This document shows, piece by piece, positions 1 to 64,000 of a stretch of 64,000 nt of DNA. The stretch lies in the IMG/VR virus record IMGVR_UViG_3300005326_000042, positions 1 to 64,000 of that record; one strand, given 5' to 3'. The number at the start of each line of letters is the position of its first letter. Positions within the stretch are counted from its first letter, which is position 1. Origin of the DNA: a virus (taxonomy: Duplodnaviria > Heunggongvirae > Uroviricota > Caudoviricetes). The notes under the pieces are model-generated. The model was not told where the DNA came from, ran no database searches, and saw only the letters and a list, made by a program, of their open reading frames with translations. The translations under genes were made by a program, and so were the position numbers.

Positions 1-6
1 GAGAAA

Positions 7-348
7 TTATCTATTCATTTCTTTAAATTCCCATCTAAATCTCTTAGACTCCCCTCCACATCTGAGTTGATAATCAAATACATGACCAACAGCTTCTCCG
101 CAACCCAGTCCATGATTATCTCCGAACTCCATTACATTGGGTCCTGGCTTGATTTTCTGTTTAATCTTGCCAGCAGACTCTAGAAATTCCTTCTCGGTGA
201 AATTATAGTCGTATTCCTTATTAAAGTCGCGTAGAACCTGAAGATTCTCTTGGGCGAAATCCTTTACGGTTAAAGGATTCTTAGTCTTGTTCTCAATAAT
301 AAAGCTGGTGCTGCTAGAGTTTGAAACCCATCCAGATCTCTTAATCAC
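7..348 (-). CDS. hypothetical protein
   Basis: Track ORF, co-oriented with minus-strand block, no recognisable motif. Confidence 0.45.
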   Translation of the reverse strand: MIKRSGWVSNSSSTSFIIENKTKNPLTVKDFAQENLQVLRDFNKEYDYNFTEKEFLESAGKIKQKIKPGPNVMEFGDNHGLGCGEAVGHVFDYQLRCGGESKRFRWEFKEMNR

Positions 349-560
349 TCTTCTGCCTCCATAGAATTAGTATCTGGCTTAGTATTTAAAACTTCCTCAA
401 CCTCGTTGCCGAGGAACCACGTTAGATCATGAATCGAACTTAGAAGTTTAAACCAATTTTCTTTATTATTTAACCGGCTAGAAGATTCAATTTCCTCCAG
501 CCTCTTAAGTGTTCTTTCAATCATATCTAACCCGTTCTCATCAAACTTATATTCCTTCAT
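345..560 (-). CDS. hypothetical protein
   Basis: Track ORF with 4-nt overlaps to both neighbours (operon-like). Confidence 0.4.
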   Translation of the reverse strand: MKEYKFDENGLDMIERTLKRLEEIESSSRLNNKENWFKLLSSIHDLTWFLGNEVEEVLNTKPDTNSMEAEE

Positions 561-1308
561 TCTTTAGCACCTCTTTTGGATTCATATTCCATATCTCCTT
601 CTGATTACCAAACTCATCTTTCAAATACCTTCCATTACATCTAGGAGACCTTCGAATATACTTCGCGAGGAAATCGATCTTTTCTTCCCTTTCGACTCTG
701 TACACAACTCCCTCTGTTCTCTCCAGAGCACCGTGGAATCCAAATTCTCCAAGAAGATCTAGAGATTCTTCAATAGATAATGGGCCTCCTATATGGAGCA
801 ACTTGGGTCTTGGGAACCAGCCTGGAAGTCTGAAATTGAAGGTTTCGTAGTTAAGTCTATTTGGGATACCTTTAATTGATACTCCGCTTCGCTGCGTGTC
901 TATCATGATGTCGAACGGAACAAACGGTATGTGCTCCAACTTATAGAGAGTTCCGTGGGCCTGCATCATCCATTCTCCGCAAATTCTTTCTCCTTCTTCA
1001 AGAAAATCAAATCTATCATAATTCTGCATTACCCATTGATGGAAAATTTGATGTTGAGTCCGAGGAGAATCTGTTGCTCTATATCCTGCGCGAATTAGAG
1101 GGATTAATTCTCCGTTAATCTTTGCAACAGAAACGTTTGATCCGTCGAGTTTTTCCGATATCGATATTACATCTTTCTTATCTCTCGGTTTCAAGGTGCA
1201 AATTCTGTGCTGCCCTTCTCCAACATACTTATCTCCATCTGCATTAGAACCCAATAGATGAGGAATAGAACCATAGGATCTACAAAGAAGCGGTTTTATT
1301 TTCTTCAT
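547..1308 (-). CDS. ATP-dependent RNA ligase-like nucleotidyltransferase (Rnl2-like, NTase domain only)
   Basis: Covalent nucleotidyltransferase motif I KxDG (SEKLDGSN), motif IV EGVVYRV, motif V K-x-R near C-terminus; 253 aa. Confidence 0.6.
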   Translation of the reverse strand: MKKIKPLLCRSYGSIPHLLGSNADGDKYVGEGQHRICTLKPRDKKDVISISEKLDGSNVSVAKINGELIPLIRAGYRATDSPRTQHQIFHQWVMQNYDRFDFLEEGERICGEWMMQAHGTLYKLEHIPFVPFDIMIDTQRSGVSIKGIPNRLNYETFNFRLPGWFPRPKLLHIGGPLSIEESLDLLGEFGFHGALERTEGVVYRVEREEKIDFLAKYIRRSPRCNGRYLKDEFGNQKEIWNMNPKEVLKNEGI

Positions 1309-1601
1309 TTTTTAACCTCTTTCATTAGCTTCTGCCATTCGGGATTCAATCTGGACGTAAGCTGAAGCTCGGCAGGGTACACTTTCTTAAACCAATTATA
1401 TGTCCAGAAAGCGTTTAATCCAAATAGAATAAACCATATAATTATGCCATGCCATGAACTAAGTTGGTATCCAAATATAAATCTATTTTGAAAACTCAGA
1501 ATGAACATCAGAGCCATCATTGGTCCATTTACAAAAATGGAATACCAGAAGAAATACTGAGTTAGGAGTATTTTACCTAGAGCTAGTTTTTGGGAATTCA
1601 T
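1305..1601 (-). CDS. small hydrophobic membrane protein
   Basis: 98 aa, aromatic/hydrophobic, several predicted TM helices. Confidence 0.45.
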   Translation of the reverse strand: MNSQKLALGKILLTQYFFWYSIFVNGPMMALMFILSFQNRFIFGYQLSSWHGIIIWFILFGLNAFWTYNWFKKVYPAELQLTSRLNPEWQKLMKEVKK

Positions 1602-2358
1602 TTGAGATTACCTTTAAAATTTCTTTTTCAAACATCTTATTGTAGTGAGAATTGACGCTTATTGTAGTTAAACTTCCGACTTTTAAATTCGTACTGTTTG
1701 CTACAAACTCTAATAATCGTGTTAATCCATACGCATTATTTTCATAAGCTCCCCAGAAATCGTGGCTTCTAAAACCTACAGTTAGATGTAAGATATCATT
1801 GATGCTACTCCAAACCAACCAATTCATACATGGAACTTCTTCCTTTCTGAGGTCTACTGATGGAATCCAAGTTGTACAAACCGCGCGGCGGGAGGATGGC
1901 GATTTCTTTAAAAGATCTATGATCTCGCTTATTTGGTCTATATATTCAGAATCAACCAGTTTTGTATCTTCAAAAGACACAAATTTTTGTTTAGATAGCC
2001 TAGACCGCCTCTTTCTAAGCCTCTCATGATAAGAGTACTCAAAAGGGAAATCGCTCTCTTTGGGGCCATTTATAAGCTGATCTGCATAAGAATCTAGATA
2101 ATTCAGATTATAAGGAGATAGATGAGCTTTATTTAGTTTTTTTAGTTCCTTTAAGTTCTCTAGTGGTTTCTTAATCGTCATCATCAGATTAAAGAAAACT
2201 TTGGTTTCATCTCCGCGCTCGTCGAGGTAATCTATTCCGTGGCAGTAGATTTGAGTTAAGCCTTGAACCCAAGCTTGTGAGATATGATCTACTTTTATGT
2301 GAGTGGACATAAAAGATAGAAAGGAGTTGGATTTATTTGTAGGATGGAAGGGATACAC
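1573..2358 (-). CDS. thymidylate synthase (ThyA) family enzyme, possibly pyrimidine hydroxymethylase variant
   Basis: SRRAV..W.PS.DL...PC(M) catalytic Cys region, FRSHD and NNAYGLTRL (ThyA RS.D and N..Y.L), NSHY (His207 equivalent); Asn at the dUMP-specificity position; PCM replaces canonical PCH. Confidence 0.65.
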   Translation of the reverse strand: MYPFHPTNKSNSFLSFMSTHIKVDHISQAWVQGLTQIYCHGIDYLDERGDETKVFFNLMMTIKKPLENLKELKKLNKAHLSPYNLNYLDSYADQLINGPKESDFPFEYSYHERLRKRRSRLSKQKFVSFEDTKLVDSEYIDQISEIIDLLKKSPSSRRAVCTTWIPSVDLRKEEVPCMNWLVWSSINDILHLTVGFRSHDFWGAYENNAYGLTRLLEFVANSTNLKVGSLTTISVNSHYNKMFEKEILKVISNEFPKTSSR

Positions 2359-2362
2359 GAAA

Positions 2363-2575
2363 TCACTTCCATGCCTTTTCTGTTTTACTTAGTTCCTTAA
2401 ACTTTTTTAGTATCCTACCATAATTAACGTTTTTTGTAGTAGCGGTTGCAATCTCAAACATTTCGGTTTCTATGTCAGAATCTTTCTCTCCATTCTCTAT
2501 CATTTCTAAGAACAAGTTTTTCAAAGTATAGTCGTTTAAAAACATTTCGTATATAAGATTATGAGCTTCTGTCAT
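2363..2575 (-). CDS. hypothetical protein
   Basis: Track ORF, co-oriented, no motif. Confidence 0.4.
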   Translation of the reverse strand: MTEAHNLIYEMFLNDYTLKNLFLEMIENGEKDSDIETEMFEIATATTKNVNYGRILKKFKELSKTEKAWK

Positions 2576-2766
2576 TTTCTTTCCACCACCTTCAGTAATT
2601 CTTTCGGATAGAACATATCATATTTTAAACCCTCAATGCGAATATGAGCCGACCCATAATCTGGCCCCAAACTGTTGATAACGAGTGCGCGGCGGCCTTT
2701 TAAATTATTTTCCTGAAAATCCGTGCCGTCCAGGATTTCTACGATGTCGTGTTTCTTGACGAACAT
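2572..2766 (-). CDS. hypothetical protein
   Basis: Track ORF, 4-nt overlap with neighbour. Confidence 0.4.
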   Translation of the reverse strand: MFVKKHDIVEILDGTDFQENNLKGRRALVINSLGPDYGSAHIRIEGLKYDMFYPKELLKVVERK

Positions 2767-2767
2767 A

Positions 2768-3031
2768 TCAATCTCCTCTTTGAGCGCCTTTTACCTTTAT
2801 TGAACACCTTATTCTTTCATTCATGGTTCTTACAGGAAATTTCAGCGTGCTAGTTCCTATTTTAACCTCTTCGATTGTATCTTTAACAGGATAAATTTCT
2901 TTAACTGCCCAAGCACATTCTTCTCCTATACATTCTGTTTGATTTTTATTAATCAAACTAAAAATTGGACACACAATAACAAGATCGGAAATTTTAATCC
3001 CTCCTAAAAGAGTATCCTTATATAATCTCAC
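2768..3031 (-). CDS. hypothetical Cys-containing protein
   Basis: Track ORF. Confidence 0.4.
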   Translation of the reverse strand: MRLYKDTLLGGIKISDLVIVCPIFSLINKNQTECIGEECAWAVKEIYPVKDTIEEVKIGTSTLKFPVRTMNERIRCSIKVKGAQRGD

Positions 3032-3052
3032 AAAGTACTTAAAGGTTGCGGG

Positions 3053-3355
3053 CTATTCAACCAAATCATCAAAATAATCATCGGGCAGATGAGGCTTGCT
3101 TGGTAAGTGTTTGTGTACTTTTTCGAGTTCCATATATTTATCCAGTAATATCCTAATCCTCCTCAGCAGACACAGCGGTTTGCCGCCTTCCTCTCTTGGG
3201 ATTCCAGCATCGTTTAACATTTCGTGGATTGTCTTTCTTTGAGTATGCTTCGCATAGATTTCTATGAAACGTTTATTCAGGTCGTCGTAGTCGGATTGGA
3301 GTTGAGCGAGATTAGTCGTCATTTTCTTCTCTCCTGATATATTCTTCAATCTCAT
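3053..3355 (-). CDS. hypothetical protein
   Basis: Track ORF. Confidence 0.4.
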   Translation of the reverse strand: MRLKNISGEKKMTTNLAQLQSDYDDLNKRFIEIYAKHTQRKTIHEMLNDAGIPREEGGKPLCLLRRIRILLDKYMELEKVHKHLPSKPHLPDDYFDDLVE

Positions 3356-3405
3356 CTGCGGTAAATCCTGCGAGGATTAGTTGCTGGAAGGTTTCGCGGG
3401 ACAAG

Positions 3406-3720
3406 TTAACTCTTCCCTTGCTTTAAATCCCATTCAATAGATACGTTTCTTAGATTCTTTTTGTCTTTTAAATAATTATAAACTTTTGTTTTAGAAATGT
3501 ATTTACCATATCTTTTTTCAACTATGTCCATAATAAAACAAAAGAACGGATCAAAACCTGATGCATAATAGTATGAAGATGTATCAAATCTATCCAAATA
3601 TTCCATATAATCATCTATGGTAAAATTCTTTAATATCCAACTAATGATTTCTTTTGGAGAGGTTTCGTATTGGGTAGACTCTCCGTAGATTTGATAACTA
3701 TTGGGAGCTAAGATGTTCAT
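3406..3720 (-). CDS. hypothetical protein
   Basis: Track ORF, 4-nt overlap with helicase gene. Confidence 0.4.
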   Translation of the reverse strand: MNILAPNSYQIYGESTQYETSPKEIISWILKNFTIDDYMEYLDRFDTSSYYYASGFDPFFCFIMDIVEKRYGKYISKTKVYNYLKDKKNLRNVSIEWDLKQGKS

Positions 3721-5453
3721 AGCATCGCCTCCTTTGCCAGCACGAATTCACTTAACTTCGTCTTCTTACTCAAAATATTCTCAACCCTCTTTTCAATTAC
3801 CGAAGATTTATCTCTAATTTCATAAAACTGCATCGAACTCTTCTGTCCAGATCTTTCAATGCGGCCTAGAAGTTGTTGATGTTTGGCTGGATTATAAGCT
3901 TTATTTACGGTTAGGAGAAGGTGACAATGTTGAAGGTTCAAACCTTCCGCACCAGCTTCACTCATCAGAAGAATCCTGGTATCTCCTCTAAACTTTTCTG
4001 ATTCTTTTTGAATGTCACATCCTCCAACAATCATTGCGGAAGGCTCTTTTAAAATGCATCTTCTTATAAGCTCTAAAGCTCTGACATAAGTGCTAAATAT
4101 GATAAGCTTTTCTCCGGCGGAATCATCGACTATCTCGATCACCTCTTGGAGCCTCGGAGTCAGAATTATGTCCTTTGGTTTTAGCTCTCCGCTTATGAGT
4201 TGGTCCACTCTTGCGGGAACTCCAGTTTGAATTCCGTCTCCTATTTCTTCTCCAAGGAATTTAGCCCAAATATCCTTAAATCCCCGATCTTCGAGAGGCG
4301 GAATCAAATCAGGGCTAATAACTGCCTCCCGCGCATACGTAAAATACCTGAGTATATTTTCTGGATCTTCCTTTGCAAGCTCGAACAACTTCTTCTCTAT
4401 TTCTTTCTGTTTTTTAGATGATTCTACCCAACGAACTATTGTATTAGACGGAGGTAGATTTAAACACTCTCTCTTCTCTTTTCTGAAAACTAATGGTTGA
4501 ATTAGTTGTCTAAATGTTTGGACATTTTTTTCTCCTCTCACGAGAATGTAAGGTTTCTGTTTCATTTTCATTGTTTTCTTGTCGAAATATTCTTTATATT
4601 TTATCTCTGTGATTAAAAACGCTTCTGCAAACTTGTCGTAATTTGGGAGGAAAGACGGATTTACCACATTAAGCACATTCCAGAACTCCGTGATTGAATT
4701 TTCGAGTGGCGTGCCTGTGAGTCCAATGCAATATTTGGCACTTTTCCTTAATTCCTTTGCACATTTTGTTCTTTTAGATGTCGGGGTTTTAATTCTCATA
4801 ATCTCATCAAAAATAAGGAAACCATTATCTAAGGATTCTATAGCCTGACACAGATCTTCAGGTTGTTTTAAGAGATCGTAGGAGCATATAGTATACTTTC
4901 TATCTAAGGATTGATTCCACTGTTTATCGCGCTTTGATCTGGATTTACCATCTATGACTATTTTCTGGTTATCAGGTATGTCCGCGAACTTAAGCAACTC
5001 TCCCGTCCACTGATATTTCAGACTACTAGGAACAATTACCATATTTTTAAGACCAAGGAATTCTGCATAACCGATAGCAGTCGGGGTTTTGCCACAACCA
5101 ATCGCCAAGGCCACCAACCCCGATCTTGCCTTCTTGCAGAATTCCAGAGCCTCGGTTTGATAGTCCAAAAGCATTTCAGTTTTAAAAGTACTCGGATATA
5201 CCCTCTCTGGAAACGGACCCATACACTTAGAATACTCTTCAAGTACAGCATTGGATATGTCCACTTCATCTAGAGTCTTAACTACATCTACTGTATGGGG
5301 TTCAAATTCCTTCTTGAACCAGAATTTTTGTAAAGTACTATATGTAAAGCCCAAAACTCCAAGTTTGTCTTTCAGTTTTAGAGTATCTTGACCAATTAAC
5401 GCAAGAACCCTTTCGGTAAACCCCTCTGGCTTTCCAAAGCGCATCTGTATCAA
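3717..5453 (-). CDS. SNF2/SF2 family DNA helicase
   Basis: Walker A GCGKTPTA, DExH-like box LIFDEIMRIK, motif VI QQLLGRIERSGQ, helicase C region LLMSEAGAEGLNLQ. Confidence 0.7.
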   Translation of the reverse strand: MIQMRFGKPEGFTERVLALIGQDTLKLKDKLGVLGFTYSTLQKFWFKKEFEPHTVDVVKTLDEVDISNAVLEEYSKCMGPFPERVYPSTFKTEMLLDYQTEALEFCKKARSGLVALAIGCGKTPTAIGYAEFLGLKNMVIVPSSLKYQWTGELLKFADIPDNQKIVIDGKSRSKRDKQWNQSLDRKYTICSYDLLKQPEDLCQAIESLDNGFLIFDEIMRIKTPTSKRTKCAKELRKSAKYCIGLTGTPLENSITEFWNVLNVVNPSFLPNYDKFAEAFLITEIKYKEYFDKKTMKMKQKPYILVRGEKNVQTFRQLIQPLVFRKEKRECLNLPPSNTIVRWVESSKKQKEIEKKLFELAKEDPENILRYFTYAREAVISPDLIPPLEDRGFKDIWAKFLGEEIGDGIQTGVPARVDQLISGELKPKDIILTPRLQEVIEIVDDSAGEKLIIFSTYVRALELIRRCILKEPSAMIVGGCDIQKESEKFRGDTRILLMSEAGAEGLNLQHCHLLLTVNKAYNPAKHQQLLGRIERSGQKSSMQFYEIRDKSSVIEKRVENILSKKTKLSEFVLAKEAML

Positions 5454-5477
5454 TTTGTATCTCCTAAGAATAAATAC

Positions 5478-5771
5478 CTATTCCTTCTTTACTACAGCAA
5501 CTTTAACAAACCCGCTTATCTCATTTTTACTAGCACTAACAACGCTTATATGATAGTCATTGAATCTCGATGTATGTTCTAAGCTATATAGAATATTCCA
5601 AACTGAAGTCTTTTTAAGGTCATACTCAAAAATATATGTTACATTTTCACTTTCATCAATAGTAATTCTATCGAGTCTCTTTACTCCAGGAACCAGTAAT
5701 GCCCAACCAGCAAGATCGTTCATTAGTTGTAATTCCTCTGGAAGGATAGAGATTTTGAAATTAAAGTTCAT
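5478..5771 (-). CDS. hypothetical protein
   Basis: Track ORF. Confidence 0.4.
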   Translation of the reverse strand: MNFNFKISILPEELQLMNDLAGWALLVPGVKRLDRITIDESENVTYIFEYDLKKTSVWNILYSLEHTSRFNDYHISVVSASKNEISGFVKVAVVKKE

Positions 5772-5773
5772 AT

Positions 5774-5995
5774 CTATATCCTCTTTTTATTCGAATATTT
5801 AGCCAAATAAATCGCTCCACCATCTTCTTGATAGATTTTATCAAAACCAACTAAGAATGCCTCTTTGGACCTATCCAGCTCTGCTATTGCGTGCATTATT
5901 TCCCATTCATCGCGTTCTTTAGTCTTCTTGCCTAAGTCAGGAATCGTAACGCCATCTTCGGTTAATTCCTTTTTAATTTGTTCTTTTAGATTCAT
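5774..5995 (-). CDS. hypothetical protein
   Basis: Track ORF. Confidence 0.4.
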   Translation of the reverse strand: MNLKEQIKKELTEDGVTIPDLGKKTKERDEWEIMHAIAELDRSKEAFLVGFDKIYQEDGGAIYLAKYSNKKRI

Positions 5996-6360
5996 CTATC
6001 CTTCCATTCCGACTTACAAGGAACTTCAATTTCATAAAAAGACATCTCATCCTCAGAAGGCTCCATTTGAAACAGAACGCTAGCATTGCGAAGAGAGATA
6101 CAAACTTCCTCTCCACCCAACTCAAGAAACTCTTTAATTAATGGAATATTTTCTAACTCAAAACTTCCCTCAATAAAGATGTCGTCTTCATTGTGATGAA
6201 CAAACTTTATGCCTTCTTTAATTCGAAATTCAAGGACATTTCTTGGAACAAATTTCTCATTTGTAATAAGAAAAGAATTGTATCTTGTTAAGTCCAACAA
6301 TTCCTTTAGAAAATATCTTTTGACTATAATACAGGAATCGCCCATTAGGTCAGTTGACAT
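5992..6360 (-). CDS. hypothetical protein
   Basis: Track ORF. Confidence 0.4.
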   Translation of the reverse strand: MSTDLMGDSCIIVKRYFLKELLDLTRYNSFLITNEKFVPRNVLEFRIKEGIKFVHHNEDDIFIEGSFELENIPLIKEFLELGGEEVCISLRNASVLFQMEPSEDEMSFYEIEVPCKSEWKDR

Positions 6361-6367
6361 TTAATAA

Positions 6368-6796
6368 TCACCTTAGAGAATCCAAACATTCATCCATCAT
6401 TTTCGCGGCCTCTTCTAAACTCATTTCTCTATTTTGAGACATTCCACGGCCTAAATATTTGTACCACGAAACGAAAAATTCATGTCCATTCCAACGGAAA
6501 TTGTATGTTTGTGGGACTTCTTCATTCCAACTATAAGCATAAACTTCAAAGACTTTGTTTTCGTAAGAAGAACCTGTATTTCTAAAGGGGTTGTCATCAT
6601 CTCCAAACCTAAGAACAAATCTTGTTTCGATTGCCTCTAAAATTGATTCAACATACCAAGTACACTCTAGTTCTTGATGCGGCTGACCCCAAGCTAATTG
6701 CCCCAATTCTGGTTCGTAGGGTTTTGATTTCTTCGACTCTTCTTCAATTTGCTTCCAAATTTCTAAATCTTCCAGAAAATCTTCTTCTTGAGACAT
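6368..6796 (-). CDS. hypothetical acidic protein
   Basis: Track ORF. Confidence 0.4.
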   Translation of the reverse strand: MSQEEDFLEDLEIWKQIEEESKKSKPYEPELGQLAWGQPHQELECTWYVESILEAIETRFVLRFGDDDNPFRNTGSSYENKVFEVYAYSWNEEVPQTYNFRWNGHEFFVSWYKYLGRGMSQNREMSLEEAAKMMDECLDSLR

Positions 6797-6800
6797 ATAA

Positions 6801-7526
6801 TTACCTCAAAGTTCTTTCATAATCCTCAAATCTCAACTTTGCAATTATAGATCTATCTGATAATCTTGCTACAATTCCTTCTGGGCGACCAAGGGCTCCA
6901 CCATCGAGGGCTGCGTTGGTTATATGAATCATGCTCTTCAACCAATCATGGGTTTCTTTGACATCAATAGGCGGATGTCCAAGATTTATTCGTGGGGTTA
7001 GCTGGAATCCCGAATCCAAGAGTTGTGCCTCGCCATAGAACGTTTGGCCTCCATTGTCTCTCCATGTTGCTATTCTCTCAACGGGCATCTCCAAGATTTC
7101 TTTCCATTCGGGAATAGCTACGATATCAAATAACCTGTGCCCAACCGTCTTACTTCCCGTATATTGTTTGCTATTCTTGGTTACGTTTCCGCCGTATACT
7201 TCGAAATAATATACAGTTAGAATACTAGAAGGCTTGATCCGTTCCGCTATTGGTTTTAGAGCATCGACTATTCCAAGTTGCGGGTTGCCTATCATATCCC
7301 CTTTGGCATATAACAATTCTTCGCGGCTGCCAATGATGTATAGTCCGTCTGGCATCACGATAATTCGCCCATTGACGCCATCGATTTTTTCAGTCAGAAT
7401 CGCTGGGCTATCAAAGGGCACTTGAACTTCATTTACCAGTTTTCCGCGTTCGCCCATTTTGTGATAGGTTAGTATGCTCGGATACTTTGTCATAGAATTT
7501 AATTTGTTTAAATCCACCTTAATCAC
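6801..7526 (-). CDS. ATP-dependent RNA ligase-like nucleotidyltransferase, second paralog
   Basis: Motif I TEKIDGVNGR (KxDG), motif IV PEGIVAR, motif V K-L-R; 241 aa, NTase domain only. Confidence 0.55.
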   Translation of the reverse strand: MIKVDLNKLNSMTKYPSILTYHKMGERGKLVNEVQVPFDSPAILTEKIDGVNGRIIVMPDGLYIIGSREELLYAKGDMIGNPQLGIVDALKPIAERIKPSSILTVYYFEVYGGNVTKNSKQYTGSKTVGHRLFDIVAIPEWKEILEMPVERIATWRDNGGQTFYGEAQLLDSGFQLTPRINLGHPPIDVKETHDWLKSMIHITNAALDGGALGRPEGIVARLSDRSIIAKLRFEDYERTLR

Positions 7527-7786
7527 CCCAACTTAATCTCCAACTCTTTCGCAACAATAAAATAGCCATTTTTAATTGTAAATTTGGAGTCCAAAATTTC
7601 TCTCGAACTTTGGAACATCCTAGCATCGTTTGCTCTGATTTCGTATCTAATAATAGAGTTAAACGGCACAAATGCCAAGTTATAACCCTCTGGTATATCG
7701 GGGATCAATTGACGAAGCTTTTCTGGAATTTTCTTGTGTTCCCAGGATTGGATGAAGATGTTACTCATCTCCTCCACCTCTCGCAA
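7523..7786 (-). CDS. hypothetical protein
   Basis: Track ORF. Confidence 0.4.
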   Translation of the reverse strand: MREVEEMSNIFIQSWEHKKIPEKLRQLIPDIPEGYNLAFVPFNSIIRYEIRANDARMFQSSREILDSKFTIKNGYFIVAKELEIKLG

Positions 7787-8169
7787 ACATCGTCTTCCTT
7801 CGTAGTCGGATTTATCAGTCCATAATCCATGTGATCATCTATGCTGCAAACAGATCTTTGGGAATTATACTCTTTGCAGTACTTGCAATGTCTTTTCTCA
7901 TATGCAGGACACCATCCGCTGTCTTTCATAAAATACGTATTCCCATCAGAACTATGAACTTCACAGCTTCCGTGTTCATAAATAAGTTTTGAATCCTCAT
8001 TAAAATTCTTACACCCGCAACATTTCTCGTTTTGAATATACCTTGCAATAGGTTGCGCAATATTTTTAAGGTAGAGGTGATCAATAGCTGGATAATATTG
8101 GTCTAGATTTAATTTCTCAAGAATTTTAAAAATTAGATCTAGATCGGAGTAGGGATATTCAAGCTTCAT
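7765..8169 (-). CDS. Cys-rich hypothetical protein
   Basis: Multiple CxxC pairs. Confidence 0.4.
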   Translation of the reverse strand: MKLEYPYSDLDLIFKILEKLNLDQYYPAIDHLYLKNIAQPIARYIQNEKCCGCKNFNEDSKLIYEHGSCEVHSSDGNTYFMKDSGWCPAYEKRHCKYCKEYNSQRSVCSIDDHMDYGLINPTTKEDDVCERWRR

Positions 8170-8404
8170 AAAAATTCACTACCTCAATATGTCCTATAAT
8201 CATTTCTTCTCCTCTATCGGGGTTATCTCTCATATCTAAGTATATCTTATAATTGCTCAGTTTTCGTCCATTCTTTCGTGCAAATTCGATTAACTTATCC
8301 CAAACCATATCCTCATCATTTCCCGCGCAGATTGGAGTATCATTTATCATACCGACGAAAATAGTAGAGGACGGGAAGGGTGGAAAGCCGTCAGATATTG
8401 CCAT
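8159..8404 (-). CDS. hypothetical protein
   Basis: Track ORF. Confidence 0.4.
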   Translation of the reverse strand: MAISDGFPPFPSSTIFVGMINDTPICAGNDEDMVWDKLIEFARKNGRKLSNYKIYLDMRDNPDRGEEMIIGHIEVVNFYEA

Positions 8405-8818
8405 TCACTCCTCTCCCTTCAATCTATATTCCCCAGAATCCCGCGCGAAACAGGTCTTACATGTTTTACACTGAAGTATATCTAAGGCTTCATCTGGTTC
8501 TGTCTTCCACAATAGTCTTATGGCAACAGTGTTTATATCATCACTACCACATTCTGGACATTTTACCAAAGGATCTCCTTGATCTACCCAATCACAGTAT
8601 TTAAACAACCTTCTAGCCATTCCAGAGTCATCCCACTGGCCTTCATGGAACGGGATTACTTTCCCATCCTCGCGAAGATAATAGTCCGCACTAAATATTC
8701 CTCCATCCAAGTCTTCAAAACATCTCAGACTATACCCGTCTACATTGTCGTATCCATTCTCTTGAAGAGCCTCAAAGAGAGTCTTGTCTAGATATCTTTT
8801 GTCTGCCATTTTAATCAC
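8405..8818 (-). CDS. hypothetical zinc-ribbon protein
   Basis: CPECG...CKTCKTC. Confidence 0.4.
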   Translation of the reverse strand: MIKMADKRYLDKTLFEALQENGYDNVDGYSLRCFEDLDGGIFSADYYLREDGKVIPFHEGQWDDSGMARRLFKYCDWVDQGDPLVKCPECGSDDINTVAIRLLWKTEPDEALDILQCKTCKTCFARDSGEYRLKGEE

Positions 8819-9072
8819 TCCTCATAAGACACATGCCAAACATATCCAGCATTAGTCTGGACCGTTCCTACATAGATATAATCCTTCTCAATTTCCCAAC
8901 CAGTTCCAAATACTAAAAACCTAGTTCTTATAAGTTCCTTAGCATCCAGATCTACTAGAATCCATACATAGAGTCCGTCATTCTGTATTCCAACGTGAAG
9001 GGCTTTAAAATTCGCGGGCAGGTCTAGATAATTTTCTCCAACAGATATCTTATATTTGTATATCGATTTCAT
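8815..9072 (-). CDS. hypothetical protein
   Basis: Track ORF. Confidence 0.4.
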   Translation of the reverse strand: MKSIYKYKISVGENYLDLPANFKALHVGIQNDGLYVWILVDLDAKELIRTRFLVFGTGWEIEKDYIYVGTVQTNAGYVWHVSYEE

Positions 9073-9115
9073 TGTTGTACCTCGATTAGTGCTTCATCTC
9101 TCATTCTATTTAACC

Positions 9116-9646
9116 TTAACCAACGGTTTTAATCCACTTATCTAACTCTTCCTTATGCCTCAAATACCCCATCAATTTTGTTTCGTTAGCCTCGCACCAA
9201 TCCTGGTTTTTGCCATAATTCATTCCAATTTCTTCACACAACATTTTATTAACCCAAAGAAACAACTTCAAAAATTCAAAATCTCCTGCGCGAAGAGATT
9301 TTAGTTTCCTACAGCAATAATCGTAACTTGTGTAGTTGTGTCGCAGAGAAGATATAACCAAGCTTTTAGTTGGATGTTTGACCCCGCGAACCATAGAAAT
9401 GAGTTGTTTATAATTTGGAGGAATTTCCCAAAATTCTACCTCGATTTCTAGAATTGTTTCCTCTTCTTTAGTACACTCTTTATAAAAGATTTCTTTTTCT
9501 TCCTGTTTCTTTCGATTTCTCTGAATTACTTCTAGTTTGCGATCCTGTTTTTGTTGGACTTTGAATTCTTTCCACTTTCTCTTAGCTTCTTTTTCTCTAA
9601 TCTTGTATGCTTGCCTTTTGGCTTTCTTAGCTGCTTTTGAAGTCAC
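9116..9646 (-). CDS. hypothetical protein with highly basic N-terminus
   Basis: Lys/Arg-rich first 60 aa; possible nucleic-acid binder. Confidence 0.4.
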   Translation of the reverse strand: MTSKAAKKAKRQAYKIREKEAKRKWKEFKVQQKQDRKLEVIQRNRKKQEEKEIFYKECTKEEETILEIEVEFWEIPPNYKQLISMVRGVKHPTKSLVISSLRHNYTSYDYCCRKLKSLRAGDFEFLKLFLWVNKMLCEEIGMNYGKNQDWCEANETKLMGYLRHKEELDKWIKTVG

Positions 9647-9725
9647 GATAAGTCCCTCCTAAACTTTAATAAAAGAGTATCGCAAACCCATTGGTTTGCT
9701 TAGGAGCACTTATCTGTCTTGGTAT

Positions 9726-10016
9726 TTAACTCTTTCTAAATGGGTGATAGTTTATGCGTCCTCCCCAATTAGATTTAATTCCCCTCAAATTGAAAAATTG
9801 ATATAACCCGAATGTTACAACCATAGGTAGATTACCGAGGTTATAGTAATCATAAAGTAAAAATCCATTACTAAACAGCCACAAAAAGAATCCGAGACCT
9901 CGTAGAGTTTGACTTGTTCCTGATGTCAAAAACGCGCCTGCAATTGCTAAGACCATTGTAACATAGAAGAGAGGTTTTGAGAGGATGTCTTGGAGGATAA
10001 AATTAAAGTCAATCAT
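9726..10016 (-). CDS. small membrane protein
   Basis: Three hydrophobic segments. Confidence 0.4.
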   Translation of the reverse strand: MIDFNFILQDILSKPLFYVTMVLAIAGAFLTSGTSQTLRGLGFFLWLFSNGFLLYDYYNLGNLPMVVTFGLYQFFNLRGIKSNWGGRINYHPFRKS

Positions 10017-10239
10017 CGTCTCCCTCGCGAACCTTTTTGTCTCCTGAAATATAAACTATATCACAATCTCCAGGCTTTTGTACCATTATAAGCGAATTAA
10101 ATTCGTCTAAGATTTCCTGTTTGGTTGCGTTTTCAAGAATTTTGATATTTGCCTCTGGAACGCCGAATGTGTTACTTAGGGTATCTGCAAATTCGGAAGT
10201 CTCACTTGGTCTTCCGACGAGAAGGGCTTTGAGGGTCAT
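10009..10239 (-). CDS. hypothetical protein
   Basis: Track ORF. Confidence 0.35.
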   Translation of the reverse strand: MTLKALLVGRPSETSEFADTLSNTFGVPEANIKILENATKQEILDEFNSLIMVQKPGDCDIVYISGDKKVREGDDD

Positions 10240-10694
10240 TTAGAATTCTCCTTTACCAATTTAATTCCATAATTCTGTCCTCTCTTGCAGAAAGTGAATA
10301 TACTATGAACTTGGCCCCAAGAAATATCTCTATTCTTGATTAGTTCATCTAAATCCTTAAGAAACATGGTATATTTTACTCCCTCGCTCAAATCTAAGAA
10401 TTCGGCATATGCAGCACTGCGTCCTCTACAAAATCCCTGAAATTCAAGAACGGCTTCAAATTCACAGTTCTCTACCCAAGTGGGAGGAACAGATCTGGTC
10501 TCATAGTTTCTTTCTATATCTTCATTTAAATACGATTTGTAATTCTCAGATCCATATTCTCCTATAGAATAGTGAACTCCTCGAATCAGCATTTCATTTG
10601 TAATTTTATGAAAACCGCGATAACTGTTTTCTGGATAGTGCATCTGGTTTTCATCGGGATCGAAGGGAATTAAGAGAACCCCTTTCTTGGACAT
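10236..10694 (-). CDS. hypothetical protein
   Basis: Track ORF. Confidence 0.4.
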   Translation of the reverse strand: MSKKGVLLIPFDPDENQMHYPENSYRGFHKITNEMLIRGVHYSIGEYGSENYKSYLNEDIERNYETRSVPPTWVENCEFEAVLEFQGFCRGRSAAYAEFLDLSEGVKYTMFLKDLDELIKNRDISWGQVHSIFTFCKRGQNYGIKLVKENSK

Positions 10695-10948
10695 TCTTCC
10701 TTCTCCTTAATTTCAATCCATTCGTTTATCCTTTCAAGAAGAATCTTGCTGGAATCAAAAATATCAACCAAAATTTGTCTTTCTCTTTCAGATCCTTCTA
10801 CAGGACATCCCCAGTTTCCAGATTCTAGGGCACACTGGATATCTAGAGCAAAATCCTGAAAAGCGTCTATTCTATGCCACAGATCGTAGAGTTCGTCTAT
10901 ATCTGTAAAATCCCTCTTGTAATGGTAATTAGTATCGGAAATCGGCAT
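10670..10948 (-). CDS. hypothetical protein
   Basis: Track ORF. Confidence 0.4.
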   Translation of the reverse strand: MPISDTNYHYKRDFTDIDELYDLWHRIDAFQDFALDIQCALESGNWGCPVEGSERERQILVDIFDSSKILLERINEWIEIKEKEECPRKGFS

Positions 10949-11017
10949 GTTAATTCCTCTGACGCTCAGTTGCTTCGCAACGTCGCTTATCCTCCGCGAT
11001 CTGATGATCGCTGCGGT

Positions 11018-11323
11018 TCACCACAATCCCCAACTCCTCAGACCTTCCCATCCTTTGAAGTGTTCGCAAATTATTTCTCTAAGATCGACATCCTCAAGTC
11101 CCATTTCGAGAAGATCAACTAAATTTTCTTTCTGCTTCTCATCCAGAGTGTCCATAAGACTTGAGATAAGTTTAATTACCATATCTTTTCGAACTTCGGA
11201 ATAACAATTCCAAGAACAGTAGTGTTCTAGGTAATTATATCCATCGCTATAATATAAGTATTCATCAGAGACTTCATATTCTTTACCGCAGCGTTTGCAG
11301 GTTTTCTTTGTGTAGAAGGGCAT
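11018..11323 (-). CDS. zinc-finger hypothetical protein
   Basis: CKRCG...C..NC. Confidence 0.4.
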   Translation of the reverse strand: MPFYTKKTCKRCGKEYEVSDEYLYYSDGYNYLEHYCSWNCYSEVRKDMVIKLISSLMDTLDEKQKENLVDLLEMGLEDVDLREIICEHFKGWEGLRSWGLW

Positions 11324-11329
11324 GATTAA

Positions 11330-11581
11330 TCACCCTAAAATCTTTTTCAAATCCTTCAGATTATTTCCATCAAACAAATCATTTGTTGTATAAAATTTAT
11401 CATCTACTTGTAGGATCGGAGCAGATATAGTAAATACTCCATTTGTATACAACTCAGTCATTGCATCTGGAGTTGCCATATTCCATTCTTCATAAGACTC
11501 ACACAAAAGTCTTATTCTTTCTTTTAACATCTTACACTTCGGACAATTTTCTGTAGAAAAGATTCTAATCACGCAAAACAC
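11330..11581 (-). CDS. NrdH-like glutaredoxin/thioredoxin-fold redoxin
   Basis: CPKC redox motif after a beta strand (IRIFSTENCPKC); 83 aa; immediately downstream of nrdG-nrdD. Confidence 0.55.
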   Translation of the reverse strand: MFCVIRIFSTENCPKCKMLKERIRLLCESYEEWNMATPDAMTELYTNGVFTISAPILQVDDKFYTTNDLFDGNNLKDLKKILG

Positions 11582-12155
11582 CTTCTTGTTTTTTCCAAGT
11601 CAGATTACAATTTTCAACAAAATGTTCTATTCTTTTTAAACTATCAGAGTCTGGATAGTCTTTAAATATAGTTGTTCTAACTTCTAATTCGATTCCTGTA
11701 AATATACAGCAAATTATACTATCCATTACATCATGCCAAGATGTTTTAGATCCTGTAAGATTAAAGTAATTATCTTCACCCCAAGTTTTTAGATCTACAA
11801 AAACCGCATCAAGGTAGCCGCCAGAAATTAGGTCTTTTAGAGCAAGACTATTGTATCCTGAAGTCTCGATTCCTACCTTTAGACCCAAAGAATGGGAGTA
11901 GTGGGAGAGTTCTTGGATTACTAGGGGTTGAAGCATTGGTTCCCCGCCGCCGAGAATTACGGCTGAAATTAATCTTGAACTCTCCCTTATCATAGATTTT
12001 ACTTCTTCTAAAGATATATAGTTTTCACCAGATCGAAGGTCTTTGTTGTGACAAAACCAACATCGGTAAGGACAGGTTCTAAACCCGATTAAACTGGCTG
12101 CGTGTCTTGGGTAATCGGAAAGGGTTAGAGGGAGGAAGGAGGCAAAGTTAAATAT
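11565..12155 (-). CDS. nrdG: anaerobic ribonucleotide reductase activating protein (radical SAM)
   Basis: CPYRCWFC radical-SAM cluster motif lies upstream of the only in-frame ATG (11993); frame is open to 12182 with no canonical start codon; candidate ATA at 12153 follows AAGGAGGAG; 5' end uncertain. Confidence 0.55.
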   Translation of the reverse strand: MFNFASFLPLTLSDYPRHAASLIGFRTCPYRCWFCHNKDLRSGENYISLEEVKSMIRESSRLISAVILGGGEPMLQPLVIQELSHYSHSLGLKVGIETSGYNSLALKDLISGGYLDAVFVDLKTWGEDNYFNLTGSKTSWHDVMDSIICCIFTGIELEVRTTIFKDYPDSDSLKRIEHFVENCNLTWKKQEGVLRD

Positions 12156-14478
12156 CGTATTTTCTCCTCCTTCTTCTCTCCTCTAGTTTTGCCTCCGACC
12201 ATGCGCTCAGACCGGACATGTAGCCAGTAATTCTCCCGAATCCTTCTACATGTTGTGAATTACAGAACTCACATTTTTCTTTTATGCCTCTTCCGGTTTT
12301 ACCACAATCAAGGCATACTGTAAATTCCATGCCAAAATCGAAATACTCAACAGGTGTAGACCAAGCTATACGGAGAATTAGATCTAGTAGGGCTTTAGCC
12401 TCTGGTTTCTTTTCGCCAATCCAAATGTGAGTTATGTTTCCTCCATCTGTGGCTGGGAAGAAAACACCCTCTAATTTAAGACGCTCAGATAAAGATACAT
12501 CAGCAGATACATCAAGGTGACATCCATTTGAGTAATAAACTGGAAGATCTCTTGTGTTCTTCAAGTTTACTAAAGCCTTCTCGACATCTCCTTTAATTAC
12601 CATCGATGCTCTATCCCTATATCTCTTGTTAAGTAGATCAGATACCGCAAACCTCTGAGCTGTACTTTCAGCGGGTGTTCGAGCGAGAGCTAACTTAAGC
12701 CCCGATTCCTTTGAAAGTTGCCTTATATACTCTCTAAGATCAAGAATTAGTTTTATTCCAAATCTCCAAGCTTCGGTAGACTCATGAAGTTGTTTACCAC
12801 AGTGAGTTTGTACTAACTCATTTAAACCCACAAATCCGATCACATAAGATTGAAAATCTAGATCAACAAGTGGAGGAGCGCGTTTTGTAGGATCATTTGG
12901 GTCTATTGGAGTCTGCATCGCAAAAGGAAGCCCGCCGTGAGCAACAACGTCATCGATTCTCTGCCTCTTGAGTTTAAAGACTTCTACGGCCTTTCTACAG
13001 AGGAACTTAAGATACTTTAATAAAACTTCATTATTTCCTTTTGCAACATACGCGGCTCTTGGAAGATTTAGAGTTATAACCTGAGCAGATCCGAGGCTAA
13101 AATGTTCCCCATTTTCAAAGTTCATCTTTTTGTCATATTTAGGATCATTTTCTTTCTCAGATCCCATGCTGTAGCTGCAACATTGTCTACATAATTGTAA
13201 ATTGTCCCAATCTTTTTCTGAAGATAAATGACTCTCTATATAAGGTGATCCATGCGTTGCTGCAAGTTCGGCTGCAAGTTCTAGGAGTTCTTTGTAAGAT
13301 GGAGCAATCTTTATCTTATAAGGTTCACTTGGTTCATCTCCCTCATCCCAATCTGATTCATGGATTTCATAAAGAGGATTGTCCAACGGTTGTTTCGTCT
13401 CTAAATCAAAAAACTCTCTCATCAAAGTTAATTCATATTTGGGCATACTGAACCCACGACCAAATATGTCTCCCTTAATAAGGATCTCTGTTACAGCTTT
13501 AAAAGCAAGACGAACTTCTCGCTCAAATTCACCATATGTTCTCAAAGGAGCTTGGATACCGTTCCAGATCTTACCTTTATATACTGCTGGTTTATCTCGC
13601 CAATTCTTCGGTACTCCGCAAGTTAATTGAATTGAACTAAAGATAGTTTGATCTGAACGAGAAGTCATCATCTGACACATTTCCCAAATATACATCTGAC
13701 AGTTTTGGTAAATCTTTTTATAAGATAACCCTTCGAAATAAGGAGCTAAGAACACCAAGAAGTTCTGATATCCCATACCGCCAGAAAAACAACTCTGTTG
13801 AGATCCTAATGTTTTAGCAAGATGAAGAATAGCCACTTCTGGATTCTGAGCAGCCCTGGCAACGCTTACATAATTTCCTGTGCCATCAGGATAAAGGCCA
13901 TAGTAAAGAGGATATCTTGCATCAGAATCTTGACAGAAATTTCTCTGAAACATATAGTTAAGGTCGTGAAGGTGGATTGACCCTTTTCTGTGAAGATTAG
14001 CTATATTTTGCGGCATAGATAAAAGATTAAACTCCTTATTCATCTTATCCGCTTTATGTTGATGCGCTGCATTGGAACCGTTTGATTGTGTATTCGCATT
14101 CTCTTTAGCCTCAAATCCATTTCCAAGGTCCGTAGAATGAACATCGAAAACACTCATTCCCACTTTAACAGAACAGTTATACCATTCTATTTTACCTGTC
14201 TCCATCAGAATAGAGTTTACGATTTCTCGGACGAAAGCTCCGGTTGTTCTCTCTAAATTTAATTTTCTAATTCTTTTTTCTGCTTTAATGGCAATCTTGT
14301 TTGCCTCATCTCTTGTACAAGGCGGAACACCAAAAAACTTTGTTGCGAGAGTTGTATCCTTCATCAATCTATTTATAATAGCTTCTCGATTCCAATCAAC
14401 TGAGTGTCCATCAGACGTGAATACCTTCGGCAAAGAAACATTATCAGTAACCATAGTTAAACCTCTAGAATTAGGCAA
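12148..14478 (-). CDS. nrdD: anaerobic (class III) ribonucleoside-triphosphate reductase
   Basis: 776 aa; C-terminal Zn ribbon CLDCG...CEFC followed by glycine-radical motif RITGY; gene order nrdD-nrdG-nrdH-like. Confidence 0.75.
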   Translation of the reverse strand: MPNSRGLTMVTDNVSLPKVFTSDGHSVDWNREAIINRLMKDTTLATKFFGVPPCTRDEANKIAIKAEKRIRKLNLERTTGAFVREIVNSILMETGKIEWYNCSVKVGMSVFDVHSTDLGNGFEAKENANTQSNGSNAAHQHKADKMNKEFNLLSMPQNIANLHRKGSIHLHDLNYMFQRNFCQDSDARYPLYYGLYPDGTGNYVSVARAAQNPEVAILHLAKTLGSQQSCFSGGMGYQNFLVFLAPYFEGLSYKKIYQNCQMYIWEMCQMMTSRSDQTIFSSIQLTCGVPKNWRDKPAVYKGKIWNGIQAPLRTYGEFEREVRLAFKAVTEILIKGDIFGRGFSMPKYELTLMREFFDLETKQPLDNPLYEIHESDWDEGDEPSEPYKIKIAPSYKELLELAAELAATHGSPYIESHLSSEKDWDNLQLCRQCCSYSMGSEKENDPKYDKKMNFENGEHFSLGSAQVITLNLPRAAYVAKGNNEVLLKYLKFLCRKAVEVFKLKRQRIDDVVAHGGLPFAMQTPIDPNDPTKRAPPLVDLDFQSYVIGFVGLNELVQTHCGKQLHESTEAWRFGIKLILDLREYIRQLSKESGLKLALARTPAESTAQRFAVSDLLNKRYRDRASMVIKGDVEKALVNLKNTRDLPVYYSNGCHLDVSADVSLSERLKLEGVFFPATDGGNITHIWIGEKKPEAKALLDLILRIAWSTPVEYFDFGMEFTVCLDCGKTGRGIKEKCEFCNSQHVEGFGRITGYMSGLSAWSEAKLEERRRRRKYDI

Positions 14479-14673
14479 AACGATTAAATATCTCCTAAAC
14501 TATTTGAACCTTACGCTCGAATCAAAAATATTCAGGTGTCTTCCAAGAATAAAGATCCTCATAAGCCTTTTTCATCGACTCAATAAATAATAATTGATTT
14601 TCCAGCTCTGGAGGTTTCCAAGGTATATCCCATCTAATGTGCTTTAAACCTTCAAAAACTTCTGGATGATCGA

Positions 14674-15033
14674 TCATACTCTTCCTTCCTTTTTAAGTTG
14701 ATTATAACCAAAAATCATCTCATCTATAGTTTTAGTAATTCTGTTTTCTAAACCTTCCCTCATTCTAAACTGCATTATCATTCTAGAAACCTTACAATCT
14801 AGTTTGTCCAATTCTTTATTTGTGCATTCGCAACAAAGACTAATAACTCCGACAAAATCGCCTTCATTGTCACGAACAAAATAGTTATTTCCTGTGTGTT
14901 CTGTACAAACAGTCTTCTTACAATTTGCACAAACTTGTATTGGATTCTCATGTTCCCAAACATTGATCATATTTCCTTTGTATTCTACTTTTTCTTCCTT
15001 ATGGGAAAGGCCACATATCGAGCAACTCTTCAT
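14674..15033 (-). CDS. zinc-ribbon protein, paralog A
   Basis: CSICG..H...CANCKK..C.EH...C.EC; paralogous to next gene. Confidence 0.5.
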   Translation of the reverse strand: MKSCSICGLSHKEEKVEYKGNMINVWEHENPIQVCANCKKTVCTEHTGNNYFVRDNEGDFVGVISLCCECTNKELDKLDCKVSRMIMQFRMREGLENRITKTIDEMIFGYNQLKKEGRV

Positions 15034-15458
15034 TTTACTCTTCCCTCTTCCTTCAACTTCAGATATCCAAACTCCGTGTCGGTTGCAAGCCTGAAAATTT
15101 TATTCTCAAGAAGAATTCTATTACTAATTTGATCCATCATAAGTTGGACAAGTTTATCTAGCTCGTCAGGATGTTTACCCGCACATTCCCAACACAAATA
15201 TATGTTTCCTATCTCCTCATCGTTTATATCCCAAAGACACATTTCTCTAGCTGTATGTTCTTCGCAAATATCTTTCTTACAATTCGCACATTTATTAATT
15301 TCGTTATATACTTCTCTAACCCATCCATTTTCTGTTTCTACTTCAGTTTCGTGGGGTTTACCACAGATATCACAGCATACGGTCCTTATCTTCTTAGATT
15401 CTGAAACTTTAGTCATCTTATAGCTAGGCACATTAACTTCAATTTCTTTAACTACCAT
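15030..15458 (-). CDS. zinc-ribbon protein, paralog B
   Basis: Same Cys spacing and shared C-terminal ...GY..LK.EGRV; tandem duplicate. Confidence 0.5.
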   Translation of the reverse strand: MVVKEIEVNVPSYKMTKVSESKKIRTVCCDICGKPHETEVETENGWVREVYNEINKCANCKKDICEEHTAREMCLWDINDEEIGNIYLCWECAGKHPDELDKLVQLMMDQISNRILLENKIFRLATDTEFGYLKLKEEGRVK

Positions 15459-15612
15459 TTCCTAATCACTCCACATCTTCTACAATAACTCACATCAACA
15501 TCCAGCTCGGCAAAATCATGATAAATCGCCGCGCAAATTGTATATCTCTTTAAGAAATTAATAAACTTTCGTTTATAAAAATTTAGCTCTAGTTTGAGAG
15601 AAAGAGGAAGTT

Positions 15613-15897
15613 TCAATCTTCCTCATCCCCTTCATCGGACTCTTCTTCGTCCTGACTTGGTTCCTTAGTGCCTTTATGTAACCAAGTTGGATTCGGATTA
15701 CCCTTTCGCGTTGATTTTCTTCCGTTTAAATTGTACGGATGAAATGGAAAAAGAGGACATGCTTCAATTTCGCAAGATTCTCTCCCATCTATATAATCCG
15801 CACAGCAAGAAGCGCACATGGCCTTTATGGACTGACTTTTTGTAAGCTCCTCGCCGTTTCTATATTTTTCCCATTCTCTTGAGCCTTTACCAGACAT
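15613..15897 (-). CDS. Cys-rich protein with acidic C-terminal tail
   Basis: Start moved to internal ATG (MSGKGSREW) abutting upstream gene stop; track ORF extends to 15999. Confidence 0.4.
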   Translation of the reverse strand: MSGKGSREWEKYRNGEELTKSQSIKAMCASCCADYIDGRESCEIEACPLFPFHPYNLNGRKSTRKGNPNPTWLHKGTKEPSQDEEESDEGDEED

Positions 15898-15899
15898 AA

Positions 15900-16142
15900 T
15901 TAATCCTCCAATAAAATATAACCAATTAATGTTGCAATAATAGCTATGAACCATCCAATTACAAAATTCACGTGGCTCTGGAAATCCTGTAAGATACACA
16001 TTCCCGCTTCTTTCAGAAACGGAGAAGCTAGAATAAAGGACACAACAAGAAAACCTCCTGTAAGTCCTATAGCTATTATTCCCCCAAGAATCAAAAATAT
16101 AAATCCTAAAGCCTGTCTTCCTTCTCCCATCTTAATATCCAC
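15900..16142 (-). CDS. small membrane protein (2 TM)
   Basis: Two long hydrophobic helices. Confidence 0.45.
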   Translation of the reverse strand: MDIKMGEGRQALGFIFLILGGIIAIGLTGGFLVVSFILASPFLKEAGMCILQDFQSHVNFVIGWFIAIIATLIGYILLED

Positions 16143-16383
16143 TCCATTCAGCTATTAATTTTTCACCCTTCCCAATAACCTGATACCAGGTGGCCTCATC
16201 CAAGTAATAACCTGCATCTGGTCTGACTTCCAGCCGATAAATCTCATCCTGCCCAGAAATTGCCATCTTAATCCTAGTCCCATCCTCAGTCTGGCCCGCG
16301 AATGAGAACGAGTATTTGTAGTAAGATGTGAATTTTAGAGGAATTTTTCCGTAACGGCTTAGGACTTCTTCGTGAGAGATCAT
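16132..16383 (-). CDS. hypothetical protein
   Basis: Track ORF. Confidence 0.4.
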   Translation of the reverse strand: MISHEEVLSRYGKIPLKFTSYYKYSFSFAGQTEDGTRIKMAISGQDEIYRLEVRPDAGYYLDEATWYQVIGKGEKLIAEWSGY

Positions 16384-16406
16384 AGAATCACCTTACATTC
16401 AACTCT

Positions 16407-16673
16407 TCATCCCATCCTTTTGGGGAAGCCGTTGTCACACAAAGTTGCGTTACATTTCTCATCATTACAAACTTCAAAATAGTTGCAGGAATGTGGAAAC
16501 GGACAATTTCTTAAAACTCTATTCAACCCAACTTTTTGAAGCTTGGATTTGTATTTCACAAAGATTTGTTCACTCATCGGATCTAGTTCAAGGTTTTGGA
16601 AAATTTCTTTATAGATTTCTACGGATTCTTCTAGGAGTTTTGTTTTCTGCCAGAGGGACATGGGGATCACCAA
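16407..16673 (-). CDS. hypothetical Cys-rich protein
   Basis: Track ORF. Confidence 0.4.
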   Translation of the reverse strand: MVIPMSLWQKTKLLEESVEIYKEIFQNLELDPMSEQIFVKYKSKLQKVGLNRVLRNCPFPHSCNYFEVCNDEKCNATLCDNGFPKRMG

Positions 16674-16680
16674 AAAAGAT

Positions 16681-17646
16681 TTAGCTTTCGTTAGGATTAT
16701 AGATACAATCGGTTGCTTTCTTGTCGGGCCTAAGATTTTTTATCCTCGGATGTCTGAAGCGGCCCGTTTTAGGTATTCTTTCCTGTGCGGTAATTTCTAT
16801 GACTGTACCGATGTATTTCTCTTTGTTGTTGGACATGTCTTCTCTAAGGGCGTCACTCATCCCTGAGCAGTACCCGAATGATATTAATTTACCACTAAAA
16901 TATTGTCCAAACTCAACGGCCCCCACCCATCCGAGTTCTGCGAACTTCGAAATTGACTCAGTGCCATCGACTTTGGTAGTCATTTCTTTGGCATCTTTAA
17001 AATTTGTAACCACTACGTCCCATGTGGCAGATCGCTTCGCCTTGACCCATCCAGTTTTCTTGCCATAAGGTGCTGTGGTGTCTTTTAAAATTATTCCTTC
17101 GCCCCCGCTCTCAAGAACTTCTTCGTATAAAGATTTCTTGTCGCCTTTTACGATTTCTGTTATTGAAACATGATTTAAATCTAAATCTTCAAAGTACCCT
17201 TCGAGGACAGCCCTCCTATAAGACCAAGGCTTATCTCGGATATCCTGACCCTTATTCATCAAAACGTCAAATATTACGTAGTTCAACCATCCATTTTGAC
17301 GTTGAAACTCAATTGCGCGGGATGGGAGTGCGCCAGTTATCTTAGTTACATCCATGCTGTTGGAACCGAATACAAGCTCCCCATCGAAGATTGTTCCAGA
17401 AAAATCCCCATCTAGGTTATTATCTACGAAAATATTTTTCAAATGTGGGAAATTTTCTGTTTTTTCTGTGAATAAATTTGTCTTCTTAGATATGTGCCTG
17501 CTTGTGAACCTGTTTCCTCCAATACCGCAATGCATGAGTGCTCTGCTTCCATCGTATTTGATTTCACCAACATATTGCGAAGAATTCCACATACTTTCTT
17601 TCAATTTGCCGCGTGCCTGTGCGGGTTCGATTTGTAAGATTTCCAT
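16681..17646 (-). CDS. ATP-dependent DNA ligase (T7-like, compact)
   Basis: Motif I EIKYDGSR, motif IV EGIILKD, motif V WVKAKR; 321 aa. Confidence 0.7.
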   Translation of the reverse strand: MEILQIEPAQARGKLKESMWNSSQYVGEIKYDGSRALMHCGIGGNRFTSRHISKKTNLFTEKTENFPHLKNIFVDNNLDGDFSGTIFDGELVFGSNSMDVTKITGALPSRAIEFQRQNGWLNYVIFDVLMNKGQDIRDKPWSYRRAVLEGYFEDLDLNHVSITEIVKGDKKSLYEEVLESGGEGIILKDTTAPYGKKTGWVKAKRSATWDVVVTNFKDAKEMTTKVDGTESISKFAELGWVGAVEFGQYFSGKLISFGYCSGMSDALREDMSNNKEKYIGTVIEITAQERIPKTGRFRHPRIKNLRPDKKATDCIYNPNES

Positions 17647-17649
17647 AAA

Positions 17650-18972
17650 TTATTTCTCCTCTAATTTTCGCTTCTTTAGTTCCTTGTATTCTTCCTTAGT
17701 GTAATAAGATCTCCCTGAGTATATATAGTTTATGGATGTGTGGAAATTTTCTTCCCATCGTTGTCGGTCTCCATGCGTCGTTTTACTATGACACTTTTTA
17801 CAAAGTGGAACAAACATTACAATTTTATCATCACAACACGCATTTTTATCATATTCAACATGATGTACTGATAGTTCGCAGCCGTTCTCTTCTTTGCTTG
17901 TTCCACACATAAAACATTCGTTCTCAAAGAAATCTCTTACTCTCCGCCTCAAATCATTATTAAACTTAGGACAATATGGCTCAAAAGAGAGACCACCTTT
18001 CCAATTTGGGTTTTGTTCTCCTTTCTTTCCATACATTCCATTCTTTTCGCCCTTGTTAGATTCTGATATTTTAGCTTTAGTTTCCTCTGTATGACGTTTG
18101 CCAAAGAAAGTTGATTCTTCACCCCTTTTACCATAAAGGGGGTGCTCTTCACCTTTTCTCCTAAAAGCGGGGTCTTCCCTATTCTTTTGAGAAATAGACA
18201 TTTTCTTTTTAGTCTCGTCAGAAAACTTTTTCCCATAATTTGGAGATTTTTCACCACTTAAAACTTCCGAAAGTTTCTTTCTTGTTTCTTCTGGTAAATG
18301 TTTTCCAAACCAATGGTTTTTCTCACCTTTGTTCGCTTCAGAAATTTTTCTACGGGCTTCTGGAGAAGGGGAGTTACCTTTATTCTTCTCAGAAATTGTT
18401 TTCTTTGTTTCTTCTGTATGATGTTTTCCATACATACCGTTATTTTCTCCAGAATGGGCAATTGACATCTTTACTTTAGTTTCCTCACTCGCTTTCATTC
18501 CTCTATGGGCTTCCGCAATCTTCTCTCTATTTTCTGGATGACTCATTCTTTCTTTCGCTTTTTCAGAAAGTTTTTCTTTGGTTTCATCAGAAAGGTGTTT
18601 TCCAAAACGTGGATTTTCTTCTCCTTTTCTACCAAACATTGGATTATTTTCACCTTTATTAAGTTCTGCAAGTTTAGCTTTAGTTTCTTCCGTATGATGT
18701 TTCCCAGTCATTGGGCTTGGAACCCCATACATGGGATTATTTTCACCAGATAATTTCTGAGAAATGATTTCTTTTGTTTCTGGATGTTCTTGGTAATATT
18801 TTATTAAGGCTTCAGAAATCTTTCTTCCAATTTCTTTTGCGGGTTTTTTACCAAATAAGGGGTGATCCTTGCCTCTTCGTATCTTGTTTGGATTATCTTT
18901 GAAAAACTTCTTTTTAGATTCTGAAAGCTTTTTCTTAGATTCCTCACTCATCTTTTGTCCTTTTCTCATTCC
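17650..18972 (-). CDS. HNH homing endonuclease with multiple NUMOD3 DNA-binding repeats
   Basis: Repeated GKHHTEETK/GK.H.EE.K NUMOD3-like units; C-terminal HNH (HHVEYD...CKKCH); likely ATG at 18972 (track GTG at 18984). Confidence 0.65.
   Translation of the reverse strand, partial: GMRKGQKMSEESKKKLSESKKKFFKDNPNKIRRGKDHPLFGKKPAKEIGRKISEALIKYYQEHPETKEIISQKLSGENNPMYGVPSPMTGKHHTEETKAKLAELNKGENNPMFGRKGEENPRFGKHLSDETKEKLSEKAKERMSHPENREKIAEAHRGMKASEETKVKMSIAHSGENNGMYGKHHTEETKKTISEKNKGNSPSPEARRKISEANKGEKNHWFGKHLPEETRKKLSEVLSGEKSPNYGKKFSDETKKKMSISQKNREDPAFRRKGEEHPLYGKRGEESTFFGKRHTEETKAKISESNKGEKNGMYGKKGEQNPNWKGGLSFEPYCPKFNNDLRRRVRDFFENECFMCGTSKEENGCELSVHHVEYDKNACCDDKIVMFVPLCKKCHSKTTHGDRQRWEENFHTSINYIYSGRSYYTKEEYKELKKRKLEEK
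17990..18780 (-). repeat. intragenic tandem repeats encoding NUMOD3 units
   Basis: Periodic DNA repeats produce spurious ORFs in other frames (17949..18257, 18258..18461, 18505..18753). Confidence 0.5.
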
Positions 18973-19085
18973 TTCACCCTCCACGTTCCTTGGTCAAATC
19001 TGACCTTACATCGAGGGCAAGCTTTCGGATCGGCAACACGCGGAACCCATTTGTATAAACACTTAGGACATACTTTTTCTGTCAT
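18969..19085 (-). CDS. small zinc-ribbon protein, translationally coupled to HNH gene
   Basis: 38 aa; CPKC...CPRC; stop overlaps HNH ATG (ATGA); below track size cutoff. Confidence 0.4.
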
Positions 19086-19176
19086 AATATCATTATATTA
19101 ATATTATGATATTTAAAGATTTCGCATAAAATTAATTAAATAAAAATAAGTTGAAATGGAGAAGATGGGTAAGGAA

Positions 19177-19368
19177 TTACTTTATTGGTTCAAACTCATG
19201 CACAGCTCTGTCCCGAATAACATCCTTCGTAATCGAAATTTCAACTGCCTTTCCTTCTCCATTTTCCCACGCGCTAAGATTTAATTCTTCTCCTACAGCC
19301 CAACCGAGTTCTTCGACAAGCTCCATTGGGAGTTTTATATAGCCTTCATTTAGCATTTTAATTATCAT
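19177..19368 (-). CDS. AbrB/SpoVT-like small DNA-binding protein (tentative)
   Basis: 63 aa; IKLPMELVEELGW pattern. Confidence 0.35.
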   Translation of the reverse strand: MIIKMLNEGYIKLPMELVEELGWAVGEELNLSAWENGEGKAVEISITKDVIRDRAVHEFEPIK

Positions 19369-19372
19369 TCCG

Positions 19373-19801
19373 TCACCTGATCCATTTCTTCAACAGCCCA
19401 ACGCTTATCCACTCGTCATAATTCTTATTCTCATATGTATACTTTACGCGAGCAAAATCATAGTATACATCAACAACTTCTACCTCAATGGGTCTAGATC
19501 CAAACAAAATTCCATCAACTGTGACTATAAAATTTTCTCCAATTTTCCAAGCATGTTCTCTCGGATCGGGTATCATCTTGAAGTCATACGCCTCATCATG
19601 CGGCGGAACATGGAAAGTCACATTTCCTGAAAGTGGATGTGGGCCTAGAGTAAGTTCGTTTGTTCCATAAATTCCAAGTTTAGCGGTAGATATAGTTATA
19701 TTCCCTATCGGATCATCGCTAAGGTTCAAATAATCTTCATCTGCGACGCATACTACTGAAAGTAGAAATAGCAATGTTAAAGAAAATAAAATTGATTTCA
19801 T
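19373..19801 (-). CDS. secreted/lipoprotein-like protein
   Basis: N-terminal signal peptide MKSILFSLTLLFLLSVVCVA. Confidence 0.5.
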   Translation of the reverse strand: MKSILFSLTLLFLLSVVCVADEDYLNLSDDPIGNITISTAKLGIYGTNELTLGPHPLSGNVTFHVPPHDEAYDFKMIPDPREHAWKIGENFIVTVDGILFGSRPIEVEVVDVYYDFARVKYTYENKNYDEWISVGLLKKWIR

Positions 19802-19820
19802 TTAAATCTCCTCTTTCCCA

Positions 19821-20099
19821 TTACGTTCGAAACATTTTACCTTGAGCTATGCCTGAAAATATGAAGAACGGCTCCTCTAAATATCCTTCTTTAATCTTCC
19901 GTATCCACTTCTTCCTAGCCTCAGATTCCGCCTGCAAATGAAGGTTAGTTTCAGAAGTCAGCTTTGTTACAGATTGTCTTCTTATCTTTGGAGTAGTCGT
20001 AGTTGTTCCCGTTGAAACTACTATGATGTTGTTTTCTGTAGAAATTTCATAGGTTCTGGTCACTCCATCTTCGCTTTTGTAGAGTTTTGGTAATTGCAA
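19821..20099 (-). CDS. hypothetical beta-rich protein downstream of SPFH gene (possible NfeD-like partner)
   Basis: Position only; no TM helix seen. Confidence 0.3.
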   Translation of the reverse strand: MQLPKLYKSEDGVTRTYEISTENNIIVVSTGTTTTTPKIRRQSVTKLTSETNLHLQAESEARKKWIRKIKEGYLEEPFFIFSGIAQGKMFRT

Positions 20100-20146
20100 T
20101 TTAGATTCCTCCTCTAAAGTTTATTATCTGTCATTCTATAAAAGGG

Positions 20147-21082
20147 TTATGCCTTCACTGGCACAACCGCTGGGTTTATGGCAGAATCGGCCATTGCAAC
20201 TATACTGGCTCCCTCTGGAACAAACACCTTAGTATTGTTGGCAAACGTCTTTTCCGTAGCTTCAAGCCTTCGGAGTTCTACCGCAGGCCCCTTGAAGGTT
20301 TCGTTTGCTGCATCGTTGACCTTCTTAATGGCTCCAGCCTTTGCGTCTGCCTCGATTGTGATTGCTTGAGCCTTACCTTCAGCCTTCTTAATTTCCGCTC
20401 TCTTCTCACCATCTGCTTTAGTCTCAACAGCAGTAGCGAAGTCAATCGCAGCCCTCTTTTCACTTTCAGCCTTAACGATATTATTCATTGCAGCCTGAAC
20501 ATCTTTCGGAGCGTCAATTTCGGCAATCTCACAACGTACAATCTCTATGCCCCAATCGGTGGTTTCTTTTGCAATAATTGTTTGTAGATCGATATTTAAT
20601 TTACTTCTCTGAGAATTCGCTTCCTTTAGGGTGAGTCCTCCAATTACATTTCTCAGAGTTGTTTGGGCAAGAGAAACTATCTGATACTCCACATCATTAA
20701 CATTATACTGAGAATTCTTTACACTTTCCTTATCGGCCTTAATCTTGTAATAAACCTGAGCACTTACACCAGCATTCAGATTGTCTCCAGTAATAACTTC
20801 CTGCCTATCGCAAGTTACCATTGTTTCCGTAATATCTACCAAATAGAATCTTTCTACAATTGGAATGCAAACTACCAATCCAGATTCTGCATACCGACTG
20901 AATTTTCCAAACCTCTCAATCACACATCTCTGAGTTGGTCTCACTTGCGCTACCGAATTCTTAAAAACAACTGCAACTACGGCCAGTAGCACAATAAATA
21001 CTACTGTACTTGCAACAAAACTTAAAATATCTCCCATAAAATCACCTACTATCTCTCTGTTCTCTATATTCTTCCCATTCAT
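20147..21082 (-). CDS. SPFH/band-7 (stomatin/prohibitin-like) membrane protein
   Basis: N-terminal TM helix then SPFH core (VRPTQRCVIERFGK...VDITE...TGDNL) and Ala/Lys/Glu coiled-coil tail. Confidence 0.65.
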   Translation of the reverse strand: MNGKNIENREIVGDFMGDILSFVASTVVFIVLLAVVAVVFKNSVAQVRPTQRCVIERFGKFSRYAESGLVVCIPIVERFYLVDITETMVTCDRQEVITGDNLNAGVSAQVYYKIKADKESVKNSQYNVNDVEYQIVSLAQTTLRNVIGGLTLKEANSQRSKLNIDLQTIIAKETTDWGIEIVRCEIAEIDAPKDVQAAMNNIVKAESEKRAAIDFATAVETKADGEKRAEIKKAEGKAQAITIEADAKAGAIKKVNDAANETFKGPAVELRRLEATEKTFANNTKVFVPEGASIVAMADSAINPAVVPVKA

Positions 21083-21305
21083 CGTCCCGTCCAGGTCTCA
21101 CCTGTCCGATGACGCCACAAAAAGACTTCTTAAAACGAACTTTATCTCCATTTTCTTTTTCCAAGAAGAACCACATTTCGTTTACCTTCCGAAGCCAGCC
21201 CTTTATTTTAGATCTGCCTGACTCGGAATCTAAACGAACAAACTCTTCTTGAAACTCATCAAAATTGTCTTCTTCCAGACTATATTTATTCTCAGTTTCT
21301 GACAT
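21042..21305 (-). CDS. hypothetical protein
   Basis: Track ORF, overlaps SPFH start by 41 nt. Confidence 0.35.
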   Translation of the reverse strand: MSETENKYSLEEDNFDEFQEEFVRLDSESGRSKIKGWLRKVNEMWFFLEKENGDKVRFKKSFCGVIGQVRPGRDDEWEEYREQRDSR

Positions 21306-21323
21306 TTAAATCTCCTAAAATAA

Positions 21324-21518
21324 TTAACTATAACAACCACTTAAAACTTCTCTCGGAACTATTATTCCCTCGTTTAACTTTCTGATTCTTCCTAAAACAA
21401 CATCGTATCTTTTACACTTAAAATCTTCGCCCACAAACTTAATTTCAATTTTCTCAAGATCTACACAGCCCCAACAAGGCGTACCCGTTGGGATAATAGT
21501 CAAATCAGATGTTTCCAT
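21324..21518 (-). CDS. hypothetical protein
   Basis: Track ORF. Confidence 0.4.
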   Translation of the reverse strand: METSDLTIIPTGTPCWGCVDLEKIEIKFVGEDFKCKRYDVVLGRIRKLNEGIIVPREVLSGCYS

Positions 21519-21538
21519 AAAAATCCCACTAAAATTAG

Positions 21539-21724
21539 TTATCCCACTGGGACATTAAAATAAGAGCCATGATAGCTCCCCACAAAGAAGCCGCTCCAAA
21601 AACCTGCTATTTCTAAAGAAGCTAAAACTATAATCGCGGCCACATCACAATATACAAGCGCCATCCAATACATAGGATCTGTAAAATAACTGGAGGAAGA
21701 TTTTTTAAAAACGAACATTTTCAA
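21539..21724 (-). CDS. small membrane protein
   Basis: Hydrophobic. Confidence 0.4.
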   Translation of the reverse strand: MKMFVFKKSSSSYFTDPMYWMALVYCDVAAIIVLASLEIAGFWSGFFVGSYHGSYFNVPVG

Positions 21725-21737
21725 TCACCTTAAAAAT

Positions 21738-21899
21738 TTAATTATGTTTCCTGAACATCTTATTCCCCTTCTTAACTTCCAATCCTGGCTTGTGGCAGAA
21801 AGTACAGAATGGGATGTCTCCCTCAAACTTCACAAATTTTCTTCCTGTCTGAATAGTCGTGTGGCAGGATGGACATTTGATCTCTATCAGGTTATTCAT
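21738..21899 (-). CDS. small zinc-ribbon protein
   Basis: 53 aa, CPSC...CTFC; fills minus-strand gap; preferred over antisense track ORF 21744..22169. Confidence 0.4.
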   Translation of the reverse strand: MNNLIEIKCPSCHTTIQTGRKFVKFEGDIPFCTFCHKPGLEVKKGNKMFRKHN

Positions 21900-21974
21900 T
21901 GTAATTCCTCTTGTCTACCTTTACTATATCTCTCTTCCTATTTAAGGTTTTCCAGAACCAAGAAAAGAAGAGGG

Positions 21975-22841
21975 TTAAGCAGGAGCCTCTTCACTCTCCC
22001 CAGCTGGATTTGCAACTTGGACCTGTATATATTTCACAAACACCGTCTCCTTGATTCGGAAGGTAAACGATATCGGAGAGTCTGCGGCAATTGCGATCTT
22101 CATTTCTTCATCCTTCGCAGTCTTCGCGGCGGAAATCACAGCCGCCATTGGTTCAGGATAGAACTTTGAAGCGAAATTTTCCTTTACGTCCTCCTCTGGG
22201 AGATCATGTTTCGCAAACAGGAAATCGTCCGCTTCCTGAGAGATAATAGAGAAACCAATACCTTCCATAGATGGGTTAAGCGGACCTATTGAGGCATTTA
22301 AACTAAACTTCCCAACTGCGAAAATTGCTTCCCGTTCTATAGCTCTCGCACGCTTCAGAATATTTATCATCTTTCCGCCAGGGATACCAAACTGGATTGA
22401 ATTATCCGGTACATCTGGGATATCGCGACGAATATCGGGAGCCTGCCGCTTCTCAACTTTCTCTTCTGAGGTTCTTGATTTGAAAGTTACAGTATTTTCT
22501 TCGGGGATCGCGACCATCAGAATATCGTCAGAAACCCCTCCGCCAAACCCAGGTTGGTCGAAAACGTCCATCAGATCTCCCATACTTATGGCAAATCTCT
22601 CACCCTTTGTCCCTTCGATCAAGGGTTTCTTTCCCCATCCAGGTCTGATTCTAATTTCTCCAAAGGAGAATGACGGAGACGAAATTGTAATCTTTATTCC
22701 GCCTTCAGGACCGATGTATTCAAACTGCCCATATCCTCCCTCGTCTCTAAAACCCTCTGGTCCTGCGATTGCTGCTCCGGTTTGTACAATCTTACCAAAG
22801 GTTCTCGCGTCTAACATTAGCTTCATTCTTGTCCCTCTCAT
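21975..22841 (-). CDS. putative sliding clamp (PCNA/gp45-like)
   Basis: MKL..D...L....A.I N-terminus, 288 aa, C-terminal PISFTF.IKE..FVKYI resembling clamp C-terminal strand; tentative. Confidence 0.35.
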   Translation of the reverse strand: MRGTRMKLMLDARTFGKIVQTGAAIAGPEGFRDEGGYGQFEYIGPEGGIKITISSPSFSFGEIRIRPGWGKKPLIEGTKGERFAISMGDLMDVFDQPGFGGGVSDDILMVAIPEENTVTFKSRTSEEKVEKRQAPDIRRDIPDVPDNSIQFGIPGGKMINILKRARAIEREAIFAVGKFSLNASIGPLNPSMEGIGFSIISQEADDFLFAKHDLPEEDVKENFASKFYPEPMAAVISAAKTAKDEEMKIAIAADSPISFTFRIKETVFVKYIQVQVANPAGESEEAPA

Positions 22842-22913
22842 TTACAATTTTCTATTAAATAAAAGAGGATGTTGGAGAATAAGAACCTTTCGCCCGCTCG
22901 TTTAGCGGGCGTC

Positions 22914-23435
22914 CTAGATATTTTCGTTCTGGTAAATTCCAGAATATAACTTCTCAGCTTCTTTATCCAACCTTAGAAATATGATCTGCATTAGCCGCGC
23001 GTTTTTTGTAATTACAAGTCCATTTAGATTGTGGACCACCAGAAGAGAGGAAGATCTTCCTTTGTAGCCAGGATCCCACAAGGAGCTGAATATTGTTGCC
23101 CCTGCGCGAAGAAGAGAAGACCTTGGGCGGGCAAGTCCAATACAATCTTTTGGAACATCTACGATTTCGTTGAATGTTATTAGATAACACCCAGGACCAA
23201 GAAGCGAGACATCAATTGGATCTTCATCACCCCTTTTCATTGTTACAAGTCCAATTTCTTCCAGATTGGGCTTAGTTCTTCTAGAATTATCAAAGTCTAT
23301 CCAACCTGAATTAGTAAACCTCTCCACCTTCTGCACAGTCAGATCTATCCCTGCCATCTGGGTCTGCAAATCTGCATCTATAAGATCGGTTACGATTCCT
23401 TGTTTAATTATTTGATCGCCTGTAAGAACTGTCAT
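22914..23435 (-). CDS. dCTP deaminase/dUTPase family enzyme
   Basis: ARPRSSLLRAG (R.SS..R.G) and DPGYKG motifs of the Dcd/Dut trimeric family. Confidence 0.65.
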   Translation of the reverse strand: MTVLTGDQIIKQGIVTDLIDADLQTQMAGIDLTVQKVERFTNSGWIDFDNSRRTKPNLEEIGLVTMKRGDEDPIDVSLLGPGCYLITFNEIVDVPKDCIGLARPRSSLLRAGATIFSSLWDPGYKGRSSSLLVVHNLNGLVITKNARLMQIIFLRLDKEAEKLYSGIYQNENI

Positions 23436-23437
23436 AT

Positions 23438-23731
23438 TTATTCCTTCCTCCCATAAATATATTTTAGCGTATCCACTAAATCCTCAACTTCTCTCGGTAA
23501 AACATATACAACATTCTCTCCATCTCCTTTTATTTCAATGATTTCTTCCTCTCCCCAATCGTGGACAATGTTATATTCTTTCTTTTCAAGTTTTTCTATG
23601 AATGTAGGAATGTTATCTATACTCAGAAGATAAGATTCTTCTTCATAATTCCAGATTTCTACAACGTTTTCTCCTGTTTCACAAAATAAACCGAACTCAT
23701 CTTCGGTTTCTTCAGATATAACATATTTCAA
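23438..23731 (-). CDS. hypothetical acidic protein
   Basis: Track ORF. Confidence 0.4.
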   Translation of the reverse strand: MKYVISEETEDEFGLFCETGENVVEIWNYEEESYLLSIDNIPTFIEKLEKKEYNIVHDWGEEEIIEIKGDGENVVYVLPREVEDLVDTLKYIYGRKE

Positions 23732-23734
23732 AAC

Positions 23735-23986
23735 TTATTCCTCCACAGCAAAATTATTTAATCTTTTCTCAACTCTATCAGGCTTCAAAATCTCAATCAG
23801 TTTCTCCTCGGTAACATCATCTTCCTGACCCCAAGTATTCATATAAGGTCTACACGCCTGAGTTTGAACTATGGGAAAGACTTGAAGGTTTTCCAAAAGC
23901 TGACCAAATCGGAGGTCTGGATATTTTTCCCAAACTCGGTGTAAAAGATTGAGGATTCGGATAATACGGGCTTTTTCTCTTGACAA
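23735..23986 (-). CDS. hypothetical protein
   Basis: Track ORF. Confidence 0.4.
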   Translation of the reverse strand: MSREKARIIRILNLLHRVWEKYPDLRFGQLLENLQVFPIVQTQACRPYMNTWGQEDDVTEEKLIEILKPDRVEKRLNNFAVEE

Positions 23987-24177
23987 GGGAAATCAACTCT
24001 TAAGAAAAGATTTAATTTACATATTCGGGCGGATACCACATCTCCACTTTTCCTTTCACATTAATTAACTTCAACATATCTTCAATTGCGCCCGCGATTT
24101 CTGCGGCCTTTTCTTCATCAACTATCTGCTCAAGTTCTATAGAAATTCTATCTATTTGTGTCATTTAAAATATCTCC

Positions 24178-24414
24178 TTAACGCTCAGCTTCGCTAGGCA
24201 TCCGTACCCAAGTCCTAATTCTCGCTCCACTTGACAGAGTTTTGTTCACGTACATTGCCTCTCCATTCTTCCGCGCCGTCCACAATCTTTTAGAAACGGT
24301 TCTGGGATGAATACCTAATTTATCAGAAACCTCTTTTGCTCTTGGAGCATCTTCTGCGGTTTCTGGGAGAAAATTAACTATTTGTTCGCGAACAGTAATT
24401 GTGTCGTTTTGCAT
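24178..24414 (-). CDS. winged-helix transcriptional regulator
   Basis: LGIHPRTVSKRLWTARKNGEA HTH-like. Confidence 0.45.
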   Translation of the reverse strand: MQNDTITVREQIVNFLPETAEDAPRAKEVSDKLGIHPRTVSKRLWTARKNGEAMYVNKTLSSGARIRTWVRMPSEAER

Positions 24415-24415
24415 C

Positions 24416-25084
24416 TTAAAGTTTTCCCTCCCATTCCATCTTTCTTATCTTATAAAGATAATCCCTGAAAGGCTTCTCGTCTATTTCTAAAGGAAACGGG
24501 CTATCTTCAAACGCCTGATCAAGAGCGTCCAAGCACTTATTTACGTCTAATTCGCTTACGTCCAAGTTCACAATAGTCTCGCAAGGCTTAAAATTAAACT
24601 CCCATTTTGTTAGAAGATCCACTCCAAATAGAGCAGTCCTCGCGGCGGTTCTGTAACCTTTTCCACCAGCTAATCTAGGTCTCTTGGTTTCATCCAGCTT
24701 TTGACTTCCCGCCATGCCTTTTATTGCATAGTAATACTTTTTGGATGGATTATTAAGAACAATTTGTCTCAATTTTCTGAGCAGACCATAGTTCGAGGTA
24801 TTATCTTCTATAACTATAGAACTCGTCACATGCCACAAATAGTTTATGTTTCCTCTGAGGAGCTGATTTATTAGTTGTCCTATCTCAACGTAAGAGCAAT
24901 CACAATCTACTCCGTCTTTTAGAAAATGGGTTTGTGCCCATGTTTCCGGAATCCTATATCCAGCCAAAATATTCTTTGTTGGAACTACTCGACACGTAGA
25001 ATAATCGTGATCCGATATTCCCGACTTAAACATTCCCCACATAGAAGAACCATGTTCTGTAGTCCAGAGATCTTTAGGTTCCAT
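24416..25084 (-). CDS. Pol-beta-superfamily nucleotidyltransferase
   Basis: GS-x11-DHD signature (HGSSMWGMFKSGISDHD) near N-terminus; 222 aa. Confidence 0.5.
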   Translation of the reverse strand: MEPKDLWTTEHGSSMWGMFKSGISDHDYSTCRVVPTKNILAGYRIPETWAQTHFLKDGVDCDCSYVEIGQLINQLLRGNINYLWHVTSSIVIEDNTSNYGLLRKLRQIVLNNPSKKYYYAIKGMAGSQKLDETKRPRLAGGKGYRTAARTALFGVDLLTKWEFNFKPCETIVNLDVSELDVNKCLDALDQAFEDSPFPLEIDEKPFRDYLYKIRKMEWEGKL

Positions 25085-25399
25085 TCAGATAACCCCTTAA
25101 ATACTCTTTCCCTTCATCCAGAGTTCTAAACTTCTCATCTATTTGGGCTTCGTACATAGTTTTAAGTATATAACTGTAGTTGGGTCCAGGTTCTATTCCC
25201 AGTTCCATAAGGTGTCTACCCATAATGATAGGTTTGGTTTCATTCTTGATGTCATCGTAGATATCTAAAACATCCAGTAACCTGTTGTATTCTGGTAGGT
25301 CGTCTATTTTTGGTCCGCTTCTGGAAACTTGTGTTTTACGATTGCGCCGCTCGCATGACCATCGAGGTCACTTGCATGAAAAAAGCACTTTATTGCCAT
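25085..25399 (-). pseudogene. interrupted small gene (frameshift at A5 run): DHH-like N-terminal motif plus tRNA-NTase C-terminal-like motif
   Basis: Frame A MAIKCFFHASDLDGHASGAIV... stops after 33 codons at CAAAAATAG; -1 frame continues ...IIMGRHLMELGIEPGPNYSYIL...EGKEYLRGYL with no start of its own. Confidence 0.35.
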
Positions 25400-25400
25400 T

Positions 25401-25784
25401 TTAATTCATCTCCCCCAACCGTTTCTCTAAAATTTTCTCAAAATCTTCCACTCCATACTTGCCGTTCTCTACGTAGATAAACCCTTCGGCCAGCAACCGA
25501 TTTAGAGAGTTAGATATGGTTTCCCTCAGATAGATCTTTCCGAGAACAGATACAAGTTCTTTATGTGATATATCTGGATTTTCCTTAATGAAATCGTATA
25601 CATCACAATCGATGTCTACGGATTTCAAAATCGGATTTCTAGGACTGTAGATGCCATTATTATTACAGTACTTCGCAACGGTATCCGCAGCTACTCCAAA
25701 ATCTCGCGCGATATCTTCGTAGGTTCTGATTTGAAGTTGTTCTTCCAGCCAGATTAAGTCTTTGTTAAAAAGAGTTTGTTTCAT
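25401..25784 (-). CDS. HTH DNA-binding protein
   Basis: TYEDIARDFGVAADTVAKY HTH resembling N-termini of the HNH paralogs. Confidence 0.45.
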   Translation of the reverse strand: MKQTLFNKDLIWLEEQLQIRTYEDIARDFGVAADTVAKYCNNNGIYSPRNPILKSVDIDCDVYDFIKENPDISHKELVSVLGKIYLRETISNSLNRLLAEGFIYVENGKYGVEDFEKILEKRLGEMN

Positions 25785-25805
25785 GATTTAAAAGGTCTCC
25801 TAAAA

Positions 25806-26153
25806 TTAAATTATTCCATTTTTCTGAAGCGGTTTATAAACTCCTTTTCTAACTTCCTCGCGATCAGATTCTTTCTCACTCTCGGTTAAGTCTTTATAAT
25901 CGGTTTCAATTTGATGAGACCATCGTTCTACAGCCCACGCGGGAATAGTTGCAGTTCCGTCTGAGTTCATAATACATTTTGAGAAAAGATGTTTCATCCA
26001 GTGGGACCAACGAATATGCTCCTCATCCGCGAGGTCTTCCATTAGAGACTTAGACGTTAGAAGCCTTAATTGATATTCCATATCGGAGATTTTCTTGTTT
26101 TTTTCTCTTAATACCGATCCAGGTATTTCATAAAAATTTTCAGTTTCTTCCAT
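25806..26153 (-). CDS. hypothetical protein
   Basis: Track ORF. Confidence 0.4.
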   Translation of the reverse strand: MEETENFYEIPGSVLREKNKKISDMEYQLRLLTSKSLMEDLADEEHIRWSHWMKHLFSKCIMNSDGTATIPAWAVERWSHQIETDYKDLTESEKESDREEVRKGVYKPLQKNGII

Positions 26154-26228
26154 TTACACCACTCCAAATTAACCAAAAGTAATAAACGATAAATATAGCT
26201 GCAAATAAGATGAAGGATTCTATGAAAG

Positions 26229-26486
26229 TCATAGTAACGTCCTCATATTGATTCTTATTAACTTAGGAGAAATCCTACCAGAATCATATTCAATTTCTCT
26301 ATTAATAACTTCATACGAATAACGATGTGAATCATCGCTAAATGATACGGTATCTCCCTTATTTGGTAATACGGGGTTCGCATAATTTGTACCATAAGCT
26401 AGATGGTTTACCAATACGTCTTCATTGTAATAATAGACATCGGTTCGCATCTTACTCACCCCAAACCTTCTTATAATCTTCTTCAC
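26229..26486 (-). CDS. hypothetical protein
   Basis: Track ORF. Confidence 0.35.
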   Translation of the reverse strand: MKKIIRRFGVSKMRTDVYYYNEDVLVNHLAYGTNYANPVLPNKGDTVSFSDDSHRYSYEVINREIEYDSGRISPKLIRINMRTLL

Positions 26487-26880
26487 ACTCTTTCAGCTCT
26501 TTATAAGTCTCCGTTGAAGCCGCGCGGCCATCGTCTACTTTATCTATGAGCTTCTTTCCTATTTCTCTATATTTTCTCAAGAGACCCCACAAAGCTTCAT
26601 TCTCACCCTCTAATATGAGTCTCAGATCTCCCTCGGTAAGCTCGGTTTCATCTGCGAGGACTTGGATTTGATTTATAAGAACATCTATACTTCCCTGGAC
26701 TCCGTGAATGTAATGCTCAATTTCCATAGATTCATCAGAAGAAAGAAAATAATCTATACTAGACTCGGCTAAAGCCAGAAAATTTTTACTTATGTAAAGA
26801 TGATCTGATGCTTTTTCTAATTCTAACCAAGCTTGACGTATAAGGACACAGGCTTCAATTCGGTCGCGCATTTTAATCAC
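26452..26880 (-). CDS. hypothetical protein
   Basis: Track ORF. Confidence 0.4.
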   Translation of the reverse strand: MIKMRDRIEACVLIRQAWLELEKASDHLYISKNFLALAESSIDYFLSSDESMEIEHYIHGVQGSIDVLINQIQVLADETELTEGDLRLILEGENEALWGLLRKYREIGKKLIDKVDDGRAASTETYKELKECEEDYKKVWGE

Positions 26881-27221
26881 TCCGTAAATACAACTTCTTT
26901 ATGATCCAACATTATACACTCTATTACATCCTGTCCCATCATAGTATCTGCTCTTATGGCCAACAGTGGACTATTTCTCTCCTCATAGAGATAAAATTCT
27001 CCATTTTCCTCTAGGTACAAATCTTTATTAAATTTTCCTAACATTGGAAAGCTCCGAATAATGCCTTTTACAGAATATGGAAGATCTTTAATTAGTATCC
27101 ATCTATCTTGTCCGGGCAAAGATGTCCTCCACCAATCTCCATTTGTTACCAACCTATTCTTTTCCACTATTGTCCTGAAGGTTGGATATTTTTCTTTTAG
27201 GGTGAATGATTTATCTTCCAT
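26877..27221 (-). CDS. hypothetical protein
   Basis: Track ORF. Confidence 0.4.
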   Translation of the reverse strand: MEDKSFTLKEKYPTFRTIVEKNRLVTNGDWWRTSLPGQDRWILIKDLPYSVKGIIRSFPMLGKFNKDLYLEENGEFYLYEERNSPLLAIRADTMMGQDVIECIMLDHKEVVFTE

Positions 27222-27294
27222 TTTAATTCCTCAAAATAAGTATTATCTTTCATAAGATAAATAGATTTCTCCGCTCGCGGGAAGCTCGCTGCGG

Positions 27295-27669
27295 TCACTC
27301 GTATCCCAAGTCAAACAGAAGTTGGGTCGCCCGCGCGAGGATACCGTCTAGGGATTGCCAGAGCATTTTTTCAAAGCTGCAGCTTCGCACTAGGTTTAGA
27401 AGATCATAATGAAAACCCAAGCCTTCATAATAATCACCTGTATTCCACCAATCATTTTCTTTTGGATATAGAATAAATTTTGCTATATTTCTGCCGTTAA
27501 CCTCCCTAAAACTTCTAACTTCGAGAGTCCAGGTTGCAGGTACAATTTGATACCAACCTTTTTCAACCAATTCTGTTAAATTATCTGCCTCATTATATTG
27601 CAAATACGCCACAAAATTCTCGCCCTTCGCTACGTAAAGGGTGTTGTTGATTTTGGAAAAGGACATCAT
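27295..27669 (-). CDS. hypothetical protein
   Basis: Track ORF. Confidence 0.4.
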   Translation of the reverse strand: MMSFSKINNTLYVAKGENFVAYLQYNEADNLTELVEKGWYQIVPATWTLEVRSFREVNGRNIAKFILYPKENDWWNTGDYYEGLGFHYDLLNLVRSCSFEKMLWQSLDGILARATQLLFDLGYE

Positions 27670-27953
27670 AGTTCTTTCTCCATTTCCTTTATCTTCCTCA
27701 AATACTCTTCTGCTTTCAGAATATGAAATTCTGCATCATTTAATTGACATCTATATTCGCACTTTAAAGTATCAATTCTTCTGTAAATTACTAGCTTTCT
27801 TAACCACTCTACAGATTTTAAAACTCCATCCTGAGTTGTGTCACTCAACCAGAATCCAATCATTTCTGCGGGGTCTAGTGTGGTTTTGGGTGAATGACGG
27901 ATCTCGTACTTCATGCGATGATATAAGGGAGAGGATTTATTGCGGCGGGACAT
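27666..27953 (-). CDS. hypothetical protein
   Basis: Track ORF. Confidence 0.4.
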   Translation of the reverse strand: MSRRNKSSPLYHRMKYEIRHSPKTTLDPAEMIGFWLSDTTQDGVLKSVEWLRKLVIYRRIDTLKCEYRCQLNDAEFHILKAEEYLRKIKEMEKEL

Positions 27954-28324
27954 TAATATCCCTTCCTCAGTTGTCTATCCACAAACTTAGGATGTAAATC
28001 TCCTCCCTCAATCGTGATTTCGTCTGCGGGCCAGAGCCTGCCGTAACACTCTTCAGGACCATATTTTACCATAGTTCTGAAGGTATCAAGGAAAGTCCCT
28101 TCTGGATTTAAACAAAATCCACATGACAACATCCCATGCTGGATTATTTCACCGTCTTTGTCTGTGATGGCAAAGATTCCAAAATGCCGACTGGATACCT
28201 CGTCTTTGTACATCCACTTTCCGATATGGATAGACCAGATCTTCTCGTCTATTTCTTCTTCGATGAGTTTTTCAAACCAATAGTCATCCCTTTTCCAGAG
28301 ATCTAGTAATTGAGAGAGTTTCAT
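27953..28324 (-). CDS. hypothetical protein
   Basis: Track ORF. Confidence 0.4.
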   Translation of the reverse strand: MKLSQLLDLWKRDDYWFEKLIEEEIDEKIWSIHIGKWMYKDEVSSRHFGIFAITDKDGEIIQHGMLSCGFCLNPEGTFLDTFRTMVKYGPEECYGRLWPADEITIEGGDLHPKFVDRQLRKGY

Positions 28325-28773
28325 AGTTGCTCCTTATTTTTCATCTCCTCTTTAATAAATTCATCCTCGCAAAGATCAATCCACATTTGTCCATACTTTT
28401 CACATTCTCTAGAACAGACTATATCTTCATCCCAACCAGTAACACAGCACAATCTATTAATCCATCCGTTCCACTTATGTTCTATTGGCTTTCCACAAAT
28501 GAGACAAATCTCTTCTTTTGATTGGAACTTAGGACAAATTGTGGCAAAATCCTCTGGATTGAAATAATGAGATTGTCCGTTCGCAGTAAGAATTTTATGA
28601 ATTCCCCTAAGAGCCTCAAAATGTGTTATCTCTTCAAGGAACTTCTTATAATCTTCCTCGATCTCTTTAAACATTTCCTCGTCTTCGCATCCAGCAGATG
28701 AAGATAATCCAACAGAGGAATCACCTTCATCTATGTAGGCGAATTTGCAGTGAAAACATGTAGCGGGAATCAT
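28321..28773 (-). CDS. Cys-rich zinc-binding hypothetical protein
   Basis: Several CxxC pairs. Confidence 0.4.
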   Translation of the reverse strand: MIPATCFHCKFAYIDEGDSSVGLSSSAGCEDEEMFKEIEEDYKKFLEEITHFEALRGIHKILTANGQSHYFNPEDFATICPKFQSKEEICLICGKPIEHKWNGWINRLCCVTGWDEDIVCSRECEKYGQMWIDLCEDEFIKEEMKNKEQL

Positions 28774-29159
28774 GCGGAATCACCTAAGATTTCTTTTATC
28801 TTTCTCATTTCCTCAAGAGTACAATATTCCCATTTCTGCTTACTCAAACAAACAACCAAATTATATCTTTCATTTATATCCAAAATTCCTTGGGTTATTG
28901 GCACTATTCTATAATTATCGTCCCAAGTATCGGATATTTTTCTAATTCCGCTTGTTGAGTCTATAAGATCTCCATTATCAAGTCTGATTGCACCTTTTGG
29001 AGTAATCTTCTTTACTTTTGCGAAATTGTAATAACTTACAAATCTTGGGCCATATGCTATTTTGTCTCCAGGCTTGAGAGACTTAAGCCAGAGGTAGTAT
29101 TCGGGAACGGTCATTCTACCACACTCCCCTTTTCTCCAAATCTTGGGTAATCTAACCAC
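28770..29159 (-). CDS. hypothetical protein
   Basis: Track ORF. Confidence 0.4.
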   Translation of the reverse strand: MVRLPKIWRKGECGRMTVPEYYLWLKSLKPGDKIAYGPRFVSYYNFAKVKKITPKGAIRLDNGDLIDSTSGIRKISDTWDDNYRIVPITQGILDINERYNLVVCLSKQKWEYCTLEEMRKIKEILGDSA

Positions 29160-29410
29160 TCAATACTTCTGCCCTTAATATCTTTTATATTAGGTTTTCC
29201 GTCTCTTACAAAGAGGTTATTAAAGAGATGATAAGTTTCTTCCTCGGTTAAATCGATTCGTCCTCTATTCCCATCTTTGTCGGTTACTATGAAACTGACG
29301 TAGATTTCAGAGATTTTGACTTGTTCTGCGGGCATTTTTAAATCCTCCTTTTGACGCTCGACCTCGCTGTTGCTCGGCGTCGCTATGCCTTCGCGATTCT
29401 GTTGAATCAC
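29111..29410 (-). CDS. hypothetical protein
   Basis: Track ORF. Confidence 0.35.
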   Translation of the reverse strand: MIQQNREGIATPSNSEVERQKEDLKMPAEQVKISEIYVSFIVTDKDGNRGRIDLTEEETYHLFNNLFVRDGKPNIKDIKGRSIEWLDYPRFGEKGSVVE

Positions 29411-29416
29411 TACGGT

Positions 29417-29917
29417 TCACACCAGCTTCAAACTCTTCGTAATCTTCTTCAACTCATCGGTCTGTTTAAACCCAATACAAGTCATCGTCCCTAGAGGAAC
29501 TTCGGTAAGTCCTGCATCTTTTATGTAGACAACATCATCAAGAGTTGCAAGTTCCTTAAATGTCTCATGGTCTGCCTTAAGAATTATTGCTCTTCCAAGA
29601 CAGTTATATTTGTCCGCGAGCTGCATTGCTATATGGGAAATTTGTGCAGCAATTTTTCCTTTAGACATCTTCAAGCTTTCGTCGATTACGTAGATGAAGG
29701 TTGTGGAGAGGTCAACTTGTCTTGATATCATATTATCTTCAGAATAACGGTGTCTATGACAAAAACAAGTTCCAGCTATTGCGCCGCAGATTCCACAACG
29801 AAAAATATCGTGGTGGCCCGCGAATCCAAAATGTTCTTGACAATAAAAGGCGTTTCTATCTGAGTCAAATGTTCCAGGTTTACCACATTTAACGCATTTA
29901 TTATTTTCGTTATTCAT
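29417..29917 (-). CDS. zinc-finger fused to peptidyl-tRNA hydrolase PTH2 (archaeal/eukaryal type)
   Basis: N-terminal CVKCG...CQEH...CGICG...CFCHRH; then PTH2 core TFIYVIDESLKMSKGKIAAQISHIA and ...DAGLTEVPLGTMTCIGF. Confidence 0.65.
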   Translation of the reverse strand: MNNENNKCVKCGKPGTFDSDRNAFYCQEHFGFAGHHDIFRCGICGAIAGTCFCHRHRYSEDNMISRQVDLSTTFIYVIDESLKMSKGKIAAQISHIAMQLADKYNCLGRAIILKADHETFKELATLDDVVYIKDAGLTEVPLGTMTCIGFKQTDELKKITKSLKLV

Positions 29918-30156
29918 TTTAGTTACCTCAAACTACCTATTATCTCTCAAGGTATTTAATCTTTTCGTGAGCGAGAATTGGTGTATCTTTGATAAGCAAA
30001 GAAGATAAATAGCCTTAGAGATCATAATAGTACTAAAATCGAAGCATACCAAGAGACACCCAAAACTGGGCGACAACCTGCCTAACTTGGAGGCCGGGAA
30101 GGGCTTCCTCATCAGAACCAGCCTGGGCTGTCTCTCGGAAAGGATGTGTTTACAAC

Positions 30157-30699
30157 ATGAATCTAGGGCTTAAATCTATAAATACTTTGTGTTCCGACTC
30201 CCAACCCGGAGTCATAGTTTATAAATGGGATCTATTGAAAGCAACCGCTTGTGTTTGCACCCGAAATATTAACAGGATGTTGGAGAGACTTGAGAATAAA
30301 GGAGCAAAGGTTCTATACATCTATCCAGTTCAAGAAAGGGATACTCATGGTCGAAAGCTATGGAGATTCCTGCGGGCGAGAGTGAAGGTGGTGGGTGTAG
30401 ATGGGTATACGTTTTATTTTACATCGCGCGATGAATCTCTATTCAAAGTACTATCTGAGTCCTGGACTGGAGATACCTTGAAATCTAAAGTACAACTTAT
30501 GAAAGCGACGGTTAGAAAGGCAATAAAAGAAGTTGCTTTAGAGAAAGGTCATGTGAGTGTCTTAGACATAGTTTCTCGGACTCACAGGATAGTTGATGGA
30601 TTAGAGATAGAAAAGTGGCTGTACGCTTTTGTAAATGAAGGCGAAATAAAAATACAGAGATTTTCAGATTGGTTTGCAAGTAGGATAATACTGCTCTGA
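30157..30699 (+). CDS. hypothetical protein (isolated plus-strand gene)
   Basis: 180 aa track ORF between two minus blocks. Confidence 0.45.
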   Translation: MNLGLKSINTLCSDSQPGVIVYKWDLLKATACVCTRNINRMLERLENKGAKVLYIYPVQERDTHGRKLWRFLRARVKVVGVDGYTFYFTSRDESLFKVLSESWTGDTLKSKVQLMKATVRKAIKEVALEKGHVSVLDIVSRTHRIVDGLEIEKWLYAFVNEGEIKIQRFSDWFASRIILL

Positions 30700-31008
30700 G
30701 AATGCGTGGGATCAATCAAATAAAAGACTTTTAGTGGATAACATCTATTTTTGGTAAGATTGTACACTCTTTATAATTTATACTTAAATTTTCAATGTTG
30801 TATTTAATCTGGCGCGAGGGTTAGACCTTTGCTTCTGGTCGAACTCTTCAGGAATTTCTAATGGTTGGAAGTATACGTGGGCTAGAATAAAATATATCTC
30901 GGATTTTATAGAAGAAATATTATATTTATAAAAATCCGATAGATTTTATATTTGGGAATAGGAGTTCATTTTATTTAAGGATATCGGTGGCCCAGGAGAG
31001 GGTCTTAT

Positions 31009-31218
31009 CTAGCAGAGTGTAAGCGGAGTTCTATTGGAAATTGAGGGTTCTTCCTTTTCGAAGAACAACCAATACGTTGCCGCGAGGATTCCTAATATCG
31101 CTACTCCGTAGAGTTCCCAAATTCTGAAGTAGAAAAATCCGAAGCAGAAGAGGTAGATCTGTGCAGCAGACACGTATTTAATGATCTTTAAGTGAAGAAG
31201 AAGATTGGGGAAAGTCAT
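31009..31218 (-). CDS. small membrane protein
   Basis: Two hydrophobic helices. Confidence 0.4.
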   Translation of the reverse strand: MTFPNLLLHLKIIKYVSAAQIYLFCFGFFYFRIWELYGVAILGILAATYWLFFEKEEPSISNRTPLTLC

Positions 31219-31499
31219 ATCTTGCTATCCACCAAGTCCTTAAGATATTTCTTCGTAGCTTTATGGACCATATTGGATACTCTCCAAATAGGGACATCTT
31301 CAAGAGTCAAAGTTTCTCTATTAAATATTTTAATATTTTGAGTCTCCGCCGGATGTCTATTGGCAAAATGTTCTGCCATTGCATTAACTATTCCCTCTCT
31401 ATCTCCATAGATTACTGTACTTCCGAGGCTCGCGATGTAGTATTCACTTGGAATGCCATTGGGAAGTTCTACTAAGATTGGGTCTATCGAAATTGACAT
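31215..31499 (-). CDS. hypothetical protein
   Basis: Track ORF. Confidence 0.4.
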   Translation of the reverse strand: MSISIDPILVELPNGIPSEYYIASLGSTVIYGDREGIVNAMAEHFANRHPAETQNIKIFNRETLTLEDVPIWRVSNMVHKATKKYLKDLVDSKI

Positions 31500-31668
31500 A
31501 GATCTACTATTATCTCTCTTAATACTTATAGGTTGCGAGAGATGAAAGCATTACTTAAGTAAAAACTTAAAGTATTACTAAAGCCTTGTATGAAAGTTCT
31601 ATAAAACAACCGAAACATTTATATAGCTTGAGGTATATTTTATCTTAACTCTTTTATAGGTGAGTTGA

Positions 31669-31851
31669 ATGAGACCAATGATAAATGATGTTATGGTTTC
31701 TTTTGGTTTGTCAAACGACATAAAAACCAGAATGGAAACGCTTGCGCAGATTAAAGGATTATCCAGTTCAGCATTGATAAGAATGTTGATCCTAGAGAAA
31801 TATTCTGAAGAAATGAAGGCTGGGAATATACCCGAAGAAAAGGTGGTTTGA
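31669..31851 (+). CDS. ribbon-helix-helix (CopG-like) DNA-binding protein
   Basis: VMVSFGLSNDIKTRMETLAQIKGLSSSALIRMLI; SD AGGTGA 6 nt upstream. Confidence 0.5.
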   Translation: MRPMINDVMVSFGLSNDIKTRMETLAQIKGLSSSALIRMLILEKYSEEMKAGNIPEEKVV

Positions 31852-32544
31852 ATGAGTCGATTTCATGATGAGTTTTTCAGGAATGGAAGTCCAGCACACG
31901 ATTCTTTAATGATAAAGTGTATGTCTGAGAAAGGAATTAAGAAGATAATTGAGGAGTTGAATATAGAGAATACAGAGGTAAAACCTTTCTATGAAATATT
32001 TTGTAAGAAATCTTCAAATTACAGAAACGTTACAATATGTCAATGTGACAATTTCGAAAACAGAAAGAGGGCTTTTCTTGGCACAAAGAAGGAGTGCGAG
32101 TGGCGATGGGGTTGTGAGAATAAAAAAACGTGCGGTTTTGAAATAGAAGAACCAAAACCATATATCATTGAGGCAAGATCGATTACACATCTTTCTAAAC
32201 CAAATATATCAAAAGAAACTGAAGTTATTATTAAAAATGGAAATTTTATAATTGGATACGCGGACGGCCTAATCTCTGTTGCATATTATGCGAGTGAAGA
32301 TCTAGAGGTGGAAGAACGCCAAATAAATCATAGGAGCGATTCTATTGATTTTAAAATATTAATTGAAGTTAAACCAGAATTAACAAGTATTGGTGACACA
32401 ATTAGACAAATAAAAACCTATAAGAGTCTTTTGAGGAATAGCAATATTGTTTCGGTAATAGTAACTTATACCACTCTAGATGAGGCCGCACTAGAATATT
32501 TAAAAGGAGAAGGAATAATAGCTATCGTTTGGAAAGATAATTGA
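31852..32544 (+). CDS. zinc-finger / PD-(D/E)xK nuclease-like protein (tentative)
   Basis: Cys cluster then GYADG...D..ILIEVK resembling D-x(n)-E-x-K. Confidence 0.35.
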   Translation: MSRFHDEFFRNGSPAHDSLMIKCMSEKGIKKIIEELNIENTEVKPFYEIFCKKSSNYRNVTICQCDNFENRKRAFLGTKKECEWRWGCENKKTCGFEIEEPKPYIIEARSITHLSKPNISKETEVIIKNGNFIIGYADGLISVAYYASEDLEVEERQINHRSDSIDFKILIEVKPELTSIGDTIRQIKTYKSLLRNSNIVSVIVTYTTLDEAALEYLKGEGIIAIVWKDN

Positions 32545-32554
32545 GGTTCTTAAA

Positions 32555-35335
32555 ATGTCTGAAGAAAAGAAAATTGCAGGTGCGGCAAACACCTGCCAAG
32601 AGGATTTTATTCCTGATAATAGTGATGCTTTACAAGTAGATAAATCTTTCGGTCAAAAGGTTCCAAAGATTGAGAGACCCGCTACCGAGGAAACTATTAA
32701 ACACTACAAGAACCCCAAAGTAATGGCGGTTGTCAGAGAATTTTGCGAAGACCCAAATGGTTGGAGAGGTTGTAACGCCGGAACACATTGGTATAGATCC
32801 ACTCAAAACGGGAAAGTAAGGCTTAGGAATTTTCTAGACGATTATATAGATAGTATTGAACACAATAGAGTTCTGTATGCTACATTAGATTTCTTTGAGA
32901 AAAACTTAAAATCCAAAGACGAAGCTATTAAACCAGGAAGCAACAAACCTATACATCCAATAGGAAGTCTTGAAAATTTAATTTCTTATACTTTAACCTG
33001 TGATATTGACTTAAAAGGATCTGTAGATGATCCTTCTTCAAAACTCGCTTTAGAGTGTGCAGCACAATTTTTTGTAGACTACTTGAAAAAGCGCGGAGTT
33101 TTTAGAAGCGTATACACTCTTTTTAGTGGAAACGGCATATATATTTTAATCCACCATAATCTCTTTGCAGTAGAAAATAGAAATTATGAGCAGAGAGAAA
33201 AATTCTTTGGATCTTTAATTACAGCATATAATATGTTAATTGATAAAATTGAAACAGAGTTTTTCAAAATTCATCCAGAATATAAAGAATTAATAGCGTT
33301 TGATACTGTAAACAATAAGAAAAGAAAATTAAAATGTATTTTTAGTATTCACGCAAAGAAAAATTATGTAGTAATTCCATTAGATCCATCTAATATTAAA
33401 ATTGATTTGGAAAAAGCTAAATTACCTTTATCAGAAGAAGTAATTTTTCTTGGAGAAAAATGGTACAAAGATTTTCATCTCGGAGAAAAAGAAGTTCTCC
33501 TCTCTGTTCTAAAAGAATATATAGATTTAGACCGAAAGAGAAATTCTCACAAGAGAGGAGAGAAAGGAGAAAACGAGAAGGAATTACCTCCAAGAAGATG
33601 TGAACAACCCATTCTCACAGATGATATGCCTCCTTGTATTCAAACAATCATATCTGATCTACAACCAAAAGGTGCTACAGGAGCACTAACTTTTCTGGCA
33701 AGCTATCTATACGAAGTTGGATGGTCCGAAGAAGAGGCTTTTAAGCTCTGGAGTTCTCTAGCCGACAAGGTATGGAAGGATTACAGATACTTTGATGAAC
33801 ATTTCGGAGAACGCTGGACTCCATCTTGCGAAAAATTAAATAATGGTTTCCAATATCCCCGACCAGGAATCGGACATTACTGTAAGAAAGACAAATTCTG
33901 TAAACATTGTTCTAGACCGACAGAATATACACTGAAAGTCCCGAATTTCTCTTGGAACGATAAGGGTAATGGCGAAAGAATGGCATTTTATTTTGGAGAC
34001 ACGATAAAATATTGCGCACAATCGAGAGGATGGTATGTGTGGGATGGAAAGAAATGGTCCGCAGACGAGACGAAAGAGTTTATGAAATATGCAAAGAAGG
34101 TTGTCAGAAATATGTATAACGAGGCTTCAGAAATAGAAAACGATGATCTTAGAAAAAAGTTTGTAAAATGGATTCATTCAAAATGCGAAACTGCGGTAGG
34201 CATAAAACATATGGTAGAAATGGCAGAATCTGAGGATGAGATTTCCATTAGCCTAAAACAAATATATTCTGAATCAAAATATTTTAATCTAGAAAATGGG
34301 GTTCTGAATACAGAAAACCTAGAGATACTTCCACACGATCCATCTAGACTTATTACAATGATATCGAAGGTGGCCTACGACCCAAATGCGGATTGCCCAA
34401 GATGGAAAGAAACAATTAAATTAGTATTTGAAGAAAAAGAAAGTTTAATGAAATATTTCCAGAGAGTTTGTGGCTATATTTTAACTGGAAGACCAATTGA
34501 GCAGGCATTTTTCTTCTTATATGGAGAGAATGGAAAGAATGGAAAATCCACTTTGATGAATGCAATTCTTTATCTCATGGGAGATTATGGATTGAAAGCG
34601 GAAATTAAATCTTTCTTGGAGAGCGGAAATAACATGTCCATCAGAAACGATTTAGCTAGAATGGCAGGAAAGAGATTTGTTTGGGCATCAGAACCAGATG
34701 AAGGAAAGAAATATTCTATGGAAATTTTAAAACAAATCACAGGAAGCGAGCCTATTACTTGCCGTTTTCTTCACCAAGAATATTTTGAATATTTGCCTCA
34801 ATTCAGTCTTTTTATTTCTGCAAACAACAGACCAACCATTTCTGAAAAGAGCGATGCGGCTTGGAGAAGGGTTCAGAGCATTCCTTTTAATAAAACAATT
34901 CCAGAAGAAATGAGAGATAAAAACATAGATATATGTCTACAAGCCGAAGCTTCGGGAATTTTTAATTGGATGCTAGAGGGACTTAGAGAATATTATAAAA
35001 TCGGATTAAATTCTCCTTCAGAGGTATTAGCATCAATTAAAGAATATAAGGAAGATATGAACTCATTTGAGAACTTTATAAGAGACTGCTGCGTTACAAA
35101 AGACGCTAAATCAATTGCAATATTAAATTCTGAACTTTACGAGAACTATAAGTCATACTGTGAAGACCTCGGAATTGTTAGCAAAGATTCATTAAAATCT
35201 TTTATAAAACAGATGACTAAGCTCGAAGAAGAAGGAAAGGTTTCCCGAATTACTGTACATAAACAAACCGGATGGTTGGGGATTCACCTGAAAGATGACA
35301 TGGAGAGAAACACAATTGAAATTAGAAATCCTTAA
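32555..35335 (+). CDS. primase-helicase 1 (D5/P4-alpha-like SF3 NTPase)
   Basis: 926 aa; Walker A YGENGKNGKST, Walker B region, large N-terminal primase-like region; SD GAGGT. Confidence 0.65.
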   Translation: MSEEKKIAGAANTCQEDFIPDNSDALQVDKSFGQKVPKIERPATEETIKHYKNPKVMAVVREFCEDPNGWRGCNAGTHWYRSTQNGKVRLRNFLDDYIDSIEHNRVLYATLDFFEKNLKSKDEAIKPGSNKPIHPIGSLENLISYTLTCDIDLKGSVDDPSSKLALECAAQFFVDYLKKRGVFRSVYTLFSGNGIYILIHHNLFAVENRNYEQREKFFGSLITAYNMLIDKIETEFFKIHPEYKELIAFDTVNNKKRKLKCIFSIHAKKNYVVIPLDPSNIKIDLEKAKLPLSEEVIFLGEKWYKDFHLGEKEVLLSVLKEYIDLDRKRNSHKRGEKGENEKELPPRRCEQPILTDDMPPCIQTIISDLQPKGATGALTFLASYLYEVGWSEEEAFKLWSSLADKVWKDYRYFDEHFGERWTPSCEKLNNGFQYPRPGIGHYCKKDKFCKHCSRPTEYTLKVPNFSWNDKGNGERMAFYFGDTIKYCAQSRGWYVWDGKKWSADETKEFMKYAKKVVRNMYNEASEIENDDLRKKFVKWIHSKCETAVGIKHMVEMAESEDEISISLKQIYSESKYFNLENGVLNTENLEILPHDPSRLITMISKVAYDPNADCPRWKETIKLVFEEKESLMKYFQRVCGYILTGRPIEQAFFFLYGENGKNGKSTLMNAILYLMGDYGLKAEIKSFLESGNNMSIRNDLARMAGKRFVWASEPDEGKKYSMEILKQITGSEPITCRFLHQEYFEYLPQFSLFISANNRPTISEKSDAAWRRVQSIPFNKTIPEEMRDKNIDICLQAEASGIFNWMLEGLREYYKIGLNSPSEVLASIKEYKEDMNSFENFIRDCCVTKDAKSIAILNSELYENYKSYCEDLGIVSKDSLKSFIKQMTKLEEEGKVSRITVHKQTGWLGIHLKDDMERNTIEIRNP

Positions 35336-35379
35336 TTTCTTTTTTTTTCGATATATTTGTACTGATTAATAATAACAAT

Positions 35380-35620
35380 AAAGATTTCTTCCAACTCCCC
35401 CTTCAACTCCCCTTTTTTAAGCGCCCCGCGCATATTGAAAATTGTGAAAGGGGGAGTTGGGGAGGTAATTTTCAGTATTTTCCTATATAGTTTTTTTAAA
35501 AAATAAAATTAATACCTTCTAGATATCCCCAACTCCCCCTTCGATAGCAGGCGGCAGGGGGAGTAAAATGATCTCCCCTTTCTGCGGGCATTGTGTTACG
35601 ATTTTTAAAAATCGTAATAA
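35380..35620. promoter_or_regulatory. putative replication origin: repeats + inverted repeat + AT-rich spacer + palindrome
   Basis: CCCCAACTCCCCCTT at 35391 and 35527 (direct) and inverted at 35448-35462; AT-rich 35484-35515; palindrome ACGATTTTTAAAAATCGT 35599-35616. Confidence 0.45.
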
Positions 35621-35696
35621 TGGCCTACTGATATTGAATTATAATTCGCCGCAAATCTCACACCATTAATCATTACAAATCCCACCAATAAAAAAA

Positions 35697-35933
35697 TTAA
35701 ACCCACACATCCGTCCTAAATTCAACCCTAGTGTCGCAACCAGAAAGTAAAGTTAGCCCAACTGAATCCACGATGTCCAAAACTGATTCTGTATTGAAGT
35801 TAAACAAACTTGATATCCTGGTATGAATTATCAGGTACGCAAAAGGAGATCTGGTGTTTCTATCCTCTCGATACCTCACCAAAATATTTTCCATATCGTC
35901 TTCAAGAAAAGGGATGATTACTTCTTCGCGCAT
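35697..35933 (-). CDS. hypothetical protein
   Basis: Track ORF. Confidence 0.4.
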   Translation of the reverse strand: MREEVIIPFLEDDMENILVRYREDRNTRSPFAYLIIHTRISSLFNFNTESVLDIVDSVGLTLLSGCDTRVEFRTDVWV

Positions 35934-35934
35934 A

Positions 35935-36375
35935 CTAATCCCTAAACCTACACTCCTCTTTCGTCATCAAACACTCTTTCCTCGACCCGTCGCAAACAAA
36001 TCCCACAATCCCATTAGTAATTTTCACAATATACTCAGGCGGAATCATAACACCATCTCCATACCAATAATATGGGAGATGGAGATCAATGGAATCTTTA
36101 ACCTTCCTATCCAAGGTTGTTTGACCTTTGTTCTCTAATAGGTCTTTATATGTTGCATAAAGAACATGTCTAAATTCTCTACAGGAAAGTTCGGGCATTT
36201 CATGGATTATTTGAATAATGGTAAGAGCCAATGGTTTATAATACTCTGGTATCTCTTGAAACCTATCCATTACTTCTTCCTGAGATAACTTTCCAGCAGT
36301 ACTCCAAAACTCCTCTGGTCTGGATAATTCTAACCAGTTATAACCTTCTTCCTGATCTGTGAGATAATCGAACAT
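35935..36375 (-). CDS. hypothetical protein
   Basis: Track ORF. Confidence 0.4.
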   Translation of the reverse strand: MFDYLTDQEEGYNWLELSRPEEFWSTAGKLSQEEVMDRFQEIPEYYKPLALTIIQIIHEMPELSCREFRHVLYATYKDLLENKGQTTLDRKVKDSIDLHLPYYWYGDGVMIPPEYIVKITNGIVGFVCDGSRKECLMTKEECRFRD

Positions 36376-36539
36376 AATTTATCACACCAAGGATGCTCCT
36401 CTTTTTCAAACAATTTTCCGTCTGGTCCGCAGATGCCTCCAACCTCTCTTGCTGATTTACAAAATTGTCGTGTAAAAGACCCATCTATCGGATCGGGACC
36501 AGATTCTGTTTTCCACAGTAATGGTTGTAAGACATCCAA
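36330..36539 (-). CDS. hypothetical Cys-containing protein
   Basis: Overlaps previous by 46 nt. Confidence 0.3.
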   Translation of the reverse strand: MDVLQPLLWKTESGPDPIDGSFTRQFCKSAREVGGICGPDGKLFEKEEHPWCDKLCSIISQIRKKVITG

Positions 36540-36751
36540 TACCCATGATTTTTGCAGTGAATGCAGATTTTTGTCATTTCTTTTTCATCTCCTTCTCAAC
36601 CAAGTTCCTTCCATAGGATCTGGTCTTTCAATTGGCCGCAGACCAGATGTCCCATGTCTAAATGGCGATTTTGGCTCGTCTGCTACATGATTTTTGATTC
36701 TACAAATGCCATCAGCTATGACGTAAGATACGGCTAATGCGAATAAATATC

Positions 36752-36964
36752 CTAACATTCTGATTCCTTCCCAACCTCTACTATCCCATACCCCAGATTC
36801 TTAACTTTCAAATTAACCAGATTTCCTTTAAAAATAATAGAATCTTGCCCGCGAAGAAGCAATTCTCCCCACTCCTTAGATGTCATTCTCTGTTTAAAGT
36901 CTTCTTGGGTCCAATGATTAGGGTGAAGTTGAATCACACTCTCACCATTTCCTGTCCACAACAC
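36752..36964 (-). CDS. hypothetical protein
   Basis: Track ORF. Confidence 0.35.
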   Translation of the reverse strand: MLWTGNGESVIQLHPNHWTQEDFKQRMTSKEWGELLLRGQDSIIFKGNLVNLKVKNLGYGIVEVGKESEC

Positions 36965-37152
36965 GTATACGGATGCACAGGTAATCTATCCAAAGGTACA
37001 GGGAGTCCAGATGGGAATCCATTTTGAGTTATATCCCATTTCTCTTCAGTGACTTCTTGCTCCCATCCACAAATTTTACATTTGAGTTTCATCACCATCT
37101 CTCCTTCCAAGCCTTTAAATTCCACTTCAAAATCTTCTTCATTAAACTCCAA
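36934..37152 (-). CDS. hypothetical zinc-ribbon protein
   Basis: CKICG...CCGQE; overlaps neighbours. Confidence 0.3.
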   Translation of the reverse strand: MEFNEEDFEVEFKGLEGEMVMKLKCKICGWEQEVTEEKWDITQNGFPSGLPVPLDRLPVHPYTCCGQEMVRV

Positions 37153-37481
37153 CTCATCAGTCCTTCAGGAAAATCTTTCTTCCATAAATAACTACATCCT
37201 CCACGTAAACAAACTTCAGATATTTCGTCCTCCATGTATCCAATCTCTTTTAAACCTTCGTCCAAGAAGTTCTGGAGTTTATAACCATCTACGAGTTCAT
37301 GCCCTATAATGTGGCCTCGCGATGGAGAATCGTACTCGAATGTGAGTTCTTCAGGATTAATTTGATATTTTTCTAAAATTAAACTTACATCTGCCTCAAA
37401 CTCTTCTTTGGTTTTGGTGGGATGCAGATAGTCTTTAGGACTATATGATTCCCAATCAGAAACTGAAATACGAAAGATCAT
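37092..37481 (-). CDS. hypothetical protein
   Basis: Track ORF. Confidence 0.4.
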   Translation of the reverse strand: MIFRISVSDWESYSPKDYLHPTKTKEEFEADVSLILEKYQINPEELTFEYDSPSRGHIIGHELVDGYKLQNFLDEGLKEIGYMEDEISEVCLRGGCSYLWKKDFPEGLMSWSLMKKILKWNLKAWKERW

Positions 37482-37903
37482 TCATATCCCTCAAGTAACA
37501 TCTCTGTCATAGCTACATGTTCTTCCAGTTCTTTTCTAAAGTTGTTATCCAAATTCGGCGTAGTTAAAATAAGTTTCACAAGCGTAACTTGATTTCTAAG
37601 AGCTTTGGCTAGAGCTTTAGTTAAGCCCTCCTTCTCCTGCCGCGCGGATTCTAAGTCTTGTTTAAGTAGTTCTATGGCGTTATCTTTAACCTGCAATAAC
37701 GTTTCGGTGTCTTGATTTCTATAGTCTTGTTCCCATCCAGATTTCCAAGATTCGATTTCTTCTTCCATCTCCTTATATTCCATCAACAAATGTTCTGTGT
37801 AATTTGTCAAAGCCCAAATATCTAACATCTTTATATCAGAAGATTTTGTGTGCTTAATTTGGGTAACGTGGTCTTCTATGTTTTTAATGTCTTCAGAATT
37901 CAT
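37478..37903 (-). CDS. coiled-coil hypothetical protein
   Basis: Heptad-rich. Confidence 0.4.
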   Translation of the reverse strand: MNSEDIKNIEDHVTQIKHTKSSDIKMLDIWALTNYTEHLLMEYKEMEEEIESWKSGWEQDYRNQDTETLLQVKDNAIELLKQDLESARQEKEGLTKALAKALRNQVTLVKLILTTPNLDNNFRKELEEHVAMTEMLLEGYE

Positions 37904-38190
37904 TTTGTATCCTCCAAAATCCTACTTAATGTTATAATAGCCCTATTTTCAGAGTTTCCTTTAAATGGATTATTCTTAAAAGTTTCAATTACGTATCTAA
38001 GAACTTCTCTATCTCCATCAAATAGAATAACTGGTTTGCCGCCGCACCAATCTTTCACAAAATCCTCAAGATGTTCTCCAGCCATCATTTGCCATCCCAA
38101 CTCGCGTTGATCTTCGGGTTCTTCTAACATAGATGTTAGTTTTCTATTCCATTCTTTTAATTGGTCGAAGTTCACTCTTTCCACCACCAA
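37900..38190 (-). CDS. hypothetical protein
   Basis: Track ORF. Confidence 0.4.
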   Translation of the reverse strand: MVVERVNFDQLKEWNRKLTSMLEEPEDQRELGWQMMAGEHLEDFVKDWCGGKPVILFDGDREVLRYVIETFKNNPFKGNSENRAIITLSRILEDTK

Positions 38191-38292
38191 GGAGTATATT
38201 CTTCAGATTTAACTTTCCTTTTTGATAAAGAATTGATATTCTCAAGAGACTGGAGAATATTAATTATAGGAATTGTGGAGTCGAAGTTCATG

Positions 38293-38667
38293 TTAATCTC
38301 CTTTCTTCGCCATCCTAAATTCTCGGTCGCACTCTCCACCTAATTCCTCTGCATCATTTATCAATTTGTCAATAGCTTTTATTTTCGCTGCCAACCTCTT
38401 GTGTAATCTTATTAAATCTGGATTCTTTTCTGCGCAAGATTTACAGAATTGAGTGTGATGACTTGTTAGAGGTTCCCGACCCCCATCGTCGTATGTAATA
38501 TACTCGCTTTCATCATTAAACCCAATTATTTCCTCTCTACAGGAATGACAAGCAAACTTCCCGCAGATAGCACAGTATCTGTTTCCCCAATGTTCTACTT
38601 CTTTTTCCTTGCAGAAATCACAGATTTCTATGTCCTTGGTGGTTGTAATTGTTATTTGTTGTTTCAT
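38293..38667 (-). CDS. zinc-finger hypothetical protein
   Basis: CDFC...CAICG..CHSC...CKSC. Confidence 0.4.
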   Translation of the reverse strand: MKQQITITTTKDIEICDFCKEKEVEHWGNRYCAICGKFACHSCREEIIGFNDESEYITYDDGGREPLTSHHTQFCKSCAEKNPDLIRLHKRLAAKIKAIDKLINDAEELGGECDREFRMAKKGD

Positions 38668-38669
38668 TT

Positions 38670-38954
38670 CTATTTCTCCTCCACCTTCAAAACCCCACTA
38701 TCCTTTCCAGCAAGTGTATCTGAACTAATCGCGCGGAGGATAGGAGCGGTTTGTGAATCGTTATTGATATCTTCAGAAATAAATCTGTACCCTAGTCTGG
38801 AGTCATATACGACTGTCGGACTTCCATTTTCGTAGTGATAGATAGTTAGAGTGTTGGTTTCTTGTGTAATTTCTCCTTGGATTTGCCAAGATAAGAATCC
38901 TATCCAGAGAAACAGAATCATTAGTGCCGCGAGAGCGATGTAATTTTGTTTCAT
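38670..38954 (-). CDS. membrane-anchored hypothetical protein
   Basis: N-terminal TM/signal anchor. Confidence 0.4.
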   Translation of the reverse strand: MKQNYIALAALMILFLWIGFLSWQIQGEITQETNTLTIYHYENGSPTVVYDSRLGYRFISEDINNDSQTAPILRAISSDTLAGKDSGVLKVEEK

Positions 38955-39208
38955 GAAGATTCCTTTTCCAACTTCTTTTCTGCTTTTAACATCCTTGTTA
39001 CGATAATTGTAAATTCTTTCTCAAATTCGCCCCATGATCCATCTTTAGTGGCATATCCAAAACATCTTCCAATCTCTAACCAATGTCGAAGATAATCTTC
39101 AGGTTTGGCTTCTTTGTGGCGAATTCCAGTATCGATCAAATTTTCAATTGCGCCCCAATCGCCTTCTTTGGCAGCGGCTTCTAGTTTTGCTTTTATGGTT
39201 ATGGGCAT
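38951..39208 (-). CDS. hypothetical protein
   Basis: Track ORF. Confidence 0.4.
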   Translation of the reverse strand: MPITIKAKLEAAAKEGDWGAIENLIDTGIRHKEAKPEDYLRHWLEIGRCFGYATKDGSWGEFEKEFTIIVTRMLKAEKKLEKESS

Positions 39209-39641
39209 AATATCTCCTTATCCGACATCGTATTTATAGTTAACGCTAGGACGCTAAAATACTCCTTATCTTCTGTAAGCGATATCTATAATTGGTGTTA
39301 CCATTTTAATCAACTAAGACCTTTTAGAACAAAATAGATATTTATTCAGGATCATCGTCTTCTAATTCGTCTAATCTTCTATTTAGTTTAAAAATTACAT
39401 ATCCGATTCCTAATATGGCTATACTCTGAATCATATCAACAAACTGCTCAGGTGTCATTAAATACTTATTACTTGGTATAGTATTTATATTTACTGTTAA
39501 GGCGACTTAGAAATAAATTACAAAAGATAAAAATAGACTATCGCTTTTCTAATTTCCGAAGTCTAATTCTTGTATCCATGAGTAGATATATGATTCCAAG
39601 CGATATAAAAGTCTGCATCATGTCAAGAAATTGTTGGAAAG

Positions 39642-39980
39642 TCATTCTTTTGTTGCCTCCTCGTTTTCTGTTTCGAACAACATGTAATGAAGTTCGCCCG
39701 CGATGTTACATTTTACGTTGGAATCTCTGTTTACGGAATAATAGTCGTAACCTTCTTCAATACAAAATTTCTTGTCCTCTTCAGAATAGTCTGGAGCTAG
39801 GATGAAAGGAGGCGAGCATAGCGAATTTCCGTCTATCATAACTAAGATTGAGTGAGCCAGTCCATATAGTTTCTCTTTCTCAGTTCTGTCATGGACTTGA
39901 TCGGACCAGAATTCACATAGATTTCTCAGGTTTTGCAGGAATTCGTCTCTTACTTGTTCCATATTCAATTCGTGTGACAT
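39642..39980 (-). CDS. hypothetical protein
   Basis: Track ORF. Confidence 0.4.
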   Translation of the reverse strand: MSHELNMEQVRDEFLQNLRNLCEFWSDQVHDRTEKEKLYGLAHSILVMIDGNSLCSPPFILAPDYSEEDKKFCIEEGYDYYSVNRDSNVKCNIAGELHYMLFETENEEATKE

Positions 39981-40005
39981 AATTTAGTATTATATGGGAA
40001 AGTAT

Positions 40006-40875
40006 TTAAGCCTTTCTAAGTTTGTGACTTTTTCTTATAGCTTCTCCCTTTCTACTACAATTACAGTTTGCACATTCAAGTCTATAATCCTCTTTTAAAG
40101 ATTCGGGCCAGCCTTGTTGACGAAAATTGGAGAGCAATGCCGTACTATTGCGCTCTCCATTTCTTCTCCGCTCCGCGCCATCGTTATGTATGTGAGAGAT
40201 AGTTAAAAATTTTAATTCCGTTATTCCACATGGACAACCACCAAAGAATTCAAAAGCTTCTTTCCAGAGTTTAGCTGAGTATCTTTGATTTTTAGTTTGC
40301 AATTCCCAAGGTAAATCCAAATATTCCCTTCTTCTCGCCAAATTATGATTCCAACATAAAACTCTCAGATTAGATAATTTATCTTTCGGATAAGTATCAT
40401 TAGTAACGGCTAGACGTAAGGAATGTCCACTATATCCCTTCTTCTTGTCGATATATCCTGTCTCATCGATATGGTCTACGGTTAAATAATCGGGATTAGT
40501 CACATTACAAAGAGAACATTTACAGCCACCCAAGATTTCAAGTACTTGAATTTTATTTTCTTCGCGATATTTTTTATGGTGTTCTTTTATTTTATCTTTA
40601 TTTTCATTATAATACCTTTTCCCGTATTCTTTATTATGTTCTTTATTTTCCTTATAATACTTTTTTCCACATTCTTTCCTGTGCTCTTTATTTTCTTCAC
40701 GATATTTTATATCGTATTCTTTTTTGTGTTCTTTGTAGTTTGGATTATCCCAATTAGATATCGTTTGTTGACACACTCCACATTCCTTAGCTATTTCTCC
40801 CTGACTTTTCCCAAAAACATTAATTTGGAGATCCAACCATTCTTTATTTTGATAAATAGGTTTTTCTTCACTCAC
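40006..40875 (-). CDS. HTH + double HNH-motif endonuclease, paralog 1
   Basis: N-terminal KEWLDLQ...IAKECGVCQQTISNW HTH; K/E/Y repeats; GGCKCSLC...VDHID...LRVLCWNHN and GGCPCG...ISHIHND...ECANCN; GTG start after AGGAGGT. Confidence 0.6.
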   Translation of the reverse strand: MSEEKPIYQNKEWLDLQINVFGKSQGEIAKECGVCQQTISNWDNPNYKEHKKEYDIKYREENKEHRKECGKKYYKENKEHNKEYGKRYYNENKDKIKEHHKKYREENKIQVLEILGGCKCSLCNVTNPDYLTVDHIDETGYIDKKKGYSGHSLRLAVTNDTYPKDKLSNLRVLCWNHNLARRREYLDLPWELQTKNQRYSAKLWKEAFEFFGGCPCGITELKFLTISHIHNDGAERRRNGERNSTALLSNFRQQGWPESLKEDYRLECANCNCSRKGEAIRKSHKLRKA

Positions 40876-41029
40876 TTTTTGACCTCCTCTTAATATCTTC
40901 CTTGATTAATCCCCTTAGAAGAGCGGAAGCGGAAGTCTCATCGTCGTCAGCCATGTTTTCTAACTCATCTTTTAAATGTTTAGAGAGTTTGAAAATAAAA
41001 GTAGCTGTTTCTTTGTCAAGTTGTTTCAT
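40868..41029 (-). CDS. ribbon-helix-helix protein coupled to HNH paralog 1
   Basis: 53 aa, TFIFKLSKHLKDELENMADDDETSASALLRGLI; stop overlaps HNH start; below track cutoff. Confidence 0.45.
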   Translation of the reverse strand: MKQLDKETATFIFKLSKHLKDELENMADDDETSASALLRGLIKEDIKRRSKSE

Positions 41030-41303
41030 ATTAAACACCATATATAAAATTTGTAGTTATAATATAATAATTATTAATATTTAAATCTTTCGGTTGAATT
41101 TAATTTTATTCAATTAATTTTTTTAAAAACAAACTTAAATTTGCCTTTAGACAGTTAAATCAGAATTTAAAAGCGAGGTTCATAACGCGATCCAACCGCG
41201 CTAATTCCCTCGCCATGCGCATATGATCGGCATCCCATTTAAGGCTTGCTATCCGCGCCTTGGTGAGGCAACGTTCCAACTATAATATCTGTGAGGTCTC
41301 ACC

Positions 41304-42125
41304 ATGACAAATAAAGCTTTACTTGCGGGAATCAATGCCTATATGCAATCTCCGCTTAGAGGTTGCATCAACGATGTACTTGATGTAGAGAACTATTTAC
41401 TAGGAAAGAATTTCCAGTGTACCAAACTTCTCGACTCTTCCGCCACCAAACCCAATATTCTAAATGGACTTAACACACTTATAAACGGAAGCCACGCAGG
41501 AGATGTATTGGTGTGGTATTTTAGCGGCCACGGATCTTACATTTTAGATAATAATGGAGATGAAACAGACGATCAATATGATGAGTGCTTGATTTCTTAT
41601 GACTACTTCACAAACGGAAATTTCATTCGTGATGATGATTTAGCTGAAATATTTACAAGAATTCCAGAAGGAGTTTTAGTTGAGTGTATCCATGACTCCT
41701 GCTTTTCAGGAGATTCCACAAAACTATTTAATGATCTAAATTCAAATACCCGTTTTGTAGATATCGATACTAATTCTATAGATTTAAAATCTTCTGCTTC
41801 AAAATATATTCCTATCCAGCTTTCTAGACCTAAAAAGAAAGTTGTGAAAATTGGAAGGATAGGACATAAAGTCAGTAATATTACCATGAACCACATCTTA
41901 TCAAGCGCCTGTGGTGAAACTCAGACTTCAAGCGAGGTTCGGGTAAACGGTCAATATCGCGGAATTTTTACATACCTGCTTACAAGAAGACTCAGACTTT
42001 CTCCAACTATGAGCCGATCTGGAGTAATAAGTAATGTTCGAGCAAACCTTGCTGCACTAGGGTTGTCACAAATACCTATGTTAGAGTGTATCGATAGTGA
42101 AAAATTAGAGCCTTATTTCTCATAA
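41304..42125 (+). CDS. caspase-like cysteine peptidase (peptidase C14 / metacaspase family)
   Basis: Catalytic His in VLVWYFSGHGS and catalytic Cys in IHDSCFSGDS in caspase order (His before Cys); N-terminal KALLAGINAY; SD GAGGT. Confidence 0.65.
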   Translation: MTNKALLAGINAYMQSPLRGCINDVLDVENYLLGKNFQCTKLLDSSATKPNILNGLNTLINGSHAGDVLVWYFSGHGSYILDNNGDETDDQYDECLISYDYFTNGNFIRDDDLAEIFTRIPEGVLVECIHDSCFSGDSTKLFNDLNSNTRFVDIDTNSIDLKSSASKYIPIQLSRPKKKVVKIGRIGHKVSNITMNHILSSACGETQTSSEVRVNGQYRGIFTYLLTRRLRLSPTMSRSGVISNVRANLAALGLSQIPMLECIDSEKLEPYFS

Positions 42126-42142
42126 TTTTTTGAGGTTTTCCT

Positions 42143-42514
42143 ATGCAAGACTCAGAGGCTCGGATTTTGACCGCTATTGGCGAGTTGAAGACTGATATTC
42201 AGAATATAAAGGATGATTTGGACGAACTAAAAACGTTCAAGGACGAACTACAACGGACCCAACAATCATTTATAGATTATAAAGAAACTAGAAAAGATCT
42301 TCCGAAACAAATTTCTGATCTGAAGGAGAAAGTTACGGTTTGCCAAACAAATTGTATTAATGAGTCCAAGGTGTTTGAACAAGTTTGTAAAGAGGTTAAA
42401 TTCCTAATGGGATGGTATAAAACAGGAACAGGAGTCGTTATATCCGTGAATGTTCTTGTTGCTGTTTTAGTTCTCGTTTCTAAATATATTGATATTTCTA
42501 AATTATTTTCGTGA
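42143..42514 (+). CDS. coiled-coil protein with C-terminal TM anchor
   Basis: Heptad N-terminus, C-terminal GVVISVNVLVAVLVLV. Confidence 0.45.
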   Translation: MQDSEARILTAIGELKTDIQNIKDDLDELKTFKDELQRTQQSFIDYKETRKDLPKQISDLKEKVTVCQTNCINESKVFEQVCKEVKFLMGWYKTGTGVVISVNVLVAVLVLVSKYIDISKLFS

Positions 42515-42523
42515 GGGATTGAG

Positions 42524-42940
42524 ATGGATATTTCATTTTTAGCTGCTGTTATACTGTTCTTACTGGCTTCCGCTCTGGTTGCTTGGTATCTGGCTTCATA
42601 TAAGAGATTGTCTGTAATTCTAAAATTCCTCCTCATCACTCCTTTTATTCTCGGTTTTGCAATAGCTCAAGATGAGATCGAAGAAGGGCTTTTTGTAGAC
42701 GATCTTACGGGAATAGAAGTCACAGAAGACGACAAACCTCTCATCCTCAATCCCGATATTTTAACAAAATCCGCAGAAGCAATTAATAACGCGGTAGAAT
42801 CTGTAATTAAACTTCCAGAAATCATCCCAGACGGTTTATCTCAGGAACTTCAAATTCAGGAAAAGAATAGAGTCTTTTTGTTAGATAATACCTTGAATTT
42901 CACACCAAGAAATAACACTACGGAGTTGATTGTGGTTTGA
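42524..42940 (+). CDS. membrane protein with two N-terminal TM helices
   Basis: MDISFLAAVILFLLASALVAWYL and LLITPFILGFAIA. Confidence 0.45.
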   Translation: MDISFLAAVILFLLASALVAWYLASYKRLSVILKFLLITPFILGFAIAQDEIEEGLFVDDLTGIEVTEDDKPLILNPDILTKSAEAINNAVESVIKLPEIIPDGLSQELQIQEKNRVFLLDNTLNFTPRNNTTELIVV

Positions 42941-43107
42941 ATTCTGACGAAGAGCCGTTGGTTTGTAGAAAATGTTTTTGCAGGTTTTCTTGTGGGGAGA
43001 GGTGTGAGAAAGCAAAAGAAGTTAATTTTATCTAATTAATTTTTTTAAATTACTTTGTTAATATAGACAACTTCTAAACTATACTCTTTACAAGGAGAAT
43101 TGTTTGT

Positions 43108-43749
43108 ATGGCTAAATTATATAATGCTCCGTTTCAAGGTCCGAGGTACACGCTTCACGGACCTTTGGCGTCTCGTCCTACTACTGCCAAGGAAGAGACA
43201 TATTTTCACGATACTACGAATAATGAATGGTACTACTATACTTCGTCTGCTTGGAATAAAATAGGAAAATCTGACGTTCTCCTTAAAGACGGAACAATTG
43301 GATTAACCGCAGATTGGGACGCTGGATCTATAGATATCCAGGCAGAAACTTTTACTTCAGATGTTCCAATCGGAACCGCGCCTCTCACCGTTACCTCTAC
43401 CACAAAAGTTACCAATTTAAATTCTGATCAGGTCGATGGTTCAGACCTGTCAGATCTCCTTGCAAAAGAAGAGACGCCGTATTTAGGAAGAGGAACAAAT
43501 TATCAAATAACTGCGGGAGATTATATTATCGCGGTTACTTGTGTTGGAACAGATATTGATGTCACTCTTCCAAACCCGACCCTCAAGAAGACGGTGATTA
43601 TCAAAAAGCTAGATAGTACGTCTCATGCTGTTAACATTGAAGCCTACGACGGAGAAAACATTGAGGACAGCGCTACCGATCTTATTCTGACTCACCAGTA
43701 CGACTCTGTGACTCTTTCCAGTAACGGAATTAATTGGTTTATTGTTTAG
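43108..43749 (+). CDS. tail fibre / baseplate-associated protein
   Basis: Thr/Ser/Gly-rich beta-type composition, precedes fibre module; SD AAGGAG. Confidence 0.45.
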   Translation: MAKLYNAPFQGPRYTLHGPLASRPTTAKEETYFHDTTNNEWYYYTSSAWNKIGKSDVLLKDGTIGLTADWDAGSIDIQAETFTSDVPIGTAPLTVTSTTKVTNLNSDQVDGSDLSDLLAKEETPYLGRGTNYQITAGDYIIAVTCVGTDIDVTLPNPTLKKTVIIKKLDSTSHAVNIEAYDGENIEDSATDLILTHQYDSVTLSSNGINWFIV

Positions 43750-43759
43750 GTGATTTAAT

Positions 43760-44224
43760 ATGACTTATTTTGGTTTATTGAAAGGAAAGACCGTCCTCGG
43801 AGTCGTAAAAGAATGGCTCATGGACGATGACGGTCATGGGCAGGTGGATGTGGTGTCCACAGCAGCGCCAGCCACCCTACCTTTGCCCACAGGCGCGGCT
43901 ACGGAATCGACTTTGGCGGCGATGAACGGGAAGCTCGGTGCTCTCAGCAGAACTCCCCGCTCGGGTCAGCAAACGGTAGCCGCAGCGGGAACAGAAGTCG
44001 CTCTAGGTGCATCCCAAGTCTATAGGGAAGTTACAGTGATTGCCAACAGCGACAACACCGGAAACATCTATATTGGTAACGACGGGACTGATCATGTATC
44101 AAGTACCACGGGCGGCAAGCTTCCAGCGGGCGGATTTGCCACTTTCCACAATGTAGATATCTCTAAGATATTTGTAGATGTTGCGGTCTCCGGCGAAGGT
44201 GTCTCCTGGTTTGGTGAGATTTGA
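43760..44224 (+). CDS. fibre-associated structural protein, paralog A
   Basis: GQQTVAAAGTEVALG...VTVIANSDNTGNIYIGNDGTD...GEGVSWFGEI; paralogous to 44473..44865. Confidence 0.5.
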   Translation: MTYFGLLKGKTVLGVVKEWLMDDDGHGQVDVVSTAAPATLPLPTGAATESTLAAMNGKLGALSRTPRSGQQTVAAAGTEVALGASQVYREVTVIANSDNTGNIYIGNDGTDHVSSTTGGKLPAGGFATFHNVDISKIFVDVAVSGEGVSWFGEI

Positions 44225-44472
44225 TGTTCGGCCAGCATCACTGCTCAAAATGTGGCCTAAAATATAACAATGCGTCAGTAGACGGGCGAGATTACACTTA
44301 CACCTGCAAGAACTGCTGCCAAGTTGAAACCTTCCACATGGATGGTACTAGCACCACATTCGACTGCCCGATATGCGCGAAGACTGCATTGAATGCAAAT
44401 TTCGCGCCCAATAACGTGAACAGGAAGATGGATTTCTCGGATAAATATAACTCAATGTATCGGGTGATTTGA
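44221..44472 (+). CDS. zinc-finger small protein between fibre paralogs
   Basis: CSKCG...CKNCC...CPICAKT. Confidence 0.4.
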   Translation: MMFGQHHCSKCGLKYNNASVDGRDYTYTCKNCCQVETFHMDGTSTTFDCPICAKTALNANFAPNNVNRKMDFSDKYNSMYRVI

Positions 44473-44865
44473 ATGGCAGATAGCAATTTGAAGATTCTGA
44501 ATGCGGATGAAGATCCGAAATGGCAGAAGGTGAAGGGGGCGCAAACGGAGGGAGATCCCGGATCGCCGTACGTGTGCCTGGATGGGAGCAATACCCCGAA
44601 GAGTGGACAGAAAGCAGTGGCATCAGCAGGTACTGCGGAAGCCCTGGGAACGACCCAAGTATTCAAGCGGGTTACAGTGGTTGCCAATGCCGATAATACA
44701 GGAGATGTGTATGTTGGCAATGACGGTGCTGACGATGTCAGCAGCATCACGGGAATAATCTTACCCCCGGGCGGCTGGTTCGACTGGTTCTTTGTGGATA
44801 TCGCTGATCTCTATGTAGATGCTGAAGTATCTACTGAAGGCGTGTCTTATGGGGGAGAAATATGA
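44473..44865 (+). CDS. fibre-associated structural protein, paralog B
   Basis: GQKAVASAGTAEALG...VTVVANADNTGDVYVGNDGAD...TEGVSYGGEI. Confidence 0.5.
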   Translation: MADSNLKILNADEDPKWQKVKGAQTEGDPGSPYVCLDGSNTPKSGQKAVASAGTAEALGTTQVFKRVTVVANADNTGDVYVGNDGADDVSSITGIILPPGGWFDWFFVDIADLYVDAEVSTEGVSYGGEI

Positions 44866-47039
44866 GCGCAGGACAATTTATTCAGGGAGTGCTACGCGGT
44901 GCATATCGCATATATAATGTGCACGATTTTGGCGCGGTGGGGGATGGCGTCCACGATGACACAGCAGCATTCCAAGCATGCATAACAGCCGCCGCTGGAA
45001 AGGGGCCTGCCATCGTTCCCAAGCCACTTGTTCGATATCTAGTATCGTCTCAGGCCCCGATGGCGTATGGATCATGGAATTATTGCATCGCTGTTCCCAG
45101 CCACACGCAGATAATTGGTCTCGATAGGCCCGAAATTCAGCTCAATGCCGCAGATACAGATGTTTGCCGAACTATATTTACAAATTCGGATTGGGTAAAC
45201 GGGAATACTGATATCGAGATCGTGGGACTGTCTATAGATGGAAATTACAGGAACAGACAGGCGGGAACAGCTAATAATCTGGTACTTATTCACATGGGAG
45301 TATCAGACGCTGGCGCTACCGTTGGATGCACTGACATTCGAATAGAGTCAAATAAGTTGTACGATGGAATTCTCGGTATCGGACTATATAACTACATCAA
45401 AGGTGCTGCCAAAAACAGCAACTGCAAGGTCAATTCGAATGTCATCGACTCGATGCAAAATTTCTGCATAGAATTCGACTCCACCGATAACTCTGAGATG
45501 AGTGGCAACCAATCATCGAACAGTTTGAATTACGATGTCGGCGGGGCGTATAATCTAATATTTTGGTCAAACAACAACACCGTTGATGCAAACCAATTCA
45601 AGTCTTCGAATATCAACAACACGGGCATCTGGATCAAGCACGGCAGTTCGGGAAACATCATCACTAACAACAACATCATTGCTCCGATGGGGTGCATCTT
45701 CTTCGAGACCGAGCCGGTTGAAACCGCTTCGATCACTGAAAACAACACTGTATCGGAAAATTACTTCGAGGAAACCGGCGCTTCGTCCAAGTTCTTGATC
45801 TACAATGCAGCTGGATCGACATTCAGAAACAATACAATCCGTGACAACAAATTCGTAGGTTGGCCTCTGTGGATCAGGGCAACGCAAACCGCTGCGAGAG
45901 ATTGCACAATCGATGGTCTTTATATTCGTAACAATGAATTTATTGTGCCCGACAATGTTAAGAACATGTGCATAGGATCAGCCGCCACAGAGGGCGGCGC
46001 CGGCACGTCCTGGGACAATATATTCGTCGAGGGGAACACATTCAGGAGGGGGTATATTGCTCTAGTTGGAAAAGTCAATCGCCTCTTCATCCGACGCAAC
46101 AAATTCATAGCAGTGGCCGGAACTCAGATCAATATCGATACTACAACATCGATTACAGAAGCTTACATTGATGATAATACAGCGATTGGCGGAAATAACT
46201 TCGTCTACACAGATGGAACGCTCCTGGGGCTGAAAACTCTCAGGCGCAATACGATTATTGCAAGCGGTGGGACGGCGATAACAGTCGGATCTGCAAATGC
46301 AATAGACATTTCTGACAATGATATAGATGTACCGACGACAGGATACGCATTCAATATATTAGCCGGATCACATACATTTAAGCGGAATAAAATTCACGAT
46401 GGGCAATACGGAATTACCGCCCCAGTGGGCACCGTTCAAACAATAAAGGATTGTGAGTTTTCGGGGTTGACTGGAGCCACACCTCGCCTAAAAGGCGCGG
46501 CAACGTATATTACCGATGTTTCGACAGAGCATTTCCAAGGTGTATTAGCGGCATCGGCTACTGCGATTAGATCAAATGAAGATCTGAGCGCGGCAACACC
46601 CCTCACCTTTACACTGGATGCTCAACCCGATGTTCCGAGGCGGCTTGTATGGGCCTTTGATGCGCATGCTCAGATAACAGCATTCTCCATTACTTTTACT
46701 GGAGTGAATGCGAAGGACGTTGCCGTTACACAAACGATCACAGAAGCTTCTGGCTGGTCAGGTGTCACGAATGAAGCATTTGCCACTATCACATCTATCA
46801 TCATGACCGCCAGAACAGGAACTGGTGCAGGTGATACGATTGATATCGGTGTCAATGATGTGATTGGCTTGGCAACCTCGCTTGATGTCGCGGCGGATGT
46901 GTTTAAGGTGAAAAAGAACAGTGCGAATTATCCCGCAGCAAGTTATACGGTGGAAGATGTTTATGACACGATCGACTTGAGCACGGGCGGGGCGATAACA
47001 GGCGGGGATGATTTCACGATTTGGTACAAGGCACTATAG
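44862..47039 (+). CDS. tailspike/receptor-binding protein with pectate-lyase-like right-handed beta-helix
   Basis: YNVHDFGAVGDGVHDDTAAFQACI N-terminal motif of the pectate-lyase superfamily; many N..I/N.F beta-helix rungs; 725 aa. Confidence 0.6.
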   Translation: MSAGQFIQGVLRGAYRIYNVHDFGAVGDGVHDDTAAFQACITAAAGKGPAIVPKPLVRYLVSSQAPMAYGSWNYCIAVPSHTQIIGLDRPEIQLNAADTDVCRTIFTNSDWVNGNTDIEIVGLSIDGNYRNRQAGTANNLVLIHMGVSDAGATVGCTDIRIESNKLYDGILGIGLYNYIKGAAKNSNCKVNSNVIDSMQNFCIEFDSTDNSEMSGNQSSNSLNYDVGGAYNLIFWSNNNTVDANQFKSSNINNTGIWIKHGSSGNIITNNNIIAPMGCIFFETEPVETASITENNTVSENYFEETGASSKFLIYNAAGSTFRNNTIRDNKFVGWPLWIRATQTAARDCTIDGLYIRNNEFIVPDNVKNMCIGSAATEGGAGTSWDNIFVEGNTFRRGYIALVGKVNRLFIRRNKFIAVAGTQINIDTTTSITEAYIDDNTAIGGNNFVYTDGTLLGLKTLRRNTIIASGGTAITVGSANAIDISDNDIDVPTTGYAFNILAGSHTFKRNKIHDGQYGITAPVGTVQTIKDCEFSGLTGATPRLKGAATYITDVSTEHFQGVLAASATAIRSNEDLSAATPLTFTLDAQPDVPRRLVWAFDAHAQITAFSITFTGVNAKDVAVTQTITEASGWSGVTNEAFATITSIIMTARTGTGAGDTIDIGVNDVIGLATSLDVAADVFKVKKNSANYPAASYTVEDVYDTIDLSTGGAITGGDDFTIWYKAL

Positions 47040-47080
47040 GGCAAAAGGAGAACCCCAGTTCTCCTAAGTCCCTCATTTCA

Positions 47081-47485
47081 TCATTTTTGGCTGAGAACTT
47101 CCGTATTAGTCCTATGTGATATCATTAGGCTCTTCAGTGCAGCGTTCTGCGACTCTATGATATCCAAGGCCCGCTTTGACCAATCTGCTACTGATTCTCC
47201 TGGCTTCCCCGCACATTCTTTGAGACGGTCGTAATCCGCTGCATATACCCAAATCATTTTCTTTTCATCCGACTTCTTTTTCGCGGATAAAAACATGCAC
47301 TTATCGAAGGATACTTGCCCTGGATACAATTTAAAATCCCTTAAATTGATCTCCTCTATATCCGGATAGAAGGTGCAATTGATAAAACGCACTTCGGCGC
47401 TCTCGTTTATAGCATCCGCGATTATTGTTTCGCACTCCGATAGGTTCAGAACCTCATCAAATCGTCTTATTATTTTTGGCTCCAT
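47081..47485 (-). CDS. hypothetical protein
   Basis: Track ORF. Confidence 0.4.
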   Translation of the reverse strand: MEPKIIRRFDEVLNLSECETIIADAINESAEVRFINCTFYPDIEEINLRDFKLYPGQVSFDKCMFLSAKKKSDEKKMIWVYAADYDRLKECAGKPGESVADWSKRALDIIESQNAALKSLMISHRTNTEVLSQK

Positions 47486-47665
47486 GTAGAAAACTTATAA
47501 TCTTTATAATATTTATAACCATCGTACAACATAAGTCCAAAAGTACATGACTATTCAGCAAAGTCGATCATTCCAATCATTATAGGAATACATAGATCCT
47601 AGAGCGCGCCCCTATGCGGCAGATAGCGAAAATAGGAGTATAAGAAAAGGAGAATAAAAAATAGA

Positions 47666-47935
47666 CTAAAGTCCTAGATGCCGAAGAGTCGAGGATTTCC
47701 TTCGCTTCGGTCTCTCCTTCTGAATCTGATACGCAGGCCGCTCGACCTCTTTCGGCACAGCGTCCACGATGTCGGACTTGCCACAGTTCGGGCACGGTCT
47801 GCCCTCTGGTTCAACCTCGTGGATCTTGTCGGGCTTTAGGGTGGGCATTCTAATGCCTCTGTGGAGGTGGGTCCACTGGAGGAAGTGATGCTCGCAGTCG
47901 AGGCAGCGTTTCTCCTGGACGCCGACGATCTTCAT
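47666..47935 (-). CDS. zinc-ribbon protein (GC-rich operon)
   Basis: Start at internal ATG (MKIVGV) overlapping upstream stop (ATGA); CLDCEHH...CPNCG. Confidence 0.4.
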   Translation of the reverse strand: MKIVGVQEKRCLDCEHHFLQWTHLHRGIRMPTLKPDKIHEVEPEGRPCPNCGKSDIVDAVPKEVERPAYQIQKERPKRRKSSTLRHLGL

Positions 47936-48075
47936 GGCTTCCTCTTGCGAAGATCTATCTCCGCTTGAAGGGCCTTGCGACATACGGCGGCCACGTTGAT
48001 CTCCTCCAGATCCTCTAGGGATTTTTGCATCTCTTCGGAGATCTGGAAGGTTTTTGGGATGGGGTATTTCGCCAT
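47932..48075 (-). CDS. ribbon-helix-helix-like small protein (GC-rich operon)
   Basis: Internal ATG (MAKYPIPKTFQISEEMQKSLEDLEE...) coupled to neighbours. Confidence 0.35.
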   Translation of the reverse strand: MAKYPIPKTFQISEEMQKSLEDLEEINVAAVCRKALQAEIDLRKRKP

Positions 48076-48617
48076 CACTGCCTGCCCCCAAATTTCTCTA
48101 GGATGGGCGTCAGACAAATGTCTAGCGCCATTCCTCGGAAATGGCATTCGTGCATTGTTACGAGCGACGCGACCGCACGCTCCTCCTCAATTTCTGGAGT
48201 GGTGACCTCCCCGAGGTCGATCAATGCCTGGACAACCCAGTCAGGCATGGTCTCTATCGGGGTCGCTGGCTCCTGTGGCCACCATGGGCACCCCTGATTT
48301 GGCGGGGTAACTCGGAATCGCTGTATCTTCCCATCTTGGAAAGATACGAACTGGTAATATTGATCGTTTATCCCATACCAGGTGGCAATTACGCAACCTG
48401 GATGAGCTTTCAGCCAGTTATCCCAATCGTCCCATCCCACTCGAAGGGATGTCTCCCCGGCTATTCTCTCATGATCCGTACTCGCTGTTATCCAGCGAGA
48501 GTCAGTCCCATGATGGGACTGAAACGTTTTGCTCTCACCCGGTTGGGGCTCTTTCCGCCCCTTCATACTATCTCTCATATTTGGCATAGCATCTACTAGT
48601 ATCTCATAGTATATCAA
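48075..48617 (-). CDS. hypothetical protein (GC-rich operon)
   Basis: Start uncertain (possibly internal MPNMRD). Confidence 0.35.
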   Translation of the reverse strand: MIYYEILVDAMPNMRDSMKGRKEPQPGESKTFQSHHGTDSRWITASTDHERIAGETSLRVGWDDWDNWLKAHPGCVIATWYGINDQYYQFVSFQDGKIQRFRVTPPNQGCPWWPQEPATPIETMPDWVVQALIDLGEVTTPEIEEERAVASLVTMHECHFRGMALDICLTPILEKFGGRQ

Positions 48618-49006
48618 TGTATCGCCTTAATCAGTGTGTACTTTTGCCACCTACCATTCAGGTACATCAAGCAGAACAAGGACTATAGGAATAGAAAACA
48701 ACGCCTACCGATATCGGTTATAAAACAGCAAAATCGACCCTCTGATATCGATGTGCTTCTAGGATAGAATCTTGGCTGGAAGTACATGATTATCGAGGTA
48801 GCTCTGCCCTCCAAAAGAGCTTTTCACAGATAACCAATAGCAGTAAAACCACGCACTGCGAACAATGGACGCCCCAATGACTGTTCATAAGAATCCAATC
48901 GGAGAAACTAACAATCGAAATTATCCTCATTGAGAAATAAAATCTACTAAAAGAGAAGAAACCATCCATCGAAATCTTTTTATAGTAATAGATATATTAA
49001 TTCATT

Positions 49007-49597
49007 ATGAAAAAGAAACTCAAAGAATCCTCCACAGATATTCCTCTCGATTCTATATCTATTGATCCAAACCTGTATTCTGATTCCAGCAGTAATACCA
49101 GCACAGACTACGAGGGTTTAACCACAAGCTCAAATGTGACTTTAGATCCAGAGGAAGGCCAATGGAACTATACAAACGAGTTGCCACCTCTAGAAGGAGC
49201 AAAGTATGAACCTTTTGATTTAACTCCTTTCTCTCCAGACGAAGAAAGAGAATTTATCCCCAGCAAGAAATCTGCTCGTTTCTATGGACAGCTCGAATTC
49301 CCTAAAAACGTAACCATAATTCGCGCTCCAGAAAAGGAATATCAATTCTCCTCTCTCCTCGCTGTAAATCAGATCTTGGATTCTCTAGAATTCAACACCA
49401 ACGATTCCCGCGCGGCAAGTGAGGCGGTTAGAAACGCACTGATTGCGAAGTTTCCGAATCTGCCTGTGGGTTTAGCAAAAGACGATTCTGGTTTTGTGGT
49501 AAACGTAATCTGGTTTGCGCCTAATGTGAGGAAATATTTTGATTACGGAACGAAGAGTTGGATGGTGTTTCATCCGAGCAATGTCGTGATGATTTGA
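49007..49597 (+). CDS. hypothetical Ser/Thr-rich protein
   Basis: Track ORF. Confidence 0.4.
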   Translation: MKKKLKESSTDIPLDSISIDPNLYSDSSSNTSTDYEGLTTSSNVTLDPEEGQWNYTNELPPLEGAKYEPFDLTPFSPDEEREFIPSKKSARFYGQLEFPKNVTIIRAPEKEYQFSSLLAVNQILDSLEFNTNDSRAASEAVRNALIAKFPNLPVGLAKDDSGFVVNVIWFAPNVRKYFDYGTKSWMVFHPSNVVMI

Positions 49598-49705
49598 ATT
49601 CTGGATTTAAATATTTGGAGTATTTGGAAAGGATCAAAAGATGTAGTGTAGCATACGAAAGTTGGAAGAAAATTGTAGATAATTTTGGTAAAAAGGTGAT
49701 AAAAG

Positions 49706-49909
49706 ATGAGTGAAGATGGATGTTGTTCTGATGAAAAGTGTTGTTCCTCAGAAGATGAATGTAAAATAGTTGTATGTGAAGCTTGTGAAAATAAGGGATG
49801 GCAACTTAATCTGGTAACAGGAATGAACGAGATATGTCAGGTTTGTTGCGGCTCAGGAATTCGGTTTAAGTGTAATTGCGGAGACATTCCGAGTTATGAT
49901 ATGTTTTGA
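49706..49909 (+). CDS. Cys-rich small protein
   Basis: CC..EKCC...C..CEAC...CQVCCGSG..FKCNCG. Confidence 0.4.
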   Translation: MSEDGCCSDEKCCSSEDECKIVVCEACENKGWQLNLVTGMNEICQVCCGSGIRFKCNCGDIPSYDMF

Positions 49910-49922
49910 AGGGTGATGAGAA

Positions 49923-50300
49923 GTGAGAAAGCTGAAATGTGCAAATTGTTCTAAAATTGTAGAAACCGAAAAAGAATTGAAGAAATATGTGTGCCCCTCT
50001 TGTGGCGCAATAAATACCCCTGAAGATCCTAATGCTGGTTTTGGAGATCAAGCGTGTGGTTGTCTCTTACCGGATGGGTTTGAGTTCAGGCTACCAGCGG
50101 GCAAGATAGGAAACAAATTTACTGGATATAAGTACATTAGTCCTGATAATGGCGACGAGTTAACTAAGACTGAATGGATGCTCTCATTTGGACTTGACCC
50201 AGATTTGGCTCTGGAATATATGAGGTCAAATGCTGCCGCAGATGAGAGAGATGATGATGTGGATCTGTCCACTCTCGGCAAGAAGAAGGTGAGAAAGTGA
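49923..50300 (+). CDS. zinc-ribbon protein
   Basis: CANCS...CPSCG. Confidence 0.4.
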   Translation: MRKLKCANCSKIVETEKELKKYVCPSCGAINTPEDPNAGFGDQACGCLLPDGFEFRLPAGKIGNKFTGYKYISPDNGDELTKTEWMLSFGLDPDLALEYMRSNAAADERDDDVDLSTLGKKKVRK

Positions 50301-50713
50301 GACTTCTTTTAACTATCCTCCTTTTGGTTTCTCTAATTTCTGTTTCTCTTGCTGCTCCAATCGCACTGAAGCCAGATGAGATTGTTAAGAACCATAAAGG
50401 ATTAGCACCCGAAAAAGTGGATCTTTCTTGGACGGATGAAGGGGCTCTTGGAGAGATAGATGGTTCTATGAATCATTTATCTTCCTGGAAACCGATAGTT
50501 ATTCCTAGTTTTGGTCATTATAATACTGAATCTCTTGGTGTTACTCAGGAAAAGAGCGTCGGAATACCAACTGGACTCATAAATTTCAGTAAAACAATTG
50601 AGCCGATCCCAGTGAGCATAAAAGAGACAAATTATCTCCTTGAGCTTAATTTGTCTGAGTTAAACAACACAAACGTAACTGAAATTAGTTCTAAAGATTG
50701 GGTTTATCTATGA
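50297..50713 (+). CDS. secreted protein
   Basis: Signal peptide LLLTILLLVSLISVSLAAP. Confidence 0.45.
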   Translation: MRLLLTILLLVSLISVSLAAPIALKPDEIVKNHKGLAPEKVDLSWTDEGALGEIDGSMNHLSSWKPIVIPSFGHYNTESLGVTQEKSVGIPTGLINFSKTIEPIPVSIKETNYLLELNLSELNNTNVTEISSKDWVYL

Positions 50714-50725
50714 GATAAAGTCTAA

Positions 50726-51538
50726 TTATACTACATATTTTTTACTAAGGTTGCAGTTAGCACATTCTAATCTGTAATCTTCTTTCAGAGTTTCGGGCCA
50801 ACCTTGTTGGTAGAATCTTTCTAATAATCTGATTCCAGTCTTTTCTCCGTTTTTTCTTTGCTCCGCCCCATCGTTGTGAATGTGGGAGATTGTTAAAAAT
50901 TTTAGTTCTGATATTCCACAAGGGCAAGGACCGAAGAAATCAAATGCCATCTTCCAAAATTTAGTTTGTCGTCTTTGTTGTCTTGTCTGGAGGGTGGGTG
51001 GAAAATCTAAATATTCTTTTGTCCTTCCAAGATTATGATTATAACACAATACCCTTAAATTAGATAATTTTTCTTGTGGATAAATCTTATTTAAAATTGC
51101 AGAATATAAAGATATACTATATAATCCGTCTTTCCTATCTAGGTGTCCTGTTTTATCGATATGATCTATTGACAGAAAGTCCACGTTGGTCACATCACAA
51201 AGACTACATTTACAGCCTCCAAGAACATTTAATACCTGAATCTTTATGTTTTTTCGATATTCTTTTACTTTATATTTATTTTTTTCTTTCTGTTCTTTTA
51301 TTTTTTCTCTATTTTCTTTATAATAACTTTCTTGATATTCTTTTATTTTATGCTTGTTTTCTTCCCGATATTCTTTTTGTCTTTTTCTATTGTGTTCATC
51401 GCTCCAATAAGATATTGTAGACTTACCCACTCCACACTCTTTTGCAACTTGTCTTTGGTTCTTTTTCAAAACATTTAATTGATAATCCAACCATTCTTTA
51501 TCTCGATAAAGAGGTTCTTCTTTCTTAAAACCACTCAT
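50726..51538 (-). CDS. HTH + double HNH-motif endonuclease, paralog 2
   Basis: Same architecture as 40006..40875 (KEWLDYQ...VAKECGV...TISYW; LRVLCYNHN; ECANCN). Confidence 0.6.
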   Translation of the reverse strand: MSGFKKEEPLYRDKEWLDYQLNVLKKNQRQVAKECGVGKSTISYWSDEHNRKRQKEYREENKHKIKEYQESYYKENREKIKEQKEKNKYKVKEYRKNIKIQVLNVLGGCKCSLCDVTNVDFLSIDHIDKTGHLDRKDGLYSISLYSAILNKIYPQEKLSNLRVLCYNHNLGRTKEYLDFPPTLQTRQQRRQTKFWKMAFDFFGPCPCGISELKFLTISHIHNDGAEQRKNGEKTGIRLLERFYQQGWPETLKEDYRLECANCNLSKKYVV

Positions 51539-51696
51539 ATAACCAACTCTGGAAAAGGAAACGTTTCTCTGTATTTTTCTTTAATTATTTGCCTTAAAAA
51601 CGCGGCTTCAGAGAGTTCATTAAAATCTGAAAGTTTAGAAAGCATTTTTCGGGTTTCTGGTTTCATCCGAAACCCAACCATAACAGTATCTGACAT
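51535..51696 (-). CDS. ribbon-helix-helix protein coupled to HNH paralog 2
   Basis: VMVGFRMKPETRKMLSKLSDFNELSEAAFLRQII; ATGA overlap with HNH start. Confidence 0.45.
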   Translation of the reverse strand: MSDTVMVGFRMKPETRKMLSKLSDFNELSEAAFLRQIIKEKYRETFPFPELVI

Positions 51697-51974
51697 AGTT
51701 AACACCAAATAAAATTATTTTTATAATAATATAAACTATTAGTATTTAAATGTTTCGCTAGAATTAACCGAAAGTTTTAAATATTAAAAGTGATGATAGA
51801 TAATATCACGGAGATTTAAAAATGACAGATCTAGAATGGTTCTGTTGGATTGCTTATCAAGAAAATATGTGGAGCAAAGATCTAGAAATCTCTGAATACA
51901 TCCATGTTTTAATTGAAGAAACAAATTGGTCTAATTTACAGAATGGACCTATTTGCGGAATTTAAAAAAAGAAA

Positions 51975-52271
51975 TTAAAGGTAGGGATTAACAGACCCTA
52001 CGTACAAAATAGGTTTAGAAACATTTATGGGCTTTCCCAAGTCTTTACCGCTATTTAAAAATGCGTAAATGGACGGCGTATACACAGAACCGACTGCATC
52101 AACAGGTTTCATGCTCATAAAATAAGGCTCATCGAATACAGAAGCTTGCAGTCCAGATAGAGAAACTATTCCATCTTCTCCAATCGCGAATTTTGTTTTC
52201 TCATCGACCTGTCCACCACTGCCGCCCGCAAGAATTGCAAGTGCCGCGAGTAATAGAATTATTGTTTTCAT
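51975..52271 (-). CDS. secreted protein
   Basis: Signal peptide MKTIILLLAALAILAGGSGG. Confidence 0.45.
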   Translation of the reverse strand: MKTIILLLAALAILAGGSGGQVDEKTKFAIGEDGIVSLSGLQASVFDEPYFMSMKPVDAVGSVYTPSIYAFLNSGKDLGKPINVSKPILYVGSVNPYL

Positions 52272-52302
52272 AAAACATTACCTCTAGGATGTTAAATATC
52301 TC

Positions 52303-52572
52303 TCATTCTATAAAAAGTTGGTGGTCGTCATATTTCTTTTGGAATCCTTCTTTCTCAGATAACATCTCTTTCTTATGTTCTTCTAAGACATTAATAGAAC
52401 ATTGGATTGCTAATACTAATTGAAGTTGACTTGAAGGTGCTCTCATTCTATTCTTGAGAAGACCAATGGCAAAATTGAGAGAAATGATGCTCTGCTCTAA
52501 TTCAAATATTTTGCTTATTAAATTATTCATCTCGGAGACCGTCTTCCTCCACTTAACTTCTGATTCATTCAT
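52303..52572 (-). CDS. hypothetical coiled-coil protein
   Basis: Track ORF. Confidence 0.4.
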   Translation of the reverse strand: MNESEVKWRKTVSEMNNLISKIFELEQSIISLNFAIGLLKNRMRAPSSQLQLVLAIQCSINVLEEHKKEMLSEKEGFQKKYDDHQLFIE

Positions 52573-52798
52573 CTAAATACACCCTCGACTCCCTAATCTC
52601 AATACCCTCCATCTCAGAAATCATTCTCTCAATCTCCGCCACAGAAACACCTAACATCCAGGCAACGAAACCTAACGCTGGAGGATGTTTTCCGTGGGTG
52701 TTACAATCTTGGAGAAGTCTTAGAAGATCTTGTTTTGTTGGTTCGTAAATTGTGTCTTTAGAAAAGGTTAACATTTTACTCAATACGATCACATCCAT
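52565..52798 (-). CDS. hypothetical protein
   Basis: Track ORF. Confidence 0.4.
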   Translation of the reverse strand: MDVIVLSKMLTFSKDTIYEPTKQDLLRLLQDCNTHGKHPPALGFVAWMLGVSVAEIERMISEMEGIEIRESRVYLDE

Positions 52799-53126
52799 TC
52801 AAATGGGAGAACATATCCTTTACCCGACGATCATCTCCGTTTATACCTATTATATCACATTGGTGGCATTTATATGGCGATATAGAGTAACCTAGAAGTA
52901 CTCCATGCTTCTTACATTTCCACTCAGAGAGAGTTCGTCGCAATATCCTATATCAGAACATTTGCCGCAAGGATATCTCATCTATCGTCACCTATCATTT
53001 CCTCAAGCCTTTTGATCCGCTTTTCTAATTGTTTAATCGCTTCTTTATAATTTCTATTTTGAATTGGATTCCGTCCAAAACACCTGCAATCCTCATATTC
53101 CTCGCCGCAGCGTCTACAATGGTCGC

Positions 53127-53600
53127 TCATTCAAATATCTCCTCATTAATCTCATATTTCCCTTTAACCCGAACACATTTCGGATATGTCATAATTTCCT
53201 TAACCTTAAAGGATCTCTCTTCGGATTTATACTTTTCGTAAACATCTAAAAAAGGAACAAAATAAGAGATTCTTTTCTTCCCTACTCCCTCTCTGCACTC
53301 AACTACGAGGTATCCCTTGCGCCCTGAAAAATCTAGGAAAAAATGTTCTTTGTCAATTTGATGCACACCTTCTGATTCTGAGAATCTTGAACGAAAATTT
53401 AGTGTACCATATTTTGCAGTATTGATAGATTTACATTCTAGAAAGTAGTAGTATTTTTTGTCCGCGCTGTCGCTTAGAATGTCCGCCCATTGCCCTTTAG
53501 AATATTGTGATTGAAACAAACGGTAGCAGAGGGCTTTAATGTTATTTTCTTTATAAAAAAAGTTTAGAGATTTCGCAATCTCGTTTTCCATTGAGGTCAT
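53127..53600 (-). CDS. PD-(D/E)xK nuclease-like protein (Hjc/RecB-family-like, tentative)
   Basis: DILSDSADKKYYYFLECKS and LVVECREG resemble D-x(n)-E-x-K core. Confidence 0.35.
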   Translation of the reverse strand: MTSMENEIAKSLNFFYKENNIKALCYRLFQSQYSKGQWADILSDSADKKYYYFLECKSINTAKYGTLNFRSRFSESEGVHQIDKEHFFLDFSGRKGYLVVECREGVGKKRISYFVPFLDVYEKYKSEERSFKVKEIMTYPKCVRVKGKYEINEEIFE

Positions 53601-53633
53601 TAAATAAATATAATATTCTTTAACTATTTAAAT

Positions 53634-53834
53634 TTAACTAATCAAATCCTTCAGTTCCCCAATCAACCTCACAACATCCTCGTGCGAGAGAAGGACACTT
53701 GTCCAATGTTGATCTCTTTCTCTCCAAACGAGAACTTCAAAGGTTCCCGCATCTTTATCTGCGGGGCTAAAAGAAACTGTATTTTTACATTCTCCGCAAA
53801 CGCATTTGAAATCGGTCATAACAACACTACCCAA
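53634..53834 (-). CDS. hypothetical Cys-containing small protein
   Basis: Track ORF. Confidence 0.35.
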   Translation of the reverse strand: MGSVVMTDFKCVCGECKNTVSFSPADKDAGTFEVLVWRERDQHWTSVLLSHEDVVRLIGELKDLIS

Positions 53835-53861
53835 CTCTTACCAAACAATTCAACATACATT

Positions 53862-54245
53862 TTACTCACCATATAGCCACTCAAAGAAATCTAAATACAT
53901 AGAATAAAAATAACTTACGGGTTCTTGAATATCTTCCCAATTAGTTAAGGTTTCGTGGCTTAGTGTTTCTCGAAGTTCCTCTTTTCTATCTAATCTTCCT
54001 CTTTTGCCGCCTTTGAGGGGTTTCTTTCTGGTGTTTAACCTGCTCTGGGTACACCAAGAGCATTTGCAATGACCCTCGGTTTGTTTATAGGGATGGTATC
54101 CGATCCAAGGAAGGAACCATTTTGTGTATTTATACTCCAGCTCCTTGAGATCTTCGGCAGTAAGTTTTTGGCTCTTAATCCATCCCTTAAAACCTGGGCC
54201 GCCAATGATGGGTTCTTTATTGTAGGTTCTTCGCGTTTTGGTCAT
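53862..54245 (-). CDS. hypothetical basic protein
   Basis: Start moved to MTKTRRTY so it does not read through the tRNA-like element. Confidence 0.4.
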   Translation of the reverse strand: MTKTRRTYNKEPIIGGPGFKGWIKSQKLTAEDLKELEYKYTKWFLPWIGYHPYKQTEGHCKCSWCTQSRLNTRKKPLKGGKRGRLDRKEELRETLSHETLTNWEDIQEPVSYFYSMYLDFFEWLYGE

Positions 54246-54248
54246 ATA

Positions 54249-54296
54249 CGGGCGCGGCAAGAATCGAACTTGCTATGAAAACCAACTTTCGCGCCC
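54249..54296 (-). other. tRNA-derived minihelix (acceptor stem + T-arm only)
   Basis: GGGCGCG-AAAGTTGGTTTTCATA-GCAAG-TTCGATT-CTTGC-CGCGCCC-G: perfect 7-bp acceptor helix and 5-bp T-stem with TTCGATT loop; no D or anticodon arm. Confidence 0.45.
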
Positions 54297-54365
54297 AAAA
54301 AAAATAAATAAAACTAGGCAACCCCGCCTAGCCAAAGGATAGATCTATGCCTCCAAAATCCTTCC

Positions 54366-54773
54366 TCACATCAACCCCCAACTATCCCTCAATATCCCAT
54401 CGTACACGGCGTCCATATCAGGCTCTTGCCAGTTTTCTACATTCGTGTTTAGGGTGAATAGTAGGTCATAATCCATGCTGAACCAATCTGACATCATCGG
54501 GTCATAGAAATCGTTGTAAACGCTCTGAATCCCATCAAGATTATCCGTAGTCTGCTGGCTTGTGGTATCTGTGAAGAATATTGAACCATCGTCTCCGACT
54601 ACCATCTCCGAGTTCATGAATACGTCTTGCCAGGTTACTAGATTGTTGTTATCTCCCCAATAGTTGTCTCCCTCCAACAATGGATCTGTATATGCCATCG
54701 TCGTTGGTATTCCTACCGCTATACCTGCTGCCAGTATCAGCAGCAACACTATTCTATATGCTTGCATTTTCAT
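54366..54773 (-). CDS. secreted protein
   Basis: Signal peptide MKMQAYRIVLLLILAAGIAVG. Confidence 0.45.
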   Translation of the reverse strand: MKMQAYRIVLLLILAAGIAVGIPTTMAYTDPLLEGDNYWGDNNNLVTWQDVFMNSEMVVGDDGSIFFTDTTSQQTTDNLDGIQSVYNDFYDPMMSDWFSMDYDLLFTLNTNVENWQEPDMDAVYDGILRDSWGLM

Positions 54774-55053
54774 ACCTCAGTGTCGAATTAAAATCATTAA
54801 ATATAGCCATCCCGTTCGAATTTGCTCTCATCGCCCGCGTTTCTGTGATTGTGCCATTCCTGGTTAGAGCCACAACCACGCTATAATTTCCGCTTTCCTG
54901 CCAGGCGATAAATGTTAGCCCATCATCACTTAGATTTCCAACGAAACCTTTTACCACCAAAGGGTTTCCCTTTGTGTCATATGGAAGACGTATTGCTGCG
55001 GTCGCTGTTGTCATTAATAGCAGGAGTATTAATATTATTGGTATGGCTTTCAT
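54754..55053 (-). CDS. secreted/membrane protein
   Basis: Internal start MKAIPIILILLLLMTTATAA taken as true start. Confidence 0.35.
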   Translation of the reverse strand: MKAIPIILILLLLMTTATAAIRLPYDTKGNPLVVKGFVGNLSDDGLTFIAWQESGNYSVVVALTRNGTITETRAMRANSNGMAIFNDFNSTLRYENASI

Positions 55054-55235
55054 GTCTTTTCCCTCTTTAACCGCTCTATTTCGTCCTTCAACCGTTCTAT
55101 CTCTACCATCAGTTTCGGGTAGTCCTTGATTAATGCGTTCAGTGCCCTCCCTTGGTTTGAATGTCTCTCTTGTATCTTGTAATCTTTGAGTATATTGTGT
55201 GCTTCGTCGTCTAAGTCCTCGTTGATCTTTGGCAT
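55050..55235 (-). CDS. coiled-coil small protein
   Basis: Track ORF. Confidence 0.35.
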   Translation of the reverse strand: MPKINEDLDDEAHNILKDYKIQERHSNQGRALNALIKDYPKLMVEIERLKDEIERLKREKT

Positions 55236-55258
55236 AAGTAATTATTAGGTAATTATTA

Positions 55259-55627
55259 CTACTTAAAACTTTGCTCTCCCGAAGAAGTTTTATACGGAAC
55301 AATCTTTAATCCAGTGACATACATATTCAATCTGAGAACTTTTACGTCATTTTTAACAGAAGTGATTACTTCTCCAGAAAATCCTACAAATATTGGTTCT
55401 TCATTAGGTCCAGTTTTCATATAATGAAGATTTTCTATGAACTTCGAGTCCTCAGATGTTACAATCCTTGCGGAAATAGTAATATCCGTATAAAGCCCAT
55501 CTTCTCCATGAATGTAGTAGATAGCTTTTGCCAAACTTTTGTCTATTAAATCCACAATAACGGATTCTCTTTGAGTTTTTAGCTCTTCCATCTGGGTTTC
55601 ATTATTTTTGAGGTCAGAAATTTTCAT
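55259..55627 (-). CDS. hypothetical protein
   Basis: Track ORF. Confidence 0.4.
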   Translation of the reverse strand: MKISDLKNNETQMEELKTQRESVIVDLIDKSLAKAIYYIHGEDGLYTDITISARIVTSEDSKFIENLHYMKTGPNEEPIFVGFSGEVITSVKNDVKVLRLNMYVTGLKIVPYKTSSGEQSFK

Positions 55628-55786
55628 TTATAATCTCCTGAGCGTAATATCTTTTAAAATTATCTCTTCTTTCGCGAAGGAATCTACGAATTTTCCAAGT
55701 CAAACAATGTCGGCACGCGGAGAATTTGTTTAATCTCGCGTGGCCTGAGTTGCGGAGGGTGTGAGACATGATAAGATTTTCCTACT

Positions 55787-55963
55787 TCAACTCTTATCAA
55801 ACATTTCCTCCATTGGAATTTCTACAGGGGCCCAATCTTTCTGTCCTTCAAGTTTATAATATCCTACAAAAGACAACTCCTGTAATTCATTTTCTTTAAA
55901 ATGTGCTTTAATTCCTATATCTTCACTGAAGATGATGGTAACGTATCCGTACATAGATATCAT
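55787..55963 (-). CDS. hypothetical protein
   Basis: Track ORF trimmed to internal ATG so it does not translate the tRNA. Confidence 0.35.
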   Translation of the reverse strand: MISMYGYVTIIFSEDIGIKAHFKENELQELSFVGYYKLEGQKDWAPVEIPMEEMFDKS

Positions 55964-56076
55964 GGGCAAGGTAGGATTTGAACCCACATCGCGAGTTTTG
56001 GAACACACGACATCGGTCGTGTTAGAGCAAAACTAAAGTTTTGCGACTCGCTACTTATCCAATTAGTGACATGCCC
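55963..56076 (-). tRNA. putative intron-containing tRNA (anticodon CCA/Trp or CAA/Leu depending on intron placement)
   Basis: 5' GGGCATG pairs with 3' CTTGCCC + discriminator A; T-arm GTGGG-TTCAAAT-CCTAC; anticodon stem CGAGT/ACTCG; about 42-nt insert with two perfect 7-bp hairpins; 114 nt; no encoded CCA. Confidence 0.5.
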
Positions 56077-56402
56077 GATAAATTTTGAACTGTTAACCTT
56101 CTTTCAGCTATATCGATCTCAACTATGTAGCATATTTTTGGTGGTTGAGTTTCTGATATTCGCTTACTCTGGGCTGCAACCCGCGTCCATACACAGCAAG
56201 GTTTGGACTCCAGTTATTAGATGCTGGCAAACTCTTTGGACACCAGATCCCAATCTAAAACGTTGGGTCAGCAAATCATATTCCAGAGGTGGAATCAATG
56301 CCAATATCTGGGTTATCTTTTGATAACTATGAACCGGAAACGAATTAATTCGTTTCCGACGTTTTATCTGCGGAGTTAGCTTGCCTCCACTGAAGAATAT
56401 AC

Positions 56403-57509
56403 TTAATCCTTCTTGGTATTTATACTTTCCGCTTCCTCGCGACTTGTCACACAATAGGACATCACATTAGACCCGCCAGATGTCCATCTTCGCCTTCTGG
56501 GAATAGTAGATGGAGACGTAGTAAACGGCTGAACCGCGTATGCACTTACCTCATAAGGTTGCGACCAAGGATCTGTATCATCCTTCTCGGACCCAAAATC
56601 CTCTGGATTTGTTATAGGGACGACCTTTTCAAGAATCTCTCTTGTTGTTCCATCAACCTTTTCGGGAACCAACTTCTTAGTCTCTACCTTCTCATCACTG
56701 GGATACTCAATAAAATCGCGACAACATTTTCTATCACATGGGCCAAACCTTATATTCCTAAATCCAGGTTCCCAGATATTCGCAAGAGATTCTTTGAGCA
56801 GATTTCCCCAAGTATATAGACCAGTTGAATTGTAAGACCTCTCCGACAGACAGGTAATTACATCTCCATTATAGAGAATAGAACAAGATCTTATTCCAGC
56901 AGAACACGTGTGTTCAGACTGTAGATTGTCCGCGAGAACATAACTTACATTCTTCAGGCTTCGTATCTTGTCTCTAAGATACTTAATTCCATCTGCCAAA
57001 AGTTGATATTCTGATCCCATAGTAAGCTGAATCTGCCAGAGCTTAAAGTTCTTCGCGATTTCCGCCAGTTTATCAAATTCCCAGATATTGTGAGACCCGA
57101 AGTTTGTAACTATGGTTATATTATCGCAATATTCTGTTGTCGTAACAACGTGGTCTTCTTTATAGTCTGAAGGGAAATTAACCGATAATCCAATGCAGTA
57201 AACTTTATCCCAAGGAATAAATTTATCAAATATTCCACCGTTTGATATAATTTTAACCTTACATCCCGAATTATCTAGTATCTCTATTACTTGAGATAAC
57301 AACTCATCTGATAGAGTCGAAGGTTCTCCTCCCGTAAGAGTCACTTCATTCACTTTATATTCAACGATTCGTTCTGCGATTTTTAGAACTTGGTCGTCTG
57401 ACAAAGGTTCATTTTTAGTTATATCCTTAGAGCCGCAGTACTTACAGTTTTTGTTACACTTGGGTGTAATTTCCCAAAGTATTTCTTCTAGTTTTAAAAT
57501 AGGTTGCAT
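56403..57509 (-). CDS. radical SAM enzyme with C-terminal SPASM/twitch-like Cys cluster
   Basis: CNKNCKYCG (CxxxCxxC) at residues 18-26; later CSAGIRSC...C...C.RKCC cluster; 368 aa with low-complexity tail. Confidence 0.6.
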   Translation of the reverse strand: MQPILKLEEILWEITPKCNKNCKYCGSKDITKNEPLSDDQVLKIAERIVEYKVNEVTLTGGEPSTLSDELLSQVIEILDNSGCKVKIISNGGIFDKFIPWDKVYCIGLSVNFPSDYKEDHVVTTTEYCDNITIVTNFGSHNIWEFDKLAEIAKNFKLWQIQLTMGSEYQLLADGIKYLRDKIRSLKNVSYVLADNLQSEHTCSAGIRSCSILYNGDVITCLSERSYNSTGLYTWGNLLKESLANIWEPGFRNIRFGPCDRKCCRDFIEYPSDEKVETKKLVPEKVDGTTREILEKVVPITNPEDFGSEKDDTDPWSQPYEVSAYAVQPFTTSPSTIPRRRRWTSGGSNVMSYCVTSREEAESINTKKD

Positions 57510-57737
57510 TTCTTAATCACCTGAAAAGAGACTTATTTAGAAAAGATATGTTAAAGTATTTAAAGATATTGGTTCTTTCAATCTCTCCTAATTTTCTCCC
57601 AGCAAACTCTGCCATACCTACCGCCGAAAATCTTAGTTATTTTCCTTCTGCAACGGGCACATCGCCTTGGAGCAGAAGATTCTTTGGGTTTTTCGGTGGA
57701 TTGCATATATGGAGATTATCTGGCTTAGGATAAATAG

Positions 57738-57959
57738 TTAATCCTCGGAATACAAACTTCCTTCTTCGATATGTAGATCATTTAGTGGAGCACTACAGAC
57801 ATTTCCTTCTGTAATGTGCTCATACATTTCTAGTTCCATGATATCTTCATCTTCAAATCCTTGCGCGAATGCTTTATCTATTGCTTCTTCTTTACTGTCG
57901 GCTTCGATTTCTAGGCTTACGTATCCTGCTATTGGGATGTCAACTACGTATTTGGGCAT
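57738..57959 (-). CDS. small acidic protein (candidate rSAM substrate)
   Basis: 73 aa, pI acidic, single Cys, directly upstream of rSAM gene. Confidence 0.35.
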   Translation of the reverse strand: MPKYVVDIPIAGYVSLEIEADSKEEAIDKAFAQGFEDEDIMELEMYEHITEGNVCSAPLNDLHIEEGSLYSED

Positions 57960-58030
57960 ATGAGTAGATTATCTGGTTTAAGATATAAAGGTTTTGGGAG
58001 GACGGTTGAAATTATGGAGTATAAGATTAT

Positions 58031-58879
58031 TTAAAGAACACCTGTCTGTTTGCTTCGCTCCTTTTTAATTCTTCTACCACAATTGCAGTTTGCGCACTCT
58101 AAACAATAGTCTTCTTTTAAGGATTTGGGCCAACCTATTTTGTTGAAATCCATAAGTAAACGCACCCCAGTATGTTCCCCCTTCTTTCTTTTCTTGTTGC
58201 CATCATCATTTTTGTGCGATACTTGAAGAAATTTTAACTCCGTGATTTCGCAAGGACAACCGCCAAATAAGCTAAAAGCTTGGTTCCAAAGTCTAGTATA
58301 ATATTTTTGAATAGTAGTTTGTAATTCGGGTGGGATATCTAAATATTCTTTTTGTCTGCCATCATTATGATTCCAGCAGAGAACTCTGAGATTTGATAGT
58401 TTTTCTTTTGGATAAGTTCCTCGCGCAACAGAAATGTATAATTTTCTTCCCCCAAATCCAGATTTCTCATCTAAATAACCAGCTGAATCTATATGATCTA
58501 TTGTGAGTAGATCCGTATCGGTTATATCACATAACTGACATTTACAGCCGCCTAAAACTTCAAAAGCAGCCTTTTTAATATTTTGAGTATATTCTCTTCT
58601 TCTTTTACTTATCGCTTCTGAATTATTTCTTGCGTATTTTCTGGCGTGCCCTTTTAGGCGTTCTTTATTATTTTTTCTATAAATCTTAAAATAATTGTTA
58701 AAATGTTCTTTATTATTCTGCCGATATTGCTTCTGTGAATCATCATACCAATAAGATATGGTTGTATAGCAAACCCCACACTCTCTTCCAATTTGTGCAT
58801 AGCTTTTTCCTAAAACCTCAATTTGTTCCTTCAACCATTCTTTATCTCTATACCGCAGATCTTTTTCAGACCCGCTCAT
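58031..58879 (-). CDS. HTH + double HNH-motif endonuclease, paralog 3
   Basis: KEWLKEQ...IGRECGVCYTTISYW; GGCKCQLC...IDHID...LRVLCWNHN; GGCPCE...ECANCN. Confidence 0.6.
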   Translation of the reverse strand: MSGSEKDLRYRDKEWLKEQIEVLGKSYAQIGRECGVCYTTISYWYDDSQKQYRQNNKEHFNNYFKIYRKNNKERLKGHARKYARNNSEAISKRRREYTQNIKKAAFEVLGGCKCQLCDITDTDLLTIDHIDSAGYLDEKSGFGGRKLYISVARGTYPKEKLSNLRVLCWNHNDGRQKEYLDIPPELQTTIQKYYTRLWNQAFSLFGGCPCEITELKFLQVSHKNDDGNKKRKKGEHTGVRLLMDFNKIGWPKSLKEDYCLECANCNCGRRIKKERSKQTGVL

Positions 58880-59034
58880 TCTATTCCCCTCTTTTGTTGT
58901 TCTTTCTCAATCAATTTTCTCAGAAAAGCCGCAGTTGTGATTCCATCTGCAATCGACATTTCTTCTAAAGTCTCGCGCAAACTCTTTGAGAGCTTGAAGG
59001 TAAACAAAATAGTCTGAACTCTTTGTTGTTTCAT
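58876..59034 (-). CDS. ribbon-helix-helix protein coupled to HNH paralog 3
   Basis: ILFTFKLSKSLRETLEEMSIADGITTAAFLRKLI; ATGA overlap. Confidence 0.45.
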   Translation of the reverse strand: MKQQRVQTILFTFKLSKSLRETLEEMSIADGITTAAFLRKLIEKEQQKRGIE

Positions 59035-59183
59035 TCTAAACACCATATAGAAAAGATTCTATAATATAATAAATATCTCATACTATATAAACTTTTCTAT
59101 ATTATTTAATTCATGAACCGAAAGGTTTATTAATAAACAAAGATATTCTTAGTTTGTTGTCGATTTTGGTTAAGTGATCATAA

Positions 59184-61643
59184 ATGGCAGATTCTTCATT
59201 ATTTCAGAAATACTTAGAAATGGGCTTTGGGCTGATTCCCGTTCACGAACCGGGATCTGTTGACCCTAAAACTTTGGAGTCAATAGAGAAGATTCCTTAT
59301 ATTAAGTGGGGAAATTATAAAGATAAAAAACCGGAAGAATCTGAAATGCTCTCTTGGTTTGCGACCTACGCGCGAGCAGACTTCGCAGTACTCACCGGCT
59401 TTGACAATCTGGTCCTTTGTGATATTGATGACCCCAACATCTATGACCGCTATCTGGCGGGTACTTTTAAAAACATGGTGGCCCGTACGCCCAGTGGAGG
59501 GATCGGACTCTTTGTAAAAAGTTCTGTTGTACCCAAATCTTTTGCAGGATTATCGGGGCTTCCCGTAGATATAAGAGGGTTAAATGGTTATTCAGTTCTT
59601 CCTTCCCAAGACCTTACTCCTGAAGAAATAGCCCGCGAGGAACAGGAAGAGTTGGAAGGTAAAAAAGGGAAAGACAAAGGGAACCCTTGGATTCGTCGCT
59701 GGTTATCTTTTGAATCTCCCGAAGAGGTAACAGATATTGTAGCCACCCTCAAGAAACTATTACCAGAGATTAAAAAACCAAAAGAAAACATTCCAGTAAA
59801 CGGTATCGATTGGGTTCAAAATCACAACACCTGGAATATCGTTCGGCGCGGCCACGGATATATACAGGTTAGATGCCCCATAGAGGGTCATGTTGATAAT
59901 AATGCATCTTTCACGATTTACGAAGATGGTTTTATATGCTACGGATGTGGCGCAAAAGGAAATATAATAAAGCTCCTTTCTTTGGCTACCGGCCAATCCG
60001 AAGAACAGGTCTTGCAACAATATCCAGGAGCCGCAAGAGTCGGAACGACATTTAAGGATAAGCTCATCGAATTGGTAAGTGAAAAGACAAATTTGTTGAA
60101 AGATTATAATGAAAATACTTTTTATTACGTCAAAGAGTTAGATACTGAGTTTGGAATTTCACAAAATATATTCCCCATAAACTCAGATATAGCTCAATAT
60201 TGGATCAATAGAACGGCAGAAAAGAAGTTGGGTAAGAAAGTTCCAGATATAGATCTCAAATATGTGACAAAATGGATGAACGGAGAAGCAAAAGCGAAGG
60301 CGGCCAGGGTAAATATTTGGAGGCGTATAGGAGGAGATAGCAGTAATATATACTACGATATGGGAGATAATACATACACAAAGATTACTGCAAATTCTCT
60401 TGAGATTCTTCCTGAATCTGATATAGTATTTGTAAGAGAGGCTATCCAAGATGCCCAAGCCCCTCCTTCAAGTTATAAAAAAGAAGATATATTAAAAATA
60501 TTTGATTATATTAATATCGAAGGAGAAGAGAAGAAGCTTTTAGTTCTAACTTGGATTTTAACATGCTTTTTGCCAAATGCTCAGTATCCAATTTTACTTC
60601 TCTGTGGTACTAGAGGATCTGGAAAAACCGAGGCTGCTAAGAAAATAAAAAGGATTATAGATCCTGTATCGGGCGGTAAATTTGGACCAGAAACATTAGT
60701 GTATGCTCCGAATGATTTAGATAAACTGACTCATCAGTTATCTCACACAGCTTTGGCGGTTTTGGATAACATAAGTCATATTAACTTAAACACTGGAAAT
60801 TTGCTATGCCAAGCAGTCACGTCGGGGCACACTCAGACGAGGCTTTTATACACTACAAATGAATCTTTGTACATTTCAATTCGTACAAGAATCATTTTGA
60901 CAAGTATTAACAGAGAAATTTTCAATGTTGAGTCTTTAGATGCGTCAGAAAGAACAGTTTGTATAGAATTGGATCGTCCAGATGGGAAGTATATAGATAT
61001 AGATTTTTTAGACGAAACTTTCGAACTCGAAAAATCCAAATTTTTAGGATCTGCCTTTGCTCTTCTAAAAGGATATCTTCGCGATGGTAAGCCTAAAACA
61101 GGTGAAAGATCTGACTTTAGAATGACCGTGTTTGCTTCAATGGGAAAGTATTTAGCAAAAGAGTTAAATTTTAAATGTGATTTTAACAAAGTGTATGCAA
61201 GGAATCAAGGAATACTCTCACAAGGTTCGATAGACGCGGAACCACTTTCCCAATTCATTTTCTATTTCAGTCGCAAGTATGGGTCTTCCGACTTCAGTGG
61301 TAATAAAGGATGGGGGATCAGCAAGAATCGCATTTTTGACAAATGCTTTACCTCTTGGATCGAAAAGAGACATGGAGATTTTGGAAATAAAGAACTTCCA
61401 AGAAACGCAAACATCTTGTTTTCAAAGCTTCGTAAAATGAAGCCAGACCTTAAAAAACTATATGGAATCGAACTCAAGTTTAGCTCTCATAGAAATACAG
61501 ATTGGGTAATGATTTCCAAACCGACAGATGGGGCGCTAGAAGAAGAAGAAATTTCCGAGGCAATTATCGTAGGAGATTTTAACTCAGAGGAAGAAGTTGA
61601 TAAAGCTCTGGGTCAGACGGATTTAGAAGATGAATGGAGTTAA
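59184..61643 (+). CDS. primase-helicase 2 (Prim-Pol N-terminal domain + zinc finger + SF3/D5-like NTPase)
   Basis: ADFAVLTGFDNLVLCDIDD prim-pol motif; CPIEGH...CYGCG zinc finger; Walker A CGTRGSGKT; 819 aa. Confidence 0.65.
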   Translation: MADSSLFQKYLEMGFGLIPVHEPGSVDPKTLESIEKIPYIKWGNYKDKKPEESEMLSWFATYARADFAVLTGFDNLVLCDIDDPNIYDRYLAGTFKNMVARTPSGGIGLFVKSSVVPKSFAGLSGLPVDIRGLNGYSVLPSQDLTPEEIAREEQEELEGKKGKDKGNPWIRRWLSFESPEEVTDIVATLKKLLPEIKKPKENIPVNGIDWVQNHNTWNIVRRGHGYIQVRCPIEGHVDNNASFTIYEDGFICYGCGAKGNIIKLLSLATGQSEEQVLQQYPGAARVGTTFKDKLIELVSEKTNLLKDYNENTFYYVKELDTEFGISQNIFPINSDIAQYWINRTAEKKLGKKVPDIDLKYVTKWMNGEAKAKAARVNIWRRIGGDSSNIYYDMGDNTYTKITANSLEILPESDIVFVREAIQDAQAPPSSYKKEDILKIFDYINIEGEEKKLLVLTWILTCFLPNAQYPILLLCGTRGSGKTEAAKKIKRIIDPVSGGKFGPETLVYAPNDLDKLTHQLSHTALAVLDNISHINLNTGNLLCQAVTSGHTQTRLLYTTNESLYISIRTRIILTSINREIFNVESLDASERTVCIELDRPDGKYIDIDFLDETFELEKSKFLGSAFALLKGYLRDGKPKTGERSDFRMTVFASMGKYLAKELNFKCDFNKVYARNQGILSQGSIDAEPLSQFIFYFSRKYGSSDFSGNKGWGISKNRIFDKCFTSWIEKRHGDFGNKELPRNANILFSKLRKMKPDLKKLYGIELKFSSHRNTDWVMISKPTDGALEEEEISEAIIVGDFNSEEEVDKALGQTDLEDEWS

Positions 61644-61726
61644 TTTTATTTATTTTTTAAATCCAAAACCTTAAATACCAAAACCACCGTTAATCTAATA
61701 TCCACTCTTTTAAGGAGAATTTAAAA

Positions 61727-61909
61727 ATGGACTTAATTCGTATTCCAGAACTTGATATGACCTTGGACGAACTAGATTCTAAGCTTCAAAACTTAGCGAG
61801 ACAAAAGGTAGAACTTCAAGAAACCATGTTAAAACTAGAGGGAGAACTTGTTTTAGTTGCATCTGTCTTCGCCGTAAGAGCAATACAGGAATTGGATAAG
61901 AGGAAGTGA
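61727..61909 (+). CDS. small coiled-coil protein
   Basis: SD AAGGAG. Confidence 0.4.
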   Translation: MDLIRIPELDMTLDELDSKLQNLARQKVELQETMLKLEGELVLVASVFAVRAIQELDKRK

Positions 61910-62259
61910 GATTATCGAAGCATATTCCACCACATGTTATATCCCTTGCTCAGAAAATTTGCCTTAAGTCACAAATGAAACATAAACTTTCCTGTATAAT
62001 CTACAATAAAAAGGGTCATATAATCAACATCGGCTATAACAAATGGCTCACGATTGGAAAGAGAAGCAAAGTTCCATTAAAGTGTTCTATTCACTCAGAA
62101 ATGGATGCGATTGCGGGCTGCGACCGTCGCGAACTCTATGGGGCTAATATTTATGTTTATCGAAAAGGAAATTTGCTCGCGAAACCATGTGAGAATTGTA
62201 TGAAGGAATTAGAGAAATATGGGTTTAGAAATATAAGTTGGTCTGGAGAATTAGAATGA
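61906..62259 (+). CDS. CDA-fold (cytidine/dCMP) deaminase, minimal
   Basis: HSEMDAI (H-x-E) and PCENC (PCxxC) zinc motifs; GTG start overlapping upstream stop. Confidence 0.55.
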   Translation: MRLSKHIPPHVISLAQKICLKSQMKHKLSCIIYNKKGHIINIGYNKWLTIGKRSKVPLKCSIHSEMDAIAGCDRRELYGANIYVYRKGNLLAKPCENCMKELEKYGFRNISWSGELE

Positions 62260-62362
62260 AAATCCTATCTGAAAACAAATACACTTTGATGGTCATATGC
62301 GATTGTGGAAGAAAACATCGTCTTATCTTTAATCCAGACATGAATCTCTCTGTGGGAGAATC

Positions 62363-62560
62363 ATGGGTCGGGCCAACAAACCAAGAGCCTTGGTGGTGGA
62401 CGAAATGAAATTCTCTCAAATCCCAATAGAACCTATATGTGAATTCTGTAACTATTGGCGAAGATCTGTAGACCCATATGCTGGATACTGTACAATTAAG
62501 AAATCTCGCGGCGAAATAAATTATGGGACTTGGAGTTATCATACTTGTGACGAGGAATAG
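62363..62560 (+). CDS. small Cys-rich protein, paralog A (ends HTCDEE)
   Basis: CEFCNYW...C...HTCDEE. Confidence 0.4.
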   Translation: MGRANKPRALVVDEMKFSQIPIEPICEFCNYWRRSVDPYAGYCTIKKSRGEINYGTWSYHTCDEE

Positions 62561-62562
62561 AT

Positions 62563-62730
62563 ATGAAGTTTAAATGTCGTGAAGAGCAAACATGTAGGCT
62601 TTGTGAATATTGGGGCGGACCAGAATGGGATTGCAGCGGAGCTTGTGAATTTAAGGCAAAAAGACAAGCGAAATCAAATAAATGTATAGATGTGTTTACT
62701 TACATAGATCATAAGTGCGACGAGGAATGA
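62563..62730 (+). CDS. small Cys-rich protein, paralog B (ends HKCDEE)
   Basis: 55 aa, CRLCEYW...C...HKCDEE; below track cutoff. Confidence 0.4.
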   Translation: MKFKCREEQTCRLCEYWGGPEWDCSGACEFKAKRQAKSNKCIDVFTYIDHKCDEE

Positions 62731-62732
62731 AT

Positions 62733-62924
62733 ATGAAATACCACAACAAATATTTAAATTCTCAGACATGGGACGAACCCGAACTTAATATTTTTAAGTC
62801 TGAAATAAAACTTCCATGTTTTATATGTAAAGATTATACCGAATGGACTGATTTGTTGTTTGGATTCACAATATGCTCTGAGGAATGTAGGGATAAGCTT
62901 TACAAGAAATTTCAAGGGGATTAA
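62733..62924 (+). CDS. small zinc-finger protein
   Basis: Internal ATG (MKYHNKYL) chosen; CFIC...CSEEC. Confidence 0.35.
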   Translation: MKYHNKYLNSQTWDEPELNIFKSEIKLPCFICKDYTEWTDLLFGFTICSEECRDKLYKKFQGD

Positions 62925-62925
62925 A

Positions 62926-63084
62926 ATGCGTCAAGAAAACTGTAAACATATTGCCTTCAGATCTGATTGGGATCATACCTATCTGGAAGATGCTGCTTGT
63001 ATAAAGCTCAAGAAAGGATATCCCAAAGAATTAGATTGTGAAGGATGCAAAGAATTTGAAATAAATCCGTTAATGGAGAAATAA
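62926..63084 (+). CDS. small Cys-containing protein
   Basis: Internal ATG (MRQENCKH). Confidence 0.35.
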   Translation: MRQENCKHIAFRSDWDHTYLEDAACIKLKKGYPKELDCEGCKEFEINPLMEK

Positions 63085-63086
63085 CT

Positions 63087-63416
63087 ATGAACCTAACTCC
63101 AAATGATATGGTAATCGCCCTTGCCTATGTTGGTGGAATAAACGGCTTTGGCGAAAAAGAAATGCTGAAGATAAGCAATTTCTGTAACGACTTTGTGGAC
63201 CAAACTCGCGGGAAAACAAACCAGGAGATTTTGGATACATATAATAGTCTTGTGAAATCCAGGAAACTAAACTCAAAAGAGAAGATTCTTTTTGGGTCCA
63301 TGATGATTATTAGCTTCCTAATAGAAATTTCTCAGGCAAGAGAGATAGAATTGCAGAAGGTAAAACAGGAACAGGAAAAGAAGACTATTGAGGATACAAG
63401 TAATTACATTGGATAG
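63087..63416 (+). CDS. hypothetical protein
   Basis: Track ORF. Confidence 0.4.
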   Translation: MNLTPNDMVIALAYVGGINGFGEKEMLKISNFCNDFVDQTRGKTNQEILDTYNSLVKSRKLNSKEKILFGSMMIISFLIEISQAREIELQKVKQEQEKKTIEDTSNYIG

Positions 63417-63462
63417 CCGTAGTGAGCGAAGCCGAAAGGAGCGTTAGCGACTGAAGGATTAG

Positions 63463-63482
63463 CCCGCGTTTCTCAGCGGGCG
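63463..63482 (+). promoter_or_regulatory. GC hairpin just upstream of the SD of next gene
   Basis: GCCCGC-GTTTCTCA-GCGGGC; no clear U tract so not a confident terminator. Confidence 0.3.
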
Positions 63483-63492
63483 AGGTGGTTTC

Positions 63493-64000
63493 ATGACCTG
63501 TATAGTCGGCCTAATCGACCCAGAAAAGAATGTCTGGATGGGCGCGGATTCTATGACCTCTTTTGAGGATGATGTTTATATTTCTAGGGAACCAAAGATT
63601 TTTCAAAAAGAAAATATTCTAATTGGTTCTTGTGGAAGATCTCTTCTAGGAGACGTAATTGATTGTTTTGAACCCCCAAATGACAAATGGGTTAAAGACC
63701 TGAAATTTGGACCTTTAAAGTACATACGGACGGTTTTTATGCCGGAATTTAAGGATCTTCTTGAGAAGGAAAATATCTTAGAAGAAGAAAACAATCTTAA
63801 AGAGATCCCGAATTCCGAATTACTGATAGGTTATCGAGGAAGACTTTTTAGAATTTCTACAGACCTAGCGGTATTAGAAAACACTCTTCCCTATGAAGCC
63901 ATTGGTGGAGGCGGTCCCTACGCACTAGGCTCCCTCTACTCAACCGACCTAGAAGAGATCTACAAAACCAATCCTCACGCCAGAGCAATGACTGCTCTCA
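63493..64000 (+). CDS. HslV-like Ntn-hydrolase peptidase (partial, runs off window)
   Basis: MTCIVG N-terminal Thr; GADSMTS; later EAIGGGGPYALGS matching HslV AIGSGGPYA; SD GAGGTGG. Confidence 0.55.
   Translation, partial: MTCIVGLIDPEKNVWMGADSMTSFEDDVYISREPKIFQKENILIGSCGRSLLGDVIDCFEPPNDKWVKDLKFGPLKYIRTVFMPEFKDLLEKENILEEENNLKEIPNSELLIGYRGRLFRISTDLAVLENTLPYEAIGGGGPYALGSLYSTDLEEIYKTNPHARAMTAL

Follow-up and report, generated by a model that had tools for sequence, protein, structure and literature searches.

A 48-nt tRNA-like minihelix abutting the initiation codon of a viral gene without an SD: a candidate minimal t-element in a virus with archaeal-type expression signals

We detected a tRNA-like minihelix of 48 nt in a virus with archaeal-type expression signals, directly before the start codon of a coding gene (ORF127) that has no SD-like motif of its own. 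The element is encoded on the minus strand of a 64,000-nt stretch of viral DNA (IMG/VR record IMGVR_UViG_3300005326_000042; the whole stretch analysed is referred to here as the window). We propose, with a probability of about 45%, that the minihelix could be a minimal virus-encoded t-element that would be cut by RNase P and tRNase Z, thereby releasing a near-leaderless ORF127 mRNA. In this proposal the t-element would be built from the top half of a tRNA, with the acceptor stem stacked on the T arm and a D-loop-like linker as a cap. A processing signal recognized by RNase P or tRNase Z was among the possibilities raised in an initial annotation of this DNA, and it is the one that the context of the element appears to favor. 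The evidence comes from a single viral lineage and is circumstantial. The positions of the features discussed are given in Table 1.

Table 1. Positions of the minihelix, the second tRNA-like RNA and the neighboring genes in the window.
Feature	Position	Strand	Remarks
Acceptor stem, 5' strand	54290..54296	(-)	GGGCGCG, element positions 1-7; U precedes G1
Linker, unpaired, 16 nt	54274..54289	(-)	AAAGUUGGUUUUCAUA; replaces D arm, anticodon arm and variable region
T arm	54257..54273	(-)	GCAAG-UUCGAUU-CUUGC; canonical T-loop residues, G53:C61 closing pair
Acceptor stem, 3' strand	54250..54256	(-)	CGCGCCC
Discriminator	54249	(-)	G (G48 of the minihelix); CCA not encoded; UAU next
ORF127	53862..54245	(-)	ATG at 54245, 3 nt past the discriminator
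Operon end	54297..54333	(-)	9-bp hairpin 54333-54312 and tract TTTTATTTATTTTTTTT at 54313-54297
Upstream gene, 133-135 aa	54366..54773	(-)	signal-peptide-like N-terminus; last gene of its operon
tRNA-like RNA, 114 nt	55963..56076	(-)	acceptor, D and T arms; 49-nt insert replaces the anticodon loop
SD-less ORF, 58 aa	55787..55963	(-)	first ATG begins with the discriminator A of the 114-nt RNA

Read on the minus strand from 54296 to 54249, the element is GGGCGCG / AAAGTTGGTTTTCATA / GCAAG-TTCGATT-CTTGC / CGCGCCC / G, i.e., 48 nt in segments of 7+16+5+7+5+7+1, and thus has exactly the layout that the initial annotation had described. Its description as a perfect acceptor stem plus T arm, with the D and anticodon arms absent, also holds. 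All 12 pairs are Watson-Crick, seven of them in an acceptor stem consisting entirely of G:C pairs and five in the T stem, and the T loop contains U54, U55, C56, R57 and A58. In RNAfold the minimum free energy and centroid structures both coincide with this fold (-18.6 kcal/mol, z = -2.4), which is also retained in a folding with 173 nt of context. The position between two co-directional genes was correctly noted as well, since the upstream gene and ORF127 are both on the minus strand. Compared with the conserved T-arm motif of t-elements, GGTTCRANYCC, the corresponding stretch of the minihelix (AGTTCGATTCT) agrees at 9 of the 11 positions, the two departures being the paired positions 52:62, where G:C has been changed jointly to A:U.

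The minihelix is not a chance product. A scan for a TTCRA loop enclosed by five and then seven Watson-Crick pairs, the linker being no longer than 100 nt, found one such element in the window versus 0.0047 per shuffled window (1500 shuffles), and the analytic expectation is likewise about 0.004 per window, or about 5e-7 if the acceptor stem has to be all G/C.

The element is of tRNA origin without being a decoding tRNA. It shares with tRNAs the 7-bp acceptor stem with a single discriminator and the T arm of 5 bp and 7 nt, while a D arm, an anticodon arm and an anticodon are all absent and 16 unpaired nt stand between the acceptor stem and the T arm. The earlier suggestion of a split or mini tRNA finds no support, the anticodon arm and anticodon being missing, and it is not borne out by the gene finders: ARAGORN called no tRNA gene in the window and no tmRNA, and among the Rfam models the minihelix did not match RF00005, its best match in the clan being tRNA-Sec at 15.7 bits (gathering score 47; thresholds 29-47). 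An archaeal intron-containing or split tRNA was also rejected, as there is no credible bulge-helix-bulge (BHB) motif in the minihelix and its flanks or in the 114-nt RNA. Both acceptor strands of the minihelix are located on one 48-nt stretch.

The initial annotation had stated that the 3' 25 nt reproduce the 3' end of a tRNA. The likeness to real tRNAs was recovered: full-length viral tRNAs with the same stems agree with the minihelix at 22-23 of the 25 positions, and the best cellular tRNA at 21. The element itself is not found in the relatives of the virus, so that the check proposed with the initial annotation has a mixed outcome. In cells, this acceptor stem, T loop and G73 occur together in tRNA-Arg of a few Halobacteria and bacteria (at most 21/25). 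Among unrelated viruses, the tRNA-Ile(GAU) at locus L092 has the same acceptor and T stems (GGGCGCG...GCAAG-TTCAACT-CTTGC-CGCGCCC-A), and a comparison of the linker with this tRNA underlies our reading of AGUUGG in the linker as possibly D-loop-like, with a possible equivalent of G18 G19.

These resemblances would also suit a neutral relic, i.e., a viral tRNA gene from which the D stem, anticodon arm and variable region have been deleted and which is now functionless, its adjacency to ORF127 being incidental. We consider this the main rival explanation, and a rather unlikely one. The occurrence in unrelated viruses of complete tRNAs that share both stems, the agreement of the 3' 25 nt with them, the retention of the D-loop-like AGUUGG and the lack of the minihelix in all relatives speak for decay, and the 114-nt RNA nearby also resembles a disrupted tRNA. 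On the other hand, a decaying gene would not be expected to keep 12 of 12 pairs together with every conserved T-loop residue, and at least two separate deletions would have been required, since the D-stem 5' strand and positions 22-48 are both missing.

A tRNA-shaped 3' end had also prompted the proposal of an attP-like remnant of a tRNA target, i.e., an integration site copying the 3' end of a host tRNA gene. The shape of the 3' 25 nt would agree with this, as would the tRNA-Arg genes of some Halobacteria and some bacteria that share the acceptor stem, T loop and G73. Nevertheless, we consider it highly improbable. In 185,579 species genomes the exact sequence of the 24-nt 3' portion does not occur, the best cellular tRNA differs at four of the 25 positions, and the window contains no second copy, partial repeat or att duplicate. 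The absence of an integrase from the window, as previously claimed, was confirmed by Pfam, which returned no integrase or recombinase among the window ORFs of at least 150 aa and the ORFs beside the element. On a longer contig of the same virus (L063), the Pfam list of the called genes likewise includes no integrase family, and the only mobile-element gene among them is TnpB. Besides, an attP site has no need of the complementary 5' strand, which would be left unexplained, and the virus is large (window of 64 kb, contigs of relatives of 129-142 kb) with the gene content of a lytic virus.

The host machinery appears to be archaeal. The window, with a GC content of 38%, encodes (Pfam) NrdD, a D5-type primase-helicase with a PriL domain, a SNF2 helicase, an ATP-dependent DNA ligase and a PrimPol, as well as two RNA-ligase-family proteins, a PTH2 peptidyl-tRNA hydrolase, a radical SAM/SPASM protein and a tail-fibre-like protein. 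When the primase was compared with a phage database, the best-covering match (H1) and two more in the top 20 were viruses of methanogens (Methanosarcinales, Methanoculleus), most other listed matches being Bacillus, Lactobacillus and similar phages. A promoter motif, CGAAAG-n-TTTAAATA, recurs in the window, and the SD-less first genes have their ATG 22-24 nt past the TATA box, which is a leaderless geometry. SD motifs of the GGAGG/GGTGAT type precede 62 of the 84 window ORFs. The BRE/TATA promoter consensus, the leaderless geometry, PTH2, the PriL-domain primase and the matches to methanogen viruses together suggest an archaeal host.

The minihelix is located at the end of the preceding operon, of which the nearest consensus promoter is at about 59098. 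Past the stop codon of the last gene, two hairpins are followed by the TTTTATTTATTTTTTTT tract, and its T8 run (54304-54297) touches G1 of the minihelix. Sense-strand T runs of at least 7 nt mark the ends of transcription units in the window, and this T8 run should stop most archaeal transcription, so that the full helix should be present only in read-through RNA. The minihelix itself was rejected as an intrinsic or oligo-T terminator: the T run precedes it and GUAUAUGACC comes after. There is no BRE/TATA at the right distance from G1, the segment 30-23 nt upstream of G1 reading CGGGGTTG, and the T8 terminator sits between the promoter at about 59098 and the element. Because no promoter can start transcription at G1, the minihelix would be part of a longer transcript and not an RNA gene in its own right. 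At 54313-54305, a TATA-like TTTTATTTA would predict a start near 54280-54283, inside the linker; an RNA begun there would be without the acceptor-stem 5' strand, and the acceptor stem therefore could not form. We judge this putative promoter to be unlikely, or weak at best, because it has no CGAAAG BRE and has GGGCGCG in the region to be melted, which is A/T-rich in real viral promoters.

These promoter considerations bear on an alternative in which the minihelix is not cleaved and acts in cis as a 5'-UTR structure, i.e., as a stability clamp or an operator beside the start codon. In one variant, the ORF127 protein would repress its own translation by binding to the tRNA-like fold (thrS-type mimicry); in another, only the T-arm hairpin would be transcribed, from the TATA-like box in the T run. 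With 3 nt between the structure and the ATG, a bound factor would occlude initiation, the spacing of TTTTATTTA predicts a start in the linker, and the 3' end of the linker (UCAUA), as read from the sequence, could pair with UAUGA at the start codon. We nonetheless judge an uncleaved structure to be distinctly improbable. A structured, SD-less leader of 37-50 nt offers no route to initiation, an operator would be expected to be conserved with the protein family and is absent from six homologous loci, and a start in the linker would leave the perfect all-G/C 5' strand without a function; the features that make the putative promoter doubtful weigh against this alternative too.

ORF127 is a real coding gene and its start codon is right. 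Its codon score is 0.24 overall and 0.22 over codons 1-30, compared with values of at most 0.05 in 99% of off-frame pieces. Full HMMER searches retrieved 16 representatives of the family, aligned from residue 1 of ORF127; the alignments mostly begin at the N-terminus of the relative or within 10 residues of it, with the exception of P0022 (residue 129), and the family shares the motif MTRTxRxYNKxPIxGGPGFKGW. The start codon follows from the coding signal in the first codons and from the alignment of the family from residue 1. A word-index homologue search, in contrast to full HMMER, returned nothing for ORF127, and for the 182-aa ORF it returned only the ORF itself; tblastn against phages and exact look-ups gave no match for either of the proteins flanking the minihelix. 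A plus-strand ORF of 69 aa (54069-54278), reported by metagenome gene callers, has a non-coding score of -0.01 and was rejected as an antisense shadow of ORF127. Upstream of ORF127 there is neither an SD-like motif nor a TATA box at leaderless distance (22-24 nt), and the gene would seem to have no visible route to translation unless a 5' end is created near its AUG. A neutral relic would leave ORF127 in just this situation, with no visible means of translation initiation.

The same virus is present in three independent assemblies (L063, L064 and L065), which are 100% identical over their overlap, minihelix included. In no relative of the virus was the minihelix seen, and the three copies carry no variation. 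The next relatives, found via PrimPol (41-44% identity; L066-L073) on contigs of up to 142 kb, conserve the downstream 157-aa ORF; the minihelix, ORF127 and its upstream neighbors are absent from them, and no tRNA-like match was found within 10 kb. A megablast search of the 53-56 kb region against phages gave no match, and a search of IMG/VR with the minihelix pattern did not return the element. In JGI metagenomes the pattern had 60 matches, nearly all due to chance in G+C-rich DNA; among them, L060 is an ordinary tRNA-Lys, and L027/L033 and L045 are tRNA-like elements unrelated to the minihelix.

More informative are the six independent loci with ORF127 homologues (L094, L095, L096, L098, L099 and L100), in all of which the gene is packed against the preceding gene. 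A clear SD-like motif (AGGTGGAT, GGGAGA, GGTGAT or GGAGAG) precedes the homologue in four of them, and only a weak one, GGATGG or GGTAA, in L094 and L099. Three of the six have a TTG start and none has the minihelix. The combination of an ATG, no SD and a tRNA-like element is therefore found only in the window copy. Since leaderless initiation requires a 5'-proximal AUG, an ATG without an SD is the pattern that would be expected if the minihelix had replaced the SD. The loss of the SD relative to the homologues is a difference that a functionless relic does not explain. In three loci (L096, L097 and L098) the ORF127 homologue is located directly upstream of an RNA-ligase homologue, with a radical SAM gene and tRNA-Leu nearby. 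The genuine tRNA genes of relatives, tRNA-Leu in L096 and L098, have no ORF starts adjoining them, which counts against the t-element reading; the stems beside ORF starts in relatives include nothing comparable to the minihelix. A TATAAATA box precedes the tRNA-Leu genes of the relatives by 23-24 nt, a further feature in favor of an archaeal host.

The same arrangement occurs a second time in the window. The 114-nt RNA is the only Rfam tRNA match there (30.9 bits), and the insert in place of its anticodon loop forms two 7-bp hairpins. Because it has no BHB, it is not an ordinary archaeal intron-containing tRNA. The 58-aa ORF behind it has a second in-frame ATG at 55954 and is strongly coding (codon score 0.39). 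Both tRNA-like RNAs of the window thus end at the start of an SD-less coding ORF, the 114-nt RNA exactly and the minihelix within 3 nt, a coincidence that also finds no explanation in a neutral relic. With looser settings, 16 T-arm-plus-acceptor candidates were found in the window, three of which have, no more than 13 nt beyond, an ATG that opens an ORF of 50 aa or longer: the minihelix, the 114-nt RNA and a candidate at 26154-26265, which was rejected as an A/U-rich chance match over an SD site. No third tRNA-like element was found in the window or in the next 7.7 kb of L063. That two of two elements abut SD-less ORFs is modest support in statistical terms.

From these observations we infer transcription across the minihelix, cleavage by two enzymes and translation of the product. 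Transcripts reading through the hairpin/T8 end of the operon would carry the minihelix. The RNase P of the host would cut first, 5' of G1 (54296), leaving an upstream mRNA with a hairpin and a U-tail at its 3' end. The tRNase Z of the host would cut second, after the discriminator G (54249), and would free 5'-UAU-AUG..., i.e., a near-leaderless ORF127 mRNA. RNase P, tRNase Z and the CCA-adding enzyme have been reported to take acceptor/T minihelices as substrates (PMC3714273). The RNase Z of methanomicrobial archaea (methanogens) cuts directly after the discriminator and still acts when the D, anticodon or T arm is lost, provided that the acceptor stem is present and the 5' end is mature (PMC7479834). 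With RNase Z enzymes studied earlier, C residues right after the discriminator suppress removal of the trailer (PMC7479834, introduction). The bases that follow the discriminator of the minihelix are UAU, with no inhibitory C, at the predicted tRNase Z site.

If the minihelix is released, it might instead be a product in its own right: the 48-nt RNA, perhaps with CCA added, would mimic a tRNA top half in trans and act as a decoy or cofactor. Candidate targets would be host defence nucleases that attack tRNAs, or the viral module of RNA ligase, ORF127 and radical SAM. The two RNA-ligase-family genes, PTH2 and radical SAM/SPASM of the virus would fit such a role, as would the position of the ORF127 family in relatives, directly upstream of an RNA-ligase homologue and with radical SAM and tRNA genes close by. 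In addition, the top half is kept in both tRNA-like RNAs of the window, the bottom half being lost or replaced. We regard this explanation as improbable: with no promoter of its own and the T8 terminator ahead of it, the RNA should be of low abundance, the ORFs scanned included no TROVE/Ro60, nuclease or nucleotidyltransferase and no partner protein was identified, and the element is not conserved in viruses with the same protein module.

Returning to the cleavable t-element, a wider role may be envisaged, although we consider it doubtful. The virus would have turned top halves of tRNAs into minimal punctuation that switches internal cistrons from SD-dependent to leaderless translation, with the RNase P and tRNase Z of the host producing the 5'-AUG mRNAs, and a CCA-tailed minihelix might additionally be a decoy or cofactor for the RNA-ligase/ORF127/radical-SAM module. 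We are not aware of any earlier description of such a viral t-element system from archaea or their viruses. If the cleavage is true, it would be the first viral, archaeal-type case in which a non-decoding tRNA mimic makes an mRNA end, and, at 48 nt and with neither a D nor an anticodon arm, the smallest natural signal of this kind. It would also tie the enzymes of tRNA processing to the decision between SD-led and leaderless translation, a matter little understood in archaea, and would provide a compact natural part for making defined RNA ends in methanogens, as the Haloferax t-element does for crRNAs. If the element is only a relic, it would be a record of the decay of viral tRNA genes in which top halves persist.

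Among known systems, the tRNA-like domain of tmRNA is similar in having an acceptor stem and a T arm, with an unpaired D-loop instead of a D arm. It differs in being bacterial, in its G3:U70 pair and in the long helix leading to the tag reading frame, whereas the minihelix has G3:C70 and nothing between the linker and the T arm. A tmRNA domain was thus rejected, the element being only 48 nt long and tmRNA not having been called by ARAGORN or Rfam. In MALAT1 mascRNA and MEN-beta (RF01684), a small tRNA-like module stands at an RNA end, and the cut by RNase P and RNase Z sets the flanking end. These modules, unlike the minihelix, are eukaryotic and have an anticodon-like stem, and the RF01684 covariance model had no match at E values of up to 10 in 54100-54450; it weakly matches a 52-nt element in L027 that is unrelated to the minihelix.

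The t-elements of plant mitochondria have ends that coincide with mRNA 5' or 3' termini, and one such element is located at rps4 +2, right at a start codon (Forner et al. 2007; PMC1920247); they are attributed to cleavage by RNase Z and RNase P (PMC1920247). Like the minihelix, they fold in a tRNA-like manner with a conserved T-arm motif and do not decode, and they lie within longer transcripts, as the minihelix would (PMC1920247). In contrast, they are organellar and usually imperfect cloverleaves, several with mapped ends, whereas the minihelix is viral, of archaeal type, made of an acceptor stem, a T arm and a 16-nt linker, and known from sequence alone. In Haloferax volcanii, a t-element upstream of the 5S rRNA directs tRNase Z to make the 5' end of the downstream RNA, and it is also accepted by RNase P (work by Holzle et al. 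2008 and 2012, according to PMC4326828 and PMC4946936). The Haloferax element is an archaeal tRNA-like processing signal, as is proposed for the minihelix; unlike the minihelix, it is cellular, experimentally verified and matures an rRNA and not an mRNA. Other predicted Haloferax tRNA-like elements, in work by Holzle et al. from 2012, are reported not to have been cleaved in vitro, which weighs against the proposal.

The organization proposed here also recalls the tRNA punctuation of mitochondria, where the excision of tRNA-shaped segments from polycistronic RNA sets the ends of mRNAs that are SD-less and begin at or near the AUG. The difference is that mitochondrial punctuation uses functional tRNAs throughout the genome, whereas in the virus two non-decoding elements occur in a genome that otherwise relies on promoters and SD sites.

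The window encodes a 114-nt tRNA-like RNA in which the acceptor, D and T arms are all intact, but an insert of 49 nt that forms two 7-bp hairpins stands in place of the anticodon loop. ARAGORN made no call for this RNA, and a search for a bulge-helix-bulge motif in it found none. With this insert and no such motif, it is not an ordinary tRNA, and it is not an ordinary archaeal tRNA with an intron either. The 326-nt stretch on its 5' side showed no coding signal in any of the six frames and is strongly structured when folded together with the tRNA-like part (z = -3.0); it may be a longer non-coding RNA, the 3' end of which is set by RNase P. The discriminator of the 114-nt RNA is also the start point of a 58-aa ORF lacking a Shine-Dalgarno (SD) site. 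The promoter motif CGAAAG-n-TTTAAATA recurs in the window, where SD-less first genes start 22-24 nt past the TATA box, i.e., they are leaderless, and internal genes carry GGTGAT-type SD sites.

Locations of the features discussed
Feature	Record	Position	Strand	Remarks
tRNA-like RNA, 114 nt	Window	55963-56076	-	Rfam tRNA, 30.9 bits
Non-coding stretch, 326 nt	Window	56077-56402	-	Between radical SAM gene and 114-nt RNA
Two RNA-ligase-family paralogues, PTH2, caspase-domain protein	Window	547-1308, 6801-7526, 29417-29917, 41304-42125
Promoter motif, examples	Window	59098 (-), 51769 (+), 48970 (+), 41092 (-), 40017 (-), 29967 (-), 19124 (-)
TnpB (IS605 OrfB/Cas12f-like) gene	L063, longer contig of the same virus	15326-16507		About 10 kb past the minihelix, outside the window
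tmRNA match	L062 (IMGVR_UViG_3300035698_005697)	9599-9974	+	Rfam, 68 bits, E = 7e-25
Minihelix-like and tmRNA-like RNAs	L027 (Ga0306901_1001922)	4578-4755	+	Same in L033

Besides, the two RNA-ligase-family paralogues, the archaeal/eukaryotic-type peptidyl-tRNA hydrolase PTH2 and the caspase-domain protein form an unusual RNA- and tRNA-directed set for one virus. ORF127 (53862-54245, minus strand) belongs to an unannotated family of small proteins, seen also in L094-L100, whose N-terminus, MTRTxRxYNKxPIxGGPGFKGW, precedes a basic region rich in Cys. A homologue of the window's RNA ligase (547-1308) lies directly downstream of the ORF127-family gene in L096, L097 and L098, with radical SAM and tRNA-Leu(UAA) genes close to the pair, a neighbourhood suggestive of a module for RNA repair or modification. 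In L098, and likewise in L097, tblastn recovered the ligase homologue in two pieces separated by about 1 kb (4669-4926 and 5926-6432 in L098); it may carry an intein, intron or homing-endonuclease insertion.

The 76-nt repeat of the window (50740-50815 and 58072-58147; 72% identity) reveals a C-terminal domain common to the 270-aa and 282-aa HTH/HNH-like proteins, whose genes may be paralogous, homing-endonuclease-like and flank a variable region holding both tRNA-like elements. TnpB lies directly upstream of PrimPol in relatives L071-L073. At 42000-50000, around the tail-fibre-like gene, the G+C content is 0.40-0.48 versus about 0.37; this island contains a perfect T-arm-like hairpin, ATCCC-TTCGAGT-GGGAT (48434-48450, minus strand), with a reversed closing pair (C53:G61) and inside overlapping ORFs, which is probably a chance match.

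In the virus record L062, a radical SAM homologue (46% identity to that of the window) lies 26 nt 3' of the tmRNA match, so that this radical SAM family adjoins a tRNA-like RNA for the second time. ARAGORN reported no tmRNA on L062 despite the Rfam match. The tmRNA match also hints that this relative may infect bacteria. On the unrelated metagenome contig L027, a 52-nt minihelix-like RNA (GGGCGCG...CGCGCCC-A) weakly matches the mascRNA model and is followed after 5 nt by a 121-nt RNA matching the tRNA-like domain of tmRNA, both downstream of a -35/-10 promoter of bacterial type. Small RNAs that resemble a tRNA top half may be more widespread.

Follow-up and report, generated by a model that had tools for sequence, protein, structure and literature searches.

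Interrupted tRNAs and tRNA-like elements of archaea and their viruses

Intron-bearing tRNAs of archaeal viruses, tRNA-like processing elements of archaea and tRNA pseudogenes, which are common in viruses, are already known. Among the tRNAs of Euryarchaeota, tRNA-Trp is the classic case with an intron (PMC4090602, PMC7714728), and the intron of tRNA-Trp(CCA) in Haloferax volcanii nests a box C/D RNA. No archaeal splicing endonuclease works without a bulge-helix-bulge (BHB), and in Haloferax-type Euryarchaeota the alpha2 enzymes accept only the strict hBHBh' form (PMC7714728). Within a BHB, the central 4-bp helix includes the pairs of the intron with the first and second bases of the anticodon (PMC4090602). 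The haloarchaeal tailed virus HGTV-1 is known to carry an intron-bearing tRNA (PMC13532342), tRNA-Ala(UGC) with a 31-nt intron. Archaeal t-elements, for example the one upstream of the Haloferax 5S rRNA, are cut by RNase P and tRNase Z, for which the acceptor/T-arm domain is enough (PMC4326828).

The element described here is a tRNA-Trp-like gene in a 64,000-nt stretch of tailed-virus DNA (IMG/VR record IMGVR_UViG_3300005326_000042, positions 1 to 64,000), hereafter the window. Comparison with the intron-containing tRNA-Trp(CCA) of archaea showed a common isotype, anticodon, A73 and G1-C72 pair. Both are interrupted in the anticodon loop and have an archaeal genetic context, and the AGUUUUG of the window insert is complementary to the anticodon region. 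However, the window insert is located at 31/32 or 32/33 rather than at 37/38, has neither a BHB nor a box C/D motif, is 42 nt long compared with a median of ~65 nt, and consists of two self-contained hairpins without exon pairing. The HGTV-1 tRNA-Ala(UGC) is likewise an archaeal tailed-virus tRNA interrupted in the anticodon loop, but its intron is canonical (position 37/38, a perfect hBHBh' and an ARAGORN score of 115.7 at default settings), whereas the window element has none of these properties.

Like the archaeal t-elements, the window element is an acceptor/T-arm mimic with no decoding capacity as encoded, placed beside an RNA whose end it would define; a second element of the window, a minihelix at 54249-54296, fits this comparison especially well. 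The tRNA-Trp-like gene differs from the t-elements in that it keeps a full cloverleaf and a recognisable Trp anticodon and resides in a virus rather than in a cellular operon, and its processing is a prediction. The tRNA pseudogenes of viral tRNA clusters similarly combine a low-scoring body (here a U.U mismatch and a 3-bp D stem), a disrupted loop, a variable region and a lack of conservation. In comparison with these, the window insert is highly ordered (z = -4.9), and a canonical loop returns when exactly these 42 nt are taken out. Judged from the sequence of this single instance, the position on the 5' side of the loop, the two-hairpin architecture and the absence of a BHB are unusual in combination.

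A tRNA-Trp-derived gene with an ordered 42-nt insert

The element derives from tRNA-Trp and is a real gene; its insert of 42 nt is ordered and has no BHB. Its parts are as follows:

55963-56076, minus strand: tRNA-Trp(CCA)-like gene of 114 nt, CCA end not encoded (Rfam RF00005; ARAGORN on the form spliced in silico)
56070-56076, minus strand: acceptor stem 5' strand GGGCAUG, paired with CUUGCCC at 55964-55970 with one U.U mismatch
56052-56067, minus strand: D arm with a 3-bp stem (ACU/AGU) and G18 G19 in the loop
56046-56051, minus strand: anticodon stem 5' strand (G)CGAGU, paired with ACUCG(C) at 55991-55996
56003-56044, minus strand: 42-nt insert for the 32/33 junction (56004-56045 for the equivalent 31/32 junction)
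56027-56044, minus strand: hairpin 1, GCAAAAC-UUUA-GUUUUGC, unique in the window
56005-56022, minus strand: hairpin 2, ACACGAC-CGAU-GUCGUGU, unique in the window
55999-56001, minus strand: putative anticodon CCA inside single-stranded GUUCCAAA
55971-55987, minus strand: T arm GUGGG-UUCAAAU-CCUAC
55963-55970, minus strand: acceptor 3' strand CUUGCCC and discriminator A73

A preliminary description of the DNA had proposed a tRNA at this place, and the arms that it listed are all present on the minus strand: the acceptor stem GGGCATG/CTTGCCC-A with one U-U mismatch, the 3-bp D stem, the CGAGT/ACTCG anticodon stem, the canonical T arm, and 49 nt with two perfect 7-bp hairpins between the strands of the anticodon stem. 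The mismatch of the acceptor stem is U6.U67, with A73 next to the stem, and the anticodon stem CGAGU/ACUCG can be lengthened to 6 bp as GCGAGU/ACUCGC. The anticodon "loop" as encoded is thus 49 nt long and harbours both hairpins, and the 7-nt loop of a tRNA arises only after removal of 42 nt. The tRNA covariance model, named in the preliminary description as a check, matched exactly 55963-56076 of the minus strand over model positions 1-71, with 30.9 bits against a gathering score of 29 for RF00005 and an E value of 0.018 (window x 4227 families). No other Rfam family matched in the 64-kb window, permissive thresholds included.

In its minimum free energy (MFE) fold, at -38.4 kcal/mol (z = -4.1), the 114-nt RNA is a cloverleaf in which the anticodon arm branches at a three-way junction. 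The isolated insert folds at -16.3 kcal/mol (z = -4.9), and none of 2000 shuffled sequences was as stable. Two loci of the window have a pair of adjacent perfect 7-bp hairpins, where 0.13 per 64 kb would be expected. The 3' arm of hairpin 1 (AGUUUUG, RNA positions 43-49) has two possible partners, the start of the insert (GCAAAACU) and CAAAACU at 55994-56000 (RNA positions 77-83), which belongs to the anticodon/3' stem region. An origin of the insert from a local duplication or inversion of the tRNA 3' half was rejected, the 7-mer similarity being not significant, and so was a repeated mobile element, both hairpins being unique in the window. The other locus with adjacent hairpins (48481-48522, plus strand) lies within a ~400-nt non-coding stretch (48420-49006) and adjoins a GC-richer segment at 44-48 kb (GC 0.47 vs. 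~0.37 elsewhere), which is possibly a horizontally acquired region.

ARAGORN at default settings did not call the unspliced gene, with introns allowed or not. A call obtained at the 90% threshold (94.5) was discarded as noise, since 84 such calls, with scores up to 97.5, were found in 2.56 Mb of random sequence.

The insert lacks the hallmark of archaeal BHB introns

The interruption had been taken for an archaeal-type intron in the preliminary description. The BHB search used a script that looks for two 3-nt bulges flanking a 4-bp central helix, with strict and relaxed (2-4 nt) bulges, at all junctions and in suboptimal folds. Only one of the four central-helix pairs can form at 32/33, none at 31/32 and two at 37/38. 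None of the tRNA-yielding junctions has a BHB, bulges of 2-4 nt included, and no half-BHB (HBh' or hBH) is present among the 61 structures whose energy lies no more than 5 kcal/mol from the MFE. The same script applied to the HGTV-1 tRNA-Ala, which ARAGORN calls at default settings, recovers the hBHBh' and ranks the true 37/38 junction first, with all four central pairs, five outer pairs and four inner pairs. Thus, the intron claim found no support at any junction considered, near-optimal folds included. The insert is probably not an ordinary archaeal spliced intron, and it would not be expected to be cut out by an archaeal splicing endonuclease, since these enzymes need a BHB.

Other intron types were not matched either. 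Both box C (RUGAUGA) and box D (CUGA), which are typical of the tRNA-Trp introns of euryarchaea, are missing from the insert, and no ribozyme or intron family of Rfam matches the element at E values up to 10. A group I intron was rejected on size, the insert being 42 nt compared with ~200 nt or more for a self-splicing core (P1-P9), and on the lack of a family match. Among the 60 ORFs of at least 100 aa in the 64-kb window, which belongs to a genome of perhaps 130-140 kb, none encodes an EndA, an RtcB or a polynucleotide kinase. Two ORFs in the window encode RNA ligases of the Rnl family (PF09414; 547-1308 and 6801-7526, both minus strand). The haloarchaeal tailed virus HCTV-1 (KC292029) has its own annotated RtcB RNA ligase (24321-25772), which shows that archaeal viruses can carry ligases for tRNA splicing or repair.

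Isotype of the tRNA body

All 1324 distinct products of excision from the gene were enumerated and scored with ARAGORN. Only the excision of 42 nt at 31/32 or 32/33 restores a functional-looking tRNA, a tRNA-Trp(CCA) called at default settings with a score of 106.6. The Trp(CCA) assignment that had been offered for a 31/32 excision, with the loop UUCCAAA, is therefore borne out, and the 32/33 excision, with the loop CUCCAAA, is equally good. The two junctions are indistinguishable because both loop variants are found in genuine tRNA-Trp genes. A Trp-specific covariance model, for which five genuine tRNA-Trp genes of viruses were used, anchors the anticodon loop on its 3' UCCAAA. The 5' part is aligned only locally and poorly, and the model gives no resolution between 31/32 and 32/33.

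Over 99% of its length, the spliced 72-mer shows 77% identity to an annotated tRNA-Trp of a Stenotrophomonas jumbo phage, with which it shares the acceptor stem, U.U mismatch included, and the T stem. Many partial matches of the 72-mer span the proposed junction. The discriminator base is A73 in the window gene and in the tRNA-Trp of the archaeal virus HGTV-1, and G73 in all four of the aligned bacterial-phage tRNA-Trp genes. Trp identity at the discriminator follows a domain-specific rule, which the A73 of the window gene fits.

The preliminary description had also considered a tRNA-Leu(CAA) with an intron at the canonical 37/38 position, as the 5' part of the loop reads CGCAAA and excision at 37/38 would leave the loop CGCAAAA. 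This assignment is scarcely credible. The loop has G33 in place of U33, the variable loop of 3-4 nt is far from the long variable arm of tRNA-Leu (the HGTV-1 tRNA-Leu genes are 84-86 nt long), the ARAGORN score of 96.7 is below the default threshold, only two of the four central BHB pairs are present at 37/38, and the tRNA body matches tRNA-Trp genes. Membership in the class II tRNA-Leu genes, for which both the long variable arm and U33 are absent, is effectively refuted.

A CUA (amber, Pyl-type) tRNA can be drawn in an alternative fold, in which AGUUUUG and CAAAACU form the anticodon arm with the loop CUCUAAC, and hairpin 2 serves as an intron of 20 nt at 37/38. For the product of removing hairpin 2 alone, ARAGORN at default settings reports a tRNA-Pyl(cta) with a score of 103.2, and pyrrolysine is used by some Methanosarcinales. 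However, this fold needs a different, mismatched acceptor stem, leaves almost no D arm, lies far from the MFE and forms two of the four central BHB pairs. In addition, TAG is a normal stop codon here (15 genes), with a coding density of 0.85 under the standard code, and a Pyl-type tRNA has next to no likelihood.

The virus and its probable host

The window encodes genes of a large tailed virus, including an NrdD, an SNF2 helicase, a D5/PriL-type primase-helicase, a PrimPol, an ATP-dependent ligase, a tail-spike-like protein and many HNH/NUMOD endonucleases. The contig was recovered from a JGI metagenome, and it is carried by JGI sample 3300029959 and two further samples. No near relative was found in the phage collection or in IMG/VR. 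Judged by the protein relationships, the host is probably an archaeon, most likely Methanosarcinales-like, as indicated by the relatives of NrdD, the PTH2 and the PriL-like primase. The named cellular relatives of NrdD are all Methanosarcinales, mostly Methanothrix (46-49% identity), the best matches of the N-terminal part of the primase are a Methanosarcinales virus and Methanoculleus viruses, and an ORF at 29417-29917 (minus strand) encodes a peptidyl-tRNA hydrolase of the PTH2 (archaeal/eukaryotic) type. A TATA-box-like motif, "YTTAWATAC", is enriched approximately three-fold and also counts as evidence for an archaeal host. The preliminary description had read the insert as a clue to the host. 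The archaeal-like context stands (NrdD, PTH2, primase and A73), whereas the insert itself does not serve as a marker: because it has no BHB, the pointer to the host is the proteins rather than the tRNA insert.

The Trp codon TGG is used 17.3 times per 1000 codons in the whole window, the stop codons are TAA (41), TGA (54) and TAG (15), and motifs resembling SD sequences precede 61 of the 111 predicted genes. The PTH2 and the two PF09414 RNA-ligase ORFs resemble a small toolkit for translation and RNA repair. Further ORFs encode a caspase-domain protein (Peptidase_C14; 41304-42125, plus strand) and an SPFH/Band-7 protein (20147-21082, minus strand). Homing-endonuclease-like ORFs are located at 17650-18984, 40006-40875, 50726-51538 and 58031-58879, all on the minus strand; one has six NUMOD3 repeats, the others are HNH-like with an HTH, and one borders the accessory island described below.

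A virus-specific island with a second tRNA-like element

The tRNA-Trp-like gene is located in an accessory island with the following features:

53634-58879, minus strand: virus-specific accessory island of ~5.3 kb, with both tRNA-like elements, an rSAM-SPASM gene and an HNH-like ORF
56077-56402, minus strand: structured non-coding spacer of 326 nt between the rSAM gene and the tRNA
54249-54296, minus strand: second tRNA-like element, an acceptor/T-arm minihelix of 48 nt (Trp covariance model 23.1 bits, E ~2e-4)

The four sister-virus loci contain no homologue of any ORF of the island. Only the flanks of the island, a 157-aa ORF (53127-53600) and PrimPol, are shared at the locus. The 326-nt spacer is stably folded (z = -3.2; none of 100 shuffled sequences as stable) and contains a perfect 24-nt palindrome, CGGAAACGAATTAATTCGTTTCCG, at 56335-56358; no gene was called in it and no Rfam family matched.

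The second element reads GGGCGCG-16 nt-GCAAG-UUCGAUU-CUUGC-CGCGCCC-G. Its 7-bp acceptor stem and its T arm are both perfect, a D arm and an anticodon arm are absent, and a hairpin and a U-tract (54297-54332) precede it. A purpose-built scan for tRNA top halves found exactly two matches in the window, namely the two elements of the island, and none in the sister loci or in 2.56 Mb of random sequence; as a control, the true tRNAs of an unrelated phage locus were recovered. In structural terms, both window elements possess the acceptor/T-arm domain predicted to suffice for RNase P and tRNase Z. Both are also close to the start of a downstream ORF. The discriminator A of the tRNA-Trp-like gene is the A of the ORF's ATG, with an in-frame ATG 9 nt on (55952-55954), and the ATG behind the minihelix is 4 nt past its discriminator.

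Relatives of the locus

The sister viruses, reached via PrimPol (41-44% identity) and NrdD (72-76% identity) on contigs of 51-142 kb, contain no tRNA in ~120 kb of DNA. Sister viruses have an IS605/TnpB-like gene right beside PrimPol (L016, 8856-9995; L018, 13431-15215), and inteins are present in homologues of the DNA methylase, NrdD and PrimPol (proteins P0086, P0152, P0208 and P0209 among the sister-virus entries). The neighbouring rSAM-SPASM gene shares 53% identity or less with its relatives, beside which no tRNA was found. One such homologue, in IMG/VR UViG_3300035698_005697, has a tmRNA gene directly upstream (3599-3974, plus strand; 68 bits), and the adjoining full tmRNA places that relative in a bacterial context.

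Pattern scans of IMG/VR, JGI metagenomes and GTDB genomes with the tRNA halves, the T-arm/acceptor part and hairpin 2 gave nothing or matches at chance level. The matches inspected were rejected, one being inside a coding region (L019), one a bacterial tRNA-Tyr (L022) and one in a Rickettsiales MAG (L023). The sole other public copy of hairpin 2 in the IMG/VR scan is a chance match in a coding region. A scan of metagenomes with the PrimPol protein gave no match. The metagenome contig Ga0172381_10054719 was rejected as a relative, being unrelated to the virus at the protein level. This AT-rich, phage-like contig has two odd tRNA-like elements of 53 nt and 94 nt (1826-1986, minus strand), one of which has an acceptor stem and T arm nearly as in the window tRNA and only one further arm.

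Possible fates and origins of the interrupted gene

The best explanation, to which about an even chance is given, is a non-decoding RNA derived from tRNA-Trp, representing a tRNA gene that was disabled recently or else a processing element for RNase P/tRNase Z. The two-hairpin insert of 42 nt on the 5' side of the loop would turn the anticodon arm into a stable three-way junction. With no BHB, the insert would stay in, and the transcript would most likely not be a decoding tRNA. RNase P and tRNase Z should still cut both ends, since the acceptor/T-arm half is intact, as at the archaeal t-elements. Cleavage of the ends would yield two products, a stable tRNA-like RNA of 114 nt and, downstream of it, an mRNA with 0-9 nt ahead of its AUG; trimming by tRNase Z and RNase P would thereby fix where the downstream message begins. 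The absence of a BHB and of box C/D motifs, the absence of an EndA, RtcB or kinase from the window, and the absence of the island from the sister viruses count for a non-decoding RNA. However, two perfect 7-bp hairpins are unlike the content of a decaying pseudogene, so that the insert should be recent or selected, which counts against it. The exact 42-nt excision that restores a textbook CUCCAAA or UUCCAAA loop also looks purposeful, the virus would profit from a working tRNA-Trp because Trp codons are fairly frequent (17.3 per 1000), and the two Rnl-family ligases could serve unconventional splicing.

The same observations support a functional tRNA-Trp(CCA), the foremost though doubtful alternative, in which the insert is removed at 31/32 or 32/33 without a BHB, by a relaxed host endonuclease or by another nuclease together with the host RtcB or a viral Rnl-type ligase. 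Removal of the 42 nt gives a tRNA-Trp at the default threshold with a canonical loop, the isotype is the one most classically interrupted in Euryarchaeota, HGTV-1 provides a precedent for an intron-bearing tRNA in an archaeal virus, the insert is highly structured with perfect hairpins, and the window has both two RNA-ligase ORFs and 17.3 TGG per 1000 codons. Against such a tRNA stands the lack of a BHB or half-BHB in any geometry or near-optimal fold, with a perfect result for the control. The position is also non-canonical, cleavage of such a junction is not known for any archaeal enzyme (PMC7714728), the window is without EndA or RtcB, and no conserved homologue was found for covariation. 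It is rather unlikely that the insert is the footprint of an event at the DNA level, such as a MITE- or PATE-like palindromic mobile element, an integration scar or a template-switch insertion into a viral tRNA-Trp gene, the hairpins mattering as DNA (protein-binding palindromes) or not at all. Such an origin is compatible with both a non-decoding RNA and a functional tRNA. Both hairpins are perfect DNA palindromes, the island is variable and lies next to an HNH-like ORF, sister viruses have IS605/TnpB genes near PrimPol, and most of the insert lies between copies of CAAAACU, a direct repeat of 7 nt. However, the hairpins have no further copies in the window and no true copy in IMG/VR (where only hairpin 2 was scanned), the similarity of insert to exon is not significant (29-68 of 500 shuffled sequences were as good), and deletion of one CAAAACU repeat with the interior leaves a 6-nt loop and no tRNA. 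Unlikely as well, finally, is a novel tRNA intervening sequence that is independent of a BHB, handled for example by nucleases leaving 5'-P/3'-OH ends and a viral Rnl ligase, or a tRNA body used as a scaffold to deliver a two-hairpin viral RNA. If either were true, an archaeal virus would use tRNA-like elements, two of them in one island, in a way that has not been described.

Implications

The comparison cautions against automatically taking a long insertion in an anticodon loop for an "archaeal intron" or a marker of the host; here, the proteins identify the host domain. A structured insert that the known archaeal splicing machinery would be expected to miss may document the death of viral tRNA genes. 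Alternatively, it may point to an unrecognised route of RNA processing or to tRNA-like punctuation signals in archaeal viruses.

Follow-up and report, generated by a model that had tools for sequence, protein, structure and literature searches.

The window, that is the whole stretch of 64,000 nucleotides that was analysed, carries on its minus strand a gene for a 368-aa radical SAM enzyme, a small acidic open reading frame upstream of it and a tRNA-like gene downstream. The features of the locus are as follows.

56403 to 57509, minus strand: gene of the 368-aa radical SAM / twitch-domain enzyme (open reading frame; Pfam Radical_SAM and SPASM above the gathering cutoffs)
57435 to 57458, minus strand: CX3CX2C motif, CNKNCKYC, residues 18-25, ligand of the radical SAM [4Fe-4S] cluster (translation; C18, C22 and C25 invariant in alignment A1)
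56721 to 56906, minus strand: twitch (partial SPASM) domain of the auxiliary cluster, residues 202-263, C202-x12-G215-x4-C220 ... C262-C263 (Pfam SPASM, invariant Cys, profile match to the twitch domain of BtrN)
56406 to 56699, minus strand: C-terminal tail, residues 271-368, with a short beta-hairpin predicted at 277-296 and, after it, a low-complexity stretch that is predicted to be disordered and has two Tyr motifs (pLDDT, A1)
57738 to 57959, minus strand: 73-aa acidic peptide with one Cys (list of open reading frames)
57578 to 57706: 42-aa open reading frame between the 73-aa frame and the enzyme gene (list of open reading frames)
55963 to 56076, minus strand: tRNA-like gene (Rfam RF00005, 30.9 bits)

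An earlier note on this DNA had described a tRNA with an intron downstream of the enzyme gene, and the tRNA-like gene agrees with this: it lies above the Rfam cutoff of 29 bits and has 49 nt in place of the 7-nt anticodon loop, an insertion of about 42 nt; ARAGORN makes no call. A run of 142-aa open reading frames in the window was considered as a set of paralogues and turned out to be a coincidence. Elsewhere the window encodes a caspase-like protease (41304 to 42125).

The 368-aa protein belongs to the radical SAM superfamily. It matches Pfam Radical_SAM (PF04055) with E 3.4e-15 and 57 bits (cutoff 29.5), and the Cys motif CNKNCKYC, which the earlier note had pointed out near the N-terminus, is there at residues 18-25. 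In alignment A1, which holds 32 homologues, its three Cys are invariant and G60-G61-E62-P63 (GGEP) is conserved. Residues 202-259 match Pfam SPASM (PF13186) with E 4.6e-7 and 30.5 bits (cutoff 21.5), which places the protein in the SPASM/twitch subgroup. Among the 32 homologues this second region keeps C202, G215 and C220, which make up the CX12GX4C hallmark, as well as C263 without exception, C209 and C262 are kept in most, and the family profile matches the twitch domain of BtrN in the region of residues 202-263. The second Cys cluster proposed earlier is thus real and conserved. It is twitch-like, with one cluster, and not a full two-cluster SPASM domain, because there is one auxiliary motif only (three invariant and two mostly conserved auxiliary Cys) and CX2CX5CX3C is missing from the 368-aa sequence. 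The enzyme is a radical SAM enzyme with one auxiliary twitch-type cluster.

The best NCBIfam alignment of the auxiliary domain is to the peptide maturase WgkB. The fold is nearest to peptide- and protein-modifying SPASM/twitch enzymes, with an equally good score for viperin. The AF2 model has a mean pLDDT of 79.9; the core is confident to about residue 296 and the values are below 50 from about residue 318. No RiPP recognition element (RRE) is present, as the proteins of the family begin 8-10 residues before the first strand of the core (A1). The tail (271-368) aligns poorly among the A1 homologues apart from the Tyr motif.

None of the curated subfamily models for splicease, viperin, MoaA, QueE and NrdG is reached by the 368-aa enzyme. 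The viperin model NF038283 gives 43.8 bits against a cutoff of 180, over residues 10-110 only, and the match to PADLOC pVip is confined to the N-terminal ~100 residues. QueE (TIGR03963) gives 44.6 bits (cutoff 260.1) and MoaA 41 bits (cutoff 325), both within the N-terminal SAM core. The earlier note had excluded viperin, and the exclusion extends to QueE, MoaA and NrdG. These values bear on the reading that the enzyme modifies a nucleotide or a DNA base, in the manner of viperin, MoaA or QueE or in the course of phage DNA hypermodification, with an incidental tail. The auxiliary cluster of MoaA has an open Fe site, and with 3-4 Cys ligands only the auxiliary cluster here could also leave one open. 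Relatives of the gene are found in modules of nucleotide metabolism, with thymidylate-synthase homologues, an SNF2 helicase and an RNA ligase close by, and in one locus (L011) NrdD follows the family gene after 4 bp. Viperin and MoaA differ from the family in that they act on nucleotides and have no repeat-bearing tail. We regard a nucleotide or DNA substrate as improbable: the matches to the nucleotide enzymes stay in the SAM core far under their cutoffs, and the reading leaves unexplained both a family-wide motif with an invariant Tyr and its co-occurrence with the enzyme on a second protein, which are described below.

A word-indexed search gave 82 homologues of the enzyme, and at E<=1e-30 there are 267 cluster representatives. 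The family is found almost only in viral contigs. No member was found among GenBank phages, and a scan of 185,579 species genomes with alignment A5, which is smaller than A1, gave a single match, in one Nanoarchaeota MAG. No neighbouring gene family, small genes included, is conserved across the loci of the family.

Members of the family typically carry, in their disordered tail, 1-5 copies per protein of the motif P-x-[VIT]-h-h-Y-[G/A]-V-x-x-P. The tail is C-terminal, and in a few members (P0002, P0006, P0027, P0041) an N-terminal extension carries the motif instead. Prevalence was counted over 186 representatives of the family: at least one copy is present in 177 of them (~95%), and the other nine are mostly fragments or have near-variants. 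Counted by region, the tails have 169 copies in 7342 residues, the cores 18 in 22731 and the neighbouring open reading frames 47 in 76946; the enrichment is about 38-fold over background. The commonest spacing between copies is 10 residues. The Tyr is never replaced. At all 127 sites of the form [VIT]..X[GA]V, where X was allowed to be F, W, H, Y, L or M, it is Y. The position after the Tyr is Gly in 58-75% of the copies in the family, and Ala, Ser or Cys takes its place in ~20-25%, both copies of the 368-aa protein included; the next position is Val in 66-84%. The two copies in the window are:

56523 to 56555, minus strand: Tyr motif copy 1, YEVSAYAVQPF (Y324, nearly invariant in A1; first in PSSM rank of 1295)
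56439 to 56471, minus strand: Tyr motif copy 2, SNVMSYCVTSR (Y352, nearly invariant in A1; second in PSSM rank, tied, of 1295)

Comparison of clade tails shows that copy 2 is the homologue of GNVMSYGVTDW, the terminal motif in the nearest clade; it has Cys in place of the Gly. The PSSM, built on 339 copies taken from other members of the family, was used to score all 1295 Tyr-centred 11-mers in the window; among these Tyr sites the other proteins of the window have no convincing copy. A search for free-standing motif-repeat proteins with a synthetic concatemer as query returned 16 candidates, none of them significant. The motif is enriched in, and restricted to, the family.

The earlier note had proposed that the enzyme and the acidic 73-aa peptide with one Cys encoded upstream are a RiPP-like pair. 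The peptide is there, on the same strand and 229 nt from the enzyme gene, so that the two are probably co-transcribed. That the enzyme matures this peptide, as in a classical two-gene RiPP system, we find very hard to believe. In 28 related loci the 6-8 kb around the enzyme gene contain no homologue of the peptide. The peptide matches phrog_9348, with homologues in phages of Alicyclobacillus, Vibrio and Shewanella, bacterial phages which lack the enzyme family, and the PSSM scan finds no family motif in it. As a precursor the peptide is rejected: it does not co-occur with the enzyme, it belongs to an independent phage small-protein family, and it takes no part in the reaction of the enzyme. 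The note would have dropped its proposal for an enzyme of a nucleotide-modifying family such as QueE next to a peptide that is not conserved; the peptide is indeed not conserved, while the enzyme is no QueE-type nucleotide enzyme. An adjacent acidic peptide which resembles a RiPP precursor and is an unrelated phage protein is a mis-annotation that can be corrected here. It should be added that if, as we argue below, the motif on the tail is probably the substrate of the enzyme, it follows that the neighbouring peptide is not its partner.

Another partner to consider is NrdD, which is encoded in the window. The enzyme might be a non-canonical activating enzyme of NrdD with a tail that mimics the glycyl-radical loop. 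The glycyl-radical loop of PFL is V-S-G-Y-A-V, which V-x-x-Y-A-V resembles, and the loop ranks in the top 3.6% with the family PSSM. This rank should be seen beside those of the C-terminus of MftA (top 4.8%) and of the PlpA3 splice tag (top ~1% of the Tyr sites, below every true copy); these likenesses to known targets are weak and none of the ranks is decisive. In L011, where the family gene immediately precedes NrdD, there is no NrdG within 3 kb downstream. The Tyr of the family motif, however, is not preceded by Gly, and the window has a canonical NrdG directly after NrdD:

11565 to 12182, minus strand: canonical NrdG (TIGR02495, 132 bits against a cutoff of 131.15, that is at the cutoff; six-frame scan; no ATG, GTG or TTG before the cluster motif)

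The same model gives 28.4 bits for the 368-aa enzyme. Another locus, L032, has NrdG and NrdD without the family enzyme, and of 22 viral loci just 1 has NrdD in the neighbourhood of the family gene. Queries for co-occurrence with NrdD across viral contigs gave no match with a single protein and, with a two-sequence alignment of poor patterns, the contig of L011 and one unrelated phage. For the window the enzyme is rejected as an NrdD activase, since canonical NrdG is present, and we give the idea almost no credence.

In one clade the motif is found on a second viral protein. This neighbour has ~250 aa and a beta-sandwich fold, and the motif lies in a disordered loop (pLDDT 30-47). The copies on the tail and on the ~250-aa protein of this clade, in cis and in trans respectively, share a clade-specific suffix, Y-G/A-V-x-D/N/K-W. 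The enzyme is encoded 0.1-1.4 kb upstream in 8 of the 8 loci that have a motif-bearing ~250-aa protein and enough upstream sequence. It is absent from all 4 loci in which the homologue of the ~250-aa protein is without the motif, two of which have kept the synteny. The motif on the ~250-aa protein therefore co-occurs with the enzyme, in a correlation of 8 versus 0 which is not phylogenetically independent because the genomes are related. The protein amounts to a natural experiment in which the motif was gained and lost together with the enzyme.

The co-occurrence is compatible with two roles of the motif, that of a substrate and that of a docking or assembly element. In the second case it would be a short linear motif contributing a beta-strand to a partner, or else an element of autoinhibition or oligomerisation, and the true substrate would be another one, either a protein of the host or some small molecule. 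Like docking motifs, the motif lies in disordered, proline-flanked regions, the second motif protein is linked to the enzyme by gene proximity only, and AF2, with a pLDDT below 50 for the tail, predicts no placement of the motif in the active site. A docking element does not explain why the Tyr is so strict, with neither Phe nor Trp in its place, nor why there are up to five copies at a spacing of 10 residues, as in RiPP cores that bear repeats. Nor does it account for the lack of an RRE or leader system in an enzyme whose fold group modifies peptides. The loss of the motif from the second protein exactly where the enzyme is absent fits both roles. We consider docking unlikely, but it is the alternative to be taken most seriously, and we take the motif on the tail to be probably a substrate of the enzyme that carries it.

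Several known systems come close to the family. Like its members, the tyramine spliceases (PlpX, PcpX, RhaX, RcsX/RasX), which make spliceotides, belong to the radical SAM enzymes and have a C-terminal Fe-S domain. They act on M/L-Y-G sites within tags of 10-11 residues, e.g. AVAAMYGVVFP (PMC10533398, PMC11414181); the sites have a hydrophobic residue before the Tyr and Gly after it (MYG, LYG), and the elements h-Y-G-V...P are common to this tag and the family motif. Spliceases can recognise their sites without a leader, and they can act on proteins (PMC11414181, PMC10533398, PMC11626197). The spliceases differ in having a full SPASM domain where the family has one auxiliary cluster, and in being encoded in bacterial gene clusters and not in viruses; the family lacks a separate precursor, Y protein or leader. 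In sequence the family does not come near the spliceases: the splicease model TIGR04103 (IPR026482) gives 36.6 bits for the 368-aa enzyme against a cutoff of 725, over residues 10-70 of the N-terminal core only, and the best value among 32 members is E 9e-15. Measured against the X-Y-G site of the spliceases, the copies of the 368-aa protein are A-Y-A and S-Y-C, and Gly follows the Tyr in the 58-75% of family copies given above.

The triceptide synthases (3-CyFE) are radical SAM enzymes which cross-link an aromatic residue to the C-beta two positions on. They act on aromatic-X-X motifs, including the YDR of ChlB, and HaaB, which acts on HAA, accepts a small, non-basic third residue (PMC11499958). 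The Y-[G/A]-V of the family, with its invariant Tyr, fits aromatic-X-X. The family motif is conserved from -5 to +5, whereas the triceptide definition needs no such flanks. Triceptide synthases use separate precursors, and ChlB was crystallised with the leader region of its substrate according to the title of the structure entry; in the family there is neither a conserved small neighbour gene nor a domain N-terminal to the core. In a profile comparison the similarity of the family to ChlB is weak (E 3e-4).

With respect to architecture the borosins follow the same logic. In OphMA and its relatives the modifying enzyme and the core peptide are on one polypeptide, and the enzyme modifies its own C-terminal tail. 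A candidate core motif is likewise on the catalytic polypeptide in 177 of the 186 representatives. The borosins are SAM-dependent N-methyltransferases from fungi and bacteria, with a fold and a chemistry unrelated to those of the family, and in the literature searched we found no description of a radical SAM counterpart. The anaerobic sulfatase-maturating enzyme (anSME) differs in having two auxiliary clusters and in targeting Cys or Ser in C/S-x-P/A-x-R of a separate protein.

We propose the following model, which may equally well turn out right or wrong: the virus-restricted enzyme acts on a Tyr motif that it carries on its own chain and that in some viruses is found on a second viral protein as well. 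The substrate would be the short, beta-strand-like motif centred on the invariant Tyr, held on the flexible tail at 30-60 residues from the catalytic domain and, in some relatives, also in the disordered loop of the protein encoded just downstream. The tether would do the work that in classical RiPP pathways falls to the leader peptide and RRE. A tail, belonging to the same or to a neighbouring enzyme molecule, would enter the active site, and the 5'-deoxyadenosyl radical would then initiate a modification at or beside the Tyr. Candidate chemistries are excision of tyramine, a cross-link from Tyr to a C-beta across Y-x-V (a three-residue cyclophane), or some other reaction; the first two have precedents. 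We slightly favour, over a strict Y-G, a chemistry that depends on a Tyr and a Val separated by one small residue, because the copies of the 368-aa protein are Y-A-V and Y-C-V. A further point against the tail as substrate is that an enzyme that modifies itself would be stoichiometric, which is unusual. The self-modification in cis or in trans, the chemistry, and any biological role such as host take-over or protease inhibition are what we infer from the motif and its distribution.

A wider form of the model, which we hold more tentatively, is that the family is a self-contained unit used by viruses of archaea and bacteria, consisting of the enzyme with its fused, repeated Tyr-motif substrate and sometimes a second protein. 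The tails could be turned into alpha-ketoamide warheads or cyclophane staples, which might for example block host proteases during infection; such a unit would be the radical SAM counterpart of the borosins and a virus-restricted RiPP-like chemistry.

The family offers at least 186 diverse sequences with a testable prediction of an 11-residue substrate. If the tail is the substrate, this would be a compact, leader-independent, single-gene system for radical SAM peptide modification, which could find use as a tag in protein engineering, as the spliceases already do, and it would mean that viruses have a radical chemistry of their own for post-translational modification.

The viral enzyme family is represented in the window by a radical SAM protein of 368 aa, and the gene lies among these features:

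57738..57959, (-), ORF of 73 aa, acidic, upstream of the enzyme gene
57578..57706, (-), ORF of 42 aa, upstream of the enzyme gene
56403..57509, (-), radical SAM ORF of 368 aa, CNKNCKYC being residues 18-25
55963..56076, (-), tRNA-like gene of 114 nt (Rfam 30.9 bits, cutoff 29)

The assignment to the radical SAM/SPASM-type enzymes made in the earlier note agrees with Pfam, where Radical_SAM (E 3.4e-15) and SPASM (E 4.6e-7, residues 202-259) are both above the gathering score. Across 32 aligned members the three cluster cysteines, G60-G61 and P63 are invariant and E62 is nearly so; G60-G61-E62-P63 is the GGEP SAM-binding motif. In the auxiliary region C202, G215 and C220 (a CX12GX4C motif) and C263 are invariant, and C209 and C262 are found in most members. 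The second Cys cluster of the earlier note is thus conserved in its CX12GX4C motif and C263, but it is not a full SPASM domain, as there is no CX2CX5CX3C motif; the enzyme should therefore bind one auxiliary cluster, and judged from its sequence the auxiliary domain is of the twitch type, a partial SPASM. Only 8-10 residues precede the first core strand, which leaves the enzyme without a RiPP recognition element.

None of the curated NCBIfam models reaches its cutoff with the 368-aa enzyme. The best matches (TIGR04133, WgkB, QueE, viperin, MoaA, HxsC and the splicease model TIGR04103) have 36-51 bits against cutoffs of 180-725 and cover only the N-terminal SAM core, except for WgkB, whose model aligns to the auxiliary domain. 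A comparison of the family enzyme with known radical SAM enzymes gave 19.9 for PqqE, 19.7 for ChlB, 19.6 for viperin, 18.6 for SkfB, 18.4 for SuiB, 18.1 for anSME, 17.4 for MoaA and 12.5 for the PFL-activating enzyme. The similarity to MoaA and viperin and the nucleotide-metabolism neighbourhood of the relatives suggest, as a less likely reading, a nucleotide- or DNA-modifying role, but such a role leaves a tyrosine motif in the tail of the enzyme, the Tyr motif, without explanation.

A search of 5.8 billion proteins returned the 368-aa protein itself and about 80 relatives (30-53% identity), nearly all of metagenomic origin, and among 1.84 billion cluster representatives, searched with a profile, there were 267 matches at E<=1e-30, the best 150 all being below 1e-79. 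In IMG/VR 22 distinct viral contigs have a family member, contigs of 145-372 kb among them; GenBank phages have none, the sole match being 25% identical. Only one carrier was found in 185,579 species-representative genomes, a Nanoarchaeota MAG (the same organism as for the homologous protein P0011), and it is concluded from these counts that the family is essentially viral. In this MAG, H43-bin069 (loci L001 and L037), the sole cellular genome found with a family gene, several small unannotated ORFs in a row and an 808-aa protein come after the gene, and the region is placed between glycosyltransferase/methyltransferase genes and sugar-epimerase genes. Either the integration of a virus or the wrong binning of a viral contig could account for the locus.

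Every family member has a variable low-complexity tail beyond the auxiliary domain, in which the Tyr motif recurs. The consensus of 174 copies is P(-5) x [V/I/T](-3) h h Y(0) [G/A](+1) V(+2) x x P(+5), and the commonest spacing between copies is 10 residues. One to five copies are present in 177 of 186 family representatives, and the remaining nine are mostly fragments or have near-variants, e.g. VFVYACP and VMMYACF. The tails contain 169 copies in 7342 residues, compared to 18 in 22731 for the catalytic parts and 47 in 76946 for neighbouring ORFs, and the enrichment in tails is roughly 38-fold. In an unbiased count of tail sites [VIT]..X[GA]V, where X may be F, W, H, Y, L or M, X was Tyr in 127 of 127. 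A few members have the motif in an N-terminal extension instead, likewise 30-45 residues off the core, so its position is modular.

The two copies of the window protein are EVSAYAVQP (Y324) and NVMSYCVTS (Y352). When a PSSM built from 339 motif copies of other members was used to score all 1295 11-mers centred on Tyr in the window's six frames, these two sites ranked first and second (the second tied). The only non-family site equalling the weaker tail motif is an 'NPMYGV' element, judged to be a chance resemblance, in a 444-aa protein (17650-18984, (-)) that has six repeats of NUMOD3, a DNA-binding motif of the homing-endonuclease type. In the AF2 model of the 368-aa protein the tail stays under pLDDT 50, its two short strands coinciding with the motifs, and it is thus predicted to be disordered and without confident docking. 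As the model does not dock the tail, a less likely alternative is that the motif serves for docking or autoinhibition and that the enzyme has another true substrate.

The motif is also found outside the enzyme. In the closest clade to the window protein, where L007, L009, L014 and L017 are among the loci, a gene for a protein of about 250 aa is located 0.1-1.4 kb downstream of the enzyme gene, and this protein has one copy, e.g. PPRVYAYAVSDWD. Approximately 12 of 19 aligned homologues have the motif, and the flanking domains are conserved in the rest too.

Homologues of the ~250-aa protein and presence of the family enzyme upstream
With motif: L007, L009, L014, L017, L031, L033, L038, L039; enzyme upstream in 8 of 8
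Without motif: L032, L034, L035, L036; enzyme upstream in 0 of 4

L040 is motif-bearing too but too short to judge and is kept outside this count. The synteny is intact in L032 and L034, where a thymidylate-synthase homologue, or a second radical SAM gene, is followed by the 250-aa gene. The 8:0 split, which comes from related genomes and not from independent events, does tie the motif to the family enzyme. Furthermore, the copies on the enzyme tails (in cis) and on the second protein (in trans) have a common suffix in this clade, Y-G/A-V-x-[D/N/K]-W. No homologue of the ~250-aa protein was found in the window.

The ~250-aa protein (L007 7653-8405; homologues P0083-P0108) is a viral beta-sandwich with a 70-residue disordered loop, and the loop has the motif only in loci also encoding the enzyme. 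One clade also has, 1-2 kb upstream of the family enzyme gene, the gene for a second, unrelated protein of about 337 aa:

L007 4008-5021
L034 936-1961
L038 1565-2578
L039 527-1537

It has a SPASM-type C-terminus and a first cluster motif C-x7-C-x2-C (CHGINGKPCSHC), not CX3CX2C, and matches no NCBIfam model; L034 has kept it and is missing the family enzyme.

The earlier note had proposed the enzyme and the small acidic peptide encoded upstream of it as a candidate RiPP-like or protein-modifying pair. The 73-aa ORF is present, but tblastn gave no match to it in any of 28 loci with enzyme relatives (6-8 kb on each side; absent in 28 of 28), and all-against-all ORF clustering of these loci shows no gene family that goes with the enzyme outside close relatives. 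The peptide itself has a match in phrog_9348 (E 5e-14) and homologues in Alicyclobacillus, Vibrio and Shewanella phages, all without the family enzyme. The two-gene pair is contradicted by these results.

The fold group, the lack of a RiPP recognition element and of a conserved precursor gene, the tethered motif with its invariant Tyr and the presence of this motif in a disordered loop of the co-inherited second protein suggest, as the most economical reading, that the active site binds and modifies the Tyr motif. Tethering by a disordered linker of 30-60 residues would stand in for a leader peptide. Modification both in cis and in trans is given an even chance. The observation of the motif is solid and testable; the function of the enzyme is what we infer. 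Fusion of enzyme and substrate is known for the borosin N-methyltransferases. Full-text literature searches gave no account of a radical SAM enzyme fused to a candidate substrate or of this viral family, the 2022 Chem splicease survey being outside the coverage.

There is precedent for two chemistries. Spliceases remove a tyramine unit at X-Y-G (native sites MYG and LYG) in tags of 10-11 residues such as PIRPLYGLPI and AVAAMYGVVFP; they are leader-independent, even in proteins, and their products are protease-inhibiting alpha-ketoamides (PMC11414181, PMC10533398, PMC11626197). Triceptide synthases join an aromatic residue to the C-beta of the residue two positions on, ChlB acting on YDR and HaaB on HAA (PMC11499958). 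On paper the Tyr motif fits both patterns. Unlike splicease sites, however, a fifth to a quarter of the copies are without Gly at +1, as are both window copies (Y324, Y352); the PlpA3 tag ranks no higher than the best ~1% of Tyr sites when scored by the family PSSM, and the enzyme is not a member of TIGR04103. Modification is therefore claimed without specifying the chemistry.

That the enzyme might be an NrdD activase was taken seriously, since in L011 a family gene is located 4 bp upstream of an intein-bearing NrdD. This is at variance with L032, which has NrdG and NrdD without the family enzyme, and with the window, where NrdG comes directly after NrdD:

12148..14478, (-), NrdD, anaerobic ribonucleotide reductase (Pfam E 1.5e-119)
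11565..12182, (-), stop-free frame of NrdG (TIGR02495, 132 bits)

The NrdG frame has no ATG, GTG or TTG ahead of the CPYRCWFC cluster motif, so that ORF finders give only a 142-aa fragment without the cluster; the gene may begin with an unusual start codon, or its start may lie within the last part of nrdD. In L011 (IMGVR_UViG_3300028907_000003, 6001-11658) two intein-like insertions bring NrdD to a total of 1553 aa. Upstream are another radical SAM gene, which is MoaA-like, and a DNA polymerase that likewise has an intein-like insertion; no NrdG was found within 3 kb downstream.

An intron-containing tRNA just downstream of the enzyme gene, as read in the earlier note, is consistent with the Rfam match at 55963..56076 (-), which has 49 nt where an anticodon loop of 7 nt is expected, i.e. 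an insertion of ~42 nt in the anticodon arm; ARAGORN called no tRNA at this position. Two hairpins form when the insertion is folded (MFE -38.4 kcal/mol, z -4.1). A mature loop of UUCCAAA would mean a CCA (Trp) anticodon and an intron away from the canonical position; an intron at that position would make the anticodon CAA, with G33. The short intron suggests an archaeal host for the window virus. A weak match to sR46, an archaeal C/D-box sRNA, just downstream (55582-55638, (-); 19.4 bits versus a gathering score of 50) is probably due to chance.

Judged by its gene content, the window appears to come from a large virus with some archaeal character. It encodes a SNF2 helicase, an ATP-dependent DNA ligase, RNA ligase-like proteins, a thymidylate-synthase homologue, an SPFH/Band-7 protein, a D5-type primase-helicase that includes the large-subunit domain of a eukaryotic/archaeal primase, and a prim-pol protein (59184..61643). 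Two other genes of the window are:

44862..47039, right-handed beta-helix/pectate-lyase-like protein, 725 aa
41304-42125, (+), caspase-family protease (Peptidase_C14, E 8.9e-20)

L032 and L033, close relatives of the enzyme clade, have a bacterial-type PHP-PolIII-alpha polymerase instead, and the hosts of the family may therefore span both domains. Near 30 kb and again near 36 kb of the window, coding strand and GC skew both switch. The 725-aa protein is inside a stretch (44001-48000) with a G+C of 0.47-0.48 versus ~0.37 elsewhere, and it may be a module for receptor binding or depolymerisation that has another origin. The viral caspase-family protease could be relevant if the modified tails are protease inhibitors or need processing.
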